Virus record (IMG/VR): IMGVR_UViG_3300012920_000041
Span: 1 to 60,541 of that record
Source of the DNA: a virus
Lineage: Duplodnaviria; Caudoviricetes
DNA: 60,541 nt
Reading direction: 5' to 3' (one strand)
Shown here: positions 1 through 60,541 of the stretch, piece by piece
Layout: each line of letters starts with the position of its first letter
Numbering within the stretch: position 1 is the stretch's first letter
Notes under the pieces: generated by a model
What the model was told of the DNA's origin: nothing
The model's database searches: none
Seen by the model: only the letters and a program-made list of their open reading frames with translations
Made by a program: the position numbers and the translations under genes

Positions 1-33
1 ATTAAGCAAACACTTGAAATGCTTTTAGAACTT

Positions 34-65
34 CACAAAGAAAACACGGAAACTAAATGATAATA
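34..65 (+). promoter_or_regulatory. Early promoter-like motif copy (CACAAAGAAAACACG-N10-GATAATA)
   Basis: Matches the motif repeated at 2814, 58601, 58847, 58920, 59115 and 60274 with the same 10-nt spacer; upstream of ORF 91. Confidence 0.65.
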
Positions 66-90
66 TATTAAATAACTTAAATTAAATACT

Positions 91-432
91 ATGACAACAA
101 TTGAAAAATTAGAGCAAATGCTCAACATTACAATTACAGAAGAATATCCTCATGGTTCACCTGATTTAGAAATTGGTGAGTATGATACAGCCGATGCGTA
201 TAGCTTACACGTAATTACAACCGATGGTGGTAACCCGCAATTTGATACTGATGTATTTTATTACGAGCCGGATATAGATACCATTATGGATAGAATAACT
301 GCTCTACCTAAACTTAGTTTGGTATGGGTATCTGATTTGGAACAGTACATGCCTGACCACGCTGTTGAAGATTGGATTAATAATAATGCAGATGAAATAG
401 AAACAAAAGAATTAAATGAAGAAAGAGTCTAA
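91..432 (+). CDS. Hypothetical acidic early protein
   Basis: 113-aa ORF, A-rich leader, downstream of the motif. Confidence 0.7.
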   Translation: MTTIEKLEQMLNITITEEYPHGSPDLEIGEYDTADAYSLHVITTDGGNPQFDTDVFYYEPDIDTIMDRITALPKLSLVWVSDLEQYMPDHAVEDWINNNADEIETKELNEERV

Positions 433-553
433 AACTGAATTAATATGGGATGTGTATGACTATTATATGCATCCTATATTAGGTTATAAATGGAAACAGC
501 CAGCTATTAATTCTCATAAAAGATTAAAACATAATGAATATAACAATTATTAA
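416..553 (+). CDS. Hypothetical small protein (45 aa, not in ORF track)
   Basis: ATG 416 to TAA 553, MKKESKTELIWDVYDYYMHPILG...; fills the gap and overlaps both neighbours. Confidence 0.5.
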   Translation: MKKESKTELIWDVYDYYMHPILGYKWKQPAINSHKRLKHNEYNNY

Positions 554-1037
554 AGATTCTGTTCAATATTATTGTAATATTTTTTTAGATACTAAAAGTC
601 GTAGAACTGAATATGTTTATGCTAGATGTATTTATTATAAACTATGCAAAGAATTTACAACCGCTTCCTTACATAAAATAGGTAATGAGGTTAATAGAAA
701 TCATGCTACAGTTATTCATGGCCTAAAAGTATTCGATAATGTTATTGATAACCCGTCTAATTATGAATATATTAAAGAATATTTTCACATTTATGACGAT
801 TTAAAAAAACATATAAAAAATAAAATATCTTTAGAAATAAAAAAACGAGACCCTAATAATTATTATAAAGAAAAATATAGAATTAAATTATTACAAAATA
901 AAAATCTATATAATTTTACAAAAGATATTATTTTAAAATTAGAACAAATGGATTTTAAATATTCTAATATTTTAAAAGATAAACTTAATTTAATTGCTAA
1001 TGACAAAAGATATAAATATAAAAGAGAGAGCAAATAA
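534..1037 (+). CDS. DnaA C-terminal (domain IV)-like HTH DNA-binding protein
   Basis: RRTEYVYARCIYYKLCKEFTTASLHKIGNEVNRNHATVIHG resembles the DnaA domain IV pattern (AR..AMYL...T..SL..IG..F.RDHTTV.H); no AAA+ domain. Confidence 0.7.
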   Translation: MNITIIKDSVQYYCNIFLDTKSRRTEYVYARCIYYKLCKEFTTASLHKIGNEVNRNHATVIHGLKVFDNVIDNPSNYEYIKEYFHIYDDLKKHIKNKISLEIKKRDPNNYYKEKYRIKLLQNKNLYNFTKDIILKLEQMDFKYSNILKDKLNLIANDKRYKYKRESK

Positions 1038-1233
1038 TAAAATTTGGAGTAAAATAGTCATGGCTAATATTCATTTAGATGATTTAAAAAAAGAGTTTAA
1101 AGAAAAAAGCTATAGCCCATTAATAGAAGAGGAACAAATGCAAAGTTTAATTGATGGACAAAGAACTGAGCTTAAAGTTTTAAATTATATATATAAATTA
1201 ATTGAATTAGATAATGATGATAGACCTGTTTAA
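994..1233 (+). CDS. Hypothetical protein
   Basis: ORF overlapping neighbours in a packed operon. Confidence 0.55.
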   Translation: MLMTKDINIKERANNKIWSKIVMANIHLDDLKKEFKEKSYSPLIEEEQMQSLIDGQRTELKVLNYIYKLIELDNDDRPV

Positions 1234-1420
1234 TATATTTTATAATAAAAAAGAAAAGCATAAAAAATTTTTAATAGATAATATATTATTATTGCATCAA
1301 GAAATTTTAGAAGATGTATTAAGTTATAATAGAACAGGTATATTACCTATAAAAAATTTAAAACATAAAGCTAGTTTAGTTTATAAATATTCTAGACGTT
1401 TACGGCTAATTGATATGTAA
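1214..1420 (+). CDS. Hypothetical protein
   Basis: ORF overlapping the upstream gene in a packed operon. Confidence 0.55.
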   Translation: MMIDLFNIFYNKKEKHKKFLIDNILLLHQEILEDVLSYNRTGILPIKNLKHKASLVYKYSRRLRLIDM

Positions 1421-1421
1421 A

Positions 1422-1466
1422 GCGACGATAGCTTATTAAAATATAATAATAACACCCAAGTGTCAC
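1422..1466. repeat. 45-bp element with G(C/T)GAC...GTCAC ends and AT-rich core, copy 1
   Basis: 33/45 ungapped identity (hand count) to the reverse complement of 58359-58403; overlaps the GTG start of ORF 1460. Confidence 0.7.
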
Positions 1467-2080
1467 ACCGGAAAATGCAATATTTAAATCGCAACCGAAT
1501 CATTTATAGAAGAAACCCGATAAACGATAAGCCTACCGCGTCATTTGATTGGGGTTCATTTTATAAAAATGGAACTTATGAATACTATAGTTTATTTTTT
1601 AGTGACGCAAAAATTAATACAATTAAATCATTATTATGGCATTTATATGTTTTATTATATTTAAACCCTAATTTAAACAAACAAAAATTTAAAGAGTTAG
1701 TTAAGTATATTACAAACAAATCAAATAATTTTATTACTTTTACTTTATCTAATGAAAAAATTAATAGTATTATAGAAGATACTTTAAAATTAAATTTAGA
1801 TAAGCCACCTAAAAATAAGCTAAGAAAGATTATTTTTAATGACTATAGCCTGCTAAGTAAGCATGAAAAACTTAAGATAGTAGGTCAAATGATAGGGCGA
1901 CAAAAACTATCATTAGATAAAATATATGATGCAATGTTATTAATTAATAGTGTAAATAATAAAATTACTATTAAAAGCTTAGCATCTTATTTCAGCTGTT
2001 CAACGCGGACTATACATAGAAATATAAATAGTCAGCTAAGAGCAGAGATTAAAAAACTAAATGAAAAAATACAATGTTAA
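1460..2080 (+). CDS. HTH DNA-binding protein, possible replication initiator (PriCT-like region plus C-terminal HTH)
   Basis: C-terminal ITIKSLASYFSCSTRTIHRN is a clear HTH; central N..F.....L..EKI.SII resembles PriCT; initiator role is inference. Confidence 0.55.
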   Translation: MSHRKMQYLNRNRIIYRRNPINDKPTASFDWGSFYKNGTYEYYSLFFSDAKINTIKSLLWHLYVLLYLNPNLNKQKFKELVKYITNKSNNFITFTLSNEKINSIIEDTLKLNLDKPPKNKLRKIIFNDYSLLSKHEKLKIVGQMIGRQKLSLDKIYDAMLLINSVNNKITIKSLASYFSCSTRTIHRNINSQLRAEIKKLNEKIQC

Positions 2081-2810
2081 AAACTATATTAGATATAAGA
2101 CAGATTTACGAGACTCAATGCCAAAGCAAAAAGAGTTTGAAGACTATACTCGTGATGAACTTATTATTAAGTTTTTACCACTTGTAGAAAACATTGCACA
2201 TAAATTTTCAACTATGCAGCAAGCATCTGGCGTATTAGACATTACTGATTTAATCCAAGAAGGAGCAAAAGGTTTAACGATTGCTGTAGATAAAATTGAA
2301 TGGATAACTATTAAAACAAGTGATGACTCAGAAAAAACTTTAAAATCTTTTTTAAGTAAAAGAATTAAGGGAGCAATAAGAAGAGCTATTGATATTGCAC
2401 GTGGACATATTAGAATACCAGAGCATAAATTAAATGAAATGCGACAAAATCCTGAGAACACTAAAATGGTAGAAATGTTTTTTAATAGTATATTTTTAAG
2501 TATCGACGAGCAAGTTGAAAATGAAAATAATAATTTTGATACTATACCTGATCAGTCTGAACCATATAATATTGAATTATTAAATTTATATTTAAAAGGA
2601 TTATTAAAAAAGCATTTAAATAAAAAAGAATACGAAGTTTTAAGATTATCATATGGCTTAGATTGTAATAAACATACTGCAAATCAAATTGCTGCAATAA
2701 TGAATATTGAAGGACCAAGTGCATATGTTCGTATAAGTGAAATAAAAAAGAATGCTGTAAACAAGCTTATAAATAATGTTAGCCACTCTCAAGTATTAGA
2801 TTATCTTTAG
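2061..2810 (+). CDS. RNA polymerase sigma70-family factor
   Basis: Region 2 FLPLVENIAHKF...DLIQEGAKGL..AVDK...RIKGAIRRAID...IRIP; region 4 EYEVLRLSYGL...TANQIA...RISEIKKNAVNKL. Confidence 0.92.
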   Translation: MKKYNVKNYIRYKTDLRDSMPKQKEFEDYTRDELIIKFLPLVENIAHKFSTMQQASGVLDITDLIQEGAKGLTIAVDKIEWITIKTSDDSEKTLKSFLSKRIKGAIRRAIDIARGHIRIPEHKLNEMRQNPENTKMVEMFFNSIFLSIDEQVENENNNFDTIPDQSEPYNIELLNLYLKGLLKKHLNKKEYEVLRLSYGLDCNKHTANQIAAIMNIEGPSAYVRISEIKKNAVNKLINNVSHSQVLDYL

Positions 2811-2813
2811 CTA

Positions 2814-2845
2814 CGCAAAATAAATACGTTTGTAAATAGATATTA
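2814..2845 (+). promoter_or_regulatory. Early promoter-like motif copy (CGCAAAATAAATACG-N10-GATATTA)
   Basis: Variant of the repeated motif, intergenic, upstream of the recombination/replication operon. Confidence 0.65.
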
Positions 2846-2868
2846 AATTAAACCTTAAACCCGTAATT

Positions 2869-3333
2869 ATGAAAACAACTATCAACCAAAAATTAAAAAC
2901 AATTCAAGCCGAATTTAAATCAAAAAAAAATAGATTTAATAAATTTGGTAATTACCATTATCGTTCAGCAGAAGACATACTAGAAGGATTAAAACCTTTT
3001 TTAACTAGTCAAAATGTTAATGTTACAATAAATGAAGAATTAATTAGTTCAGATCCTCCTGTAATAAAATCAACCGCAACAATTTGCGATGATGAAAATA
3101 AATCACTAAGTGCAACCGCTATTGTTGGAATAGATTTAACTTCTAAAGGTCAACAAATGCCTCAACGATACGGCGCAGCCTCCTCTTATGCAAAAAAATA
3201 TGCTTTAGGTAATTTATTATTAATAGATGATACGCAAGATAGCGATGCTACGAATAAACACCCTGAGCCTCCAAAAAAAATAAATCATCAGAAGGTTAAT
3301 AATATTGAAATAGACGATCTAATTACACTTTAA
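2869..3333 (+). CDS. ERF-family ssDNA annealing protein
   Basis: YRSAEDILEGLKP and GAASSYAKKYAL..LLLIDD..D.D ERF signature. Confidence 0.88.
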   Translation: MKTTINQKLKTIQAEFKSKKNRFNKFGNYHYRSAEDILEGLKPFLTSQNVNVTINEELISSDPPVIKSTATICDDENKSLSATAIVGIDLTSKGQQMPQRYGAASSYAKKYALGNLLLIDDTQDSDATNKHPEPPKKINHQKVNNIEIDDLITL

Positions 3334-4067
3334 TGAACTCAAAAGAAATAATAGAAAAGCTTGAAGACGACAAACATTACTACGGTAAATTTGGCCGTCA
3401 ATTTTTAAGTAACTCTGATATAAATACTTTAATTAAAGGCAGACCTGAAGATTTATATAAACCAAAAGAAAAAACTTCGGCTATGCTTATTGGTGGTTAT
3501 TTTCATACAGTTATTTTAGAACCTGAAAAAGTAAAATCATTTAAGATTATTGAAAGCACAACTCGTAATACAAAAAAATATAAAGAAATATCAGGTGGTG
3601 AAATGTGTTTGTTACAACACGAAGCTGATCAAGCAAATTTATTAACAGAAAAAATATTAAAAAATAAATATTGTGAGTCTATGATATTTGGTAGCGCTAA
3701 ACAACATGAAGTACCTGGCATTAAATCTATTGAAGGAAATATATGGAAAGCTAAAGCTGATATTATAAACCACGACGATAAATTTATAGTTGATTTAAAA
3801 ACTACGCAAGACATAGAAAATTTTAAATACAGCGCAAATAAATTTAATTACGATAGCCAAGCATATTTATATCAACAAATATTTGGTTATGAAATGATAT
3901 TTATTGTAATAGATAAAAATACACAAAGAATAAAAGTATTTGATTGTTCAGAATCTTTTTTACAACGGGGATATGATAAAGTTATGAGAGCAACAGAAGT
4001 GTTTAATTTATTTCATAAAACTTTAGACTTTGACCCAAATCAATATTTTATAAACGATACACTTTAA
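3333..4067 (+). CDS. PD-(D/E)XK exonuclease, RecE/exonuclease VIII-like
   Basis: G..FH..ILEP, KAKADII, IVDLKTT, YDSQAYLY motifs; adjacent to ERF. Confidence 0.85.
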   Translation: MNSKEIIEKLEDDKHYYGKFGRQFLSNSDINTLIKGRPEDLYKPKEKTSAMLIGGYFHTVILEPEKVKSFKIIESTTRNTKKYKEISGGEMCLLQHEADQANLLTEKILKNKYCESMIFGSAKQHEVPGIKSIEGNIWKAKADIINHDDKFIVDLKTTQDIENFKYSANKFNYDSQAYLYQQIFGYEMIFIVIDKNTQRIKVFDCSESFLQRGYDKVMRATEVFNLFHKTLDFDPNQYFINDTL

Positions 4068-4083
4068 TTTAAATTTAACCATT

Positions 4084-4392
4084 ATGGCAAGCATAATAAA
4101 TGGAAGCATTGACTTAACAAAAATACCTAAAGAAAAAATCATTATAGGTAAAAAAGGTAAGTATTTACCTATTTCAATTACTATTAACGACGAACAAGAT
4201 CAATTTGATCAAGACGGCCCTATAATAGTACAACAGTCTAAAGAAGAAAGAGATAGTAAACAAGCTAAAATTTTTTTAGGAAATGTAAATGTTGTTTGGA
4301 GCAACGGGCAAAATGTTGAAGCAAAAATAAAAACAAACGGTACAGAACCTCAAATTAAAGATCAAGAGCCTGAAGACGATTTACCATTTTAA
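4084..4392 (+). CDS. Putative single-stranded DNA-binding protein
   Basis: Small beta-rich protein with acidic EDDLPF C-terminus, between recombinase and helicase genes. Confidence 0.7.
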   Translation: MASIINGSIDLTKIPKEKIIIGKKGKYLPISITINDEQDQFDQDGPIIVQQSKEERDSKQAKIFLGNVNVVWSNGQNVEAKIKTNGTEPQIKDQEPEDDLPF

Positions 4393-4396
4393 ATAA

Positions 4397-6112
4397 ATGA
4401 AAATTAATACTCAAGAGATTAATGGTTTTGAAATAGAAACTTTTAATCAATATAAACTTGAAGAAGGAAAAGCGCAGGGGATATGTCCTCTGTGCTCACA
4501 CGAAAGAAAAGGTGCTAAGCAAAAACTTAAATGTGCTTCTTATGATTGGGAGCGCGGCTTAGGCACTTGTCACAATTGTAACAGCACTTTTCAATTACAT
4601 ACATATATGCGTAAGGGTAAAGTTGAAAAAGAATATATCCGACCTAAAGCTGTTATTCATAATAAAATAAAAAGCACTAAGATTGAACAATGGTTTCAAT
4701 CAAGAGGTATATCTATTAAAACGATAAATGATTTTAAAATATCAGAAGATATAGAATATATGCCTCAAATAAATAAGAAAACTAATATTATAAAATTTAA
4801 TTATTATATAGGTAATGAATTAATAAACATTAAATATAGAGATGCTAGAAAAAATTTTAAACTTTATAAAGGAGCCGAAAAGATTTTTTATAATATTAAC
4901 AGTATTATTGGGTATAACGAGTGTGCTATTGTGGAGGGGGAGATGGATGCTTTATCTTTTCACGAAGCTGGTTATCCTAATGTAGTTTCTGTTCCTAATG
5001 GTGCAACTATTAATAATAATAATCTTGATTATCTTGATAATTGTATAGATTATTTTGAAGATAAAGAAAAAATAATATTAGCTACAGACACAGATGAAGC
5101 AGGTCTTAACTTACAACAAGAATTAATTCGAAGATTAGGTGCTGAAAAATGTTTTATTATTGATTTTAAAGATTGTAAAGACGCTAATGAATATTTATTA
5201 AAATATGGCAAAGAAAACCTTATCAGCTGCATTTCAGAGGCAGCACCCGTCCCTTTGGAAAATGTTACAACATTTAAAGATGTTGAAGATGAAATTAAAG
5301 ACTTTGTACAAAACGGTTTTAAACCCGGTTATCAAGTGGGTTTACCTAATTTTGATCAAATTTTTTCAACTTATACCGGACAGTTTATTACTGTTACTGG
5401 CATACCTTCTTCTGGGAAGTCTGATTTTGTGGATCAGATGGTCATCGGTTATAACCTAAAATATAACTGGAAAATTGCTTTTGCATCTCCAGAAAATCAA
5501 CCAACTTATTTACATGCGCATAAACTTATGCGAAAAGTTTGGCAAGATATGCCAACGCTTTCTCATACTCATAAATGGCAAAAAGTTAGTGAACATATTA
5601 ATGATAATTTTTATTTTATTGATATGGAAAGATATACTCTTGAATCTGTATTAAAAAAAGGTTCTGAGCTAGTTAAGCGTAAAGGAATTAAATGTTTAGT
5701 TATAGATCCTTATAATAAAATAAGAGACGTTAATTTTAATTCAGATGATGTAAACCGCTATACTATGGAATATTTAACAAAAATAGAAGTGTTTGCAAAA
5801 AAATTTGATGTATTAGTTATTATAGTTGCTCATCCAACAAAAATGTATAGAGATAAAGATGGTAATATAGAAGAGCCTACTATGTATAATATTAAAGGTG
5901 GAGGCGAATGGTATGATGCAAGTTATCATGGCCTTTTGGTGCATAGAAATTATGAAGAAAAAACTGTTAAAGTGAAAGTATTAAAAGTTAAATTTCAAAA
6001 TTTAGGTGAAAATGGAGCAGAGGCGCATTTTACTTGGAAACCAAAATCCGGCTGTTTTATACCGCATTATATAGAAACTAATAATGAATCAATGCCATGG
6101 GAAGTGGATTAA
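4397..6112 (+). CDS. T7 gp4/Twinkle-like DNA primase-helicase
   Basis: Zn finger CPLC...CHNC, TOPRIM VEGEMDALS and DTDEAG, Walker A GIPSSGKS, VIDPY, AHP. Confidence 0.95.
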   Translation: MKINTQEINGFEIETFNQYKLEEGKAQGICPLCSHERKGAKQKLKCASYDWERGLGTCHNCNSTFQLHTYMRKGKVEKEYIRPKAVIHNKIKSTKIEQWFQSRGISIKTINDFKISEDIEYMPQINKKTNIIKFNYYIGNELINIKYRDARKNFKLYKGAEKIFYNINSIIGYNECAIVEGEMDALSFHEAGYPNVVSVPNGATINNNNLDYLDNCIDYFEDKEKIILATDTDEAGLNLQQELIRRLGAEKCFIIDFKDCKDANEYLLKYGKENLISCISEAAPVPLENVTTFKDVEDEIKDFVQNGFKPGYQVGLPNFDQIFSTYTGQFITVTGIPSSGKSDFVDQMVIGYNLKYNWKIAFASPENQPTYLHAHKLMRKVWQDMPTLSHTHKWQKVSEHINDNFYFIDMERYTLESVLKKGSELVKRKGIKCLVIDPYNKIRDVNFNSDDVNRYTMEYLTKIEVFAKKFDVLVIIVAHPTKMYRDKDGNIEEPTMYNIKGGGEWYDASYHGLLVHRNYEEKTVKVKVLKVKFQNLGENGAEAHFTWKPKSGCFIPHYIETNNESMPWEVD

Positions 6113-6384
6113 CAAGTAAAAATAAAAAATTAAATTATACTATGCCCAATTATAGCCCAAGCATAGATGAAGTTCAATGGAGAAATTTTTGTATAAAAAA
6201 AAATATTAGAATTTCTCCTAAAGGAATATATAAAGACCCTAATAATTGGTATATTCAAATAAATTTTGGTTTGTATAAAAAAGGTGAAGTTGCACATGTA
6301 TCCCCTAAATCTTATGATCGTAAAAATATATGGCCAGAGTATTTTAAAATATGTAAATATTATTATGATAAATATACAAAATGA
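6097..6384 (+). CDS. Hypothetical protein
   Basis: 95-aa ORF bridging helicase and ThyA-like genes. Confidence 0.6.
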   Translation: MGSGLTSKNKKLNYTMPNYSPSIDEVQWRNFCIKKNIRISPKGIYKDPNNWYIQINFGLYKKGEVAHVSPKSYDRKNIWPEYFKICKYYYDKYTK

Positions 6385-7186
6385 ATATAGAGGCTTATTA
6401 GCTGGAATATTTTATAACGGAAAACCTAAGAATGATAGAACAGGCACAGGAACTAAATCTGTGTTTGGTCGAATAATTAGGCATGATATGGAATTAGGTT
6501 TTCCACTATTAACAACTAAAAAAATTTTTTTTAACCATGCAGTTACGGAATTACTATGGATTCTTCAAGGTCGCACTGATCTTGATTATTTGCACACTCA
6601 TGGCGTTTCTTATTGGGACGCTAATTACAAATCCTCAAATAGAAATGATAATAAGCTTGGCCCTGTTTATGGCCACCAGCTTCGGAACTTTAATGGGATT
6701 GATCAACTTAAAAATGTTCTCATCGCCATTAAAGAAAACCCGAGCTCGCGGCGCATTATGGCAAGCTTTTGGAATCCCTATGATATGGGTGATATGGTGC
6801 TTCCTCCTTGTCATTACAGCTTTCAAATATATATAAATGACAATAAGCTTGATTTATTATGGACTCAACGATCAGTGGATGTTTTTTTGGGTCTTCCTTA
6901 TGATATTGCAATGTATGGGTTATTATTACTTATGTTTGCTAAAGGTAATGGATATAAACCTGGTACACTTATCGCTACCTTGGGTGATTGCCATATTTAT
7001 AATAATCATACAGATCAGGTTCAACAGCAACTACGCCGTAATTTTAGGGAATTACCTAATGTTAGTATTAATAATGGACTTAGTTATGATAAAAAATTAA
7101 AAAAAGTAATCATACCTACACATAATATGATTAATATTGTAAATTATAAGCCTCATCCATATATAAAAGCAAAAATAAATGTATGA
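6365..7186 (+). CDS. thyA: Thymidylate synthase-family enzyme (Asp at the conserved Asn specificity position)
   Basis: DRTGTGT, FPLLTTKK, ELLW, LGPVYGHQ, SRR, LPPCH, QRSVDVFLGLPYD, HIY; likely start ATG 6365 (the track extends it to 6266). Confidence 0.9.
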   Translation: MINIQNEYRGLLAGIFYNGKPKNDRTGTGTKSVFGRIIRHDMELGFPLLTTKKIFFNHAVTELLWILQGRTDLDYLHTHGVSYWDANYKSSNRNDNKLGPVYGHQLRNFNGIDQLKNVLIAIKENPSSRRIMASFWNPYDMGDMVLPPCHYSFQIYINDNKLDLLWTQRSVDVFLGLPYDIAMYGLLLLMFAKGNGYKPGTLIATLGDCHIYNNHTDQVQQQLRRNFRELPNVSINNGLSYDKKLKKVIIPTHNMINIVNYKPHPYIKAKINV

Positions 7187-7944
7187 CTGTATATTATCTT
7201 TATCATATCCCCGGTAAAAAAATAGGCGTAACACGTGATTTAAATAATAGGGTTACGCTAATGCAGGGCTATAAGTCTAGTGAGTATGAAGTTCTTGCTT
7301 CTTCTGAAGATATTAATTATATATCTTCAAAGGAAATAGAACTTCAAAAGTCTTATGGATATAAAATTGATCGACAAAGTTATACTAATTTAACTAAATC
7401 AAATAAAATGAAAATAAATGTTACAGAGCAAACAACAACCTTTCCTGTCCCTCGTGCTGAATTAGCGGATTGGCTCGCGGATAATAAAAATTTAAGTTGG
7501 TCTACAGAGCATGGCGAATTCAGTATCGCTGAAGAATCTTCAAGATCTTGGGTACTAGCTAATGCTAAAAAATCTATGTATAACGATAAAAGAACTTTTA
7601 TTTATAATAAGGCTTACGCTGAAAATATTTTAAATAATCCGCAACTTGAAATAAATTTTGATACTATTAGAGAATGGGCTAACGAACGTGGCATAATTAA
7701 AAACGGAAATGCTAATATTCAATATATTAAATTAATGGAAGAGGCAGGTGAATTAGCAGAAGCTTTATTAAAAAAAGATAAAGCAGAAATAAAAGATGCT
7801 ATAGGTGATATGGTTGTTGTTTTAACTAATCTTGCTTCATTAAATGACTTTAATATAGAAGAATGTATTAATAGTGCTTATAATGAAATAGCTAATAGAA
7901 CAGGTAAAATGATTAATGGAACTTTTGTAAAAGATACATTATGA
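7183..7944 (+). CDS. MazG-like nucleotide pyrophosphohydrolase with N-terminal GIY-YIG-like region
   Basis: C-terminal LMEEAGELAEAL...IKDAIGDMVVVL MazG motif; N-terminal YYLYH...KIGVT..LNNR. Confidence 0.8.
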   Translation: MTVYYLYHIPGKKIGVTRDLNNRVTLMQGYKSSEYEVLASSEDINYISSKEIELQKSYGYKIDRQSYTNLTKSNKMKINVTEQTTTFPVPRAELADWLADNKNLSWSTEHGEFSIAEESSRSWVLANAKKSMYNDKRTFIYNKAYAENILNNPQLEINFDTIREWANERGIIKNGNANIQYIKLMEEAGELAEALLKKDKAEIKDAIGDMVVVLTNLASLNDFNIEECINSAYNEIANRTGKMINGTFVKDTL

Positions 7945-8168
7945 GAGATTTAATTATTAAAAATGTTATTGAAAAAATTAAAAAGCGTTCCGACGTTGGT
8001 TTTAAAAAATATGGTGTTACATTAAAAGATGATGACCAACCGCTTGATGTTTGGTTACAACATATTCAAGAAGAATTAATGGACGCAGTTAATTATATTG
8101 AAAAAGCACGTTATGCACTTCGTGAAGAAATAGAAGAGTGTTATATTAATGATGCGAAAGAGGATTAG
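7941..8168 (+). CDS. Small helical protein, possible all-alpha NTP-pyrophosphatase-like
   Basis: RS.VG.KKYG.TL...WLQHIQEELMDAVNY; EE..D acidic helix. Confidence 0.5.
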   Translation: MRDLIIKNVIEKIKKRSDVGFKKYGVTLKDDDQPLDVWLQHIQEELMDAVNYIEKARYALREEIEECYINDAKED

Positions 8169-8598
8169 AAAACGTGGTCCAGTTCAAGCTAAAAAAATAA
8201 TTTATGATGGAATTAAATTTGCATCTGGATTAGAAAAATATATGTATATAGCTTTAAAAAAAGCTAAAGTTAGATTTAAATATGAAGGTGAAACATTTGT
8301 TTTATTAAATGGTTTTCATTTTGATAATCAAGTATTTGAAAGACAATCTAATAGCAAAGGAGAATATATTAATAGAGGGCAAAAAAGAATTTTACCTATA
8401 AAATATACACCAGACTTTATTGGAAATGATTTTATAATTGAAACCAAAGGAAGACCTAATGAATCTTTTCCAATTCGATGGAAATTATTTAAAAAATTAG
8501 TTACTCAACAGTTTCCGAATTATACTTTATATAAGCCTCAAAATCAAAAAGAATGCGATATAACTATAAAATTGATCCTAGACAGGCAAAAAAAATAG
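8149..8598 (+). CDS. T7 endonuclease I-like Holliday junction resolvase
   Basis: FASGLE, YE, YTPDF, IETKG motifs. Confidence 0.85.
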   Translation: MMRKRIRKRGPVQAKKIIYDGIKFASGLEKYMYIALKKAKVRFKYEGETFVLLNGFHFDNQVFERQSNSKGEYINRGQKRILPIKYTPDFIGNDFIIETKGRPNESFPIRWKLFKKLVTQQFPNYTLYKPQNQKECDITIKLILDRQKK

Positions 8599-8726
8599 CG
8601 CGCATTAAATACGCAGAAAGACAAATTGAAAAATATATTAAATGGACAATAAAAAATAGAGGAAAATTAATATATAAAGAATTAATAGAATTACATAATA
8701 AATATAATATTTATTGTTATGGCTAG
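8553..8726 (+). CDS. Hypothetical small protein (57 aa, not in ORF track)
   Basis: ATG 8553 to TAG 8726 fills the gap; start uncertain. Confidence 0.4.
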   Translation: MRYNYKIDPRQAKKIARIKYAERQIEKYIKWTIKNRGKLIYKELIELHNKYNIYCYG

Positions 8727-8853
8727 ATTAATTGTAAGAAATAAAATAATAAGACCAAAAATAAAAAGACCAGGAATCCATGCAAAATCGAAATCATCTA
8801 AACTTAAAACGAGCAAAAATTATGTCAAAAAATACAACAGACAAGGAAGATAA
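8719..8853 (+). CDS. Small highly basic protein (44 aa, not in ORF track)
   Basis: MARLIVRNKIIRPKIKRPGIHAKSKSSKLKTSKNYVKKYNRQGR, ATG 8719 to TAA 8853. Confidence 0.6.
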   Translation: MARLIVRNKIIRPKIKRPGIHAKSKSSKLKTSKNYVKKYNRQGR

Positions 8854-8983
8854 GGGATGGGAACTTTCAATAGGATTTTACCCTGGAATTCTTTTTGGAG
8901 CACGGACCTACTATAACACAGGCTATAATGAGCATGTAATATATTTCCCCTTTATAGACGTTGCACTAATAATAGATAATTAA
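8822..8983 (+). CDS. Hypothetical protein
   Basis: 3' part of track ORF 8780-8983; likely start ATG 8822. Confidence 0.55.
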   Translation: MSKNTTDKEDKGWELSIGFYPGILFGARTYYNTGYNEHVIYFPFIDVALIIDN

Positions 8984-8984
8984 T

Positions 8985-9953
8985 ATGAGTTTATTTAATG
9001 AAAGAATTCCTTATAAGCCTTTTGAATATCCTGAATATTATACAGAGGGTTGGCTTAAACAAGCTCAAGCCTTTTGGCTTCATACGGAGATACCGATGTC
9101 AGGCGATGTTAAGGACTGGAAAGAAAGGCTCACCAATGGGGAAAGGCATCTCGTTGGAAATATACTTTTGGGATTTGCGCAAACAGAATGTGCGGTATCT
9201 GATTATTGGACTCAGAAAGTTGTTAACTGGTTCCCAAAGCATGAAATACAACAGATGGCAATGATGTTTGGAAGCCAAGAAACAATTCATGCCGTAGCTT
9301 ATAGTTACTTAAATGAAACATTAGGATTAGAAAATTTTGAAGGTTTTTTACACGAGCCTGCAACCGCCGCACGATTTGATAATTTAGTAAGTTATGATGG
9401 TAAAGAAGCAAAAGGTATTGGACGATCACTTGCAATATTTAGTGCATTTGCTGAAGGAGTTTCACTATATTCTGCTTTTGCTGTTTTATATAGCTTTCAA
9501 TTACGAAATTTATTAAAAGGTATAGGCCAGCAAATGAAATGGAGTGTAAGAGATGAATCGTTGCATTCTAAAATGGGATGTCAGTTATTTAGACATATGT
9601 GTAAAGAAATACCAAATTTACAAAACGATTGTTATGATGATGTTATTAAAGCGGCCAAAACAATGCTTAGCGCCGAAGAAAATTATATTGATAAAATGTT
9701 TGAAAAAGGAGACATCGAAAACCTTAAAGCTTACGACCTCAAACAATTTATCAGGAAACGTCTTAATGAAAAAATTACAGAACTCGGTTACAGCAACGGA
9801 CGGGAGTACTTTGAATTTGACGAAATCGGAGCAAGTAATCTTGACTGGTTCTATCATCTTACCGGGGGGCATACTCATACTGATTTTTTTGCTATTCGGC
9901 CAACAGATTATTCAAAAGCTAATGAAGGTGAAGACTTTGATGACATATGGTAA
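8985..9953 (+). CDS. nrdB: Ribonucleotide reductase class I beta subunit
   Basis: FW...E, ETIHAVAY (radical Tyr), EGVSLYSAF, RDESLH diiron motifs; DFFAIRPTDY. Confidence 0.95.
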   Translation: MSLFNERIPYKPFEYPEYYTEGWLKQAQAFWLHTEIPMSGDVKDWKERLTNGERHLVGNILLGFAQTECAVSDYWTQKVVNWFPKHEIQQMAMMFGSQETIHAVAYSYLNETLGLENFEGFLHEPATAARFDNLVSYDGKEAKGIGRSLAIFSAFAEGVSLYSAFAVLYSFQLRNLLKGIGQQMKWSVRDESLHSKMGCQLFRHMCKEIPNLQNDCYDDVIKAAKTMLSAEENYIDKMFEKGDIENLKAYDLKQFIRKRLNEKITELGYSNGREYFEFDEIGASNLDWFYHLTGGHTHTDFFAIRPTDYSKANEGEDFDDIW

Positions 9954-10102
9954 AAAAAAATATAATTAAATGTAGCCAATGCGATAAAGAGTTCCCCGGA
10001 GGATTTGAATATAGAGAACATTGGGAAAAAAAACATTTTTATCCTTACTTAAAAAAAAATTCTTTTAATTATGAAAAAGCAAAGGCAGATGCCTATAAAT
10101 AA
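9947..10102 (+). CDS. C2H2 zinc-finger microprotein (51 aa, not in ORF track)
   Basis: MVKKNIIKCSQCDKEFPGGFEYREHWEKKH...: C-x2-C-x12-H-x4-H. Confidence 0.65.
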   Translation: MVKKNIIKCSQCDKEFPGGFEYREHWEKKHFYPYLKKNSFNYEKAKADAYK

Positions 10103-10256
10103 AATTTGGAGAATTTGGGCAAAAGCTTTAGGAGAAAAAGCTGAAGAAAATGCAGATAAAGTTGCTTTTGTAAGAACGTTATTAATTGCACAAGCAATTA
10201 TAACAAACATTTTAATTTCTATTAATATTATTTTAAATTGGTTATATGTGGAATAA
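10071..10256 (+). CDS. Small membrane protein
   Basis: IWAKALGEKA...ADKVAFVRT followed by a hydrophobic helix. Confidence 0.6.
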   Translation: MKKQRQMPINKIWRIWAKALGEKAEENADKVAFVRTLLIAQAIITNILISINIILNWLYVE

Positions 10257-11994
10257 CGATTGGATAAAAGGAAAAGACTATCCTGCTTGGGGTGATACAG
10301 AAGTATATAAAAAAACAATTGCCGGAGGGTATTTAGTTTATGATGAAACACCTCGTGATGCTTATATGCGAGTTGCTAAAACAGTAGCTAGAAGATTATA
10401 TAAACCAGAACTAGCAGATAAATTTTTTCAATATATATGGGATGGGTGGTTATGTTTAGCCTCTCCTGTTTTATCTAATACAGGAACTGATAGGGGATTA
10501 CCTATAAGTTGTTTTGGGATTGATGTTGCGGATAGTGTACATGATATAGGAAAAAAAAATTTAGAAATGATGATACTTGCTAAGCATGGCGGGGGAGTAG
10601 GTATCGGAATTAATATGATTAGACCCGCAGGATCAAAAATTACAGGTAATGGAACTTCAGATGGCGTTGTTCCTTTTTGTAAAATATATGACTCAACTAT
10701 CCTCGCAACCAACCAAGGTTCAGTTAGGAGAGGAGCTGCAAGCGTTAATATAAATATTGAACACAATGACTTCCTTGAGTGGCTTGAAATTAGAGAACCA
10801 AAAGGTGACGTTAACAGACAGTCTCTTAACCTCCATCAGTGTGCTGTTGTTGGTGATAAATTTATGCGAAAATTACAAGCAGGAAATTCAGACGCAAGAA
10901 CAAAATGGTCAAAGCTTATTCAAAAACGTAAAGCAACTGGAGAGCCTTATATCTTATTCAAAGGAAATACAAACAAAAATAATCCAGAAGCATATAAAAA
11001 AAATAGTTTAAAGGTACATATGACAAACATATGTAGTGAAATAGTATTACATACAGATGAATCACATAGCTTCGTGTGTTGTTTATCATCTGTCAATTTA
11101 GATAAATATAATGAATGGAAGAATACGAATTTAATTTACGACGCGACTTGGTTCCTAGACGGTGTGCTAGAAGAATTTATTCAAAAGGCGAAGAATATGA
11201 AGGGATTCGAGAACTCTGTACGGAGTGCAGAGAAAGGTCGCGCACTTGGACTGGGTGTCCTTGGGTGGCACAGTCTATTACAAAAAAGCGGTATAGCTTT
11301 CGAAAGCTTATTAGCTCAATACAAAACGCGGGAAATTTTTTCAAAACTAAAATTAGAAACTGAACGAGCGTCTAGAGCATTAGCCGAAACATACGGGGAA
11401 CCATTATGGTGTGTAGGAACAGGGATGCGTAATACTCATTTACGAGCTATTGCTCCAACGGTTTCAAATAGCAAATTAGCCGGTAATGTATCGCCAGGAA
11501 TTGAACCATGGGCTGCTAATGTTTTTACAGATCAATCTGCTAAAGGAACTTTTATTAGAAAAAATAAAGAATTAAAAAAACTTTTAAGAAAGGTAGGAAT
11601 CGACACTAAAGAAACATGGGATAAAATCCTTGAAGATGGTGGTTCTATTCAAGATATTAAGGAACTTGATGAATGGTATTACGATAACTTAGGCAAATTA
11701 ACTAATGAAAAAGAAAATAATGAGCCTGCAAAAAATGTATTTAAAACATTTAAAGAAATAAATCAATTAGAGCTTGTTCGACAAGCTGGTATTAGACAAG
11801 ATTATATTGATCAGGCAGTAAGTTTAAATTTAGCTTTTCCCTCTGTAGCTACACCAAGATGGATAAATAATGTACATATTGAGGCGTGGAAAAGAGGTAT
11901 AAAAACTTTATATTATACTAGAACAGAATCAGTACTTAGAGGAGATATAGCGGCTAAAGCTATGGATCCTGATTGTGTAAGTTGTGATGGTTAA
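10246..11994 (+). CDS. nrdA: Ribonucleotide reductase class I alpha subunit (no ATP cone)
   Basis: PISCF, GGGVG, RRGA, TNICSEI, CCLSS, LGLGVLG, AIAPT, KTLYY, C-terminal CVSC. Confidence 0.95.
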   Translation: MWNNDWIKGKDYPAWGDTEVYKKTIAGGYLVYDETPRDAYMRVAKTVARRLYKPELADKFFQYIWDGWLCLASPVLSNTGTDRGLPISCFGIDVADSVHDIGKKNLEMMILAKHGGGVGIGINMIRPAGSKITGNGTSDGVVPFCKIYDSTILATNQGSVRRGAASVNINIEHNDFLEWLEIREPKGDVNRQSLNLHQCAVVGDKFMRKLQAGNSDARTKWSKLIQKRKATGEPYILFKGNTNKNNPEAYKKNSLKVHMTNICSEIVLHTDESHSFVCCLSSVNLDKYNEWKNTNLIYDATWFLDGVLEEFIQKAKNMKGFENSVRSAEKGRALGLGVLGWHSLLQKSGIAFESLLAQYKTREIFSKLKLETERASRALAETYGEPLWCVGTGMRNTHLRAIAPTVSNSKLAGNVSPGIEPWAANVFTDQSAKGTFIRKNKELKKLLRKVGIDTKETWDKILEDGGSIQDIKELDEWYYDNLGKLTNEKENNEPAKNVFKTFKEINQLELVRQAGIRQDYIDQAVSLNLAFPSVATPRWINNVHIEAWKRGIKTLYYTRTESVLRGDIAAKAMDPDCVSCDG

Positions 11995-11997
11995 ATT

Positions 11998-12342
11998 TTA
12001 ATAGGTCCATATTGTTTGCTTAGGAGCATCAGGATAACCAATTCCTAAATGAATAAACCCTTTTTTTCTACTAATACCAATTCTTTCAAATCCAACATTT
12101 ATAGCAGCCTTTACTAATAAAAAAGTTTTATTTCCTCCAACACTTTCTATATCTACAGCAGCACCATACGAATGTTCTCCCGGTTCTTTTTTAGCTGCTT
12201 CAATTGGATGATCTGGACTTCTATAATCTGAAGTTATTTTAATAGGATTTCCATATTCTTCCCTTAATTCATCTAACATATTTAATAAAGTTTGATCCAT
12301 CATTTCAAAATTATTAAATTCTGATTTTTTAAAATATTTCAT
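11998..12342 (-). CDS. Endolysin, peptidase M15 family
   Basis: ITSDYRS, HSYGAAVDI, FIHL zinc-peptidase motifs. Confidence 0.88.
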   Translation of the reverse strand: MKYFKKSEFNNFEMMDQTLLNMLDELREEYGNPIKITSDYRSPDHPIEAAKKEPGEHSYGAAVDIESVGGNKTFLLVKAAINVGFERIGISRKKGFIHLGIGYPDAPKQTIWTY

Positions 12343-12521
12343 TTATTTTTTTTCATTTCGTTATATAAATGCTGAGCTAAAACAACTTGTTTTTTATCTG
12401 TAATATCAATATTTTTTGTTTTTTCTTTAAATTCAGCTAATAAATCGCTTTTAGTAGAAGCGCAGTTAGTTAAATTAATCATTATTACTATTACAAGTAC
12501 ATTTTTTAAAATTTTTATCAT
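12339..12521 (-). CDS. Small lipoprotein (possible spanin component)
   Basis: Signal MIKILKNVLVIVIMINLTN-C with lipobox-like Cys; adjacent to endolysin. Confidence 0.55.
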   Translation of the reverse strand: MIKILKNVLVIVIMINLTNCASTKSDLLAEFKEKTKNIDITDKKQVVLAQHLYNEMKKNK

Positions 12522-12645
12522 AATTGTTTGTTTGTGCGATATGTATTTCAATAAGCGCGTTAGTTAGTTCGTTGATACTCTTACGTATCTCCTTTAATTC
12601 ATTTCTGATTCCATTTGATTTGATTGAAATAACGTCTTTGCTCAT
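12475..12645 (-). CDS. Small coiled-coil protein (56 aa, not in ORF track)
   Basis: MSKDVISIKSNGIRNELKEIRKSINELTNALIE...; overlaps the lipoprotein start. Confidence 0.5.
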   Translation of the reverse strand: MSKDVISIKSNGIRNELKEIRKSINELTNALIEIHIAQTNNYDKNFKKCTCNSNND

Positions 12646-12650
12646 GATAT

Positions 12651-12941
12651 TTAGTTATTTATTTTGGTATCTAAGTAAGTACACGCGGCTGTTTTAATAA
12701 AACCAGGCACCCATTTTGAAGTTCGACAAATAGAGGGTCTGCTAGCATATATAGAGCATCTAGCTTTTTCGTTGTCATAATTACTACAGTATCCGTTTGC
12801 CTTTTCTTTTAATCCTGCTTTTTTGGCAGCGTTTTTTATTTTTACTGGAAGCTCACTTAATTTGCAACAAGCACCGCAATTCCAGCAATTCCATTTTATT
12901 TTTCTCCACATTTTTTGCTGGGGTTTGCAACTTGTCTCCAA
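12651..12941 (-). CDS. YkgJ-family CxxCxxCC putative Fe-S/zinc protein
   Basis: CWNCGACC ... C.NYD....RCSIY..RP..CR; start may be ATG 12911. Confidence 0.8.
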   Translation of the reverse strand: METSCKPQQKMWRKIKWNCWNCGACCKLSELPVKIKNAAKKAGLKEKANGYCSNYDNEKARCSIYASRPSICRTSKWVPGFIKTAACTYLDTKINN

Positions 12942-13180
12942 TCTTCTTTTTTAAACCAATCTCTAAGAGTAGCTCCAGGTTTACTTGCTCCTTTAACATT
13001 AGTTTTTGAGTCTCTTTTATACTTACCAGCTTTGCCGGCTTTTCTTTTAGCACGAATAACTTTATCTCTTTCGGCTTTACTCATACTTCTAATTTTACGA
13101 AGAGGCAAACATGCTTTCGTTGTTCCTCCGCCTTTTTGTTTTAATACAGGAGATTTATTTTTTTGAAAACGCATAGCCAT
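12896..13180 (-). CDS. Small basic protein
   Basis: K/R-rich 94 aa, LRDWFKKEDW motif. Confidence 0.65.
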   Translation of the reverse strand: MAMRFQKNKSPVLKQKGGGTTKACLPLRKIRSMSKAERDKVIRAKRKAGKAGKYKRDSKTNVKGASKPGATLRDWFKKEDWRQVANPSKKCGEK

Positions 13181-13718
13181 TAGTTTTTAAATATTGATAC
13201 ATACGATCACCAACTTCTTTTCCAAAATCACTGTCTGATTTAAAATGTGCTCTACCTATATTTCTGCTATCAGAAATATCATTTGCTTCTTTTTGATATT
13301 GAAATTTTAATTGAGGAAATTCGTCACTTAGCATATTTGCTATTAATTTTGATTGTGCGGAATGCCCAGAAGGATAAGAGGGAGTTTTCATAGATTTTAA
13401 TTCTACATTTTCCATATTCATTCCTAAATTTTTAGCAACCGTTTTAGGCCTAGGTCTATTAAAATAATTTTTTAAACCTTTAATAACTTCGCTAGAATCA
13501 TCTTGTAATTTTTGAACGTCTTCACGAGGAAAATTTAATCCAGCTTGTTTATTTATATTTTCAAAATTACTAATTATATCATCTTTTTGAACTACAAAAT
13601 TTTTATTTAATTCTATATTATTTAAATCTTGTAATTCTTTAAATGTTTGTAAAGAATTATCTGCTGGAGGATTCCTAAGTGTTAATTCAGTGGTATCAAA
13701 ATTTTCAAATAAATTCAT
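13155..13718 (-). CDS. PAP2 / vanadium-haloperoxidase superfamily phosphatase
   Basis: All three motifs: KNYFNRPRP, SYPSGHS, SRNIGRAHFKSD. Confidence 0.88.
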   Translation of the reverse strand: MNLFENFDTTELTLRNPPADNSLQTFKELQDLNNIELNKNFVVQKDDIISNFENINKQAGLNFPREDVQKLQDDSSEVIKGLKNYFNRPRPKTVAKNLGMNMENVELKSMKTPSYPSGHSAQSKLIANMLSDEFPQLKFQYQKEANDISDSRNIGRAHFKSDSDFGKEVGDRMYQYLKTNGYAFSKK

Positions 13719-13951
13719 TAGCCTAATTTTTTCATCGCTTTGTTTCTAGCGCATTTCATTTTTTTTGCATATGCAGGATTTTTTTTACGATTAAAAACTA
13801 TTTGTTGATTTAAACTTCCAACAATTGCTTTTTTATTTCCTTTACGGCTTTTAATCATAAAGTCTGCTAAATCACTACAATTTAATTGTTTAAATTTCCC
13901 TTTAGCGTCTGCATATTTACTTTCTTTAAATTCAGGTCTTTTTTCTGCCAT
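13718..13951 (-). CDS. Small basic protein
   Basis: K-rich 77-aa ORF coupled to neighbours. Confidence 0.65.
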   Translation of the reverse strand: MAEKRPEFKESKYADAKGKFKQLNCSDLADFMIKSRKGNKKAIVGSLNQQIVFNRKKNPAYAKKMKCARNKAMKKLG

Positions 13952-14219
13952 GTTTTCTTCGTACTTTATTTTTGCATGCTTTAGCTATTGCCGCTTGTTT
14001 TGGTTTTTTACCAAATCTTGCGCGCTGTTCTAATACAGTTAATATTTGTATTTTTCTAGCAAAAGGTTTATTAATATTAATTACTTTACTACAAGTTGCT
14101 CGAGCATCAGCCTCTGTAGCATATTTAATTTTTACTGTGTCTTTAGGATTTTCGTCAGTATATAATCTACGGCTCGATCCTTTAGGTTTTTTTCCTGTAC
14201 CCTTTTTAGGATCTGCCAT
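13932..14219 (-). CDS. Small basic protein
   Basis: DPKKGTGKKPKGSSRRLYTDENPKDTV, 95 aa. Confidence 0.7.
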   Translation of the reverse strand: MADPKKGTGKKPKGSSRRLYTDENPKDTVKIKYATEADARATCSKVININKPFARKIQILTVLEQRARFGKKPKQAAIAKACKNKVRRKHGRKKT

Positions 14220-14374
14220 TATTTTTTTGATTTACCCATTTTTCCTGGGCCACCAGCGCGTGTACATCTTACTCCCCACCCCGAAGCATAAGCAGATGGC
14301 CATACTTTAAATTTTCTTTTAGCAGCCGCTTTACAAGGCCCGCTAATTTTTTCTAATATTGGTGTTTTTTTCAT
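14219..14374 (-). CDS. Small basic protein (51 aa, not in ORF track)
   Basis: MKKTPILEKISGPCKAAAKRKFKVWPSAYASGWGVRC...; stop overlaps the next start (TAATG). Confidence 0.65.
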   Translation of the reverse strand: MKKTPILEKISGPCKAAAKRKFKVWPSAYASGWGVRCTRAGGPGKMGKSKK

Positions 14375-14375
14375 A

Positions 14376-17300
14376 TTATTCTTCTATTACAAAATTATCT
14401 TCTATTACAAAATTATCATCTTCTATTACAAAATCATCTGTATTTTTATTTTTTGATTTTTTATCAATCCCTAATTCCCAATCTGACCAACCAAAAAGTA
14501 ATGCAGCTTGTTGCCACGCAGCCACGTCAGATCGAGTCATATTAACAATATTATCTGTTTTTCTTAATAATCTATCTAATGGAATATTTGTAGAAGCTGA
14601 AAGAGCATTTGCACCTGGCATATATAATTCTATATTTAAATAATCCTTTAGCTCTCTTGCCTTTTCAAATCCTTTTACAGCATATTTATATTGATCTCCA
14701 GCTCTAACTAATTTTTTTACTTTACTTTGAACAGGAGGTGAAATACCTACAGCTTCTAATGCAAGTACTCTTCCGTATTCTCGTTTATATTCAGCTTTAT
14801 CTGATTCGTCAATTAATTTTAATATAATATTTTTACCTGTAGCCACTCCAGCACCTGCAAAACCTAGTCCTCTTAAAAAACCATCCGCCATACCATTAGC
14901 TATTCGTAAATATTTTTTTTCTTTTTCTTTATCTGTTGGCTCTTCGTCATCAAAAGCAAAAGCAAATAAAGCGTTTTGTAATGCATTAAATATTAAATTT
15001 TGTACAACAGTATAATAAATAGCTTTAGATATATTTTCTATACGGCTACCACGGTTGTTTACAGCATCCGAGAGAGCTTTTTTAGTTAATCTAGCATATT
15101 GAGCCGGTGTATTAGCAAAAGCTAATATAAAGCGCCCTAATGGGCCTGCTTGCTGCGCGCTAATTCTATCAGGCCTACTAGATTGTTGTGCTTCTTCTGC
15201 AATTTCTCTAAAATCTAAAAATGCTTTTTCTTGCGCTTTCTTTTCAGATAAACCTTCTTTTTTATATTTATTTAATCTATTTCTATAAAATGTAGCACCT
15301 CCAGACGCAATTGCAAAACTATCAGCAAATTGCGTAGGTAAAAATCCGTATTGAAGCATTTTACTTATTACTCCTCTTGCACCACCTTCTTTTGCCATAT
15401 CGGCTATATCAGATTCGCTAACATTAAATCTTAAACCGCCACGTCTTTCTTTTAAGAAATCAGAATTAAATAAAAACATAAAGTCAGACCAATATTGTTT
15501 TTGATTACTAAAAGCTTTAGCCGCTTTAAATACATTATTATCAGAATAATTAATAAAGTTTATATTAGATATAGTTTGTAATAAAGCAGATCGGCTATTA
15601 AAAAACATAATTGCTCCAACTGAGTTATTAATCCAATCTGTAAATCTACCTGTAATTTCATCTTTATTATAACCACGATTTCTTCCCGTCTTCATTCGGG
15701 TTAAAATATTTTCTAATGCTTTTCTATATCCCGTACCATATACCGCTTGAAGTTTATTTAAATTATCTTTAGAAAATATAATATCTACATTTTGTTGCCA
15801 TTGTTGTAGCGCTTCTGCACGGCGAGTTGTATTAATAGCATTTATTAAATCTGTAGTAATAGTACCTGCTTCCCACCCCACATCAGGCTCAGGATAACCT
15901 TTGCCTTTATTTATATTAATTAAATTATTTGCAAATACAACTAGTTCATTATTATCAGCTACATAAGATATTAATTCACGAACATCAGCATCTTCAAGTC
16001 CTGGAACTTCCATGCCTTGCTTATTCCATATATAAGCGCGCACAGCTTGTTCTACAGTAAAATCATCGCCTGGTATTTTTTTACGTAAATTTTTAGGTAT
16101 AATTTTTAAATCTTTTTTTAATGTTTTATAATCTTCGAACAATGCTACCCTAGCCGAAGATATTTCATTCATAGCTCTAGCGTACGGATCTAATAAATTC
16201 TCTTTATACCAAGCCATTTGTTGCTCGCCAAGCTTTCCTTTGCCTAGAGTATTATATAATAATCCAACAAAGTCTTCTGCCGACGGCGGTATAAAAAACT
16301 TAAACCTTCCTTTATTAGCACCAACTGTTTTGGCTCTAGCATCACCGTATTTTTTTTCTTTAGCAATACCAGTTTTATTTTCAATTATTATGTTAAAATC
16401 CTGACTAAGTTTTTCGGTATCAAAAAATTCTTTACGTCTTTGTTTTATTTCCTCATCAAGTAATTTCATTTCATTTAAAACTGCTTGATTTGAACTTCCC
16501 TTTTTAAGTTGTTTACTTTTAGGTAATTTACTATTATTTTTAGCAGCTGCCTTCTTTTTTGAAAATGCTAGCTGTTTTAGTTCTTGACTTTCATTTTTAA
16601 TTTTAGAATCATAAGCTACATATATTGTTTCATTTAAATCAAAATTATCTTGAAAAGTATAACTATCCCAACCTAATTCTTTTGAAAATTTTGAAAGTAA
16701 TGCTTCATATAATTTTTTTCTACTTTCTCCTTTGCCAGTAAAAGTTACCGAATTAAATTTTTTATCTTTTATTAAATCAATTGTAGCATTAGCAACAACA
16801 CTAAATACCTTAATTGCATTTGTTTCTCCAGCCAAACTTGCACCTGTTGCTCTTACGCTGCCTTCCTCATCTTGAAATAATAATGTAATTGATTTAGGAT
16901 CTGTAATAAAAAAATCATCAGGAATGTCCTCTGTTGATTCTAAAATTTCATACTGTATATCATTATCATTAGATGTTGTAGTAATTTGATAATTAATATT
17001 TCCAATTTTAAAATTATATTTTTGAAATTGTTCATCACCAAATCTAGAATTTATTTCCCAATTACCATCTCCTTTTGTATTAAAACTAAAAAGTAAATCA
17101 TCGCCTACACCAGCTCTTAAATCAGTTTGTTGAGTTTTAGAAACTTTTTGAATTTCTGGTCCTTGAATTCTTACTTCTTGATTAGTTCCAGTTCTACCTA
17201 AAATATTAAGAATACCTTTTGCTGTTTGCGCTTCAGGGTCTCGTGGGCCTTTTGTTAGTTTATTATTTATAATTCCTACTGCCTCTAAAAGATCTTCATC

Positions 17301-20300
17301 TTTAATATTTTTATTTTTTTCATAAGGAACTAAACCGGCACCTTTTGTAGTTCTATCTAATCTTGTATATAATTTAGGATTTTTTAATAATTTATTAGGA
17401 ACATTAGTTGCTGTACCAATTAATTTTTCTGTTACAGCCTCACCTTTTAATATTGCTGCTTGCGGCAATGCTAACTTAATTGTTTTAACATTATTTTTTA
17501 TTAAATTTTGTACTCTTGAAAATTCATCTTGAGTAAAATTAGCTGCGCCCGTTAGCTTTTTAGCAGGCATGTTTAATTTTTTTGCAATAGTTTCCGCCAT
17601 TAAATTAGGCAGCGTTTTAAAAGTTAATTGTTCTTCCGTAATATTAGGAAGTTCTTCTTTTACTTTTTCTTTAAATTGTTTTTGTTCTTCAGGTAAAAGA
17701 ATTTTTTCAGCTATTTTAATTTTTGGCAATTCTTCTTGAACAAAAGTTTCAACAACCTCGGGTTCTGCTGCTTGTGTTTCTGCTATTTGTACATCAGCTA
17801 TATCTGTAGTAAACTCTTCTCCTAAAACTTTTTTAGATGCAGCAATAACTCTTTTAGGTAATAAACTATTTATATATGCGGCTAATGGAACTCCTGAATC
17901 TTTTTTATAACTTCTAATTAAATCAAATATACCGCCTTCGCCAGTTTCTATTTCGCTTACTAATTCTTCTTCATTATAATTAGGAGCATTTTTTCTTTTA
18001 CGTGCTAAGTTTAAAGTTATAGGCTTGAACTCTTGAATTATTTCAAAAGCTGCATTATCAGCGCCTTTTTCCTCATATAATTTTTGTACTAATTCTGATG
18101 CTTTTTTTGACATTACAATTTCATCAGCTTGTATTTCTTCAGGAACTAATTTTAAAACATTTTTAGATAATTCGCCTTGTTTAATATTTTGAGAATAATT
18201 ACGCATAAAATTATATACGTCTTTACCTGTCTTAAATTTATTTTTATATCCTTTAGAGCCAAAAATTTTTTGTAAAAAATCTTTTATTTTAGTAAATATT
18301 GTTTCGTTATAATTAACTTTACCTTCTAAAATTGCATTACTAAATTGAGTTAAAAATTCATCGGGGTTATTTTGCATGTACGCTTCATCATACGCGGGTT
18401 CATCTTTAATTATATTATCTATAATTTTTGAATTTTCTTCGCCTACGATAGTTTTAAACTCTTGTATTAAACTTTTACCTTTATCTTTAGCAGTTTTAAA
18501 TTGATTTTTTAAAATTACATGTAATAACTCGTGCTGCGCAACATCTATATCCCCTGTTTCAACCGCTATTTCTTCATTAATATATATTTTATTATCCGCT
18601 GGGTTTACAAAAGCTCCTGCTGTTAAAGCCTCTTTATTTGTAATATTATATTTATTTTTTAATTCTTCACTATTTTTTACTCGAATAATATTTTTTCCTT
18701 TAATAGCTTTAGTAATAGTTCCTGTTTGAGCGTCTAAGGCTAAGACATTTAATCTTTTATTTATATTTTTTAATTCTTCTTTCAAAGGCTGATTTAAGCC
18801 TTCGTTGTTTTGCTCTTTAATTTGGTTTGTTAAAGCGTTACCTCTTTTTAATAATTCAACAACTTCAACTTTTTGTGTGTTATTAAAAGCTATATTTTTT
18901 ATTTGATTAGTCGCTTGCTGTGTTGCTCTAAAATTTAATTTTATTTCTTCTCCTTTTGTTTTAGTTATTCTACCTCCTAAAACTTCTCTATTAACTTTAT
19001 CATCTAAAATTTTATCTGCTCCTTTAATTTGTGCTATCTTTACCTGAGCCTGATCTGTAGCATTTATTGGATCAAATGCATAACTAATATTTGTATATTC
19101 GGTTGGTTTTAAATCTTTATTGATTTTAGATAAAACTATTGCATCTTTAATACCACTCCTAATTTTTGCAATATTTATAGGGGCTCCATATGCACCTCCA
19201 CCGGCAACACCTAAAATAAAAGCATTACTTACACCTTCAAAAGGGTCTTTATTATTAATTAAATTTTGTGTAATCTGTGTTGCTACTTCTTCTGTGCCTT
19301 CGCCAACCATAGCCACAGGAATACCTAATTTTTTTAAAGCTGTTTCATAAGATTCGACTAGCCAATTTTTAAATACCCTTTGGCCAACCTCAGGGCCTTC
19401 TCTAAATATAATATCTTTATATACATTTCCTATAGCGCCAGCCCCCATTAAACTTTCAAAAAAACCTTCAGCCGCTGCCATACCTAATCCTTTTAGTGTA
19501 TTTATAGCTTCAGCTTGCTCAGGATTTTCAATTGCTTGCTGTCGAGCCTCAGTGCCTCCTAAAAGTGTTGTTGTACCAACAGTCATCCCTAGCCTACCAA
19601 GCCCAGCAACACCCCCGGCCATAATAGCAGCAGTTGTAGGCAAACTTTGAGCTAATTGCCCTGCAGTTACTAAAGCTGCTTTTTTATATCCTTCTGGTGT
19701 ACCATCTAAATTTTCTAGTATATCATTTTGTAAATTTTTTTGTTGTTCAAAATTTTGTACTTTTTTTAAACGGTCTTCTCTTTCTTCTATTAATGATTCA
19801 ATTATAGGTTGAGCATTAATTTTTTCATTAAATTCTTTCGTTGACCACATAGGCGGCAAATCCATCAACTCATTAATTTTTTGAGCCGCAACACCTATAG
19901 CACTATAATCTTTAGTAACGCCATATAAAAATCCAGGAATACTAAAAATTGCTTCTCCTAAAGATAAATCACCCACCTTTAATAGTTCAGATAAATAATC
20001 TGTATTATCATTTATGGTTCGGTCCTCATCTTTTTTTAATTTAATTCTTTCTAAATCTTGTTGTCTAACTTTTTTTCTTACACTAGTTTTTGGTAAGTCC
20101 AAAGAAATATTTTCCAAAACGGAATCCGTACCTTCGAGCACTGGCATTGGCTCCTTCACAGCTGTGCTCTCTTTCTCCTGTGAAGGGTTTGTCTTTCCCA
20201 ATTCTGTAATTTCATTTTCATCTAATAAAACCGCATTGGGATATAGTATTTTAAATCTAGCTACACGATCAGTAGGTAAATCATAAGTAATACCGTTAGC

Positions 20301-20315
20301 TTTATATAGTGGCAT
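14376..20315 (-). CDS. Giant multidomain internal virion/ejection protein with zincin HExxH motif and sigma70-like module
   Basis: 1979 aa, last of three genes after the tail genes; HELLH at 18519-18533; sigma region 2-like segment about 17821-18053. Confidence 0.7.
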   Translation of the reverse strand: MPLYKANGITYDLPTDRVARFKILYPNAVLLDENEITELGKTNPSQEKESTAVKEPMPVLEGTDSVLENISLDLPKTSVRKKVRQQDLERIKLKKDEDRTINDNTDYLSELLKVGDLSLGEAIFSIPGFLYGVTKDYSAIGVAAQKINELMDLPPMWSTKEFNEKINAQPIIESLIEEREDRLKKVQNFEQQKNLQNDILENLDGTPEGYKKAALVTAGQLAQSLPTTAAIMAGGVAGLGRLGMTVGTTTLLGGTEARQQAIENPEQAEAINTLKGLGMAAAEGFFESLMGAGAIGNVYKDIIFREGPEVGQRVFKNWLVESYETALKKLGIPVAMVGEGTEEVATQITQNLINNKDPFEGVSNAFILGVAGGGAYGAPINIAKIRSGIKDAIVLSKINKDLKPTEYTNISYAFDPINATDQAQVKIAQIKGADKILDDKVNREVLGGRITKTKGEEIKLNFRATQQATNQIKNIAFNNTQKVEVVELLKRGNALTNQIKEQNNEGLNQPLKEELKNINKRLNVLALDAQTGTITKAIKGKNIIRVKNSEELKNKYNITNKEALTAGAFVNPADNKIYINEEIAVETGDIDVAQHELLHVILKNQFKTAKDKGKSLIQEFKTIVGEENSKIIDNIIKDEPAYDEAYMQNNPDEFLTQFSNAILEGKVNYNETIFTKIKDFLQKIFGSKGYKNKFKTGKDVYNFMRNYSQNIKQGELSKNVLKLVPEEIQADEIVMSKKASELVQKLYEEKGADNAAFEIIQEFKPITLNLARKRKNAPNYNEEELVSEIETGEGGIFDLIRSYKKDSGVPLAAYINSLLPKRVIAASKKVLGEEFTTDIADVQIAETQAAEPEVVETFVQEELPKIKIAEKILLPEEQKQFKEKVKEELPNITEEQLTFKTLPNLMAETIAKKLNMPAKKLTGAANFTQDEFSRVQNLIKNNVKTIKLALPQAAILKGEAVTEKLIGTATNVPNKLLKNPKLYTRLDRTTKGAGLVPYEKNKNIKDEDLLEAVGIINNKLTKGPRDPEAQTAKGILNILGRTGTNQEVRIQGPEIQKVSKTQQTDLRAGVGDDLLFSFNTKGDGNWEINSRFGDEQFQKYNFKIGNINYQITTTSNDNDIQYEILESTEDIPDDFFITDPKSITLLFQDEEGSVRATGASLAGETNAIKVFSVVANATIDLIKDKKFNSVTFTGKGESRKKLYEALLSKFSKELGWDSYTFQDNFDLNETIYVAYDSKIKNESQELKQLAFSKKKAAAKNNSKLPKSKQLKKGSSNQAVLNEMKLLDEEIKQRRKEFFDTEKLSQDFNIIIENKTGIAKEKKYGDARAKTVGANKGRFKFFIPPSAEDFVGLLYNTLGKGKLGEQQMAWYKENLLDPYARAMNEISSARVALFEDYKTLKKDLKIIPKNLRKKIPGDDFTVEQAVRAYIWNKQGMEVPGLEDADVRELISYVADNNELVVFANNLININKGKGYPEPDVGWEAGTITTDLINAINTTRRAEALQQWQQNVDIIFSKDNLNKLQAVYGTGYRKALENILTRMKTGRNRGYNKDEITGRFTDWINNSVGAIMFFNSRSALLQTISNINFINYSDNNVFKAAKAFSNQKQYWSDFMFLFNSDFLKERRGGLRFNVSESDIADMAKEGGARGVISKMLQYGFLPTQFADSFAIASGGATFYRNRLNKYKKEGLSEKKAQEKAFLDFREIAEEAQQSSRPDRISAQQAGPLGRFILAFANTPAQYARLTKKALSDAVNNRGSRIENISKAIYYTVVQNLIFNALQNALFAFAFDDEEPTDKEKEKKYLRIANGMADGFLRGLGFAGAGVATGKNIILKLIDESDKAEYKREYGRVLALEAVGISPPVQSKVKKLVRAGDQYKYAVKGFEKARELKDYLNIELYMPGANALSASTNIPLDRLLRKTDNIVNMTRSDVAAWQQAALLFGWSDWELGIDKKSKNKNTDDFVIEDDNFVIEDNFVIEE
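14381..14438. repeat. Three-copy tandem repeat (TTCTATTACAAAATTATC) encoding the acidic D(N/D)FVIE tail
   Basis: Seen directly; protein ends DDFVIEDDNFVIEDNFVIEE. Confidence 0.85.
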
Positions 20316-20316
20316 A

Positions 20317-21840
20317 TTAATTAGATTTTACTGTAAATTGTTCAAATTCTTCTTTAGTTGGTTTTTGATATAATCCTAATAATTCAGCTATATCATCAAT
20401 TTCATTTTTTTCTCCGGCTGGCAAAGTAAATCTATAAGCTTCTAAAACACCATAAATATTTTTATTATTATCAAAAGCTTTAATAGGTGTTTTTATCGGG
20501 GTACCTTCTTTATTTTTTTTACCCGTATTAAATAAAAGTTGGCCATTTTTAGCTGATATATTTTGTACTCCATAATTATTTAATATATTAGCAGCATCAA
20601 CAGCAGTAATTTCAAGTTCTGGTTTAGCTTGTATATCGCCTGTTAAAGATCTTGTGTCTCCTATACCAAATTGTTCTTTAGGTATAAAATCTGTTGGTTT
20701 ATAAATTTGTTTTACCGCTTCAGCTATATCTGAAACTATTTGTATTTTACGTTGATCTGGTAGGTTTTTTCTACCTCCGCGCCCACCACCGCGACCTCCT
20801 CTTAGCCTCATATCAAATGCTTTACTAGCTTCTGATACAGGCAATAACTCGGCGGCATAAGAATTAAATCTTTCAAGATATTTCATTTTTAAATTATTAT
20901 CAGAATATAATTGAGCTATATTAATTCGTTCAGGGTCTTCTTTTTTTCTAATTACGGCCCAAATAGCTTCAGCTTGTAATGGATCAGTTAAAAAAGATTC
21001 CGCTTTAGCATTTAATTGACCACCAACAACGGTTGCAACTTTGCCTGCATTAATTTTTTTTCTAAATTGTACAATACCTTTAGCACCATATAAAAATTCA
21101 TTTTCTTTAGATTGATAAGCTTCAGCTAAATAACCATCTTTATTTGATATGCCATTAGAACTATATATTTTTTTAATTTGTTCTGGCAAATTAGCTAATA
21201 TTGTAGGAGTATAATTAAAAAATAATTCAGCGGGTTCATTAACTATGGTTCTACCATTAGTATCTTTAATATTAATTATCCAATTACCAGTTTCGTCCAT
21301 AGTTAAAGATTGCGTACCCTCTTTAGTTCCTGTCCTAACCGACATTCCTTCTACATATTTATCTATTCCCGGCTGAGTTCTGCTAATACCACCCGGTCCA
21401 CCGGCTAATACTGGATCATATGTTTCTGTATAATATGCATTTGATTCTATGCCATCGTTTAAAAGTCCATATAATTTGCCTAAAGCTTGCGAATATTTGC
21501 CTTGCTCTTCTAAATATTTTTTTCTTAGTTCAGGATCAGAAGAATTACGGCCATTTAAATAAGCATTAGTATCTTCATCTAATAATTTACTAACTTCATT
21601 AAATAATTGAGGATCTGCTTTTAATTTGTATAAATTTTCATATACAGAATTTTGTCTATTTAAAGAATATTCAGCAGTTTCATCTAAAATTTTCTGTACA
21701 CGCGCGGCTTCTTCGTCATCTTTTTGTTTTGTAAATTGTATATAATCAACAGTTTGTTGACTAATATTATTCATAACACTAGCCCATACTAAACCTGCTT
21801 TACTTTCATCGACGAAGTTTGGATTTTCATATGCTCCCAT
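20317..21840 (-). CDS. Putative internal virion/ejection protein
   Basis: 507 aa, middle of the ejection-type trio; RGGRGGGRGGR tract. Confidence 0.55.
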   Translation of the reverse strand: MGAYENPNFVDESKAGLVWASVMNNISQQTVDYIQFTKQKDDEEAARVQKILDETAEYSLNRQNSVYENLYKLKADPQLFNEVSKLLDEDTNAYLNGRNSSDPELRKKYLEEQGKYSQALGKLYGLLNDGIESNAYYTETYDPVLAGGPGGISRTQPGIDKYVEGMSVRTGTKEGTQSLTMDETGNWIINIKDTNGRTIVNEPAELFFNYTPTILANLPEQIKKIYSSNGISNKDGYLAEAYQSKENEFLYGAKGIVQFRKKINAGKVATVVGGQLNAKAESFLTDPLQAEAIWAVIRKKEDPERINIAQLYSDNNLKMKYLERFNSYAAELLPVSEASKAFDMRLRGGRGGGRGGRKNLPDQRKIQIVSDIAEAVKQIYKPTDFIPKEQFGIGDTRSLTGDIQAKPELEITAVDAANILNNYGVQNISAKNGQLLFNTGKKNKEGTPIKTPIKAFDNNKNIYGVLEAYRFTLPAGEKNEIDDIAELLGLYQKPTKEEFEQFTVKSN

Positions 21841-22739
21841 TATCTATTAGCTATTATATTATCTCCTGTTCTTATTTGACTAAACAACGCGTCGTCATTA
21901 AACTGCCTCACCTCCTGGTTTTGAGGCATATCACTTTTTGGTTGATATTGACTCTTCATATATGCTCCTGCTGTACTTGTAACTCCCTGAATACCTGATC
22001 CAATTATAGCAGCAGCATTAGCTCTTTCATTTGCTTGAGTTTGTGCTTGATTAGTTATTTGTGCTTGTGTTCTATTTAATTGTTCAGTTTCTCTTCTTTC
22101 GCGTGTAGCGAATTCAAAATCTTTTGCAGCAACGTCAGCTTGTTGTAATCTTAACGCTTCAGCCACTTCAGCGCTTTGAATTCTACCTGCTTCTTGCATT
22201 TGTATTCGCTCTAAATTAGCTTGTCCCTGCGCTCGTAGTCTTTCATTTTTAAGCTCTTGTTGTTCTATATTAGCTGAAACACCTTTTTTACTAGCCATTG
22301 CGGCTCGAGCTAAAGCGGTAGCACCTCCAGCGCTTGCACCTGTAGCTGCTAATATATCTAAAGTATTTGCTAAAGCTTGATCTGTTTGTTCTATTTGAAT
22401 TTCGGCCGCTTGTGTAGCAACACCTAAATTCGCATACGGATTACTTACCATTCCTGATAAATCTTGAAACATACTTGAAATATCTTCTACTCCCTCATAA
22501 GGATTTATAATTTGTTGTCTATTTCTTTCTAATGCTTTTAATTCTCTTTCAAGTCTACGTCTTTCACCTGCGGCTTGTTTTGCTCTTTTATTAGCTTTAC
22601 TTGCACCAAAAATACTTCCAAACAAACTTGCAGCCCCTGAAATAATAGCCGCTGCAGTAACAGGTTCAATACCTTTTACAAGACCTTGAATTTCATGGCC
22701 GTACCATACAAGTTTTAAAATTTCAATTATTTGTTCCAT
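21840..22739 (-). CDS. Putative ejection (pilot) protein
   Basis: N-terminal Gly/Ala hydrophobic helix, Ala/Gln-rich coiled coil, position after the tail genes. Confidence 0.6.
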   Translation of the reverse strand: MEQIIEILKLVWYGHEIQGLVKGIEPVTAAAIISGAASLFGSIFGASKANKRAKQAAGERRRLERELKALERNRQQIINPYEGVEDISSMFQDLSGMVSNPYANLGVATQAAEIQIEQTDQALANTLDILAATGASAGGATALARAAMASKKGVSANIEQQELKNERLRAQGQANLERIQMQEAGRIQSAEVAEALRLQQADVAAKDFEFATRERRETEQLNRTQAQITNQAQTQANERANAAAIIGSGIQGVTSTAGAYMKSQYQPKSDMPQNQEVRQFNDDALFSQIRTGDNIIANR

Positions 22740-22748
22740 GTTTTATTA

Positions 22749-24278
22749 TCAATAAGATGCTACGTTATATTGTGAAGATACAGCAAATATTTCTTTCATA
22801 CCTCCTGGATCTGTGTTGGTATCAGTTGATATTGTTACAGTAGTAAAATATCCTTTTATACCAGTCATTTGATTGCCAAATCTAACTTCACCTACTGTTG
22901 CTGGGCTATTATTAATTATATTGGCAAAATATTTATTTTCTTTGCGATCAAACCCTGCTCTATTAATAGGGGGTGTCATAGTTGCAGGAAATTGATTACC
23001 AAAATTATCATATGCTCCCTCATTATAGCTATATATTAAAGCAGTACTATCGCTTGTATTAGACTTATCAAAATTATCTCCTGTTGAAGTTGTTTCCCAA
23101 CCTGTATCTATAGAGCCTATACCTGTTTTATCTGATATAATGTTGTCAACTTGCCAACCATTGCTACCTTCGTAATTAATAGTTTTAAATACTTTTGAAG
23201 CACTTACTTGTGGATTAAATATAAATTTAATAGTAGCTTTATATTGTGTGCCATAAAAATTAGCTCTATTTACTAATTCACTATTATGTCTATATAGTTC
23301 TGCTTTTTTATTTGAACTTGTGCCATTATTAAAAGTATAAAAAATATTTTTTAAACTAGTACCCATAGCTGGTTTATAACTATAAAAACTTGTCCATCCT
23401 TTTACCGATTCATCAAAAGAAACAGTATAATAATTAGTTGTTATATTTTCGCCTAAAGGGCCGAGTGTATATGATTGATTTGGTTGCAATGAAACTACGT
23501 ATTGTTTAGTATGTATATCCCACATACCAAAAGCTCTACCCACTCCATATTGACTATCAAGTCCACTAAGTTTATCACGAAAAAAATCATACATACCATA
23601 GCGTTGTATTTCTTCTAAACCATCTCTTGATAATCTCATTACTGCATTACGATCTTTGTCTGTAAAATATTTTCTAAATCCATATACCGCAAAGCTTTCT
23701 GGATTACGACTTATACCAAATTCGCCTAAATATCCTTGGGGCTCTCCAATAACCATGTTGCTCGCAGTTATAGACGGATTGCCTTCAGCTGTATAAATAA
23801 CATTTTTATTTATTGGAGCGCGGCTTACTTTATCCTCTTGAAATATATTTAAATAATAATCTTCAGCATATAATTTTTGTATTGTGCCTTTAGCTGGATC
23901 TAAACTTCTAGTTATATCCTCTCCAACACTAAAAACATTACTTTCATTTATACCAGTTGTAGAATTAAATATACCTGAATATATTAAAGCATGGCCTCTA
24001 AATCTAGCATTAGGTTCTTCTTCAACTAAATAAGCTCTAGGGCCATATGTAACACTTGTATTATTATATCCACCGCGTATACGAGATTCTTCTAGCATCC
24101 AATTACGGGTTTCATTATTTGTTTCAGGCGTTATATTTCCATAAGCGCTAACACCAGTTTCTCCTGGATTATAATTTGGTATACCATATGATCCATTCCA
24201 AACAGGTGTATTACTAGAATTTACAACTTTTTTTAAAACAAAGCTGTTAAAGTATCGAACTTCTACAATTGCACTCAT
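22749..24278 (-). CDS. Tail nozzle/stabilisation-type structural protein
   Basis: GEFGISRNPESFA...YFTD...RLS.DG, WTSFYSY, KVFKTINYEG; beta-propeller-like; tail position. Confidence 0.6.
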   Translation of the reverse strand: MSAIVEVRYFNSFVLKKVVNSSNTPVWNGSYGIPNYNPGETGVSAYGNITPETNNETRNWMLEESRIRGGYNNTSVTYGPRAYLVEEEPNARFRGHALIYSGIFNSTTGINESNVFSVGEDITRSLDPAKGTIQKLYAEDYYLNIFQEDKVSRAPINKNVIYTAEGNPSITASNMVIGEPQGYLGEFGISRNPESFAVYGFRKYFTDKDRNAVMRLSRDGLEEIQRYGMYDFFRDKLSGLDSQYGVGRAFGMWDIHTKQYVVSLQPNQSYTLGPLGENITTNYYTVSFDESVKGWTSFYSYKPAMGTSLKNIFYTFNNGTSSNKKAELYRHNSELVNRANFYGTQYKATIKFIFNPQVSASKVFKTINYEGSNGWQVDNIISDKTGIGSIDTGWETTSTGDNFDKSNTSDSTALIYSYNEGAYDNFGNQFPATMTPPINRAGFDRKENKYFANIINNSPATVGEVRFGNQMTGIKGYFTTVTISTDTNTDPGGMKEIFAVSSQYNVASY

Positions 24279-24284
24279 TTAATT

Positions 24285-24295
24285 TATAATCACTT
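24285..24295 (-). promoter_or_regulatory. Candidate late promoter AAGTGATTATA
   Basis: Related motifs in intergenic gaps at 30796, 46124 and 58313. Confidence 0.4.
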
Positions 24296-24312
24296 ATTTA
24301 TATTATTAATTA

Positions 24313-27300
24313 CTACGGCATAGCTTGTGATGGAACAGCTGTAGCTTTTTGTTTTAAACCACTTGCATCAAAGTATGCTGACCATATTCTATATGGTTGT
24401 AACTCTAACAAGGTATTACCGTAGTTTTGTTGTAATATGTTAGTACCAGACTTACTTACATTAGCTACTTGATTCCCATCATATTGAGGATATAAATCAG
24501 AGCCAGTCAATATATTGTAACCTCTCCACGCGGTTGATACACTCCAGCTGGGTGGCGTCCATGTAGTTGTTAAAGCTGCGTCTGTATAAAATTGTGTTAC
24601 ATATTTTAAAAAAGGTTCTCTTGCCCATACGGTTTGTTTCCCCCCTGATATAGCTAATTGGCTTGCGTCTTTAGCGTTATTAGATCCAGTTGTCGTTACT
24701 TGGTAAGCATATGAAGTTATACTAGGATTAGTTCTTGTATATGGGTAATACATGTCTCCCCAATCAATATTGTAAGAAAAGAACGACGAATTAGCATAAT
24801 TGCTATTAGGTAACTGCCCACCTTGTTTAACGCTATTGGGCCACCCGGGCACAATAGGCACTTGATTAAAACCTTGATTACCTCTACCCCAGGGGTATCT
24901 TATTATAAATCTATAATCGCCAAACCTATCAACTTCATCTGTATATATTTTGTTGCTATCTTTAGTTGCTGCACCTCCTACACAAAATAATTTTTTTCCT
25001 TGGGTTGCTAAATATTCTTGGTTGCTTTGATATATTGTATTTACATTTAACTGTACACAGTCCGCGCTACTTATATTGTTTGTAGTACTTGGATCATTTA
25101 CATAATTACTACTAAAGTTACTAGCTAAATTATTTTTTCTTAATCTACCCTCATAAGATAATGCTTGATTTGAATTAATAGGATAAACATTATAATCACT
25201 ATAATTGTTACCAAATGTAGCCCCAAATCTTATTTCTTGGCCTTCTATATCTTTAGCAATTTCCCAAGCATTAGGTGCTGCACCGGCTGGTCTATATTGT
25301 AAAGTAACAGGGAACATAACTTGTAATTCCTCTGTGTTTGCGTTATTATATGTATATTCTTCTATAGCATCATTGTCTATAGTTACATCAAATAATACAT
25401 ATCCAGTACCACGAGTCAAGCCTCCGTCTGCTTGTGTTACTGTTTGTGTTGCGCTACCAATAGCATTATAATTGCTATTAGCATAATCATAGGATATTCC
25501 ACCTGCTGTTTTGCTTATTGTTTTTGTTTCTATATAATTTCCTGATGTAGGTAATGTACTGTTTAAAACTAAATTATTACCATTTGACAAAGCATACGCG
25601 TTCATTGTCCTATCTAAAATAGGATTAACATTAGCTCCTGTATCCACTGCGTTTGTTGCGTCACTAGTCCAATAAATTGCTAATGAAGAACCTCCTGCAG
25701 CTAATAACGATTCTTGTGCTATATTAGCTCCTCTGCCCCAACCTGCATTTACTGCTGCATTACCAAATATAACATCTGTTGTAAAAGAATCAGTTAATTC
25801 GCCGGCGTCTTTAACTTGTATTGTTAAAGTATTTATACCGGCAGGTGTTCCAGATACTGTAATTTCTCCTGTTACACTATCAATGCTAAACTCATTGCTT
25901 GTAGGTTGAGATGTAATACTATATTCTAAATCTTTTTTATTAACCGGAGTATCCTCGCCTACTAATGTTTGTGTGTCTGCACTTCCATTGACAGAACTAA
26001 ATAAACTATTGTTTGCGTTTATACTTGTTTGTCCGACTTGTGTTGTTATTGATGACGGTTTAGGACTTATAATTGGTGCTACATTTTGTAACGCACCTGT
26101 TGAAGTTAAGGTTGCGCCGTCATTGTCGTATGTAAATTCATATTGATCTATTACATTTGAATTTAAACCATAGTAAAAAAGTCTAGCGGTTGTTAATGTG
26201 TAATTATCATATGTTGCTGGATTATTTTTATCTAATGGTTGACCATTGTTTGTGCTTTTAATTAAATTAAAATATGGCCCACTATCACCTTCTTGTATAA
26301 TTTCATTATTACCATTTCTAATATTAACTATTGTTAAATTAGAGACTTGTACTGGGCTATCATTGTTAGCAGCTGAAGCTGTTGATTGCACGGCAAATTG
26401 ATTTACAACTGTTGTGCTTAATGCCATGCCTTCATTTAAACTAAAGCTATAATTAAATAAACCTGTAGCTAAACCTTGGTTACCTGAAGTAATAGCTGTA
26501 TTTAACTCTGATATAAGGCCAGTTGTAGTTGTTTCATAATAGACATTAAGCAGTGATTCTACGGGTGCAGTTTCAAAAACACCTAATTGAAAAGCATAAC
26601 TTGAACTTGAAGATGTTAAACTACCCATTGGGTTGGATGCTATTTGTACAAACTTAGCTATTAATGGATCTGAGTTTGAATTATATAAGTCTGTAGCAGC
26701 CGAAGCAGTAATGCCAAACATATCACTTATTGTACCAATAGTAGTTACATTATTATCTAAACTAGTAAAGGTCGATGTGTTAGGATAAAAAGGTATATTA
26801 TATGTAGGTGTAGCAGAATTTTCAGGTGTAACTCTACCAAATAATTCTACACTACTTCTTGAAACCATTAAAGTTTCGTTACCTTCACTAAACTCATCTT
26901 CAGAAGATCTAAATTGTTTTTGATCTGGTCCTACTAATGATAAATCTCTTGGTATTTTGTTTATGTTATCACTAAACAATGTTACAAACCCTACTTGCCC
27001 AGCAACATCATCTAAATTAGTTACTGTATTAGGAGGGCCATCCATTATACCTGGTGAATAAACATTGTAATATTCTTGTTCAGTTTGTTTTATTACAATT
27101 TTAAATGAGTACCAACCTAAAGGATTATAATCTGATGACCCAGTATTACCATTATATAAACCAGGAGCACCAGAGCTTAATGATTTAGCACTTGATATTT
27201 GATCATTAAACAATAATTTTATTGAATCACCTTTAAGTGTTGATATTGGTAAAGATGTTGCTTCATCAGTTGTTCTATAGTTATGATAAACAGTTGCAGC

Positions 27301-28755
27301 ATCAAATGCATCGTTACCAATTATATTTTGTGTTTGGCTACTTGACAATAAAACGGTAGATGATCTACCATATCTGTCTGATAATACTACACCTGCTTGA
27401 TAATTTCTATTTTGTTTAACTGTACTATTAGGATATTCTGTAATACCTGTATAACCTGTAGGATTATTTGAATTAGGTATTGCAAATGACGTTTTTTGAC
27501 TTACACCTACATTATAATTTAAACTAACTGGTGGTGTATGTTTATCTTGGAAATTACCATATACAACTCTATTAGAAATTATTTCTTGTGATAATGCTCT
27601 TACTGGTACTTTATCATAAACTCTTACTATTTCAGATTCAGGCAAAGTTTTATATGGTTTAGTTGCTTGATAAACAAATTCTATAACACCTGTTGTACCA
27701 AATGAAGACTGTTGTATAGTATCTAAAACTTGTACATTTTGCGCACCATCTTCTTTATATAAAATATCAATTTCTTTTATTTTAAAGTAAGAAAATAAAT
27801 TATTACCTGTTACAATATTGTTACTATTATCAAGAGGTAATGGAATTTGCAGCCTTATTTCATTAACTTTATTTTCCATAAAATTAACTACTGTACTTCT
27901 ATAAGCTTTATCTTCATCTCCACTTAAAAAATAACCATCTTGTTTTGGTATATAAGCTGCTTGAGTAAAGGGTGCAAACGCTGAATATTCATTATCATCA
28001 TACCTAAATCTGTAACTAAATCTTACAAATTTATCTTCTAAAAAATCAGGATCACCAGGGTAAGTAGAGCTATAAGGATTAGTACTTCCTTGAAAATAAG
28101 GATTTAGTGTAGAATTATCAGATAAATTAGGGCTTACTACATCATACATAGTAGTTTCATATCCCGTTAATCCAGTAGTTGTAGTTTGTTTATATAGATT
28201 TATAGGTTGAAATGGAGTATATTTAGCAACAGATATTTGATCTTCATTAGTGTAATAATTAATATTATCAGCAGCTAATCTTACATTTATTTTTCTTGGT
28301 TGATTTCTATTATCTGTAAAAAACAGTAAATCTTCAATTAAGTTAACCCCAGTTATTAAATTTGTAGTTGAAAAATTTAGCCAAGAGCCATTTACCAAAG
28401 CTGTTGCAGATGAATTTGCTACATTAAAAGCATATATATAATTATTAGCTGTACTACTGTAAGTTATATTAGTTAAATAATTTGCATCTGTATAATCAGT
28501 TAAAAATATATATATAGTGTCCGTATTAGTATTAGTAAATTGACCTATTACTTGTAAATTAGAAGTTATAGCTAATGAATTAAAATCAGCTAATTTAATA
28601 TTACCCAATACGTTTTCTAAAGCGCCAACATCTGCGCTTTCAGATTTACTAACTTGAATATTATTACCTTCTCTATATTCCCCCTGCGGTATTAATCTCG
28701 CATCAAGGTCAAGGTTCATTTTTGACTTTATAAAAGCATTTTTAACCTCAGGCAT
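24313..28755 (-). CDS. Large tail structural protein (nozzle/hub-like N-terminus, Ig/cadherin-like inserts)
   Basis: MNLDLDARLIP.GEYR..., LFFTDNRNQPRKIN, RFSYRFRY; 1480 aa in the tail module. Confidence 0.6.
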   Translation of the reverse strand: MPEVKNAFIKSKMNLDLDARLIPQGEYREGNNIQVSKSESADVGALENVLGNIKLADFNSLAITSNLQVIGQFTNTNTDTIYIFLTDYTDANYLTNITYSSTANNYIYAFNVANSSATALVNGSWLNFSTTNLITGVNLIEDLLFFTDNRNQPRKINVRLAADNINYYTNEDQISVAKYTPFQPINLYKQTTTTGLTGYETTMYDVVSPNLSDNSTLNPYFQGSTNPYSSTYPGDPDFLEDKFVRFSYRFRYDDNEYSAFAPFTQAAYIPKQDGYFLSGDEDKAYRSTVVNFMENKVNEIRLQIPLPLDNSNNIVTGNNLFSYFKIKEIDILYKEDGAQNVQVLDTIQQSSFGTTGVIEFVYQATKPYKTLPESEIVRVYDKVPVRALSQEIISNRVVYGNFQDKHTPPVSLNYNVGVSQKTSFAIPNSNNPTGYTGITEYPNSTVKQNRNYQAGVVLSDRYGRSSTVLLSSSQTQNIIGNDAFDAATVYHNYRTTDEATSLPISTLKGDSIKLLFNDQISSAKSLSSGAPGLYNGNTGSSDYNPLGWYSFKIVIKQTEQEYYNVYSPGIMDGPPNTVTNLDDVAGQVGFVTLFSDNINKIPRDLSLVGPDQKQFRSSEDEFSEGNETLMVSRSSVELFGRVTPENSATPTYNIPFYPNTSTFTSLDNNVTTIGTISDMFGITASAATDLYNSNSDPLIAKFVQIASNPMGSLTSSSSSYAFQLGVFETAPVESLLNVYYETTTTGLISELNTAITSGNQGLATGLFNYSFSLNEGMALSTTVVNQFAVQSTASAANNDSPVQVSNLTIVNIRNGNNEIIQEGDSGPYFNLIKSTNNGQPLDKNNPATYDNYTLTTARLFYYGLNSNVIDQYEFTYDNDGATLTSTGALQNVAPIISPKPSSITTQVGQTSINANNSLFSSVNGSADTQTLVGEDTPVNKKDLEYSITSQPTSNEFSIDSVTGEITVSGTPAGINTLTIQVKDAGELTDSFTTDVIFGNAAVNAGWGRGANIAQESLLAAGGSSLAIYWTSDATNAVDTGANVNPILDRTMNAYALSNGNNLVLNSTLPTSGNYIETKTISKTAGGISYDYANSNYNAIGSATQTVTQADGGLTRGTGYVLFDVTIDNDAIEEYTYNNANTEELQVMFPVTLQYRPAGAAPNAWEIAKDIEGQEIRFGATFGNNYSDYNVYPINSNQALSYEGRLRKNNLASNFSSNYVNDPSTTNNISSADCVQLNVNTIYQSNQEYLATQGKKLFCVGGAATKDSNKIYTDEVDRFGDYRFIIRYPWGRGNQGFNQVPIVPGWPNSVKQGGQLPNSNYANSSFFSYNIDWGDMYYPYTRTNPSITSYAYQVTTTGSNNAKDASQLAISGGKQTVWAREPFLKYVTQFYTDAALTTTWTPPSWSVSTAWRGYNILTGSDLYPQYDGNQVANVSKSGTNILQQNYGNTLLELQPYRIWSAYFDASGLKQKATAVPSQAMP

Positions 28756-28759
28756 TTAT

Positions 28760-29986
28760 TTAAGTTTTAATCCATTTAGATTTATTACGCATTACTTGTA
28801 CTATTTCTTCTAATTTAATGTTAGATAATCTAATTTTAGCATTCCTTAATTTAGCACTTTTTTCATCCCTATATCTTTTTACGATATATTCAGGCGTATT
28901 TTTTTTGCTTGCTAAAACAGCATGGTTAACATAAGAATAAATCGCATCCTCCGCTAATTTAGGTACTTTAGAGTCAGCATCATATGCGAGGCCGTCTGAT
29001 ATATATTCAAATATTATTAGCTTATCGCGTAAATTACTAGAAAAAGATACTTTACCTTCTCTATAATTCATTGTAAACCAACCGTTTTTTTGCGTAGTTT
29101 CTGGTTCTAATCCATATCGCTCTCCCCAAAACCCTTCATAACCGTATCCATAAAATGCTCCGGGATATACTCCTGAATTAATATTGTTAACATCTATATT
29201 TCCAGTTAATAAACGATCATTAGCTTTAGCCCATCTTTCTTCAGTTATAGAAGTGGTATTTAACCCATCTTCAAAGTTATCTTGTATTGGTATTGATTGC
29301 CAATCTTGAGGCAATAAACTATATGGATTAGAAGTTAATGTAGTAGGATATATTATATGTTTTACGCCTAATGCATCTACCCATGAAAATTTTACATAAT
29401 TCACATAATCCTGAGGTAATGGCAAAGTTAAATTATCAGGTATTGTAGCTTCTTGTGAATGTATACTTTGTAATGTATCATAACTAAATTCTTGCAATGC
29501 ACGCTTTACATGAAATATTATATCGGTGCGCTTAACTTTTTCAATAAGCTTTCCCGCTCCTACATATGCTATTAAAAAATTAGTTACTAAATCAGAAACT
29601 TTTATATAACCATAGCCACCATAGTTTTCTTCTACAACATTACCATAAGCATCTTGGTTACCATAATAACCACCTGTTAATATTTTTAATTGTACTACAA
29701 TAACGGTGTATTGAGCAGGTGTTGCGGTTATAGTTATAACATTATCTACAACAGTATATGGATTAGTATATTCAGTAAAAGTTCCTGGCATACCGTCTGC
29801 ACTTGTATACAGCTTAAAATTATTATTAGCATATTCTACAGAGTTAGGATCATAATTACCTAAAAATAGATCAGTATTAAATGTTGCAGTATACGTATTT
29901 GTAGTACCATCTGCAACAAAACTTTGTACACCTGCATAATATTGCGAATTAGTTTCCTGGATTAATCCACCATCTGGGCTTGCCAT
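28760..29986 (-). CDS. Tail ring/adaptor-type structural protein
   Basis: LPQDYVNYVK motif; position after the capsid genes. Confidence 0.55.
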   Translation of the reverse strand: MASPDGGLIQETNSQYYAGVQSFVADGTTNTYTATFNTDLFLGNYDPNSVEYANNNFKLYTSADGMPGTFTEYTNPYTVVDNVITITATPAQYTVIVVQLKILTGGYYGNQDAYGNVVEENYGGYGYIKVSDLVTNFLIAYVGAGKLIEKVKRTDIIFHVKRALQEFSYDTLQSIHSQEATIPDNLTLPLPQDYVNYVKFSWVDALGVKHIIYPTTLTSNPYSLLPQDWQSIPIQDNFEDGLNTTSITEERWAKANDRLLTGNIDVNNINSGVYPGAFYGYGYEGFWGERYGLEPETTQKNGWFTMNYREGKVSFSSNLRDKLIIFEYISDGLAYDADSKVPKLAEDAIYSYVNHAVLASKKNTPEYIVKRYRDEKSAKLRNAKIRLSNIKLEEIVQVMRNKSKWIKT

Positions 29987-29989
29987 ATT

Positions 29990-30745
29990 CTATTGTTTTT
30001 TATTTATTTCGTCCATTTGTACTTGTTGTGCAGCTGCTTGAACTATTTGAGGATCTTTAATTATTATACCTGAATAAACTAAAATTTTAAGTATAACTTC
30101 TGTTTGTTCACTAATATCAAGTTCAAAGTCTTGTGAACCTGTTTGTGTCGCCGCATTATATAAAGCTGAGTTATATACATATTGCCCAACAGAACCTACA
30201 GTAAAACCCCATACAACGTCAACTGGCTTACGCACGTATTCTACTTGTATATCACTTTGTATACTAGTAGGTCTTACAAATAAATAATTATTCTCAAATA
30301 AATATGTTGGAAATGTTTTAGTGGCTTTAGTTAATTTAGACTTTTCTGAAGTATAAAAGTCATTACGTTGAAGTCTTTGCACAAGTACCTCATTTTTATA
30401 GGTTACCTCTCCTATTCTATATAGTGTAACCGCTTTACCATATGCATCAGTAGTTGGTAAAGTAAAATATTTTTCAGGAGTAACAGCATTATTATTATAA
30501 ACTGCATTCCCAAATGTTTTAAATACAGCTATTTTTTCATCTATATTTTCTACCCGATCCGCATAATTAGTATCAGTTTGCGGAACTCGTATTTGTTGAT
30601 TTAAGTCTTCAAAATATTTTTCAAATATTTCTAATTGAACCTGTGTTGCAACATTATTAAATTCATCAGGAGTCATATAACCCCTTTGTTCTTTGTTTAA
30701 TATTGTCAACACTGTTTGATATACAGTGTTTACATTTATAGCCAT
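29990..30745 (-). CDS. Tail ring/head-tail connector-type structural protein
   Basis: NKEQRGYMTPDEFN...YVRKP; position after the capsid genes. Confidence 0.55.
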   Translation of the reverse strand: MAINVNTVYQTVLTILNKEQRGYMTPDEFNNVATQVQLEIFEKYFEDLNQQIRVPQTDTNYADRVENIDEKIAVFKTFGNAVYNNNAVTPEKYFTLPTTDAYGKAVTLYRIGEVTYKNEVLVQRLQRNDFYTSEKSKLTKATKTFPTYLFENNYLFVRPTSIQSDIQVEYVRKPVDVVWGFTVGSVGQYVYNSALYNAATQTGSQDFELDISEQTEVILKILVYSGIIIKDPQIVQAAAQQVQMDEINKKQ

Positions 30746-30765
30746 ATTGATTATTTATAATATAA

Positions 30766-30792
30766 TAGCTGGCCGAATACACGGCCTAGCTA
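30766..30792 (-). other. Intergenic hairpin
   Basis: TAGCTGGCCG...CGGCCTAGCTA imperfect inverted repeat. Confidence 0.5.
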
Positions 30793-30808
30793 CTATATAT
30801 ATTACATG

Positions 30809-31609
30809 TTATCCTAATTTTTTTTGTATAGTTTTATACAAATCAACGCCTTCATCAGTTTTAAAATACGCGGCCATAGCTGAATAAGGATTTTCATCAA
30901 ATGGTACATTCATTATTTTACGACCTGTTTTAGCTATGCTAAATGATCTTTGGTCTTGCGATAATTTAATAATACCCATTTCTTCAGCAACAATTGCAAC
31001 ATTTCTTAATTCTACATTTTCATCGTTAGCCAATTCTAAAAATAATTCAGGATTATTTTGCGCATATATTAAAACATCTCTTCTAAGTTCTTTAGAACTC
31101 ATTTTAGTAACTTGAGAACCTAAATCTACTCGTAATATTGCTTCAGCTAGCGATATATCAATTTCTTTAGCAGCATTTAAGGCTTCTATTCTTACCTCCA
31201 TAATGTCTAAATCATCATTAGCTTCAATAACAGGATCAAATTCTTTATATTTTGTATCTTTTAAAGGATGATATATAGAAAGTAATTTTTGTAAATTTTG
31301 CTGTTGTTTTGGTACAGTAAGAATACCATTTCTAAATATGATATGTCCTAATGTAGCTTCTCCTTTTTGTTCATCTATAAATGGCGATGTTTGATTAGTA
31401 GCATACCTTAATTCCCTTTGTTGATTTGAATTTTCATCAAACCACAATAAAGGATATTTATATGTGTGTCTAGAAGCTATTGTATATGTTAAAGGACTAT
31501 GCTCTCCTAATAATAAATACGTACGATCTTTAACTTCCCAACTATTTTTTTTAGTAATAGGTTGAGCCACAGGCTTAGCTGCAGCTTTCTTTTTTGTTGT
31601 TTTTTCCAT
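30809..31609 (-). CDS. Conserved-looking phage protein downstream of the capsid gene
   Basis: 266-aa ORF; no motif assigned. Confidence 0.7.
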   Translation of the reverse strand: MEKTTKKKAAAKPVAQPITKKNSWEVKDRTYLLLGEHSPLTYTIASRHTYKYPLLWFDENSNQQRELRYATNQTSPFIDEQKGEATLGHIIFRNGILTVPKQQQNLQKLLSIYHPLKDTKYKEFDPVIEANDDLDIMEVRIEALNAAKEIDISLAEAILRVDLGSQVTKMSSKELRRDVLIYAQNNPELFLELANDENVELRNVAIVAEEMGIIKLSQDQRSFSIAKTGRKIMNVPFDENPYSAMAAYFKTDEGVDLYKTIQKKLG

Positions 31610-31631
31610 GATAAAATAAAATTAAATAAAT

Positions 31632-31672
31632 AAAAAAGACAATAGAGGGCAGCATAAACTACCCTCTTTGCC
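31632..31672 (-). terminator. Rho-independent terminator after the major capsid gene
   Basis: Minus strand CAAAGAGGGTAG-loop-CTGCCCTCTATTG followed by a T-run. Confidence 0.8.
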
Positions 31673-31681
31673 TAATAAATA

Positions 31682-33145
31682 TTATGAAGATGTAAATAAT
31701 ACAAAATTATTTGCAGCTTGCACACACAAACATCTTTCTGATAGGAAATGTACTACCATCGAGTCAACGTCTGTAGTGAAAGCGCCACCAGCAGAACCAG
31801 TGATCCATGATTTCATACGTCTGTCTTCTGTTTGTGAAGCTCTATATCTTACGTGTAAGAAAGGACGTCTGATATTAGAACCTAATATTTGGTCATATAC
31901 AGTTGAAGTACCAGCTGGAATTAATACTCCATCAATACCTGAAACTGCAACACCACCTCTTGTAGAAGCGTCATTTAAATATTTCCAGTCTGTTTTATAA
32001 AAATCATAAGAACCTCTTCTAAATCCTGAAAAACCAAGATTTAATGCCATTTCTTCTGAATTTTCAAATAAACCAAACGCTGTACCACCTTGCATACCAG
32101 TTGAAATACTAGCAAGCATGTCATCAATATCCAATGATGTATTTCTATTTAGGAAAAGCATATTTTCTTCAATAGCTCCTTGTGTATCTAAGTTTTTAAG
32201 AATACTATCAAATTCGCCTAATCCGGCTGCTGCACTAAAATTATTTAGTACGTTACCTCTTGAATTAATTGCAGCAAATAAACCTTCAGTTCCGCCAATA
32301 ACTGGAGCTAAACCAGCAACACCAGAACCTGCAGCGGCTTTTTCACCTTCTACTACAGCCATTTCTAAATAATCTTCAAATCTTAATCTTGTTTCAGATT
32401 CAGCTTTTAAATACCAAAGATAACCTGATGTACCATCCTCTGTTGCTACTTCAATCCATCCAATTTGAGCCATATCTGAACCGTTAATTTCATAACGATC
32501 TTTAATAATAATTGGCCTATTGTTAAATTGAGTTAGTATAGGAGTAATACTTTTAATATCTGTATCACCAGTACCTTTTCTATATTCTGAACCATAAACA
32601 AATATTTTAAGACCTGCTAATACATTACCTGCAGAACCTAAAGTTGTAGATAAATTTGCTCCAGTATATGTAGCAACTGTAATTGTAGCAGTCGCACTAC
32701 CTGCAGCTACTGTACCAGCGCTACCAGTTACCAAAGCTTTTACCTCTGCACCTGTAGCAGGATTCATTACTACTAATGTATCATTTACAGAAATGTTATT
32801 ATCAACAAAATCTGGCCCTAAAGTAGCATTTAATGTAAAAGTTAAGTCAACATTGTTTGCAGCTTTGCTTACGTCATTATAAGCTACATGCAACCTATTT
32901 TGTTCTGACCAAATAACTTGATCAGAAGTCATAGGCATTTCAGCTCCTACCATACGTAAGAAACCTGAAAGAGTTCTATTACCGTATCTTTCTACTTCTT
33001 GTTCGTAGATTTCAGGTAAATATTGTTGTGCAAAATCAGCAAAATCAGCTCCGGCAGAATCCGTAAACTGAATATAGTTAGTAGACAAAATTTGCTGTTT
33101 GGCACTTGGTTTAATTGCCCCAAATTGGGGAGTAACATTTGCCAT
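31682..33145 (-). CDS. Major capsid protein
   Basis: 487 aa; order terminase-portal-scaffold-capsid; strong terminator downstream. Confidence 0.8.
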   Translation of the reverse strand: MANVTPQFGAIKPSAKQQILSTNYIQFTDSAGADFADFAQQYLPEIYEQEVERYGNRTLSGFLRMVGAEMPMTSDQVIWSEQNRLHVAYNDVSKAANNVDLTFTLNATLGPDFVDNNISVNDTLVVMNPATGAEVKALVTGSAGTVAAGSATATITVATYTGANLSTTLGSAGNVLAGLKIFVYGSEYRKGTGDTDIKSITPILTQFNNRPIIIKDRYEINGSDMAQIGWIEVATEDGTSGYLWYLKAESETRLRFEDYLEMAVVEGEKAAAGSGVAGLAPVIGGTEGLFAAINSRGNVLNNFSAAAGLGEFDSILKNLDTQGAIEENMLFLNRNTSLDIDDMLASISTGMQGGTAFGLFENSEEMALNLGFSGFRRGSYDFYKTDWKYLNDASTRGGVAVSGIDGVLIPAGTSTVYDQILGSNIRRPFLHVRYRASQTEDRRMKSWITGSAGGAFTTDVDSMVVHFLSERCLCVQAANNFVLFTSS

Positions 33146-33150
33146 TTTTT

Positions 33151-34356
33151 TTAATTTTTAAATTTACGTGTTTTAATTTTAAGTTTTGAAGAGTCAAGCC
33201 CACTAATCGCTTTTACTTTTAAACCATTTACAAATACTTCACCTGAAGCAGTTGGCCTAGGCTCGGTAGTAATGTTTTTTGATTTAGCTAATTGCTCTTT
33301 TATTGCATCAGTTTTACCTTGCTCATAAAAATGACTAGCAATAGTATCAGCATTTCTAGCAGTATAAACAGCTTTATGATAGCCGGCTGGATCTGTCATT
33401 TTACCTTCTTTGTTTAGAAACGTTCCAACAAAATCTGACAAATCTTTTTGTGCTTCAGCTACATTATTAGGATCTTTAATACCGTACCTAAATTTTTTAT
33501 CGCCAACTTTAAAATCAAAACCTTTGAATTCATTTGCAAAAAAATTATTAGTACTATTTATAAATCCATTTCTTACAGCTTCTTTATTTTGCTCTTCTTG
33601 TTTATATCGGTTAAAAAAGTCAAGTGCTTTTTGTTGCTCACTATTTACTGAAGGCTTCAACTTGATTTCTTCATAATATTTTTCTTTAGTTTGCTCCAAA
33701 AAGTTTTTTGCTTTTGCAACTTCTTCTTTATATGCTATTTGTTTTTTTCTAATATCTTTTGGCTCTTCTTCTTCTTTATCATAATTAAATTCTTCCAATA
33801 AAATATTTACGTCATCAACGTTTAAATGCGGTTTTGTTTGTTTATAATATTCTCTTATTAAAGTATTATTATCTACATTACTATAATCAGCATTTAATCT
33901 AGCATAATCTTGTATAGAACCCCCTGTTTCCTCCATAAACTTTAAAAGCTTTTCTATGTTTTCAGGTAATTCTTGCGTTTTATTTTCTTGTAATATTTCT
34001 TTTTGTCCCAATGGGGAAGAGGTATCCTCATTGCTTGGTTCCACTCGTGCCACCTCAGTATTATCTTTTTCATCCTCTACTAATTCAATCGGAGATTCTA
34101 CTTTTACTTCTGGAGCATCGTTATTATTTTCTCCGGTAGATTCTTTAATTGGCTTTTCGTTGTTTTGCTCTTGAACTCCTTCGCTAGTTTTGGGTTCGTC
34201 GCGTACAGATATCTCATCTGTGCTTTGCTCCTGAATGGCATTGTTTTCTTCTTTTTTTGTTAAATCTACTTTAGTTACTTTTTTTTCAGCAACTAATTTT
34301 TTTGGGGTTTTCTTTTTTATTTTAAAAGAACCCTCTTGTTTTACTTCTGTTGACAT
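33151..34356 (-). CDS. Putative capsid scaffolding protein
   Basis: Acidic disordered N-terminus and helical remainder, between portal and capsid genes. Confidence 0.65.
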   Translation of the reverse strand: MSTEVKQEGSFKIKKKTPKKLVAEKKVTKVDLTKKEENNAIQEQSTDEISVRDEPKTSEGVQEQNNEKPIKESTGENNNDAPEVKVESPIELVEDEKDNTEVARVEPSNEDTSSPLGQKEILQENKTQELPENIEKLLKFMEETGGSIQDYARLNADYSNVDNNTLIREYYKQTKPHLNVDDVNILLEEFNYDKEEEEPKDIRKKQIAYKEEVAKAKNFLEQTKEKYYEEIKLKPSVNSEQQKALDFFNRYKQEEQNKEAVRNGFINSTNNFFANEFKGFDFKVGDKKFRYGIKDPNNVAEAQKDLSDFVGTFLNKEGKMTDPAGYHKAVYTARNADTIASHFYEQGKTDAIKEQLAKSKNITTEPRPTASGEVFVNGLKVKAISGLDSSKLKIKTRKFKN

Positions 34357-34383
34357 AATAAAATAATATTAAATAATTAAAAT

Positions 34384-36798
34384 TTATCTTGGTTCAAATT
34401 GCTCTAAACCGAATCCTTCAAGATTATCAAATCCTGCGGATTCAAAATTTTTTGGTAATAAATCATTTTTTCTTTGATCTATTAATTCAGACTGTTGAGT
34501 ACCTTGTATTCTTACACGCTCATCTTTTCGGTCCTCTATTTCTTTTTCTTTTGCTAATTCAGTTTGAGAGCGAGCATTAGCTAATTGAATATTATATTGA
34601 AATTCCTGCGCCATTAATTCTTTTTTAAGTAACGCTTCTTGTTCCATTCTATTAATTTCAAAATCAGATTTAGCTTTTTCTATTTGTACTTTAGTATCAG
34701 CTAGTGCTTGTTGTTTTTGTACTTCTGCAAGAGCAGCGGATTCAGCAGCCTTAGCATTAGCTTCTGCTTGAGCTTTAATATTTGCTTGTTTTATTTGCTG
34801 ATCTCGTTTTAATTTTTGTTTTCTTTTTAGTTTTAATAATTGATTTGCTAACTTAATATTATTTATTTCTCTAATATCAATTGCATCTTCTAAATCAATT
34901 CCTCCAGCTTTTAATGCTATTTGTATATTTTGTTCAAGTTTATTTTTTTCTTCTGCATCTGGTTCTAATTCTAAAAAAATACCAAAATCGTGCAGTCCAA
35001 CTTGCTCAAGCTCTTCTATGGTTTTTACATTAAAAGTATTAATACTATTAAGTAAAGCATCTTTAGTTAATGGGAAATTTAATGCATCATTTACTCTTAA
35101 ACTTATATTTTCTGCAGTTCTAATAGTTATGTACATTAATGCTTTTAAAACATGTCTTGTTGCTGTATTAGAATTTGCCGCTGCTAATTTTTGTAATCCG
35201 ACTAAAGCATTTTTATCAGGTGTACTGCCATCAACGGCTTCATTTAATCCAGTAGTATCTCTGATCATTTGTAAATAATACTGATAAGTTTGAATCAAAG
35301 ATTGTACTTTAGCTATTCCACTAGATGATTGCAATTCTTGAATTGGCACTTTACCTCTATTAATTTCCCCGTCTTGTGTTAAAGATCTGCCTACTATACT
35401 ACCCGTCTGAAAGTACATATTTAATGCTTCAGCAGGATTATAATTTGTTCCGTTGCCTAGATCAACCTCAGCTAGCCCGTCCATGTCTAAATATACTCCA
35501 TCAGGAACAACGCGAGCTAAAACTTGTTGTAGTTTTAAATGAGTTAATTGAATCATATCTGCAAAACTAGTTATTCTTCCAACCAATGAATCAATTCTTC
35601 CTTTATAAATTCGAGGAGCACAAATACTATAATTCATATTAACTTTAGTAACATCCCCATAGGGTCGTGTCATATTTTCAGATAATTGCCATTTTATAAC
35701 TTTGCTCATACCTAAAACTTTTGCACCTGTATATAGTACTTCAATACTCCTCGCTACTTTATTAAAATTATCATTTTTAGGAGGATTAAAAGTATCGTCT
35801 TTTTCTATTGTTTTTTCTAATCCTTGATCTGTTTTTTTAATTTTAAAAACTTGATTAGTATAAGTTTTATATTCAAAAAATAATATTGGAATTAAATTAT
35901 AATCATCTTGTCCTCCATAATTTCTAACATAATTACTATAGCTTGCAGGGCCTTTATATTTTTGAATTTCTTTTAACTCTGTTTCTGTTAATTCTGGAAA
36001 TAATCTTTTAACTTCTGATATAGTTAAGTTTTTTACTTCTCCTACATAATATATGTCATTAAAGTTAGGATCTTCAGTATATGAATAAACCATTGAAGCA
36101 GGATCAACATAATCAACAGTAATTCCTTCTGATAAATTAAAATTTGTCTTTGATGCTGCAATACCTAATACTGCTAAATCATAAGCTAACCTTCTTTTTG
36201 TTTCATCATATTTATTATAATCAAAAACATTATTAATTAGTTCTTCTTCAGCTACTTCAACACTTTGCTTATAATTTAATTGTGTATAAAGATCTAATTC
36301 TTCTTCATTTTCTGGTAAATCGTTAACATTTGCGCTAGCATATAAATTAGTTTGCATTATTTGATTTAACTGCTCAATAATATCTTTATTGCGCATATCT
36401 CTAATAGCATTAAATACAAAATCAGTACGTTGTTTTAAAGCAAAAGGATCTGTTGCAAAAGATTTAATTTCATAACCTTTGTCGGTCATTCCATTAACTA
36501 TTATATCTACAAATTTTGGTAAAATTGGAACAATTTTCCAATCTAAATTTAAATATGATAAATCACCATTTATAGATAATTCATCTTTATATTTTTGAAT
36601 TGGCTGCTCACCTCTTGCATATAAACGTAATCTATGAAAATTTTGAAAGTTTTGCAAATATCTATCACCACTATAATCTTGATTAAACCATTCGTTTTCA
36701 ATAGCTTGCGCAACTTGTAGCCCATATTCATAACTGTTCTTTACTGCGTCTGGTACTACCTGATCTGGAAAGGAACTGTTATAATTTGTATAAATCAT
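34384..36798 (-). CDS. Portal protein
   Basis: 804 aa directly after terminase; long C-terminal Q/A/E/K coiled coil typical of podovirus portals. Confidence 0.8.
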   Translation of the reverse strand: MIYTNYNSSFPDQVVPDAVKNSYEYGLQVAQAIENEWFNQDYSGDRYLQNFQNFHRLRLYARGEQPIQKYKDELSINGDLSYLNLDWKIVPILPKFVDIIVNGMTDKGYEIKSFATDPFALKQRTDFVFNAIRDMRNKDIIEQLNQIMQTNLYASANVNDLPENEEELDLYTQLNYKQSVEVAEEELINNVFDYNKYDETKRRLAYDLAVLGIAASKTNFNLSEGITVDYVDPASMVYSYTEDPNFNDIYYVGEVKNLTISEVKRLFPELTETELKEIQKYKGPASYSNYVRNYGGQDDYNLIPILFFEYKTYTNQVFKIKKTDQGLEKTIEKDDTFNPPKNDNFNKVARSIEVLYTGAKVLGMSKVIKWQLSENMTRPYGDVTKVNMNYSICAPRIYKGRIDSLVGRITSFADMIQLTHLKLQQVLARVVPDGVYLDMDGLAEVDLGNGTNYNPAEALNMYFQTGSIVGRSLTQDGEINRGKVPIQELQSSSGIAKVQSLIQTYQYYLQMIRDTTGLNEAVDGSTPDKNALVGLQKLAAANSNTATRHVLKALMYITIRTAENISLRVNDALNFPLTKDALLNSINTFNVKTIEELEQVGLHDFGIFLELEPDAEEKNKLEQNIQIALKAGGIDLEDAIDIREINNIKLANQLLKLKRKQKLKRDQQIKQANIKAQAEANAKAAESAALAEVQKQQALADTKVQIEKAKSDFEINRMEQEALLKKELMAQEFQYNIQLANARSQTELAKEKEIEDRKDERVRIQGTQQSELIDQRKNDLLPKNFESAGFDNLEGFGLEQFEPR

Positions 36799-36802
36799 TT
36801 AC

Positions 36803-39022
36803 TTATATTAATTTTGAAGTGATACCTTCGTTATTATATTTTTTAATTTGTATACTTGCCGGTTTAAAAATTCTTTTAGCTACAGGAGTGTATTTATTTT
36901 TATTACAAGCCATTATAGCTAAACCTGAACTTATAGATGCATCGTGTTTGGTTCTATTATTTAAATTAAATTTAGACCAATCATTTAAAGTTCTTATAAA
37001 AAACATATTTCCATAATTTTCATTGTTAAATCCAATATTTTCATCAATATAAGATTCAATTGCAGCTGCATGCGCTTGTTTCATATCCTCACTTGAGTTA
37101 GGAATTCCACCTATTTCTCTTTCTGTAATTGATAATTTAGATTTTAATTTATCAGGTCTATTCATAGAATATCCTCTATAACCTCTTCTTTTTAAATAAT
37201 ATAATAAACGTGGTTTATTATTTTCTGCAAGTATAGGCATTCCATAAAAAACAAGAGCCATTAAAACATCTTCAAAAAATATTTCAGCATTATCGGGTCT
37301 TGATATATATTCTAAAAAAAACATATTAATAGGAATATCTTCCATACTAAATTTACTTAACCCATGTAACGCGCCTTTTGATCCTCTTCCATCCACAGTG
37401 CCTGAAATATCATAACTATCACAACCAAAGGCACCAAGATGCTCATTTCCTGGATATTTTAAACCGTTTTTTAAAATAATTTTATTTTGTAAATGCCCAG
37501 GGGGAACCCATGATATATAAAATCTTCCTTTATTATTTGGAATAAATATTACACTTGTGTCTTTAACTCCATTTATCCATTGAAAATTACCTTGAGTAAT
37601 TAAATTTTCATATTTAGTTTCTTCTAAATAATCTATTTGCTCATAAATTTTTGTTAAATTAAATAAAGATTGTTTAGTTTCATCTCTAAATGCATGTTGA
37701 ACTGTTCTAGGGAATTGTCTATAAAATTCATTTAACGCATCTTGATCTGACTTTAAACCATCAACTTCATTAAGCCAATGGTCTATTACACCTATATCTA
37801 TTTCGGTATTGTCAATGCTTGATATTGGCTTTTCGGGGTTATCGAAGACAGGTAATCCAAACATATCAATGAATCCTTCGTAATTCCATTCCATAGGAAT
37901 GAACAAAGAATATAATCCTGAGCCAGTCTGTCCATTACGGTTTCTATTTCTAACGTCTGAGTTTTCATAAATTTTTTTAAAATTATCCCCTCCTTTATCT
38001 AAAGAGTTTGATGTAGATCCCATCATACATTTGCCTACAATTTTACTCCCTAGTCTTAAGGTTGTTTTTGTAACTCGCCAATTATTAATTATATTATCTG
38101 GTCTTTCCCATTTACCTGATTCATCATGAGCTAATAATTTTAATTTTTCTCCATCATAAGAATTATCACCCGTGTTTTTCCAATCAATAGTAGTATCAAG
38201 CCCGTCAATTTCTTGTAATTGTTCGCCTATTTCTATCTTGCGTCGAGTTAATTTGGAGGCTGGAACTCGGTAAGCAAGCTCTGTCTTGGGGCGATCCATT
38301 CCGTCTTGCACGGGCTTGAAAAAGAAAGGGTAATTAACACTGATTGGGACAACTTTATCGGTAAACATTTTTTTAGCATCAGCCCCTGTTTTTGATAATA
38401 TTCCAAATCTTGAATCTGAAGATACTGTCGCTTGGTTGACCAATTCAGATGAGGCCATAAAGCTAAATCCAGACCGTCTGTTTTTGAGATAGCATATTCC
38501 ATAACATCTTTTGTCTGCTTTACAGGCTTCCCAAAAAATAAAGAATAGCCTATTGGACTCACGAAATTCAGCAGAACCAACGTCAATTTTAGTCCACTGC
38601 AAGTACATATAATGAGAACCAGAAATATAAGTAGGTTTTTGATTATTATAAAACGCAAATCCTTCATCCCTTCTTTTAAATTCGTTATCTATATAATCAT
38701 ACCATTGTTCTTTAAAACTATCAGGATAAGTATTCCATTCAAATACAGTTTTAATTTTTTCTAATGGCTTTGGATATGGTATTTTTTCCCAGTACTGTTC
38801 AGAAGATTTTTTTGATCTTTTATAAATATTTTTAAGTAATGGTAATGCTATTTTTAAATTTTGTATTTCATATATTTCACCTATTTGTCCAGTTTTACTA
38901 ATTATAACTATATCATGTTCTTTGTTATAACCGTATTTCCATTGCTTTTTATTATTATATTTTTTAACAATGTTAGGTTTAATATAATTGTCTAAAACTT
39001 TATATAAATCTTGTCTATACAT
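36803..39022 (-). CDS. terL: Terminase large subunit
   Basis: KNRRSGFS Walker A-like, LLAHDESGKW Walker B, MGST, nuclease FGCDSYD, LAENN, HDASIS. Confidence 0.88.
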   Translation of the reverse strand: MYRQDLYKVLDNYIKPNIVKKYNNKKQWKYGYNKEHDIVIISKTGQIGEIYEIQNLKIALPLLKNIYKRSKKSSEQYWEKIPYPKPLEKIKTVFEWNTYPDSFKEQWYDYIDNEFKRRDEGFAFYNNQKPTYISGSHYMYLQWTKIDVGSAEFRESNRLFFIFWEACKADKRCYGICYLKNRRSGFSFMASSELVNQATVSSDSRFGILSKTGADAKKMFTDKVVPISVNYPFFFKPVQDGMDRPKTELAYRVPASKLTRRKIEIGEQLQEIDGLDTTIDWKNTGDNSYDGEKLKLLAHDESGKWERPDNIINNWRVTKTTLRLGSKIVGKCMMGSTSNSLDKGGDNFKKIYENSDVRNRNRNGQTGSGLYSLFIPMEWNYEGFIDMFGLPVFDNPEKPISSIDNTEIDIGVIDHWLNEVDGLKSDQDALNEFYRQFPRTVQHAFRDETKQSLFNLTKIYEQIDYLEETKYENLITQGNFQWINGVKDTSVIFIPNNKGRFYISWVPPGHLQNKIILKNGLKYPGNEHLGAFGCDSYDISGTVDGRGSKGALHGLSKFSMEDIPINMFFLEYISRPDNAEIFFEDVLMALVFYGMPILAENNKPRLLYYLKRRGYRGYSMNRPDKLKSKLSITEREIGGIPNSSEDMKQAHAAAIESYIDENIGFNNENYGNMFFIRTLNDWSKFNLNNRTKHDASISSGLAIMACNKNKYTPVAKRIFKPASIQIKKYNNEGITSKLI

Positions 39023-39294
39023 TACTTAGCTCTACTTTCAGCAAATCCTCCAAATTTTATTTTATTAGAATCACTATCTTTTAAAATATTTTTTTCTTGT
39101 TCAATTCGAGTAAGTATTTCAAAAGCATCAAATATTGCAAGTTTTTTAGTTGCTGCTGCATTTTTTAATCTATCTGCAGCTAAATCTTCAGAAGCATCAT
39201 TAACTATAATTTCTTCTTCGGCTACTTTAATTAATTCTTCAACCGCTTTTTGCCCAGCTTGGATTATATTCTGTTTGATTTTTTTGCTGTTCAT
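39022..39294 (-). CDS. Putative terminase small subunit
   Basis: Small helical protein translationally coupled to terL. Confidence 0.5.
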   Translation of the reverse strand: MNSKKIKQNIIQAGQKAVEELIKVAEEEIIVNDASEDLAADRLKNAAATKKLAIFDAFEILTRIEQEKNILKDSDSNKIKFGGFAESRAK

Positions 39295-39844
39295 ATTTAA
39301 TTACAATATCATTTGATTTCATACAGTATAAAAACTCATCATCAATTAAAAATTCAAATTCTGAATTTGGTGTAAAGCCTACACAGTCTCCAGATTTAAT
39401 TTTAAGCTTATTTAAAGAGCTATTGTCATATTTTAATATACCAATATTATCTTGTAATTTTTGAAGCTTTAAATTGTCTTTATTTATTATCGGCTTAACA
39501 AAACACCTATCTCCAAAACTTTTCCAACCAGTTCCATCGTTATATAAATATATTTGATCTATTTGACAAAAATATTTATTGTTATTAAAATATTTGCTAC
39601 TATTTTTTTCTTTGCCTCTTATATCATAATATCTTCTAAAAACATTATGATGAATCATTAATTTATAACCTGGTTTAATTGCCGTTTTATAAGCTAAAGG
39701 AACTGCAATAACTTTAGCTAGTTTATTTATAAATTTAAAAGACTCAATACTAGTATTTAAAATTAAAGTTTTATCATTAATTTGTTTTTTATTATTATAC
39801 CTATCCCCTATAGGCTCAACAATAAAATCAAAAATACTATTCAT
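39239..39844 (-). CDS. Protein with tandem GroES-like domains
   Basis: Two segments (FIVEP...AKVIAVP...IKPG and DRCFVKP...GILKY...IKSGDCVGF...IDDEFLYCMKSNDI) resemble the Cpn10 pattern. Confidence 0.5.
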   Translation of the reverse strand: MNSIFDFIVEPIGDRYNNKKQINDKTLILNTSIESFKFINKLAKVIAVPLAYKTAIKPGYKLMIHHNVFRRYYDIRGKEKNSSKYFNNNKYFCQIDQIYLYNDGTGWKSFGDRCFVKPIINKDNLKLQKLQDNIGILKYDNSSLNKLKIKSGDCVGFTPNSEFEFLIDDEFLYCMKSNDIVIKYEQQKNQTEYNPSWAKSG

Positions 39845-40067
39845 ATTCTAAATTATATTCTATTGATACGGCCATATTACTATTGAACTTTTTCCATGGC
39901 AACACCTCTTCCTTTTTTTTAATATATATATTATAAGAATTATCAGAATCGTCAAATATGATGTAAGCTATTTTATGACCCCCATAAACTTCTTGTCCTA
40001 AAGAGTAATGCATAGCGTCATTTTTATAATCAGACCCAATACTGATTTTTCTTATAATATTAGACAT
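39837..40067 (-). CDS. Hypothetical protein
   Basis: 76-aa ORF coupled to neighbours. Confidence 0.7.
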   Translation of the reverse strand: MSNIIRKISIGSDYKNDAMHYSLGQEVYGGHKIAYIIFDDSDNSYNIYIKKKEEVLPWKKFNSNMAVSIEYNLEYE

Positions 40068-40329
40068 TTTTATTCTCTTCTACTTTATTTTCTTGTTTCA
40101 CAGGTTTATATATTCCTGTCTCAAGATCAATAGTTACAGCCCCGTATTTTTCTTCTAATTCTTTTTTATGATCTTCGTTTTCTTTTATTAAGCCAGCGTA
40201 ATCGTGTAATAAAAGATGTTTTTGATTTTCAACATGCCCAATATCTCTTAAAAGATTATTCATTGTTAGTTGATGATCTTTAATTTTTTTAAGTTCTTCT
40301 TCTGTAATTTTTTTTTCTACGTTACTCAT
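40060..40329 (-). CDS. Coiled-coil protein
   Basis: Heptad pattern ending LEEKYG.V.IDLETG. Confidence 0.7.
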   Translation of the reverse strand: MSNVEKKITEEELKKIKDHQLTMNNLLRDIGHVENQKHLLLHDYAGLIKENEDHKKELEEKYGAVTIDLETGIYKPVKQENKVEENKNV

Positions 40330-40354
40330 TTGATTAAATTTAAATTAATTTTTA

Positions 40355-40939
40355 TTAAAATAAAGCTATTAAGCTTGTTACGGTAGTCGCCGCATCGGTA
40401 TTATGTATTGTTTTACATGTTATAGGTAAAAAAGTATTTGCGGTTAATCCCGTTATAGTTATTGCATTAGTATCTTCAGCCAATGTTACTTTAACGTTTC
40501 CACTTGAACCTACATATATAGAAGGTAATCTACCATCAAAATCACCATTTGGTTTTTCTAAATCCGCCCCTGCTAATGTTGCAGTAACAGAACCTGTTAT
40601 TGTTGATACACCAAATGCTAAGTTTAATGAGGCTGTATTAAAAATAATAGTTTCGCCTGATGTACCAACATTAGGCCCTTGATCTATAGGTTTAATAGAT
40701 GCTATTGCTCCCGCTCCATCAGAAGTTATTAAAAATTTTGCTCCTGTATGTTGGGCATTTGATGCTGCACCAGTATAAGTACCACCAGATGCATATGCTA
40801 TGGCTGATGTAGTAGCCGGCGCGCTAGCAGCTGTATTACTAGATAAATTACTTAAATTTTGTGCTTTTAATGTTTGCTCTGCCAACATATCAATTGCGCT
40901 TACAGCAAAATCACTAAAATTTTTTTGATAACTTCCCAT
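40355..40939 (-). CDS. Putative structural protein
   Basis: A/T/S/G-rich beta protein; IYVGSSGNVKV. Confidence 0.55.
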   Translation of the reverse strand: MGSYQKNFSDFAVSAIDMLAEQTLKAQNLSNLSSNTAASAPATTSAIAYASGGTYTGAASNAQHTGAKFLITSDGAGAIASIKPIDQGPNVGTSGETIIFNTASLNLAFGVSTITGSVTATLAGADLEKPNGDFDGRLPSIYVGSSGNVKVTLAEDTNAITITGLTANTFLPITCKTIHNTDAATTVTSLIALF

Positions 40940-40940
40940 T

Positions 40941-41321
40941 TTATTTTGTTTTATCTTTTACTTTTTCAAATGTTCTAAGACCGCCTAAACCTAGCATACC
41001 TAGTAATACGGTCATTAAATGTTCCATTTGTAATGCTGGCGGAACATCTTGCGGCTCTAAAGCCCAAATAAATAAATCTCTAATTATAAAATTATAAGCT
41101 AAAGCTACACCGCATACCCAACCAATAAACGGTCTCCAGCCAGCAACAAATACTGTTCTATGCCCCGCTTCAATTTCATTTATTTTAGTTTGTATAGATA
41201 TAAGCTCATTTGGATCTAACTCTTTTCCTTTAATAGCTTCTCTTATTTCCCAGGCTAAATTACCTGCTACAGACTTTCGGCCATTACCACCTTTTAAAAG
41301 TCCGAATAAAAACTTTAACAT
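40941..41321 (-). CDS. Holin (3TM / GTA-holin-like family)
   Basis: GWRPFIGWVCG and LLGMLGLGGLRTFEK signature. Confidence 0.8.
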   Translation of the reverse strand: MLKFLFGLLKGGNGRKSVAGNLAWEIREAIKGKELDPNELISIQTKINEIEAGHRTVFVAGWRPFIGWVCGVALAYNFIIRDLFIWALEPQDVPPALQMEHLMTVLLGMLGLGGLRTFEKVKDKTK

Positions 41322-41325
41322 TTAA

Positions 41326-41634
41326 TTAAACTGTATTATATGCTTCTTTTTCCCAAGGTAAATTTTTGTTTCCTTCTTTCATTTTACTTCTTGGGTATAT
41401 TTTTCCTTTCCAATAAACATTTTTATCATCATAATCTAAATCACCTCTACGAAATTGATCTATATGTACCATTTCATGTTTAATAACACTACCCCTTTTA
41501 TTAGGATCTAATCTACTATTAATTAAAATAGTTTGATTATTATTTGCTTTACCTAAAGTATCATCACCTAAATCGGTAAGATAAATAGGCACCCCTAAAT
41601 CTTTATATGGAGGATTATTTAGTTTAAACGCCAT
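41326..41634 (-). CDS. Small zincin-like metallopeptidase
   Basis: HEMVH plus distal PWEKEAY. Confidence 0.7.
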   Translation of the reverse strand: MAFKLNNPPYKDLGVPIYLTDLGDDTLGKANNNQTILINSRLDPNKRGSVIKHEMVHIDQFRRGDLDYDDKNVYWKGKIYPRSKMKEGNKNLPWEKEAYNTV

Positions 41635-41788
41635 CTGGTCTATATGGAAATTTTTTATTAAACCATTCTTTTCTAGCAGAACAGCCGCAAGGGATATTTA
41701 ATCCCTCGCTGACTCGATCTACTATTGATTTAATACCGGTTACAGTAGTGAATTTTTCAATATCATCACCTAAACCTTTTGATTTCAT
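41624..41788 (-). CDS. Small CGC-motif protein (54 aa, not in ORF track)
   Basis: MKSKGLGDDIEKFTTVTGIK...PCGCSARKEWFN. Confidence 0.7.
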   Translation of the reverse strand: MKSKGLGDDIEKFTTVTGIKSIVDRVSEGLNIPCGCSARKEWFNKKFPYRPDGV

Positions 41789-41790
41789 AA

Positions 41791-42093
41791 TTAAGCTACT
41801 GCTATTGCTGTAATTTCAATATCTGAAGCTAACTGAACCGTTGCAACTACTCCTCCTGGATTAGCAGTCAGTGCGCTATTAATTGCAGCTGCAATATCTG
41901 CACCTTTTGTTGAATCAGTAAGTGTAACATAAGAACTTGCGTCCTGAAAAAATATTGTTGCTTCATTTGCATTAATTGCACTGTTTGAACCTTTTTTAAC
42001 TAATGCAATTTGATCTACTCCTATAAGTATATCAACTGTATAGTTTAAACTAGATGCTAAGTTTTCTTTTTTAATCTTAATAAATTTTGCCAT
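41791..42093 (-). CDS. Hypothetical, possibly structural protein
   Basis: 100-aa ORF, AINSALTANPGG. Confidence 0.6.
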   Translation of the reverse strand: MAKFIKIKKENLASSLNYTVDILIGVDQIALVKKGSNSAINANEATIFFQDASSYVTLTDSTKGADIAAAINSALTANPGGVVATVQLASDIEITAIAVA

Positions 42094-42126
42094 GTTTTTA
42101 AATTTTGTTGTTGTTAATGTTTGTGT

Positions 42127-42822
42127 TTAGCTTTTTCTACCAAAGGTAACTCTACTTTTCATTTTAACTGGAGACTTATGCCCCATTTTAGCAGGGCTTT
42201 TATGCCCCATTTTAGCAGGACTTTTATGTCCCATTTGAGCTGGAGATTTATGACTCATTTTTGGTCCTTTTGAATAATCTCTTGGTGCGGATCTTCTTAA
42301 ATCACCTTTATTACCGCCATATTTTTGTTCTTTAATAGGAGTTTTTTTCATATCTATAGGGTTTTTTTTCATTGAAGGTACTGCTGACTTATCATCTATT
42401 GTTTTATTTTGATTTTTTAAATTTTGTTGATAAGTTTTACTTCTTGGATCATCTTCTCTTCTTCTCGGATATTGATCTCTTAAATCTGCTTGTGGATGAT
42501 ATTCATTTGGGTCTAAATTTCTTGGGTTAGGTCTTTTGTCTTTTAACATTATAGGATTAGTTTCCATGTTAACTCCTTCCGTTCCTTGCCCCGCAATATC
42601 TTCAACTGGCATATATTTTAAATCATCATCCATTTTTTTTGTAGGCGCATTTGGATCTCCCATTAAACTCATCCCTCTAGAATATCTAGGGTGATTTCCT
42701 GTATATTCTCCTGAATGTCCTTTTCGGGTATCGTGCTCATAATTTTCTAAATAATGCAACCGCTCTTTACCACTAAGCTTTTTATTATAAGCTTCTTTTA
42801 AGTTATACTTTACTGCGTTCAT
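42127..42822 (-). CDS. Low-complexity basic protein with MGHKSPAK repeats
   Basis: 231 aa, disordered composition. Confidence 0.7.
   Translation of the reverse strand: MNAVKYNLKEAYNKKLSGKERLHYLENYEHDTRKGHSGEYTGNHPRYSRGMSLMGDPNAPTKKMDDDLKYMPVEDIAGQGTEGVNMETNPIMLKDKRPNPRNLDPNEYHPQADLRDQYPRRREDDPRSKTYQQNLKNQNKTIDDKSAVPSMKKNPIDMKKTPIKEQKYGGNKGDLRRSAPRDYSKGPKMSHKSPAQMGHKSPAKMGHKSPAKMGHKSPVKMKSRVTFGRKS
42159..42260. repeat. 24-nt coding tandem repeat, about four copies (M[GS]HKSP[AV][KQ])
   Basis: Seen in DNA and translation. Confidence 0.85.
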
Positions 42823-42851
42823 TTTTTTTAAATTTTTAGTTAACTAATTAA

Positions 42852-43166
42852 TTAACAGTTCCAACGACGTCTCGCTGCTCTGCCTCTTTTTGACTTCCAT
42901 CCTTTAGATCTTGCACAAAAAGATTTTCTTCTTTTCCAAGCTTTACTTCCTCGTTTTAATTTTTTTGGATCAGTAGTTACTGCTGTTTTTAGCTTACTGC
43001 CTGGATTATCTTTTCTATATTTTTTAACACCTTTTTCCGACATACCTCCACCAGCAGCAGCCCCTGTTCCTGTGTCTTTAGCTTTATTATAATAACCTAA
43101 TGATTTTTTTCTTGACGGTGCATTTCCTTTTTTTAAAAAAGGCGAATTATTTTGTACATAAGTCAT
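42852..43166 (-). CDS. Small basic protein
   Basis: NPGSKLKTAVT...RRKSFCARS...RRRWNC. Confidence 0.75.
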   Translation of the reverse strand: MTYVQNNSPFLKKGNAPSRKKSLGYYNKAKDTGTGAAAGGGMSEKGVKKYRKDNPGSKLKTAVTTDPKKLKRGSKAWKRRKSFCARSKGWKSKRGRAARRRWNC

Positions 43167-43171
43167 TATAA

Positions 43172-43318
43172 TTATTTTTTAATATTCCACCATTTTGTTA
43201 AAGTATAACCTATAGTTACTAATAATAAAATTATTTTAAGCCACCATTCTATATTCATCATTGTTACTCCCAAAGTAATAGAATTTATAGTGTATAATTT
43301 TGCGTCTGAAAAACTCAT
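43172..43318 (-). CDS. Small membrane protein, possibly holin-like (48 aa, not in ORF track)
   Basis: MSFSDAKLYTINSITLGVTMMNIEWWLKIILLLVTIGYTLTKWWNIKK. Confidence 0.6.
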   Translation of the reverse strand: MSFSDAKLYTINSITLGVTMMNIEWWLKIILLLVTIGYTLTKWWNIKK

Positions 43319-43320
43319 AG

Positions 43321-43524
43321 CTATACACTTACTGACTTAGCTCTTTGAGTTATTGGCCCCGCTTTATATAATACGCCCGCTTTTTTTAATTGCATAGGTG
43401 TGATGCCAGAACTTGAGCCATCTTCTACTGGAAATCCTTTAGTGTCCATAGGGCCACTCCATAGTGCATTTGCTCCAACTACACCTTCTTCGGCGCGAAT
43501 TACTGCTGATGTTTTATGTCTCAT
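43321..43524 (-). CDS. Hypothetical protein
   Basis: 67-aa ORF in a packed operon. Confidence 0.6.
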   Translation of the reverse strand: MRHKTSAVIRAEEGVVGANALWSGPMDTKGFPVEDGSSSGITPMQLKKAGVLYKAGPITQRAKSVSV

Positions 43525-43525
43525 A

Positions 43526-43972
43526 TTATCTATATTTATCTTTATTTACATAATATATTGATTTTGTTAAAACTTTATCAATATAAGTTTTTCCTTTAAT
43601 TATTTTATTTCTTTTTGTGCTTGTAGGTATATCTATTTCTCCTAATATAATTTTATAAATTGTATTTATTAATTTTTTACTTTTAAAAGTAACGCAGTAT
43701 ATATTATATTTTTGAGATGTTCGATTACGTTCTCTCCATACTTTTATCCAGCCATCTTTAAGAAGCTTATTCCATCTTCTATTATTCCAACTATAAGAAT
43801 AAGTACCTTTTTTAAAATCTATTTTTGTAAATAAATCTATACAATGTAAATATATTAAAAGCTCTAAATCTGGCTCATTTAAATTATTGTTTTTTGAGGC
43901 CCATTTTCTAATAATTCTATAATGTTTAAAAATATTTAATTCTTTTAAATCATTAGCCTCTAAACGCTTCAT
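43526..43972 (-). CDS. Putative winged-helix (MarR-like) protein
   Basis: NLNEPDLELLIYL...LLKDGWIKV...Y.VT.K.K pattern. Confidence 0.45.
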   Translation of the reverse strand: MKRLEANDLKELNIFKHYRIIRKWASKNNNLNEPDLELLIYLHCIDLFTKIDFKKGTYSYSWNNRRWNKLLKDGWIKVWRERNRTSQKYNIYCVTFKSKKLINTIYKIILGEIDIPTSTKRNKIIKGKTYIDKVLTKSIYYVNKDKYR

Positions 43973-44229
43973 AGCACAATAACTACATCTTGCATTTTAA
44001 TTACTTGGTATATATTTTTATTATACTCAATATCATGCCCAGCATGCTTATCATAAAAAATATTATCAGATTTATTTATACCTACCACCTCCGAGCCTAT
44101 AGAAATAACTTTTGCTTTATTATATCTTAAATCTTCTCTTGTTTTTTCAGTAAGTAATAATCCTCCTTTAGTTTTTGATATTCCTTGCTTTTCTTTTTGT
44201 ATAATTATATTTTTACCCACCGCTTTCAT
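43969..44229 (-). CDS. groES: Co-chaperonin GroES
   Basis: KTKGGLLL mobile loop, AKVISIG, adjacent to groEL. Confidence 0.9.
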   Translation of the reverse strand: MKAVGKNIIIQKEKQGISKTKGGLLLTEKTREDLRYNKAKVISIGSEVVGINKSDNIFYDKHAGHDIEYNKNIYQVIKMQDVVIVL

Positions 44230-45766
44230 TTGTACGTAAATTATTAATTACACAATCAGTTGATAATATAGTAGTAGCTACAGAAGCCGCATTTTTTAAT
44301 GCTGTTTTAGTAACTAGTAATGGATCTATAATGCCAAATTCAATCATATTAACTTTATTACCTGAAATTACATCTATGCCCCATCCATTTTTAGAATTAT
44401 AATTTAAAGGTAAATTTGCATTATCTAAAATAGTGTTATACGGTGCAGCTATTGAATCTAATAATATTTGTTCTGCAGTATTTTTTGCAATTATATTTTT
44501 TGATGCATTTAATAATGCAACACCTCCACCTGGAACTATACCTTCTTTTATAGCCGCTTTAGTTGCAAATATTGCATCTTCTACTCTATCAGCTTTTTCT
44601 TGTAATTCAATACTAGTTTCAGCTCCAACTTTAACAGTTGCAATTTTAGCTGATAATGTAGCTAATCTTTTCTCTAATCTTTGTATTTCAGCAGTATTTT
44701 TTGTTTCAACAATTTGTTGTTTAACATTTTCAATAATACTTTTTACACTATCTTCTATTTCAGCAACTTTAATAATAGTTTCAGTATCTGTCGTTATAGA
44801 TTTTACACAATGCCCTAAAAATTCAGGCTGTATTAAATCCATATCATCCCCTAAATCTTCATTTACAATTTTAGCTTTAGTAAGTAACGCTAAATCTGCT
44901 AATGTATCTTTTTTTGACACACCATAAGTAGGTGCATTAATAATATTAATTTTAATATTACCTTTCATTTTATTCATAGCTAAAGTTGAAATTACTTTAG
45001 GATCAACATCAGCTATAATTAAAAGTGATTTATTATTTTTAATAACAAATTCTAATACAGATTGTATTTTTCTTATATTTTCTATTGGAGATTCAACAAT
45101 TAGTACTAAAGCATTTTCTAATTCAGCAACTCTTGTATCTTTTCGAGTTATAAAATTTGAATTAGTAAGTCCTTTATTATATTGAATACCATCAATTAAT
45201 TCAGATGTAGTTTCAGAATTTTCTGTAGTTTCCATTATTACTACACCTGTTTCATCTACTGATCTATAAGCATTGGCAATTATATTACCTAATTCAGTAT
45301 CATTATTTGTTGAAATTGTAGCTACTTGATCAATCATTTGGCCCGTAACTTTAACTGAATTTTTTTCTAAATATTTAATTACTTTATTTACAGCAGTGTC
45401 TATGCCTTCTTTAATTTTTCTTGGCCCTAAATTGGCTAATTCACTTCCTGCATTTTGTAAAATAGAATATGCTAAAACTGTAGCAGTAGTTGTTCCATCT
45501 CCAGCTTCTTTTACTGTTTTTTTAGCCGCTTCTTTAATTAATTTTGCTCCAATATTTTCTACTGAATCTAATAAAATTATAGAATCTGCAACTGTTACTC
45601 CATCTTTTGTAATAATAGGATTACCTTGGCTATCTTCTAAAATTACGCGTTTGCCGCTAGCTCCTAAAGTTGAACTAACGGCTTGCGTAAGTTTATTAAT
45701 ACCTTTAAATATTTTCTTTTTAGCTTCATCTCCAAAGCTAAGATTTTTGACTATCGCCTCTGTCAT
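44213..45766 (-). CDS. groEL: Chaperonin GroEL
   Basis: ITKDGVTVA, AGDGTTTATVLA, EGIVPGGG, GIIDP..VTK.AL.NA.S. Confidence 0.97.
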   Translation of the reverse strand: MTEAIVKNLSFGDEAKKKIFKGINKLTQAVSSTLGASGKRVILEDSQGNPIITKDGVTVADSIILLDSVENIGAKLIKEAAKKTVKEAGDGTTTATVLAYSILQNAGSELANLGPRKIKEGIDTAVNKVIKYLEKNSVKVTGQMIDQVATISTNNDTELGNIIANAYRSVDETGVVIMETTENSETTSELIDGIQYNKGLTNSNFITRKDTRVAELENALVLIVESPIENIRKIQSVLEFVIKNNKSLLIIADVDPKVISTLAMNKMKGNIKINIINAPTYGVSKKDTLADLALLTKAKIVNEDLGDDMDLIQPEFLGHCVKSITTDTETIIKVAEIEDSVKSIIENVKQQIVETKNTAEIQRLEKRLATLSAKIATVKVGAETSIELQEKADRVEDAIFATKAAIKEGIVPGGGVALLNASKNIIAKNTAEQILLDSIAAPYNTILDNANLPLNYNSKNGWGIDVISGNKVNMIEFGIIDPLLVTKTALKNAASVATTILSTDCVINNLRTNESGG

Positions 45767-45797
45767 GATTAAATTAAATTAAATTAAAATTATTATT

Positions 45798-46088
45798 TTA
45801 TTTAAAAGTTTTAACGACCTTGGGGCCATTTATAAATTCTAACTTTTTATTATAATGTTCTATTGATGCTTCAATAGCTTTTTCTGCACCTTCTATAGTT
45901 TCTCTACGCGTAACGTCATGCCAAATATCTTCATTATTAATGTCCTGATATTCAGTTTGATAAAAACCATTTGGGAGCTGTGTAATACGCCAATTTGCTT
46001 TTTCTACAATATGTTTCCAAAGCTTTAAGGTTTCATTGGAAATTTTTGGTTGACTAGACCAAGAATGAGTCTGATAAAATAGTGTCAT
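45798..46088 (-). CDS. Hypothetical protein
   Basis: 96-aa ORF preceded by a candidate late promoter. Confidence 0.7.
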   Translation of the reverse strand: MTLFYQTHSWSSQPKISNETLKLWKHIVEKANWRITQLPNGFYQTEYQDINNEDIWHDVTRRETIEGAEKAIEASIEHYNKKLEFINGPKVVKTFK

Positions 46089-46123
46089 AAGGTTTTGGTT
46101 TTAATTAATATAAAGGTTTATTT

Positions 46124-46134
46124 TATAATTACTT
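46124..46134 (-). promoter_or_regulatory. Candidate late promoter AAGTAATTATA
   Basis: Intergenic; related motifs at 24285, 30796 and 58313. Confidence 0.4.
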
Positions 46135-46138
46135 AGTT

Positions 46139-46546
46139 TTATTCTCCTTTACAACTACAGTTATTTTCACCGCATATGCATTTTTTAAAATCGATATCTA
46201 ATGTTTTATTCAAAAGTAATCGATCTATCATATCATCTTGCAATTTAATAACCATATTTTCTAAAGAATCTTTTTGAGTAACTAACATATCTATTTTCAT
46301 TTGCAATGAAGATATATTTTTTTTAGCTTCTTCTAATTCATTAGGTTTAGAACCTGTGATTGCACTTATAATCATTGCAAGCGACGCTGCTAGCATACCT
46401 ACAAGTGTAGTTAATAAATCTCTATTTGAGTTTGGTATTTCAAATTGTGTTAAATAAAACATAATACATACTATCATGCCAAATACCAAAAGGCTGCCAA
46501 AAAAATGGCGAATGTCTCGAGCTACTCCGTTTCTTGGTAATTTCAT
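46139..46546 (-). CDS. Two-TM membrane protein with coiled coil and Cys-rich tail
   Basis: Two hydrophobic helices, heptads, C-terminal CICGENNCSC. Confidence 0.7.
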   Translation of the reverse strand: MKLPRNGVARDIRHFFGSLLVFGMIVCIMFYLTQFEIPNSNRDLLTTLVGMLAASLAMIISAITGSKPNELEEAKKNISSLQMKIDMLVTQKDSLENMVIKLQDDMIDRLLLNKTLDIDFKKCICGENNCSCKGE

Positions 46547-46561
46547 ATTTTGTTTTAAATT

Positions 46562-49500
46562 TTAAGCAAACGCCATATATAAATAGTTATTCGTACCAGA
46601 AGCATTTGCATTAGTTGTAGTTGTATTTAATGTAAATCCATCAGGTGTAAAATCAATATCATAACCACTACCTGTTTCAACAGCACTTGTATCTGCAAAT
46701 AATTCTGATAAATTTCCATTACTTTCTACTCTTTTGCTGTCAACAATAAGCCACGAATTACTACCTGTATCGGTACGCTTTACCATCAACCAATTAGGCT
46801 GAAACCCTAATCCCGTAATTACATTGTTTGTTGCACTTGTTCCACTATAAACTCCCATTGAACTATATCCTGCAACTGGATGCCAACAATAAGCAACTTG
46901 ATTTGAAGAAGGTGATGCCCAAAAAGCACCTGCAGCAGGAAGTTCTAAAGTAGAAGACAGTAAGTTCATATAATTTCCAACACCATAAGGATCATAATCA
47001 TTTAATGATAGCCAATTTGTAGCAGCAGTTCCTGTAGAAACATTAGTATAAACCCCCCAGTCTTGAGACGTATCTAGTCTTTTTGTGATTACGATTGAAG
47101 GTGCTTGATTCAAACCATGCCCTACGGTCATACCAACATTATTGTTTGGGCTATAAGTAACAATACTAAATCCTGCTTCTATATTAGCATTAACTTGACT
47201 AGTTATATTACCATCATTATTAGTAAGCACAGTCCCTCCAGCTTTCCAGTTCCATGATACATAATCATTTCCTGAACCATTCCAAGTTACATTACTTGTT
47301 GTTAGAGTAAATCCATATGAATCAAAACTTCCGAATGTTGGATTTGCCGCTTCTTGATTTGGTAAATCACTAATTATGTAATTGTTTGTACCTCTACTTG
47401 AATCTTGTAAAACGTTATTAGGATAAGCATTTGAAGTTCTACTTTTTATCCAAACTAAATCAGGTTGAAAATTTATATAATTATTATATGTTACCGAGGT
47501 GCTAGTCCCATCGTAATTATTTGATAAATCATCAGCATTAGTATCTAATGGATAAGTCGCTATAGCTGTTTGTCCAGATGGGAATGCAAGAGTAGAGGCG
47601 GTAGTTGATGTTTCACCATAAAGAGCTTTTACATCTGTACTACTTAACTCTGTACCATATATTCTTACTTGGTCTATTAAACCATTAAAAGTTGATGGAT
47701 GGGTTAAATCACCAAACATTCCTATAAAAAAATCATTTGTATTTGCAGCTAAAGAGTTACCACTTGCAGTTCCTACTTGACTTCCGTTTACATATCCAAT
47801 TATATTACCCGAAGAATCAGTAGTAACAACGATATGTGTCCAAGTGTCAATGTAATTGCTTAAAGTTGCAATAGTTTGACTTGTAGTTCCACCAACTGCT
47901 GCTCTTAATACATTTGAACTGCTTATATTTATTTGAAACATACCATCTGCCGAAGCCCCATTTATTCCTAAATCCCCTACAATAAATTGAGTTTTGACTG
48001 ATGCAGCTTTTATCCAAGCTGATACAGAAAAGCCAGTTAATCCACTTGTTATCTGATAACCTGTATTAATTCGACTACTACTTCCATTAAAATTAGCTGC
48101 ACCATTTATATAGCCGCCTATACTTTGTGCACCACCATTACCAGAATATAATAATGTATCAAAATTTTTATTTGCTGCATTTAAAGTTGAGACTGCTGGT
48201 TCGTTATCAATGGTATACCAATTACTTCCGTCGTAATATTCTAATTTACTGAGTGTTGTGTTATACCTAAATGCACCATCAGGAGGTGGACTTTGATTTG
48301 AATTAAAAGTTATGTTACCGCTTCCTTGATCAAAAACATATATTGAATCACTTCCTTCAGTAATTAAAGTAGCAAATTTTTCATTATATAAATCAGTAAC
48401 ATCTGTTGCACTTAGCCCCTCATTATATATTCGCACTTGATCCATAAAGCCTCCAAAATAATAATCATTAAAATTAGAGTAAAATCTTCCAAACACAGCA
48501 TTTTGAGCTGTTGTTACAGGAGTTATAACAACATTTTGGCTAGCATCTTCTACACCATTAACATATATTTTAGCTGTTGATCCATCATATGTTCCTACAA
48601 TATGGTTCCACTCATTAATATTTAAACCAGTAGTTCCTGTAATATAATTTGTTACACCATTAAAGAAAAATCTTATAGTATAAGGTTGACCAGAACTTAC
48701 AATCCTATTTGATAAACCAATACCTTGTTGAGTTGTTGTTCCTTGAGTCATATTACTAAAATAGCACGAACCTACAGCCGATCCACCATTACATCTATTA
48801 TAAAATTCTGTATGCATTACCCATACTGATATAGCAAAACCTGTAGCTGTATTAGGTTGTATTATTGGATTAGAAGCGCTTAAATATCCTTGAGCAACAG
48901 GTGTAGTTCCGCTACAATACTGACGCATCCTATAAGCTTTATCAAATTTACCATAACTATAAGGATCTATAGCCGGATTAGTTGCTGTTAAGTCATAACC
49001 ATTTGATGTTTCATCATTTAAATTATCATTAAATCTATAATAAGCTACACATGTTTTTCCAGAAGGATAATTAACTTGACTAACAGTATTAGTTGTTGAA
49101 GGCGTTTTTAATGTTCCAGTTAAAGAAACAGATGATATTGATGCTGTAGGAAACCTTAAAATTACTACACCATCACCTCCTACAGGTGATAAAGAAAAAT
49201 TACCATTGGTACTTGCTGTTAAAGAATAAACCGAAGAAGCAGCTCCACCTGCACCTCCACCTGCTCTATTTTTACCTGGAAAAAGACCAAAGTTATCTCC
49301 ACCAGAATTACCACCCCCACCGTTACCACCAACTCCTGGGTTATTTGCAGAATATCCTCCAGCTCCTCCACCAGCAAAATAAACATTACCAGAAACTACG
49401 TGTCCTATATCATTTGCAGTAGCATTTGTTGCATTTATAATAGTTGAGGTTGTTCCAGCTCCACCATCACCGGCATCTGCATTTACACCCGTCTGACCAG

Positions 49501-50050
49501 TGGCTGCAGCACCTCCACCACCACCACCTCCATAACCAGAGCTATAATATCCACCACCACCACTATTACCTTGTGATGGATTAACCGAGGGTGTATTTCC
49601 TTGACCACCTGAAGATGTGCTTGTGGTAGTTGCACCTCCTCCTCCTGAGCCACCATCTTTACCATTAGCTGTTGAACCAGCATACCAACCTCCGCCGCCG
49701 CCGCCGCCGGTAGAAGTTATTGTTGAAAATGTGCTGTCACTACCATTATATCCTTTATCAGTACTTGTGTTTGATTGTGTATTTGCACCTTTTCCACCTT
49801 GACCTACAGTAAGTGGATAAGCTAAATTCGTTGTTAAAGCAAAAGAGGCATTTGTTCTATAACCACCAGCACCGCCGCCTCCTGATCTACCACCTGAACT
49901 TCCAGAACCTCCACCTCCAGCTATAACTAACACTTGCGCGTTAAAACCAGGACCTGGTCTTTCACCTGTAGTACCTTTAGCTAAAACAGTTCCAGAAGTA
50001 CTAGAATCAAAATTAAGTATGCTGCCTCTTGTTATATCTGTATTTGCCAT
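46562..50050 (-). CDS. Tail fibre / receptor-binding protein with Gly-rich and two LamG (concanavalin-like) domains
   Basis: GGGG tracts; W.HIV.TYDG...YVNG...G.(M/I)DQVRIY in two copies; FQPDLVWIKSR module. Confidence 0.8.
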   Translation of the reverse strand: MANTDITRGSILNFDSSTSGTVLAKGTTGERPGPGFNAQVLVIAGGGGSGSSGGRSGGGGAGGYRTNASFALTTNLAYPLTVGQGGKGANTQSNTSTDKGYNGSDSTFSTITSTGGGGGGGWYAGSTANGKDGGSGGGGATTTSTSSGGQGNTPSVNPSQGNSGGGGYYSSGYGGGGGGGAAATGQTGVNADAGDGGAGTTSTIINATNATANDIGHVVSGNVYFAGGGAGGYSANNPGVGGNGGGGNSGGDNFGLFPGKNRAGGGAGGAASSVYSLTASTNGNFSLSPVGGDGVVILRFPTASISSVSLTGTLKTPSTTNTVSQVNYPSGKTCVAYYRFNDNLNDETSNGYDLTATNPAIDPYSYGKFDKAYRMRQYCSGTTPVAQGYLSASNPIIQPNTATGFAISVWVMHTEFYNRCNGGSAVGSCYFSNMTQGTTTQQGIGLSNRIVSSGQPYTIRFFFNGVTNYITGTTGLNINEWNHIVGTYDGSTAKIYVNGVEDASQNVVITPVTTAQNAVFGRFYSNFNDYYFGGFMDQVRIYNEGLSATDVTDLYNEKFATLITEGSDSIYVFDQGSGNITFNSNQSPPPDGAFRYNTTLSKLEYYDGSNWYTIDNEPAVSTLNAANKNFDTLLYSGNGGAQSIGGYINGAANFNGSSSRINTGYQITSGLTGFSVSAWIKAASVKTQFIVGDLGINGASADGMFQINISSSNVLRAAVGGTTSQTIATLSNYIDTWTHIVVTTDSSGNIIGYVNGSQVGTASGNSLAANTNDFFIGMFGDLTHPSTFNGLIDQVRIYGTELSSTDVKALYGETSTTASTLAFPSGQTAIATYPLDTNADDLSNNYDGTSTSVTYNNYINFQPDLVWIKSRTSNAYPNNVLQDSSRGTNNYIISDLPNQEAANPTFGSFDSYGFTLTTSNVTWNGSGNDYVSWNWKAGGTVLTNNDGNITSQVNANIEAGFSIVTYSPNNNVGMTVGHGLNQAPSIVITKRLDTSQDWGVYTNVSTGTAATNWLSLNDYDPYGVGNYMNLLSSTLELPAAGAFWASPSSNQVAYCWHPVAGYSSMGVYSGTSATNNVITGLGFQPNWLMVKRTDTGSNSWLIVDSKRVESNGNLSELFADTSAVETGSGYDIDFTPDGFTLNTTTTNANASGTNNYLYMAFA

Positions 50051-50052
50051 AA

Positions 50053-52551
50053 TTAACTTATTGTTGCTGAAAAAGTTTTAAATTGAGTACCGTCATAAAC
50101 TTCAATACCACTGTTTGCACTACCTGGTGATAAATCAGTATTTGTTCTTAAAGCACCTATTGGTAGTGTATTTGTATTAGATGCTGTAAATGTTATATTA
50201 CCTGTTCCTTCTGTAAACATAATAGCTGTATCAGAGCCATCGGTAAATTTAGTTTGGTAATGTTCATTATAAAGATCAGTAACTTGAGTATATGTAAGTG
50301 CAGTTGCAAATATGCGTACTTGGTCTATTTGACCACCTAAGTAATAATCAGAATAATTACCATACCATCTACCTATGACTAAAGGTTGGTCAGTAGCATT
50401 AGGAGTAAAAGAATATGCAGCAGTATTTTCTAAATTACCATTAACATATATTTTTACATTTGTTCCGTCATAAGTTCCTACCACGTGATACCAAACCCCC
50501 GTTTGTATAACTGTAGTTCCTATTACTTTAGCAGCTCTAGAGTTTGCAGTACCATCCGCCCAGAAACTAAACCCACTTTCATTACTTACTTTTGCAATAG
50601 CAAAACCTACTTGTGGTGTTACACCACTTTTAAAATTCCCGATAAAACCTATACTACCACTAGACCCTCCTCCTATTAATGTATCTAATTTTGTCCATAT
50701 AGAAACACTGTAATTTGTAGTTGGTTGTTGTACTGAATTAGCAGCATACAGATAGCTATTACTTCCATTAAAAAATGCACACTCATTAAATCTACCATTT
50801 TGCCATGTGATATTTGCTGGTGTAACATTATTTCCATTACCGCTTGAATCCGTACCATTTCCGTCTAATTTATAATAAGCTGAATTTGTTGCAGGATAAG
50901 CAGTATTTGATATAGTATCTGTTGTAGATGGCGTATTAAGCGTACCTGTTGTTGAAAAGCTGGATACACTTGCTGTAGCATACCGTAATATGACTACACC
51001 AGATCCTCCATCAGCACCATCTCCAGGTAATGTTCCTTGTGCATTTGTTTTACCAGCACCACCACCACCGCCTCCAGTATTAAAAGCACCTGGATAACCA
51101 GGGTTACCATTTCCATATCCACCGGCACCTCCCCCGCCAGATCCTCCAGCACCTGCAGGATAAGGATTAACACCTCCTCCTCCACCACCTCCACCATAAA
51201 TTGAAGATGTACCAGTAATAGATAATGTTAAACCATCGCCACCAGCTCCAGAACCTGAGCCGCTACCATTAGCTCCTCGTGCGGCTGCACCACCACCACC
51301 AGCATGGCCATAAGCAGGATTACCGCTATTTCCTAAATCGTCACCTCCTGCATAACCTTGCCCTGTAGTTCCCGCAGCGCCTGGAGTTAAACCACTTATA
51401 TAAGCTGCACCACCTCCTGAACCGCCTATTTTTGCATAATAACTAGAATTAGTAGGAGATATATAACTAGCACCAGCACCACCGCCTAATGAAGTAATGT
51501 TGCTAAAAACTGAATTTTGTCCATTAGTTGGGGCAGTACTTCCAGCTAAACCTCCTGTACCACCATCACCTATAGTAACGGTGTATGGTGTACCAAAAGT
51601 TAAAGATAAAGTTGGTTCCGCTGCAGCTCCACCACCTGAATTTGCTTGTACTTCATTACTATAAATATTAGCTACATCTTGAGCACTTAATTCAGAATTA
51701 TATATTCTTATTTGATCAAGAGAACCGTTAAAATATTGTCTATCACCGTTCGCTTGGTCTTCATTTACTCCAAGTGCTAAATCTCTTGCACTATTAAAAC
51801 CTTGTGTAGAATTTCCTTGGGCCGCTAAACTTCCATTCAAATATATTTTAATTCCATTGGTAACTCCACCACCTGTTACATCCCAAGTAGCTACTATATG
51901 ATTCCAGGTATTATCTGTGAAAGACTGTGATGCTTCGGCAAAACCACCAGTACCACCATTTACACTTACAAAGATTTTATGTGGACTTGTGCCTGAAATA
52001 AAAATCCTATTTTGAGCAACTGCGGTATCATTATCTCCAATATCTAAAATATTAATATTACTGCTCGGAGAGTAATCTGTTGCTTTAACCCAAACACTTG
52101 CAGACATCTTTACTTGGGTATTGTCAAATATATTTTCTCTTGTTATTTTAGTATTACTACCATTAAATACAGCTGCACCTCCATATTTTCCCGTGTTATA
52201 TGTAATATCACCACTTTCTGTACCATTATAATTACCAGAAACATCAGTAGCAGTCCCGTCTAGCATATATGTAGCTATTGCCGTTTTTCCAGATGGAAAA
52301 CTTAAAGTGTTCGTAGTAGTTGTTGAATTATTATAAGAAGTACGTAAACCACCGGCACCACCTCCACCACCAGTACCAATATAAGATGCAGTTATGCCTG
52401 TTCCACCGCCACCGCCTCCGGCTACAATTAAATAATCCAAATCAAAATTTATACCTGATTGACTTGTAGTACCTACTGGTAATCTAAGACTTGAATAATC
52501 ATTTGTTTGATTTAAATCTATTGCGTCATTTATTACTCTAGTTATAGACAT
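50053..52551 (-). CDS. Tail fibre protein with Gly-rich and two LamG domains
   Basis: Same module types as the neighbouring fibre. Confidence 0.8.
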   Translation of the reverse strand: MSITRVINDAIDLNQTNDYSSLRLPVGTTSQSGINFDLDYLIVAGGGGGGTGITASYIGTGGGGGAGGLRTSYNNSTTTTNTLSFPSGKTAIATYMLDGTATDVSGNYNGTESGDITYNTGKYGGAAVFNGSNTKITRENIFDNTQVKMSASVWVKATDYSPSSNINILDIGDNDTAVAQNRIFISGTSPHKIFVSVNGGTGGFAEASQSFTDNTWNHIVATWDVTGGGVTNGIKIYLNGSLAAQGNSTQGFNSARDLALGVNEDQANGDRQYFNGSLDQIRIYNSELSAQDVANIYSNEVQANSGGGAAAEPTLSLTFGTPYTVTIGDGGTGGLAGSTAPTNGQNSVFSNITSLGGGAGASYISPTNSSYYAKIGGSGGGAAYISGLTPGAAGTTGQGYAGGDDLGNSGNPAYGHAGGGGAAARGANGSGSGSGAGGDGLTLSITGTSSIYGGGGGGGGVNPYPAGAGGSGGGGAGGYGNGNPGYPGAFNTGGGGGGAGKTNAQGTLPGDGADGGSGVVILRYATASVSSFSTTGTLNTPSTTDTISNTAYPATNSAYYKLDGNGTDSSGNGNNVTPANITWQNGRFNECAFFNGSNSYLYAANSVQQPTTNYSVSIWTKLDTLIGGGSSGSIGFIGNFKSGVTPQVGFAIAKVSNESGFSFWADGTANSRAAKVIGTTVIQTGVWYHVVGTYDGTNVKIYVNGNLENTAAYSFTPNATDQPLVIGRWYGNYSDYYLGGQIDQVRIFATALTYTQVTDLYNEHYQTKFTDGSDTAIMFTEGTGNITFTASNTNTLPIGALRTNTDLSPGSANSGIEVYDGTQFKTFSATIS

Positions 52552-52561
52552 ATTTTTTTAT

Positions 52562-53635
52562 TTAAATAAATACTACTTGTTTCCAGCCATTATTATAATA
52601 TTCAAATTTAGAAGTGCTTGTATTAAATCTAATTAAGCCTTCTTCAATATTTGAAGTAAAAACAACATTAGCAGTACTTGTAAATTTATATATAGTATAA
52701 TTAGCTACTGTCCCATCAGGATTTAACGTAGGTGTTGTACCTGATGATAATCCTAATTGATTACCTGTTGGGACTTTTAATATTATTACTCCGCTTCCAC
52801 CTGTTCCAGCTGCTGAAGGATAACTAGCTCCACCGCCTCCACCACCTAATCCATCTACACCACTTGTTGCTGCAATTTCACTAACAACTAATGATGTATT
52901 CCAATATCTTGCTCCGTTACCTCCACCACCTTGGCCACCAGTTGCAACATTAGTAGTACTTGGTGATTGACCTGCACCACCACCTCCGTAATAAGTTGCT
53001 ACTCCAGTTATAGAAGATTGTATACCGTCTCCACCATTTCCACCAACCATACCTGATCCATTACTTCCTACAGCACCGGCACCTCCACCACCACCTGCAC
53101 CTGGGTAGCCATAACTACCTGTTACACCTGTTGCAGCAGAACCTCCATTTTTACCTTGACCGACAAAACCTAATCCTGGTGATCCATTTACTGATTGAGC
53201 ACCGCCTCCGGCACCACCACCGGAACCGCCATCACCACCGTTTGTTCCTACATTTGAAGAATTATAACCACCTCCATAGCCTCCACCTAGTGCTGTTAAT
53301 GTAGGATTGCCACTAAATATTAACGTAGTATCTCCACCATTACCACCTTCAAAATACCCAGCACTATTACTATATCCACCAGGTGTTCCTCCACTTCCTA
53401 TAGTTAAATTTAAAATATCAAAACTACTGATTTGAAAACTACCAGTTAATACTCCTCCTGCGCCACCGCCTGCACCCCAGCCACTACCTCCACCACCACC
53501 TCCTACTAATAAATATTCTACAGTAGTTGTGGCACCACCGCCTGGTCTTTGTGCAGTAGTACCTTTAGCCATTTCCACATATGTAGTATCTGTGGTAAGA
53601 TTTATACTCGATGCTCTTACTTTAGTTATAGCCAT
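52562..53635 (-). CDS. Glycine-rich tail fibre protein
   Basis: YLLVGGGGGG ... GGSGVIIL Gly-rich domain. Confidence 0.75.
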   Translation of the reverse strand: MAITKVRASSINLTTDTTYVEMAKGTTAQRPGGGATTTVEYLLVGGGGGGSGWGAGGGAGGVLTGSFQISSFDILNLTIGSGGTPGGYSNSAGYFEGGNGGDTTLIFSGNPTLTALGGGYGGGYNSSNVGTNGGDGGSGGGAGGGAQSVNGSPGLGFVGQGKNGGSAATGVTGSYGYPGAGGGGGAGAVGSNGSGMVGGNGGDGIQSSITGVATYYGGGGAGQSPSTTNVATGGQGGGGNGARYWNTSLVVSEIAATSGVDGLGGGGGGASYPSAAGTGGSGVIILKVPTGNQLGLSSGTTPTLNPDGTVANYTIYKFTSTANVVFTSNIEEGLIRFNTSTSKFEYYNNGWKQVVFI

Positions 53636-53636
53636 A

Positions 53637-55631
53637 TTATATTGTTACACTTTCTACAACTGCACCGTTAGGATAATAAGCTCCTCCTGTTAATGTTATA
53701 GTTGTTTTGCCTGTACCTGAATCATATGCAGCTGTATAAGTATTTTTGTTTTGATATACACCACTTACATAAACATCTATATAATTAACATCAGTTTGAT
53801 TTACTGTACCACAATCATGTGTGCCAGTTGTTGCATTTGATATTGTAGATCTATTTACTACTCGTGTTGATGCACCAGATGCTGGTGTTGACCAATTACC
53901 TTGATAATCTAAATATTGCCCAGCTGAACCTCCTGTAACAGTAAGTCCTATATTTCCCGAACTAGTTATAGGTGAATTACTTACTTGTAATGCCGCTAAA
54001 CTAGTTAATGCTAAACCTACTGATGTAACACTTCCTGAACCTCCGCGGCCTATATCACCACCCATACCTTGATGGTTATAACATACATAATATAAAGTAG
54101 GTGCTGTTTGAGTAAGTGTAACTCTAATCTGTCTTGTAGTGGCTGCATTGAAACCAGTATTATAAGCCGCCGCATTTGCAACAACTGCATTATCTAAAAG
54201 ATATACAACACCTGTAGCATATTCAGTTTGACTTGGAGAAGTAGTACTTAATATTAATGGATGGTTATTATTACTTAAATCAGATTGATCAATAAAATAT
54301 GTTACATCTGGCATTAATGTTATATCTGCCTGTTGTGTACCATCAACAAAATAATAATTACTTCCACCTACATTTGCTACTGTTATTGGTATTTGATTTA
54401 CAGTAGTTGATGTTATATAACCATTTGATGTAGCTGAAAACATTTGGTTATCAAAACCTGCAACACCTTTTACAGTTGCGGTATCTGTGGCCCCTGCTGT
54501 AGCTGCTACTACATTAGATTCTATTGTTACCCAATTGGCAGAGGTAGATGAACCTTGAGTTGCTGCTGTTTGACACAAAACTTGATCACCAACCGCCAAT
54601 GGTATTGTAGCATCACCATAAAAATTTCCTGCAGTTGTTACTACATATAAATCTCCAACGCTTATAGCTACACGTGTTCCTCCAGTAGTTAAATTATCTG
54701 TGCCACCATCTATTACACCTGTGTTTGCATTAAATCCTCCTTTAAATGTAACACCTCCTGCTACAGCTGTATTAATAGCTGCTTGTATATCTGCACCTGT
54801 TGCTAAAGTATTAGATGCTAAAGATACTCCACCAGATACATTTGGAGTAGCTACTATATTTCCAGTATATGGTCCAGATCCTGTACCTGTGATAGTTAAC
54901 AAATTTGCGTTTGTAGTATTTACATCAGAGACACCTGTTACTGGAGCTGCCGTCCATTCTACACCTGCATTACCTCCACCTAAAGATTTTAATAACTGTC
55001 CTGCTGTACCGGTGTTTCCATTAATATCTATTAAATCATTATCTAATTCTAATGTTCCTGTAACTTTTGATGCACTACCTAATGTTATAAGTGTTCCTGT
55101 ATCTGTTATATTAGAATCTGTTAATGTATCGGAATCTTGCCATTTTGAAACCTTATTTGTAGTACCTGTTCCATCTATACTACCAGGAGGTGTTGACCAT
55201 GCTCCGGTATAATCCAAATATTGGCCTGCAGATCCACCACTAATGCCTAATGTTAAAGTACCTGAGCTTGTTATAGGTGATCCCGTAATTGAAAATGCTG
55301 AAATAGCTGAAACATCAAAACCAACTGATGTTACTGTACCTGGATGATTATTAATTACAAAATCATATATTTGACCACCCGTAGCTAGTGGTGTTCCATT
55401 TTGTGTAACAGCTCCTGTTGTTGCTCCAATTGTAGGTACCTGAGAAGTTCCACCTATTACAATAGTTGTTGGTGTACTTGATGTTATAGAGGTTACCCCA
55501 GCTGTAATTGCTTGTAAACTAGCTACAGTAAAACTTTTTGTTAAATTTCTCCCGTTACTTCCTTTTTTAGTTCCTAAAACTAAATCTGTTGATTCTGGAG
55601 TAGCTAAAGGATAACTGTTAATTATTGCCAT
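53637..55631 (-). CDS. Tail fibre-like structural protein
   Basis: T/G/S-rich; repeated VTSVG and AGQYLDY.G.WSTP modules; LYYVCYNHQGMGG. Confidence 0.7.
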   Translation of the reverse strand: MAIINSYPLATPESTDLVLGTKKGSNGRNLTKSFTVASLQAITAGVTSITSSTPTTIVIGGTSQVPTIGATTGAVTQNGTPLATGGQIYDFVINNHPGTVTSVGFDVSAISAFSITGSPITSSGTLTLGISGGSAGQYLDYTGAWSTPPGSIDGTGTTNKVSKWQDSDTLTDSNITDTGTLITLGSASKVTGTLELDNDLIDINGNTGTAGQLLKSLGGGNAGVEWTAAPVTGVSDVNTTNANLLTITGTGSGPYTGNIVATPNVSGGVSLASNTLATGADIQAAINTAVAGGVTFKGGFNANTGVIDGGTDNLTTGGTRVAISVGDLYVVTTAGNFYGDATIPLAVGDQVLCQTAATQGSSTSANWVTIESNVVAATAGATDTATVKGVAGFDNQMFSATSNGYITSTTVNQIPITVANVGGSNYYFVDGTQQADITLMPDVTYFIDQSDLSNNNHPLILSTTSPSQTEYATGVVYLLDNAVVANAAAYNTGFNAATTRQIRVTLTQTAPTLYYVCYNHQGMGGDIGRGGSGSVTSVGLALTSLAALQVSNSPITSSGNIGLTVTGGSAGQYLDYQGNWSTPASGASTRVVNRSTISNATTGTHDCGTVNQTDVNYIDVYVSGVYQNKNTYTAAYDSGTGKTTITLTGGAYYPNGAVVESVTI

Positions 55632-55651
55632 TTTTTTATTTTTATTTTAAA

Positions 55652-57037
55652 TTAAGGACACGTTGCACTTTGAATACCATTAAAATAATAAAATACTATA
55701 TTATCACCATTTGAGTCCTGCTGGTCTTCAGTAACATACCATCTATAATTTGTTAGTTCCTGTGTTATACCGTTGTTAATAGACCAAGCTTGACCTATTA
55801 CACCCGATGATGGTAATATTCCTTCATCGCCATTATAATAATTATATTCTGCAGAATTTCCATATTGTCCACTGTTTCTATCATTGCATGCTGAACTTAA
55901 GCTTAAATAAGGACCATATCCATATGATGTGTCTGCTACAGCTCTTAAACATCCTACTACATTATATGTTTGACTTGAGCTTATTGCACCTATTGTAGTC
56001 GCGCCTGGTGCATCTGAAGAATATGCAACACCTGTAGTATCAGTACAGTTTGTGCCATTTGTGCTAGTTCTAAAAGCATAACCACCATCTGATACACTCG
56101 AAAAACTAATATTTATATTTGTATTAGCTGGTGCTTCTATAGTTACTGAAGCTGAATTAGCCGCACTGTTTAAAGTTCCGCTAGCAGAACCTGCTGTAAC
56201 ATTAAACGTACCTGTTATACTATATGATGTTGAAGCATATTGATAACCAAAACCGGTTATATCTCTATCAAATGTTATAGTTCTACTTGTTGTTTGTTGA
56301 GTTTCAGTACCACTAATTGTTGCATTTACTGTTTTACTAGTTATTGTACTACTGTCACTATATGTCCATATATTTCCAGAAGAGTTAGTCATATTAACAG
56401 CCGATGCTCCGCCTATTGATATTTGAACACCTGAATAATTATATCCTGACGAAGCACCAGTATAAGTATAAACAATATTATATGATGTACCGGGTGCGCC
56501 GTTTATTGAATCTGTTGTTCCACCAGATCCTCCATTTATAGCTACATTTACTGTACCTTGAGTTAAGGAACTATCTTTGCTAATATTGTAAGTATCTGTT
56601 TGATTACTAACTGGAGCTGAAGTTGATCCTCCAAAGGTTTGATATACGGTTGTATTAACACTCGGTATTGTACCTGATAATGTATTTGATACAGGGGTAG
56701 ATGTACTTGTTGAGTTACCTGAATTACCTACCCATACTGTTCCACTATAACCACTTGAAGTATTTACAGCTATAGTATTAGTAAAGGAATATGTGCCAAC
56801 GCCTGCTTGACCTGATTGTGTACTTCCGCTGCTAGGTCCACCTATAGTATAACCAGCAGATCCACCTGTACCTCCGGGTGATCCTGAATAAAGCATTGTT
56901 ACTGTTACTGGAACATAACCACAATTATCAAAAAATAATGTAGAACCTAAATAAGCTTTACATATTTCTTGTGATCCTAAGTATAATTTTCTACTTGAAC
57001 CTGAATCGATTAATGTGGAACCTAAATATAAAGCCAT
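55652..57037 (-). CDS. Putative structural/fibre-associated protein
   Basis: S/T/G-rich; three N-terminal (L/A)YLGS repeats. Confidence 0.6.
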   Translation of the reverse strand: MALYLGSTLIDSGSSRKLYLGSQEICKAYLGSTLFFDNCGYVPVTVTMLYSGSPGGTGGSAGYTIGGPSSGSTQSGQAGVGTYSFTNTIAVNTSSGYSGTVWVGNSGNSTSTSTPVSNTLSGTIPSVNTTVYQTFGGSTSAPVSNQTDTYNISKDSSLTQGTVNVAINGGSGGTTDSINGAPGTSYNIVYTYTGASSGYNYSGVQISIGGASAVNMTNSSGNIWTYSDSSTITSKTVNATISGTETQQTTSRTITFDRDITGFGYQYASTSYSITGTFNVTAGSASGTLNSAANSASVTIEAPANTNINISFSSVSDGGYAFRTSTNGTNCTDTTGVAYSSDAPGATTIGAISSSQTYNVVGCLRAVADTSYGYGPYLSLSSACNDRNSGQYGNSAEYNYYNGDEGILPSSGVIGQAWSINNGITQELTNYRWYVTEDQQDSNGDNIVFYYFNGIQSATCP

Positions 57038-57038
57038 G

Positions 57039-58088
57039 TTATACTATTACGTAAAGTGTGTTAGCGTCTATGTTTCCTCCTGAAGTTAAGGTATTATATT
57101 CTGTTTGCGTTAATGAGACTATATTGTTAACTTTCGCCGACGCGAAACCGTCAGTTGAATTTGATACTACATTTAATATAGATATAGTTGTACTCTGCGT
57201 ACCACTAATAGAAATATTTTTTGCTGTGTTTGCAGCATCATATACTTGAGATGTATTGCCCGCGGCTATTGTTTGTGGTACTGTAGCCGCTAAATCTACT
57301 GTTACCTCTGCTACGCCACCATTATCTGCCACCGATGTATCAATACCAGATCCGCCAACTATTTTTACATCTTCTCCGTCTACAATATTTTGTTGCGTAC
57401 CTGTGTTAGCTAATAAATCCCAGCTATTCATAGTACCTCCAGCTGCTATAGTTCCCCAAGCACCATCACCTCTTAAATATGTACTTGCCGTGGGTGTGCC
57501 TGTTGCTGTTAATGATATTGTAGGTGCCTGTGCTGTACCTCCAACTAATATAAATGAAGTAGCCGCAACAGTACCTATTGCCGATGCTGCCGTTACGCTT
57601 GTTACCGCATCACTACCTACAGTTATTTCATTATTATTATTTGATATTGTTATAGGTGTTGATGGTATTAATTTTACAATAGACTTTACCCCTGCGCTAT
57701 CTGTTAATTCAATATCAGTATTTGAAGCATTAGTTATAGAGCCTAAGGTATATGTTACTTGTGTGCCAGTACCTACAGGTTCGGCCCATTGGCCATCACC
57801 TCTATAAAAGGTTGTAGCTCCGGGCGTTCCACCATTATTTGTTAATGCAATTGTCATATTGCCACTTGTAGTAATTGGTGAGTTCCCTATAGTTAAAAAA
57901 CCATCTGAATTAGTAAGGCCTACTGATGTTACAGTACCGCCTGTGCCGGCAGCAGGTATTAATCCTATAATATCTGATATAGCAAACGTTTTTGTTGGAT
58001 TTTCTCCGCTAGGATCTGATGTTAGCGTACCTATAAGCAGATCCGCCGAGGTTGGTGTAGCTTTAGGATATGAATATATTACTGCCAT
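57039..58088 (-). CDS. Tail fibre-like structural protein
   Basis: GTVTSVG and (F/Y)(Y/L)RGDG.W repeats; N-terminus paralogous to 53637-55631 (MA.I.SYP.ATP...DL..GT). Confidence 0.7.
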   Translation of the reverse strand: MAVIYSYPKATPTSADLLIGTLTSDPSGENPTKTFAISDIIGLIPAAGTGGTVTSVGLTNSDGFLTIGNSPITTSGNMTIALTNNGGTPGATTFYRGDGQWAEPVGTGTQVTYTLGSITNASNTDIELTDSAGVKSIVKLIPSTPITISNNNNEITVGSDAVTSVTAASAIGTVAATSFILVGGTAQAPTISLTATGTPTASTYLRGDGAWGTIAAGGTMNSWDLLANTGTQQNIVDGEDVKIVGGSGIDTSVADNGGVAEVTVDLAATVPQTIAAGNTSQVYDAANTAKNISISGTQSTTISILNVVSNSTDGFASAKVNNIVSLTQTEYNTLTSGGNIDANTLYVIV

Positions 58089-58094
58089 TGTGTT

Positions 58095-58283
58095 TTATTT
58101 AAATATTTTACTTCTTTTTAATGTAGTAGGCGACCCAGTACCATATTGTAGCTTCATAGTAGCAACATCGTTTGCTAGAATTGCTTTTGCTTTTTCGTAA
58201 TCTCCGCCTGCATCGGCCATTGCTTTTCCAAATGCGTTACCTTTTACAGGAGAGATTAGAGGCATTCCTTTAATTGCTTTCAT
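58095..58283 (-). CDS. Hypothetical protein, first gene of the late arm
   Basis: 62-aa ORF. Confidence 0.6.
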   Translation of the reverse strand: MKAIKGMPLISPVKGNAFGKAMADAGGDYEKAKAILANDVATMKLQYGTGSPTTLKRSKIFK

Positions 58284-58358
58284 ATTGTTGTTTTTAAAGT
58301 ATTTGTACTCATTATAAAATTACTCACTTCACAAGTATTTTACAATTTTTACCTAAGT

Positions 58359-58403
58359 GTGACGATAGGGTGCTATTATATATATTTAATAAGCTTTTGT
58401 CAC
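58359..58403. repeat. 45-bp element, copy 2 (inverted relative to 1422-1466)
   Basis: GTGACGATAGGGTGCTATTATATATATTTAATAAGCTTTTGTCAC. Confidence 0.7.
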
Positions 58404-58600
58404 TTTTTATATAAATTTTTATTAGATATAATGAGATGTTGGGTTGCCGCCTGTTATATGCGTGCAAAACAAATACGCAAACACGTTTTTTATTTTAGCA
58501 GCCCCCTGCTGTTTTTCGAAAAATTCCTGCAGGTTTCAGCTTTTTTCTGGTTTTGCATTGATCTTTCGGGTTTTTCCTGATGAAAACTGTCTAGCCCGTT

Positions 58601-58632
58601 TGCAAAAAAAATACGCTATCTATATGATAATA
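58601..58632 (+). promoter_or_regulatory. Early promoter-like motif copy
   Basis: TGCAAAAAAAATACG-N10-GATAATA. Confidence 0.75.
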
Positions 58633-58648
58633 ATATAAAATAGAAATT

Positions 58649-58798
58649 ATGAGAATACATGCAATCAAAGACTGGGAAGTTAAAGGATCAATAGTACAAG
58701 GAATGTGGGAGCTGTGGACTAAACGAGGAAGCACCTGGTATTTGCACGAAGTGAGTAAGGACATGAGCGATCTGATTAAAATAGCCAAGACGCTTTAA
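58649..58798 (+). CDS. Small early protein (49 aa, not in ORF track)
   Basis: MRIHAIKDWEVKGSIVQGMWELWTKRG..., directly after the motif. Confidence 0.6.
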   Translation: MRIHAIKDWEVKGSIVQGMWELWTKRGSTWYLHEVSKDMSDLIKIAKTL

Positions 58799-58846
58799 AC
58801 CTCACGCCTCCGGCCGACCTCACTATCTGCGACCGAGGCGAAGCCT

Positions 58847-58878
58847 TGCAAAAAAAATACGCAACTGCTTCGATAATA
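58847..58878 (+). promoter_or_regulatory. Early promoter-like motif copy
   Basis: TGCAAAAAAAATACG-N10-GATAATA. Confidence 0.75.
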
Positions 58879-58919
58879 GCATAAAACCTCACGACCCCAT
58901 CGGGGGCTTGAAGAGGCCT

Positions 58920-58951
58920 TACAAAAAAAATACGTTCTTAGTATGATAATA
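58920..58951 (+). promoter_or_regulatory. Early promoter-like motif copy
   Basis: TACAAAAAAAATACG-N10-GATAATA. Confidence 0.75.
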
Positions 58952-58974
58952 TAATAAACTTTAAAACTAAAATT

Positions 58975-59124
58975 ATGAAAGAATACAATTTATTAAACGA
59001 AAAATTACAAAATAACACTATTACTAAATTAGAAAAGAAAAGACTGTTTCAGTTAGCATTTGGAAATGAATTTATGAATTCAAACGATAAAGGAACTTTA
59101 AAAGAGTACAAAGTTGCAAAATAA
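58975..59124 (+). CDS. Small early protein (49 aa, not in ORF track)
   Basis: MKEYNLLNEKLQNNTITKLEKKRLFQLAFG... Confidence 0.6.
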   Translation: MKEYNLLNEKLQNNTITKLEKKRLFQLAFGNEFMNSNDKGTLKEYKVAK

Positions 59125-59146
59125 ATACGTTACTTAACTGATAATA
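59115..59146 (+). promoter_or_regulatory. Early promoter-like motif copy
   Basis: TGCAAAATAAATACG-N10-GATAATA. Confidence 0.75.
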
Positions 59147-59244
59147 TAATAAAGTAAAATGAAAAATCATTTAATGCACATACATATAAATGATTACACC
59201 AGTAACCTAAAATAAATATACAAACTAATTAACACCTTTAAACG

Positions 59245-59442
59245 ATGAAAAACATCACTGAACCTCAAACAATTATAATTAATCAACCTGTCTTAGACCA
59301 AAGAATGGACAGAGCAAGCAAAATAGGTAAAGCAATGGCAAGATTAATCATACTTAAAACGATGTTAGATTATGATGATACAACCACAATTAAGACCTAT
59401 ATAGATGAAATTTATGACCAACTTGATAAAATAAAACTCTAA
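59245..59442 (+). CDS. Small early protein
   Basis: 65-aa ORF. Confidence 0.6.
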   Translation: MKNITEPQTIIINQPVLDQRMDRASKIGKAMARLIILKTMLDYDDTTTIKTYIDEIYDQLDKIKL

Positions 59443-59446
59443 TAAA

Positions 59447-59623
59447 ATGGCAATGACACAACAAGAAATAAACAGACAACAATCACGAGATATGTTGTTG
59501 GAAGCAAAAGTTGCTATACACACACTAGAAGAGCTAGGCCCAGATTATGCAATTTGGCAAAACGCAAAAGCAAGTTACAAGGCTTTAAAACAAATTAAAA
59601 AACAATTAAAATTAATAGGGTAA
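59447..59623 (+). CDS. Small early protein (58 aa, not in ORF track)
   Basis: MAMTQQEINRQQSRDMLLEAK...; TAATG coupling to the next ORF. Confidence 0.6.
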   Translation: MAMTQQEINRQQSRDMLLEAKVAIHTLEELGPDYAIWQNAKASYKALKQIKKQLKLIG

Positions 59624-59799
59624 TGAAACCATTTAAATATTTAACAGTACTAGATTTTGAGCAAGGAGACGTTTGTCAATACCCAGTAGGCCATGGGTCT
59701 ATAGACCATGAAGATATTGAAGAGAAAATAACTGAATTAGGTCACAACCTTACAAATTGTGAATGGATGTTACATAAAAACAAACCAATAATACATTAA
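59623..59799 (+). CDS. Small early protein (58 aa, not in ORF track)
   Basis: MKPFKYLTVLDFEQGDVCQY...NCEWM. Confidence 0.6.
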   Translation: MKPFKYLTVLDFEQGDVCQYPVGHGSIDHEDIEEKITELGHNLTNCEWMLHKNKPIIH

Positions 59800-59803
59800 C
59801 ATT

Positions 59804-59974
59804 ATGAAAAAACTAGAATATTTATCAGACCAAGAAATTGATATTTTATATTATGCTTTAAAAGCAAATATCAAAACCAGAGCACGAGTAAAATCCTTAA
59901 GTGATTTAACCGACGAAGACAAGTACAGTTTTAAAGAATCATTAAACCTTTTAGAAGAATTATCTAAACTTTAA
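59804..59974 (+). CDS. Small early protein (56 aa, not in ORF track)
   Basis: MKKLEYLSDQEIDILYYALK... Confidence 0.55.
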   Translation: MKKLEYLSDQEIDILYYALKANIKTRARVKSLSDLTDEDKYSFKESLNLLEELSKL

Positions 59975-59985
59975 AAAATACTTAG

Positions 59986-60300
59986 ATGAAAAATAAAGAC
60001 ACTTACAACGGTTGGAAGAACTATGAGACCTGGAAGGTCCAGCATGAAGTCTTAGGGCCATATGAGCACTATACAGAGGACTTAACAACCAGTTATCTTA
60101 TGCCCAATACAAACCATTATACTGACAAGGATTTAATCCAGGTCATAGCTACACGGTTAATGATAGATGTTGAAAATTTTATAAATGAAAGCCCAAAGGT
60201 TTGGAGCAATATGAATATTGATAAATATAATGATATTGATTTTTATGAAATTGCCACGCTAATGTTAGAGGATTACAAAACTAATACGATAGTCGATTGA
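59986..60300 (+). CDS. Early protein
   Basis: YNGWKNYETW N-terminal motif, IDFYEIA. Confidence 0.7.
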   Translation: MKNKDTYNGWKNYETWKVQHEVLGPYEHYTEDLTTSYLMPNTNHYTDKDLIQVIATRLMIDVENFINESPKVWSNMNIDKYNDIDFYEIATLMLEDYKTNTIVD

Positions 60301-60305
60301 TAATA
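60274..60305 (+). promoter_or_regulatory. Early promoter-like motif copy
   Basis: TACAAAACTAATACG-N10-GATAATA. Confidence 0.7.
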
Positions 60306-60320
60306 TAATAAATTAATAAT

Positions 60321-60512
60321 ATGAAACAATTAACCAAAAAAGACCTTGAAGCTAAGCTATTACAAGTGGCTCAGTTTGAACAAAAATATGGTGAATGTAC
60401 AGAATCCAGAGCAATGAAAAAGTTTTGTACAGACCCAGTCTATAGAGACCGAGTAAGAGAATTTAATAAAGCAAGTATAAATTCAATAGTAGGATATGAA
60501 AAATATAAATAA
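60321..60512 (+). CDS. Small early protein
   Basis: 63-aa ORF after the motif. Confidence 0.6.
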   Translation: MKQLTKKDLEAKLLQVAQFEQKYGECTESRAMKKFCTDPVYRDRVREFNKASINSIVGYEKYK

Positions 60513-60541
60513 TATGAAAACATTTGATAGATATAAACAAA

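What the first reader, a model, noticed from the sequence alone, without database searches (positions are those of the whole stretch)
17085..18533. Sigma70-like module inside the giant ejection protein: candidate virion-injected sigma factor
Seen: residues about 755-832 of the 1979-aa protein (FEIIQEFKPITLNLARKRK...NEEELVSEIETGEGGIFDLIRSYKKDSGVPLAAYINSLLPKRV) follow the sigma70 region 2 pattern (..F.PLV..IAR....EDL...G..GL.....F....G..F..Y....I). A weak HTH-like stretch (MAETIAKKLNMPAKKL, about 17550-17600) follows, and a zincin motif HELLH lies upstream (18519-18533). Established: podovirus ejection proteins enter the cell with the DNA, and crAss-like and N4-like phages inject whole RNA polymerases. 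Inference: this phage may instead inject a sigma factor that redirects host core RNAP to its early promoters. This would explain how the non-host early promoters fire when the stand-alone sigma gene (2061-2810) itself lies downstream of one.
Basis: partly seen in the sequence, partly recalled or inferred. Interest (0 to 1): 0.9.

Follow-up and report, generated by a model that had tools for sequence, protein, structure and literature searches.

The report
Sigma-like domain inside giant phage protein

Summary
The quoted peptides and HELLH lie where stated in a 1979-aa ORF (14376-20315, minus) of a 98%-complete phage record. Residues 737-832 are a sigma-70 domain-2 look-alike. The evidence: an AlphaFold2 model with pLDDT 87; Foldseek lists made almost wholly of sigma factors (best E 0.055 PDB, 0.011 viral, none <=0.001); 25 of 30 ESM Atlas neighbours in the Sigma70_r2 set; in-register profile alignments (P 2e-4 to 8e-4).

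Sequence membership fails. Pfam gives nothing for this protein, and only 2 of 20 diverged relatives score, below threshold. No region 4 was found, and the "HTH-like" stretch is no better than chance.

A fold with Flavobacterium beta-prime clamp helices gave only weak support (0.59; best control 0.04).

Against the injected-sigma reading: ACG-N10-GATAATA and the stand-alone sigma (63-66% identical) are conserved in relatives where this module is unrecognisable by tblastn. I read it as a sigma2-derived RNA-polymerase-docking module in a probably virion-borne protein. Packaging and binding are untested. The scan noted the same kind of domain in at least seven other phage genomes; I found no paper on it.

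The parts
14376..20315 (-). Giant ORF, 1979 aa (P0001), last gene of the virion-module gene string
   Evidence: ORF list and translation. 2007 homologues with E<=0.001 among 8000 scored candidates, mostly 2100-2600 aa on contigs of about 60 kb. No Pfam, PHROG, NCBIfam or PDB-sequence match.
18111..18608 (-). Zincin-like domain (about aa 570-735) with HELLH at 18519-18533
   Evidence: H, E and H of HExxH and a Glu 54 residues downstream are each kept in >=90% of 46 sequences. A single HExxH stands at the matching place in 38 of 39 further loci. No Pfam peptidase family matched.
17820..18107 (-). Sigma70 domain-2-like domain (aa 737-832: region 1.2-like helix plus 2.1-2.4-like helices)
   Evidence: AF2 pLDDT 87.3. 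Foldseek PDB and BFVD lists are dominated by sigma factors. ESM Atlas 25 of 30 hits in the Sigma70_r2 set. hhalign P 2e-4 to 8.4e-4. Tyr814 aligns with E. coli RpoD Tyr430.
17718..17819 (-). Acidic, predicted disordered linker (aa 833-866; 10 D/E, 1 K/R)
   Evidence: pLDDT 24-35 in the 522-aa model; composition.
17085..17717 (-). Conserved domain of unknown function (aa 867-1077), ending in the conserved G-K-G-S-x-L-L-F-S motif. It contains the 'HTH-like' stretch 17553-17600.
   Evidence: Alignment A2, including invariant T, L, Y, R, N and R positions. Boundary motif. No family found.
16587..17084 (-). Variable insert (aa 1078-1243)
   Evidence: Only 17-26 of 120 homologues align here by BLASTP. 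Some homologues carry a sub-threshold or just-passing DUF6934 match here.
14451..16586 (-). Highly conserved C-terminal module (aa 1244-1955) with two Gly/Ala-rich hydrophobic segments
   Evidence: Aligned in 120 of 120 homologues at about 60% identity. Hydrophobic segments at aa 1770-1788 and 1817-1835. Weak match to Tenacibaculum phage Gundel_1 'structural protein'.
2061..2810 (+). Stand-alone sigma-70-family gene (249 aa): context for the interpretation, not part of the giant protein
   Evidence: NCBIfam TIGR02937 46.4 bits against a cut-off of 42.9. Pfam r2 and r4 below cut-off. At least 64% identity in the best 80 of 433 viral loci.
58613..60305 (+). Cluster of five exact ACG-N10-GATAATA promoter-like motifs (58613, 58859, 58932, 59127, 60286). 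Further copies lie at 46-65 and, with one mismatch, at 2826-2845.
   Evidence: 15 matches at <=1 mismatch against 5.4 expected; 0 of 100 shuffles reached 15. Extended upstream TTrCAAA..AAT. Same motif in 5 of 5 related genomes.

Best explanation
Residues 737-832 of the giant protein are a highly diverged homologue of domain 2 of sigma-70-family factors, the domain that docks on the beta-prime clamp helices of core RNA polymerase and handles the -10 element. It lies between a conserved HExxH zincin-like domain and an acidic linker followed by a conserved domain of unknown function. The whole protein has hydrophobic Gly/Ala-rich segments and is encoded where podoviruses encode their internal, ejected proteins.

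My reading is that the protein is packed in the particle and enters with the DNA. There the sigma2-like domain would serve as a docking module for host core RNA polymerase: capturing it, competing with host sigma, or holding it at the entering genome. It would not be the factor that reads the ACG-N10-GATAATA promoters; that role fits the strongly conserved stand-alone sigma.

Shown here (in silico): the fold and the domain order. Inferred: packaging, ejection, polymerase binding and the effect on transcription.
For: Fold:
- The AF2 model has pLDDT 87.3 and pTM 0.78.
- In Foldseek against PDB, 44 of the 45 listed rows are sigma factors or sigma-sized chains of holoenzymes, with probability 0.72-1.00 and TMq 0.44-0.56. 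8b3z_F gave TMt 0.68 and rmsd 2.5 A.
- In Foldseek against BFVD, 28 rows carry a name. Of these, 17 are called sigma factor and 4 'DNA directed RNA polymerase subunit'. One 1475-aa uncultured-virus protein piece gave TMq 0.76.
- The 522-aa model also drew sigma chains in 11 of its first 14 rows.

Language-model neighbours: 25 of 30 in the Sigma70_r2 set, top score 0.97.

Profile comparisons, all in register with regions 2.1-2.4:
- P 8.4e-4 against the phage's own sigma family.
- P 2e-4 and 4.3e-4 against alignments holding E. coli RpoD, RpoS, RpoH, FliA and RpoE.
- 13 of 15 seeded sub-alignments placed their best match in the sigma2 columns at P<=0.027. These alignments overlap in members and are not independent.
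- Two diverged relatives (L043, L080) have Sigma70_r2 as their top Pfam hit, E 0.019 and 0.031.
- The residues kept most widely, Leu811 and Tyr814, align with RpoD Phe427 and Tyr430.

Polymerase docking: complex prediction with RPOC_FLAJ1 residues 225-375 returned 'weak support', score 0.59 with best of 3 controls 0.04.
- The mark was reached by 58 of 80 solved complexes and 2 of 110 mismatched pairs.
- At 0.60 or under it was reached by only 7 of those 80, and by both mismatches that passed.
- The runs agree in at least 94% of contacts and the partner pLDDT is at least 74.
- My own alignment was used, and sigma2 with clamp-helix complexes is solved, so the pass may come from memory.

Virion context:
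- The gene order is terminase, portal, virion structural proteins, then this gene.
- Elemovirus gp18 (3694 aa) and Gundel_1 gp074 (2482 aa) sit at matching places and are annotated 'structural protein'. They share the zincin and other pieces by local HMM.
- There are four hydrophobic Gly/Ala-rich segments.

Not the promoter reader: the motif and the stand-alone sigma are conserved where this module is not.
Against: - No sequence method reaches significance for sigma membership. Pfam gave 0 families for the whole protein and for the fragment at E up to 10, 0 of 24 family members and 0 of a further 10 diverged segments.
- The module profile found only 373 proteins at E<=0.001 among 1.84 billion representatives. 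All 150 listed had E<=7.2e-32, and most are giant proteins or shorter pieces that I did not check. So the profile does not reach cellular sigma factors.
- No Foldseek E-value is <=0.001.
- HH probabilities are 24-72%, not the >90% usually asked for.
- The complex score is in the tool's 'weak' band, and a stand-in host was used because the real host is unknown.
- The cultured relatives with 'structural protein' labels lack a detectable sigma2 module, and I saw no proteomic data for any member.
- The module evolves fast although the beta-prime clamp helices are (from my own knowledge) very conserved, which a plain docking role does not explain.
Confidence: 0.45

Rival explanations
1. The module (sigma2 plus a cryptic DNA-binding part downstream) is a complete virion-injected sigma factor. 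It directs host core polymerase to the ACG-N10-GATAATA early promoters and so starts transcription of the early operon, including the stand-alone sigma gene.
For: - The sigma2 fold and the weak docking prediction.
- An acidic disordered linker follows the domain, as in sigma factors (the comparison is from my own knowledge).
- The stand-alone sigma gene lies downstream of a motif copy at 46. In loci L132 and L135-L139 a copy sits 28 nt before its start, so a first-round factor is needed if the motif depends on the phage sigma.
- No TAnnTTTG on the + strand between 56572 and 2531 across the record end.
- T4 gp55 shows that a sigma2-only protein can select promoters (recalled, not tested).
Against: - No region 3 or 4 by any test.
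- The motif is identical in 5 of 5 related genomes (34 copies on the main strand, 1 on the other). In three of those genomes the sigma2-like segment has no tblastn similarity to the window's. Their stand-alone sigma is 63-66% identical and the C-terminal module of the giant protein about 60%. A reading head for an invariant motif should be conserved.
- Positions matching RpoD Trp433, Gln437 and Thr440 are not kept (their roles are recalled).
- Packaging is not shown.
Confidence: 0.12
2. The sigma2 fold has been re-used for something other than RNA polymerase. One possibility is binding single-stranded or end DNA of the phage genome during packaging or entry; another is a purely structural helical spacer of the internal protein.
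For: - The best-conserved stretch in the closer clade (P-L-A-A-Y-I-N-x-x-L-P-x-R, aa 810-822) aligns with region 2.3/2.4, the DNA-handling part, rather than with the region 2.2 core-binding helix.
- The segment diverges fast among relatives.
- The docking prediction is only weak.
Against: - The heptad pattern of region 2.2 (D-x-I-x-x-G-x-x-G-I-x-D-L-I) is kept in register with RpoD 403-416.
- The co-fold score was 0.55 above every control.
- No DNA-binding test was possible.
Confidence: 0.25
3. The resemblance is convergent or due to chance: a small four- or five-helix bundle that structure and language models file under their most common look-alike.
For: - No E-value <=0.001 in any Foldseek search.
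- Pfam found nothing in 42 of 44 segments tested.
- The profile search reached no cellular sigma.
- The Atlas tool states that a third of shuffled proteins also get ten of ten best hits in one family.
Against: - Four methods of different kinds point to the same family and the same register.
- Sigma70_r2 is the top Pfam hit for two independent diverged members, at matching profile positions 21-62 and 16-58 of 71.
- The Atlas tool states that a score of 0.95 or more is reached about once in 100 by shuffled proteins.
Confidence: 0.06

Closest known systems
Domain sigma2 (regions 1.2, 2.1-2.4; Pfam PF04542) of sigma-70-family factors. Nearest rows: SigE N-terminal domain 8b3z, WhiG 6pfv, sigma32 8hkc, RpoS 5h6x/6omf, pro-sigmaK 8vjl.
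   Same: Predicted fold, order of helices, and register of the region 2.2 and 2.3 patterns. Tyr814 aligns with RpoD Tyr430.
   Different: It is embedded at aa 737-832 of a 1979-aa protein of the virion module. It scores below every curated sequence threshold. No region 3 or 4 follows it.
T4 gp55, a late sigma made essentially of a sigma2-like domain (recalled; no call)
   Same: A sigma2-only architecture could still select a -10-like element.
   Different: gp55 is a small free protein made during infection and works with gp33 and the sliding clamp. Here the domain is part of a giant, probably virion-borne protein. No homology test with gp55 was run.
Virion-delivered transcription machinery: N4 vRNAP and the phiKZ virion RNAP (read in passages of PMC4496689's abstract listing and PMC7318152); crAss-like virion RNAP (recalled)
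   Same: The idea of a giant virion protein that brings transcription capacity into the cell with the DNA.
   Different: Those deliver whole polymerases. Here no polymerase domain was found, only a sigma-type docking domain.
Free-standing phage sigma factors: phiEco32 gp36 and SU10 CDS32 (PMC4281155 passages), and this phage's own gene 2061-2810
   Same: A sigma-70-family domain 2 used by a phage to steer host core polymerase.
   Different: Those are complete (r2 plus r4) and are made after entry. SU10's sigma was seen with one peptide (8.4% coverage) in the particle proteomics table, among other middle-gene products. That is no proof of packaging.
Polyvalent proteins of phages and conjugative elements (Iyer et al. 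2017, PMC5512222: search listing only; passages about them in PMC7824862)
   Same: A giant multidomain protein thought to enter with the DNA, carrying a zincin-type peptidase among other modules aimed at the host.
   Different: The search listing shows 0 occurrences of 'sigma' in that paper. I did not read its text or supplements, and none of its marker domains was tested here.
T7 gp16-type internal (ejected) virion proteins (recalled)
   Same: Position at the end of the structural gene string, large size, hydrophobic segments.
   Different: No sequence or fold match was obtained. No lytic transglycosylase domain was found.

Membership tests
Sigma-70 family (domain sigma2, Pfam PF04542 / NCBIfam TIGR02937) | Sequence match to the curated model above its cut-off | tested here: not met
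   P0001 and its fragments gave no Sigma70_r2 hit at E up to 10 and no NCBIfam family. 0 of 24 family members hit it. 2 of 20 diverged relatives hit it at 15.2 and 14.5 bits, against a cut-off of 24.
Sigma-70 family (domain sigma2) | Sigma2 fold: helical bundle of regions 1.2 and 2.1-2.4 | tested here: met
   AF2 pLDDT 87.3 and pTM 0.78. 44 of 45 listed PDB rows and 21 of 28 named BFVD rows are sigma or RNAP-subunit entries, with TMq about 0.5 and TMt 0.68 to an isolated SigE domain. This is a prediction, and no E-value is <=0.001.
Sigma-70 family (domain sigma2) | Profile-profile similarity in register with regions 2.1-2.4 | tested here: inconclusive
   hhalign P 8.4e-4 (probability 24%), 2e-4 (47%) and 4.3e-4 (34%); best seeded alignment 3.3e-5 (72%). 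The register is consistent, but the values are below customary confidence.
Sigma-70 family (functional sigma factor) | Binding of region 2.2 to the beta-prime clamp helices of core RNAP | tested here: inconclusive
   Complex prediction gave 'weak support': 0.59, best of 3 controls 0.04. The mark was reached by 58 of 80 solved complexes and 2 of 110 mismatches, but at <=0.60 by only 7 of the 80 and by both passing mismatches. Contact agreement was >=94% and partner pLDDT >=74. A stand-in host (F. johnsoniae) was used, and similar complexes are solved.
Sigma-70 family (functional sigma factor) | Region 4 (or 3) domain for the -35 element and the beta flap | tested here: not met
   No r3 or r4 in Pfam for the window's 348-aa module fragment and its 23 aligned relatives (0 of 24) or for 10 diverged downstream segments. 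ESM Atlas gave no usable hit for aa 862-962. hhalign to region 4.2 gave P 0.07-0.27. The model has no helix-turn-helix geometry at aa 906-921.
Sigma-70 family (functional sigma factor) | Promoter-specific initiation with core RNAP | not testable with these tools
   This needs in vitro transcription. Indirect evidence points against it for the ACG-N10-GATAATA motif.
Virion-packaged, ejected internal proteins of podoviruses | Presence in purified particles and entry into the host | not testable with these tools
   Only gene position and the GenBank label 'structural protein' on distant relatives, whose basis I could not see.
Zincin metallopeptidases | HExxH plus a third ligand in a conserved fold | tested here: inconclusive
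   HExxH and a downstream Glu are kept in >=90% of 46 sequences. No Pfam or PDB-sequence family matched. In Foldseek of the 522-aa model the only peptidase row was neurolysin, at probability 0.01.
Virion RNA polymerases (N4 vRNAP, crAss-like) | An RNA polymerase catalytic domain in the giant protein | tested here: not met
   No polymerase family in Pfam, PHROGs or NCBIfam, and no PDB-sequence hit.

The most novel reading that the evidence does not exclude
The giant protein is a polyprotein. Cutting at the conserved ...S sites that flank aa 737-1077 (I-K-E-S-R/S-E-E-A-S before it, G-K-G-S-x-L-L-F-S after it) would release a roughly 340-residue sigma-sized factor. The cutter would be its own zincin domain or the head protease. 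The fragment would consist of sigma2, an acidic linker and a new DNA- or flap-binding domain. It would travel in the virion, load onto host core polymerase at entry and fire the first round of the ACG-N10-GATAATA early operon, including the stand-alone sigma gene, before any phage protein is made. That would make it a virion-delivered initiation factor, a third strategy beside host-sigma early promoters and injected polymerases.
Probability: 0.1. Interest if true: 0.9.

Novelty: new variant of a known kind. Interest (0 to 1): 0.62.

Why it matters
Phages are known to take over transcription in two ways. Some make sigma factors or polymerase-binding proteins after entry. Others inject a whole RNA polymerase. 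A sigma-type polymerase-docking domain built into a protein that probably travels in the particle would be a third route, acting before any phage gene is expressed.

The family is large and marine. There are 2007 clusters at 90% identity among the candidates scored, and 373 representatives at 50% identity carry the module. Any function would therefore apply to an abundant group of ocean phages.

It also gives a clean experimental handle. A 96-residue domain can be expressed and tested against Flavobacteriia core polymerase.

Five literature searches found no paper describing a sigma domain inside a virion or ejection protein. Subscription journals and supplements were not covered.

Tried and rejected
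- Direct sequence routes gave nothing for the giant protein: Pfam, PHROGs, NCBIfam, phmmer and a profile against PDB sequences, and tblastn against 50,697 phage records. For the C-terminal module the only hit was a 99-residue match to Tenacibaculum phage Gundel_1.
- A search for free-standing versions of the aa 730-1077 module among proteins of 166-627 aa found 6 proteins. Four were on contigs of 1-1.4 kb or without contig data, and two were short proteins on contigs of 19-20 kb. I took all six for fragments or split calls and did not check them.
- The profile of the sigma2 module against 1.84 billion representatives did not reach cellular sigma factors. Only the best 150 of 373 hits are shown, so the weakest hits could not be inspected.
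- Region 4: rejected.
- I first counted 39 of 80 loci as lacking the module. Reading them showed diverged F-[ND]-P...F-S-T-W-like segments at the same place, and seeded searches joined 42-68 of 72 windows. So '41 of 80' is a lower bound, not a true absence. Ten of these diverged segments gave no Sigma70_r2 hit in Pfam.
- The Elemovirus and Gundel giant proteins share the zincin and other pieces but no sigma2 module by my local HMMs. They cannot serve as cultured stand-ins for this domain.
- A scan for a host-type Bacteroidota promoter (TTG-N17-22-TAnnTTTG) found none in the early region. The host is unknown, so this carries little weight.
The SU10 proteomics supplements, and any proteomics of Cellulophaga or Flavobacterium phages, might bear on packaging.

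Full report
What is there.

The window is a whole virus record of 60,541 bases, rated 98% complete. The finding lies in a 1979-codon ORF on the minus strand, 14376-20315.
- FEIIQEF...RKRK at aa 757-775
- LLPKRV at aa 818-823
- MAETIAKKLNMPAKKL at aa 906-921 (17553-17600)
- HELLH at aa 595-599 (18519-18533)

On the minus strand the gene order is terminase, portal, several PHROG 'virion structural protein' genes including one of 1480 aa, three further ORFs, then this gene as the last of the string. The portal is 42-51% identical to those of Flavobacterium (Elemovirus), Cellulophaga, Tenacibaculum and Maribacter phages. In Elemovirus the same position holds a 3694-aa 'structural protein'.

Family and domain plan.

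The protein has 2007 homologues at E<=0.001 among 8000 scored candidates. Most are 2100-2600 aa, on marine contigs of about 60 kb. BLASTP of the 120 listed hits shows two conserved blocks, aa ~560-1080 and aa ~1240-1955. The second is aligned in all 120 at about 60% identity. Between them lies a variable insert at aa ~1080-1240, aligned in only 17-26 of the 120.

Within the first block I distinguish four parts:
- A zincin-like part. Its HExxH and a Glu 54 residues later are each kept in >=90% of 46 sequences.
- The sigma-like domain, aa 737-832.
- An acidic linker, aa 833-866 (10 D/E, 1 K/R), with pLDDT 24-35.
- A conserved domain of unknown function, aa 867-1077. It ends in a nearly invariant G-K-G-S-x-L-L-F-S, right before the sequences diverge.

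Two Gly/Ala-rich hydrophobic segments lie in the N-terminal third and two in the C-terminal module.

No curated library names any part: Pfam, PHROGs, NCBIfam and PDB sequences all gave nothing.

Is the sigma resemblance real? Four different kinds of test agree.

(a) Structure.
- With a 34-row alignment, AlphaFold2 gives aa 730-845 a confident five-helix model (pLDDT 87.3, pTM 0.78).
- Foldseek against PDB lists 45 rows. By their descriptions, 44 are sigma factors or the sigma-sized chain of RNA polymerase holoenzymes; I did not check each chain. The exception is a cyclophilin at probability 0.16.
- Probabilities are 0.72-1.00 and TMq 0.44-0.56. The isolated SigE N-terminal domain gives TMt 0.68 at 2.5 A.
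- Against predicted viral structures, 17 of the 28 named rows are called sigma factor and 4 'DNA directed RNA polymerase subunit'.
- The larger 522-residue model had already drawn sigma chains in 11 of its first 14 rows.
- No Foldseek E-value reaches 0.001. The best are 0.055 (PDB) and 0.011 (viral).

(b) Language-model neighbours. 25 of 30 Atlas hits belong to the Sigma70_r2 set, with a top score of 0.97 and 172 of 256 shared features.

(c) Profile against profile.
- hhalign puts module positions 26-99 on positions 32-109 of the phage's own sigma family, P 8.4e-4.
- It puts positions 26-91 on E. coli RpoD 375-436, P 2e-4, or 4.3e-4 with E. coli sigmas alone. A less diverse module alignment gave only P 0.034.
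- In this register D-x-I-x-x-G-x-x-G-I-x-D-L-I lies on RpoD 403-416, and the nearly invariant Leu811 and Tyr814 lie on Phe427 and Tyr430.
- Fifteen differently seeded alignments of family windows put their best match in the sigma2 columns in 13 cases at P<=0.027. One did so without significance and one matched elsewhere. Their members overlap, so these are not independent trials.

(d) Pfam on diverged relatives. Two of ten segments (L043, L080) have Sigma70_r2 as their top hit (E 0.019 and 0.031; 15.2 and 14.5 bits against a cut-off of 24), at matching profile positions.

Results that go the other way.
- Pfam finds nothing in the window's own protein, in 24 closer relatives or in ten further diverged segments.
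- A profile of the module searched against 1.84 billion representatives finds only 373 proteins at E<=0.001. All 150 listed have E<=7.2e-32, and most are giant proteins or shorter pieces that I did not check. So HMMER does not connect the module to cellular sigma factors.
- I conclude that this is a sigma2 homologue diverged beyond curated thresholds. It meets the fold criterion and fails the sequence criterion.

Is it a whole sigma factor? No.
- The stretch after the linker gives no sigma region 3 or 4. Pfam found none in the window's module fragment and its 23 aligned relatives, nor in the 350 residues downstream of the domain in ten diverged relatives.
- The Atlas returns no usable hit for aa 862-962.
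- hhalign places the 'HTH-like' MAETIAKK... stretch on region 4.2 of the phage sigma only at P 0.07-0.27.
- In the model that stretch is one short helix followed by about 15 residues of coil.
- By contrast, the stand-alone gene 2061-2810 is a proper sigma-70-family member. It scores 46.4 bits on NCBIfam TIGR02937 against a cut-off of 42.9, and has Pfam r2 and r4 hits just under their cut-offs.

Does it dock on RNA polymerase?

One co-fold of the domain with residues 225-375 of Flavobacterium johnsoniae beta-prime returned 'weak support':
- Score 0.59, best of three controls 0.04.
- The mark was reached by 58 of 80 solved complexes and 2 of 110 mismatched pairs.
- At 0.60 or under it was reached by only 7 of those 80, and by both mismatches that passed.
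- Runs agree in >=94% of contacts and the partner pLDDT is >=74.
- My own alignment was used and the host is a stand-in. Sigma2 with clamp-helix complexes is solved, so the pass may only reflect likeness.

It raises my odds of docking a little. It does not show binding.

Does it read the early promoters?
There are six exact + strand copies (46, 58613, 58859, 58932, 59127, 60286) and a one-mismatch copy at 2826.
- At <=1 mismatch there are 15 matches against 5.4 expected, and none of 100 shuffles reached 15.
- The motif extends upstream as TTrCAAA..AAT-ACG, and an ATG follows within about 15-25 nt in most copies.
- In 24 of 80 small loci around the stand-alone sigma gene of relatives the motif occurs on the gene's strand, and in none on the other strand. 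In L132 and L135-L139 it sits 28 nt before the sigma start codon. So the bootstrapping question is fair.
In 5 of 5 related genomes the exact motif occurs 4-9 times on one strand (34 copies against 1 on the other; reversed-pattern controls 0-1).
- Their stand-alone sigma is 63-76% identical to the window's.
- In three of them (G002, G003, G004) the sigma2-like segment shows no tblastn similarity to the window's, while the C-terminal module of the same protein is about 60% identical in the two whose gene is complete.
- An invariant motif goes with the conserved stand-alone sigma, not with a fast-evolving domain.

Is it in the virion?

This is only inferred. The evidence is gene position, hydrophobic segments and the label 'structural protein' on the giant proteins of Elemovirus and Gundel_1. 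Those proteins share the zincin region and other pieces with this family by my local HMMs (domain E-values 1e-10 to 3e-7 in a two-sequence search) but have no detectable sigma2 module. The Elemovirus paper's passages mention no mass spectrometry (PMC7077304, find mode).

Best reading and odds.
- The fold is real: about 0.9.
- The most likely role is a polymerase-docking module carried by a probably ejected multi-domain protein that also holds a zincin. It would act on host core polymerase at entry by capture, by competition with host sigma, or by holding the enzyme at the incoming DNA. I put this at about 0.45.
- Re-use of the fold for DNA binding or structure: about 0.25.
- Chance: about 0.06.

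Comparison with what is known.

It works like domain 2 of sigma factors. As a sigma2-only unit it recalls T4 gp55 (recalled, not tested). As a delivered transcription tool it recalls the virion polymerases of N4 and phiKZ (passages). It is a member of neither kind of system by the features tested.

Five full-text searches found no description of a sigma domain inside a virion or ejection protein:
- The polyvalent-protein paper has no occurrence of 'sigma' in the search listing.
- The jumbo-phage review mentions ART and GNAT domains, not sigma, in injected polyvalent proteins.
- In phage SU10 the free sigma factor appears with a single peptide in the particle proteomics table, among other middle-gene products (PMC4281155).

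Earlier notes of this scan report the same kind of domain in at least seven other marine phage genomes, and a complete ECF-type sigma inside a gp16-like protein in one other phage. My results on this genome agree with their 'domain 2 only' reading.

Noticed in passing
window 46-65, 2826-2845, 58613-60305 (+); G002-G004, G006, G007: The promoter-like motif TTrCAAA..AAT-ACG-N10-GATAATA is kept exactly, 4-9 copies on one strand, in 5 of 5 related genomes. In loci L132 and L135-L139 it sits 28 nt before the stand-alone sigma gene. Its geometry fits neither the sigma70 spacing nor the Bacteroidota -33/-7 consensus (consensus recalled).
   Followed up: partly
window 2061-2810 (+): The stand-alone sigma is unusually conserved for a phage early gene. 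It is at least 64% identical in the best 80 of 433 viral loci, and all 8000 scored candidates had E<=0.001. The giant protein's sigma2-like module ranges from 91% identity down to undetectable.
   Followed up: partly
window 17085-17110 and 18105-18125 (-); alignment A1: Conserved short motifs ending in Ser stand exactly at the borders of the aa 737-1077 block: I-K-E-S-R/S-E-E-A-S before it and G-K-G-S-x-L-L-F-S after it, the latter directly before the hypervariable insert. These are possible processing sites next to a conserved zincin.
   Followed up: partly
window 16587-17084 (-) and homologues P0006, P0030, P0082: The variable insert differs in kind between relatives. Some carry a DUF6934 (PF22028) match there: 28.1 bits, just over the 27-bit cut-off, in P0030, and 25.9 bits in P0006 and P0082.
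   Followed up: no
window 44213-45766 (-): A phage-encoded GroEL homologue (phrog_5725, E 8e-135). Elemovirus carries GroEL and GroES genes as well.
   Followed up: no
window 22749-24278 and 24313-28755 (-): Two neighbouring genes (509 and 1480 aa) match different parts of one 1474-position PHROG 'virion structural protein' (phrog_14478: positions 942-1231 and 1-183), as if one long gene of relatives were split or partly duplicated here.
   Followed up: no
window 10246-11994 (+), 4397-6112 (+): A ribonucleotide reductase large subunit (phrog_84, E 3e-148) and a primase/DnaB-like fusion (TIGR01391, E 6.5e-13) on the early strand.
   Followed up: no
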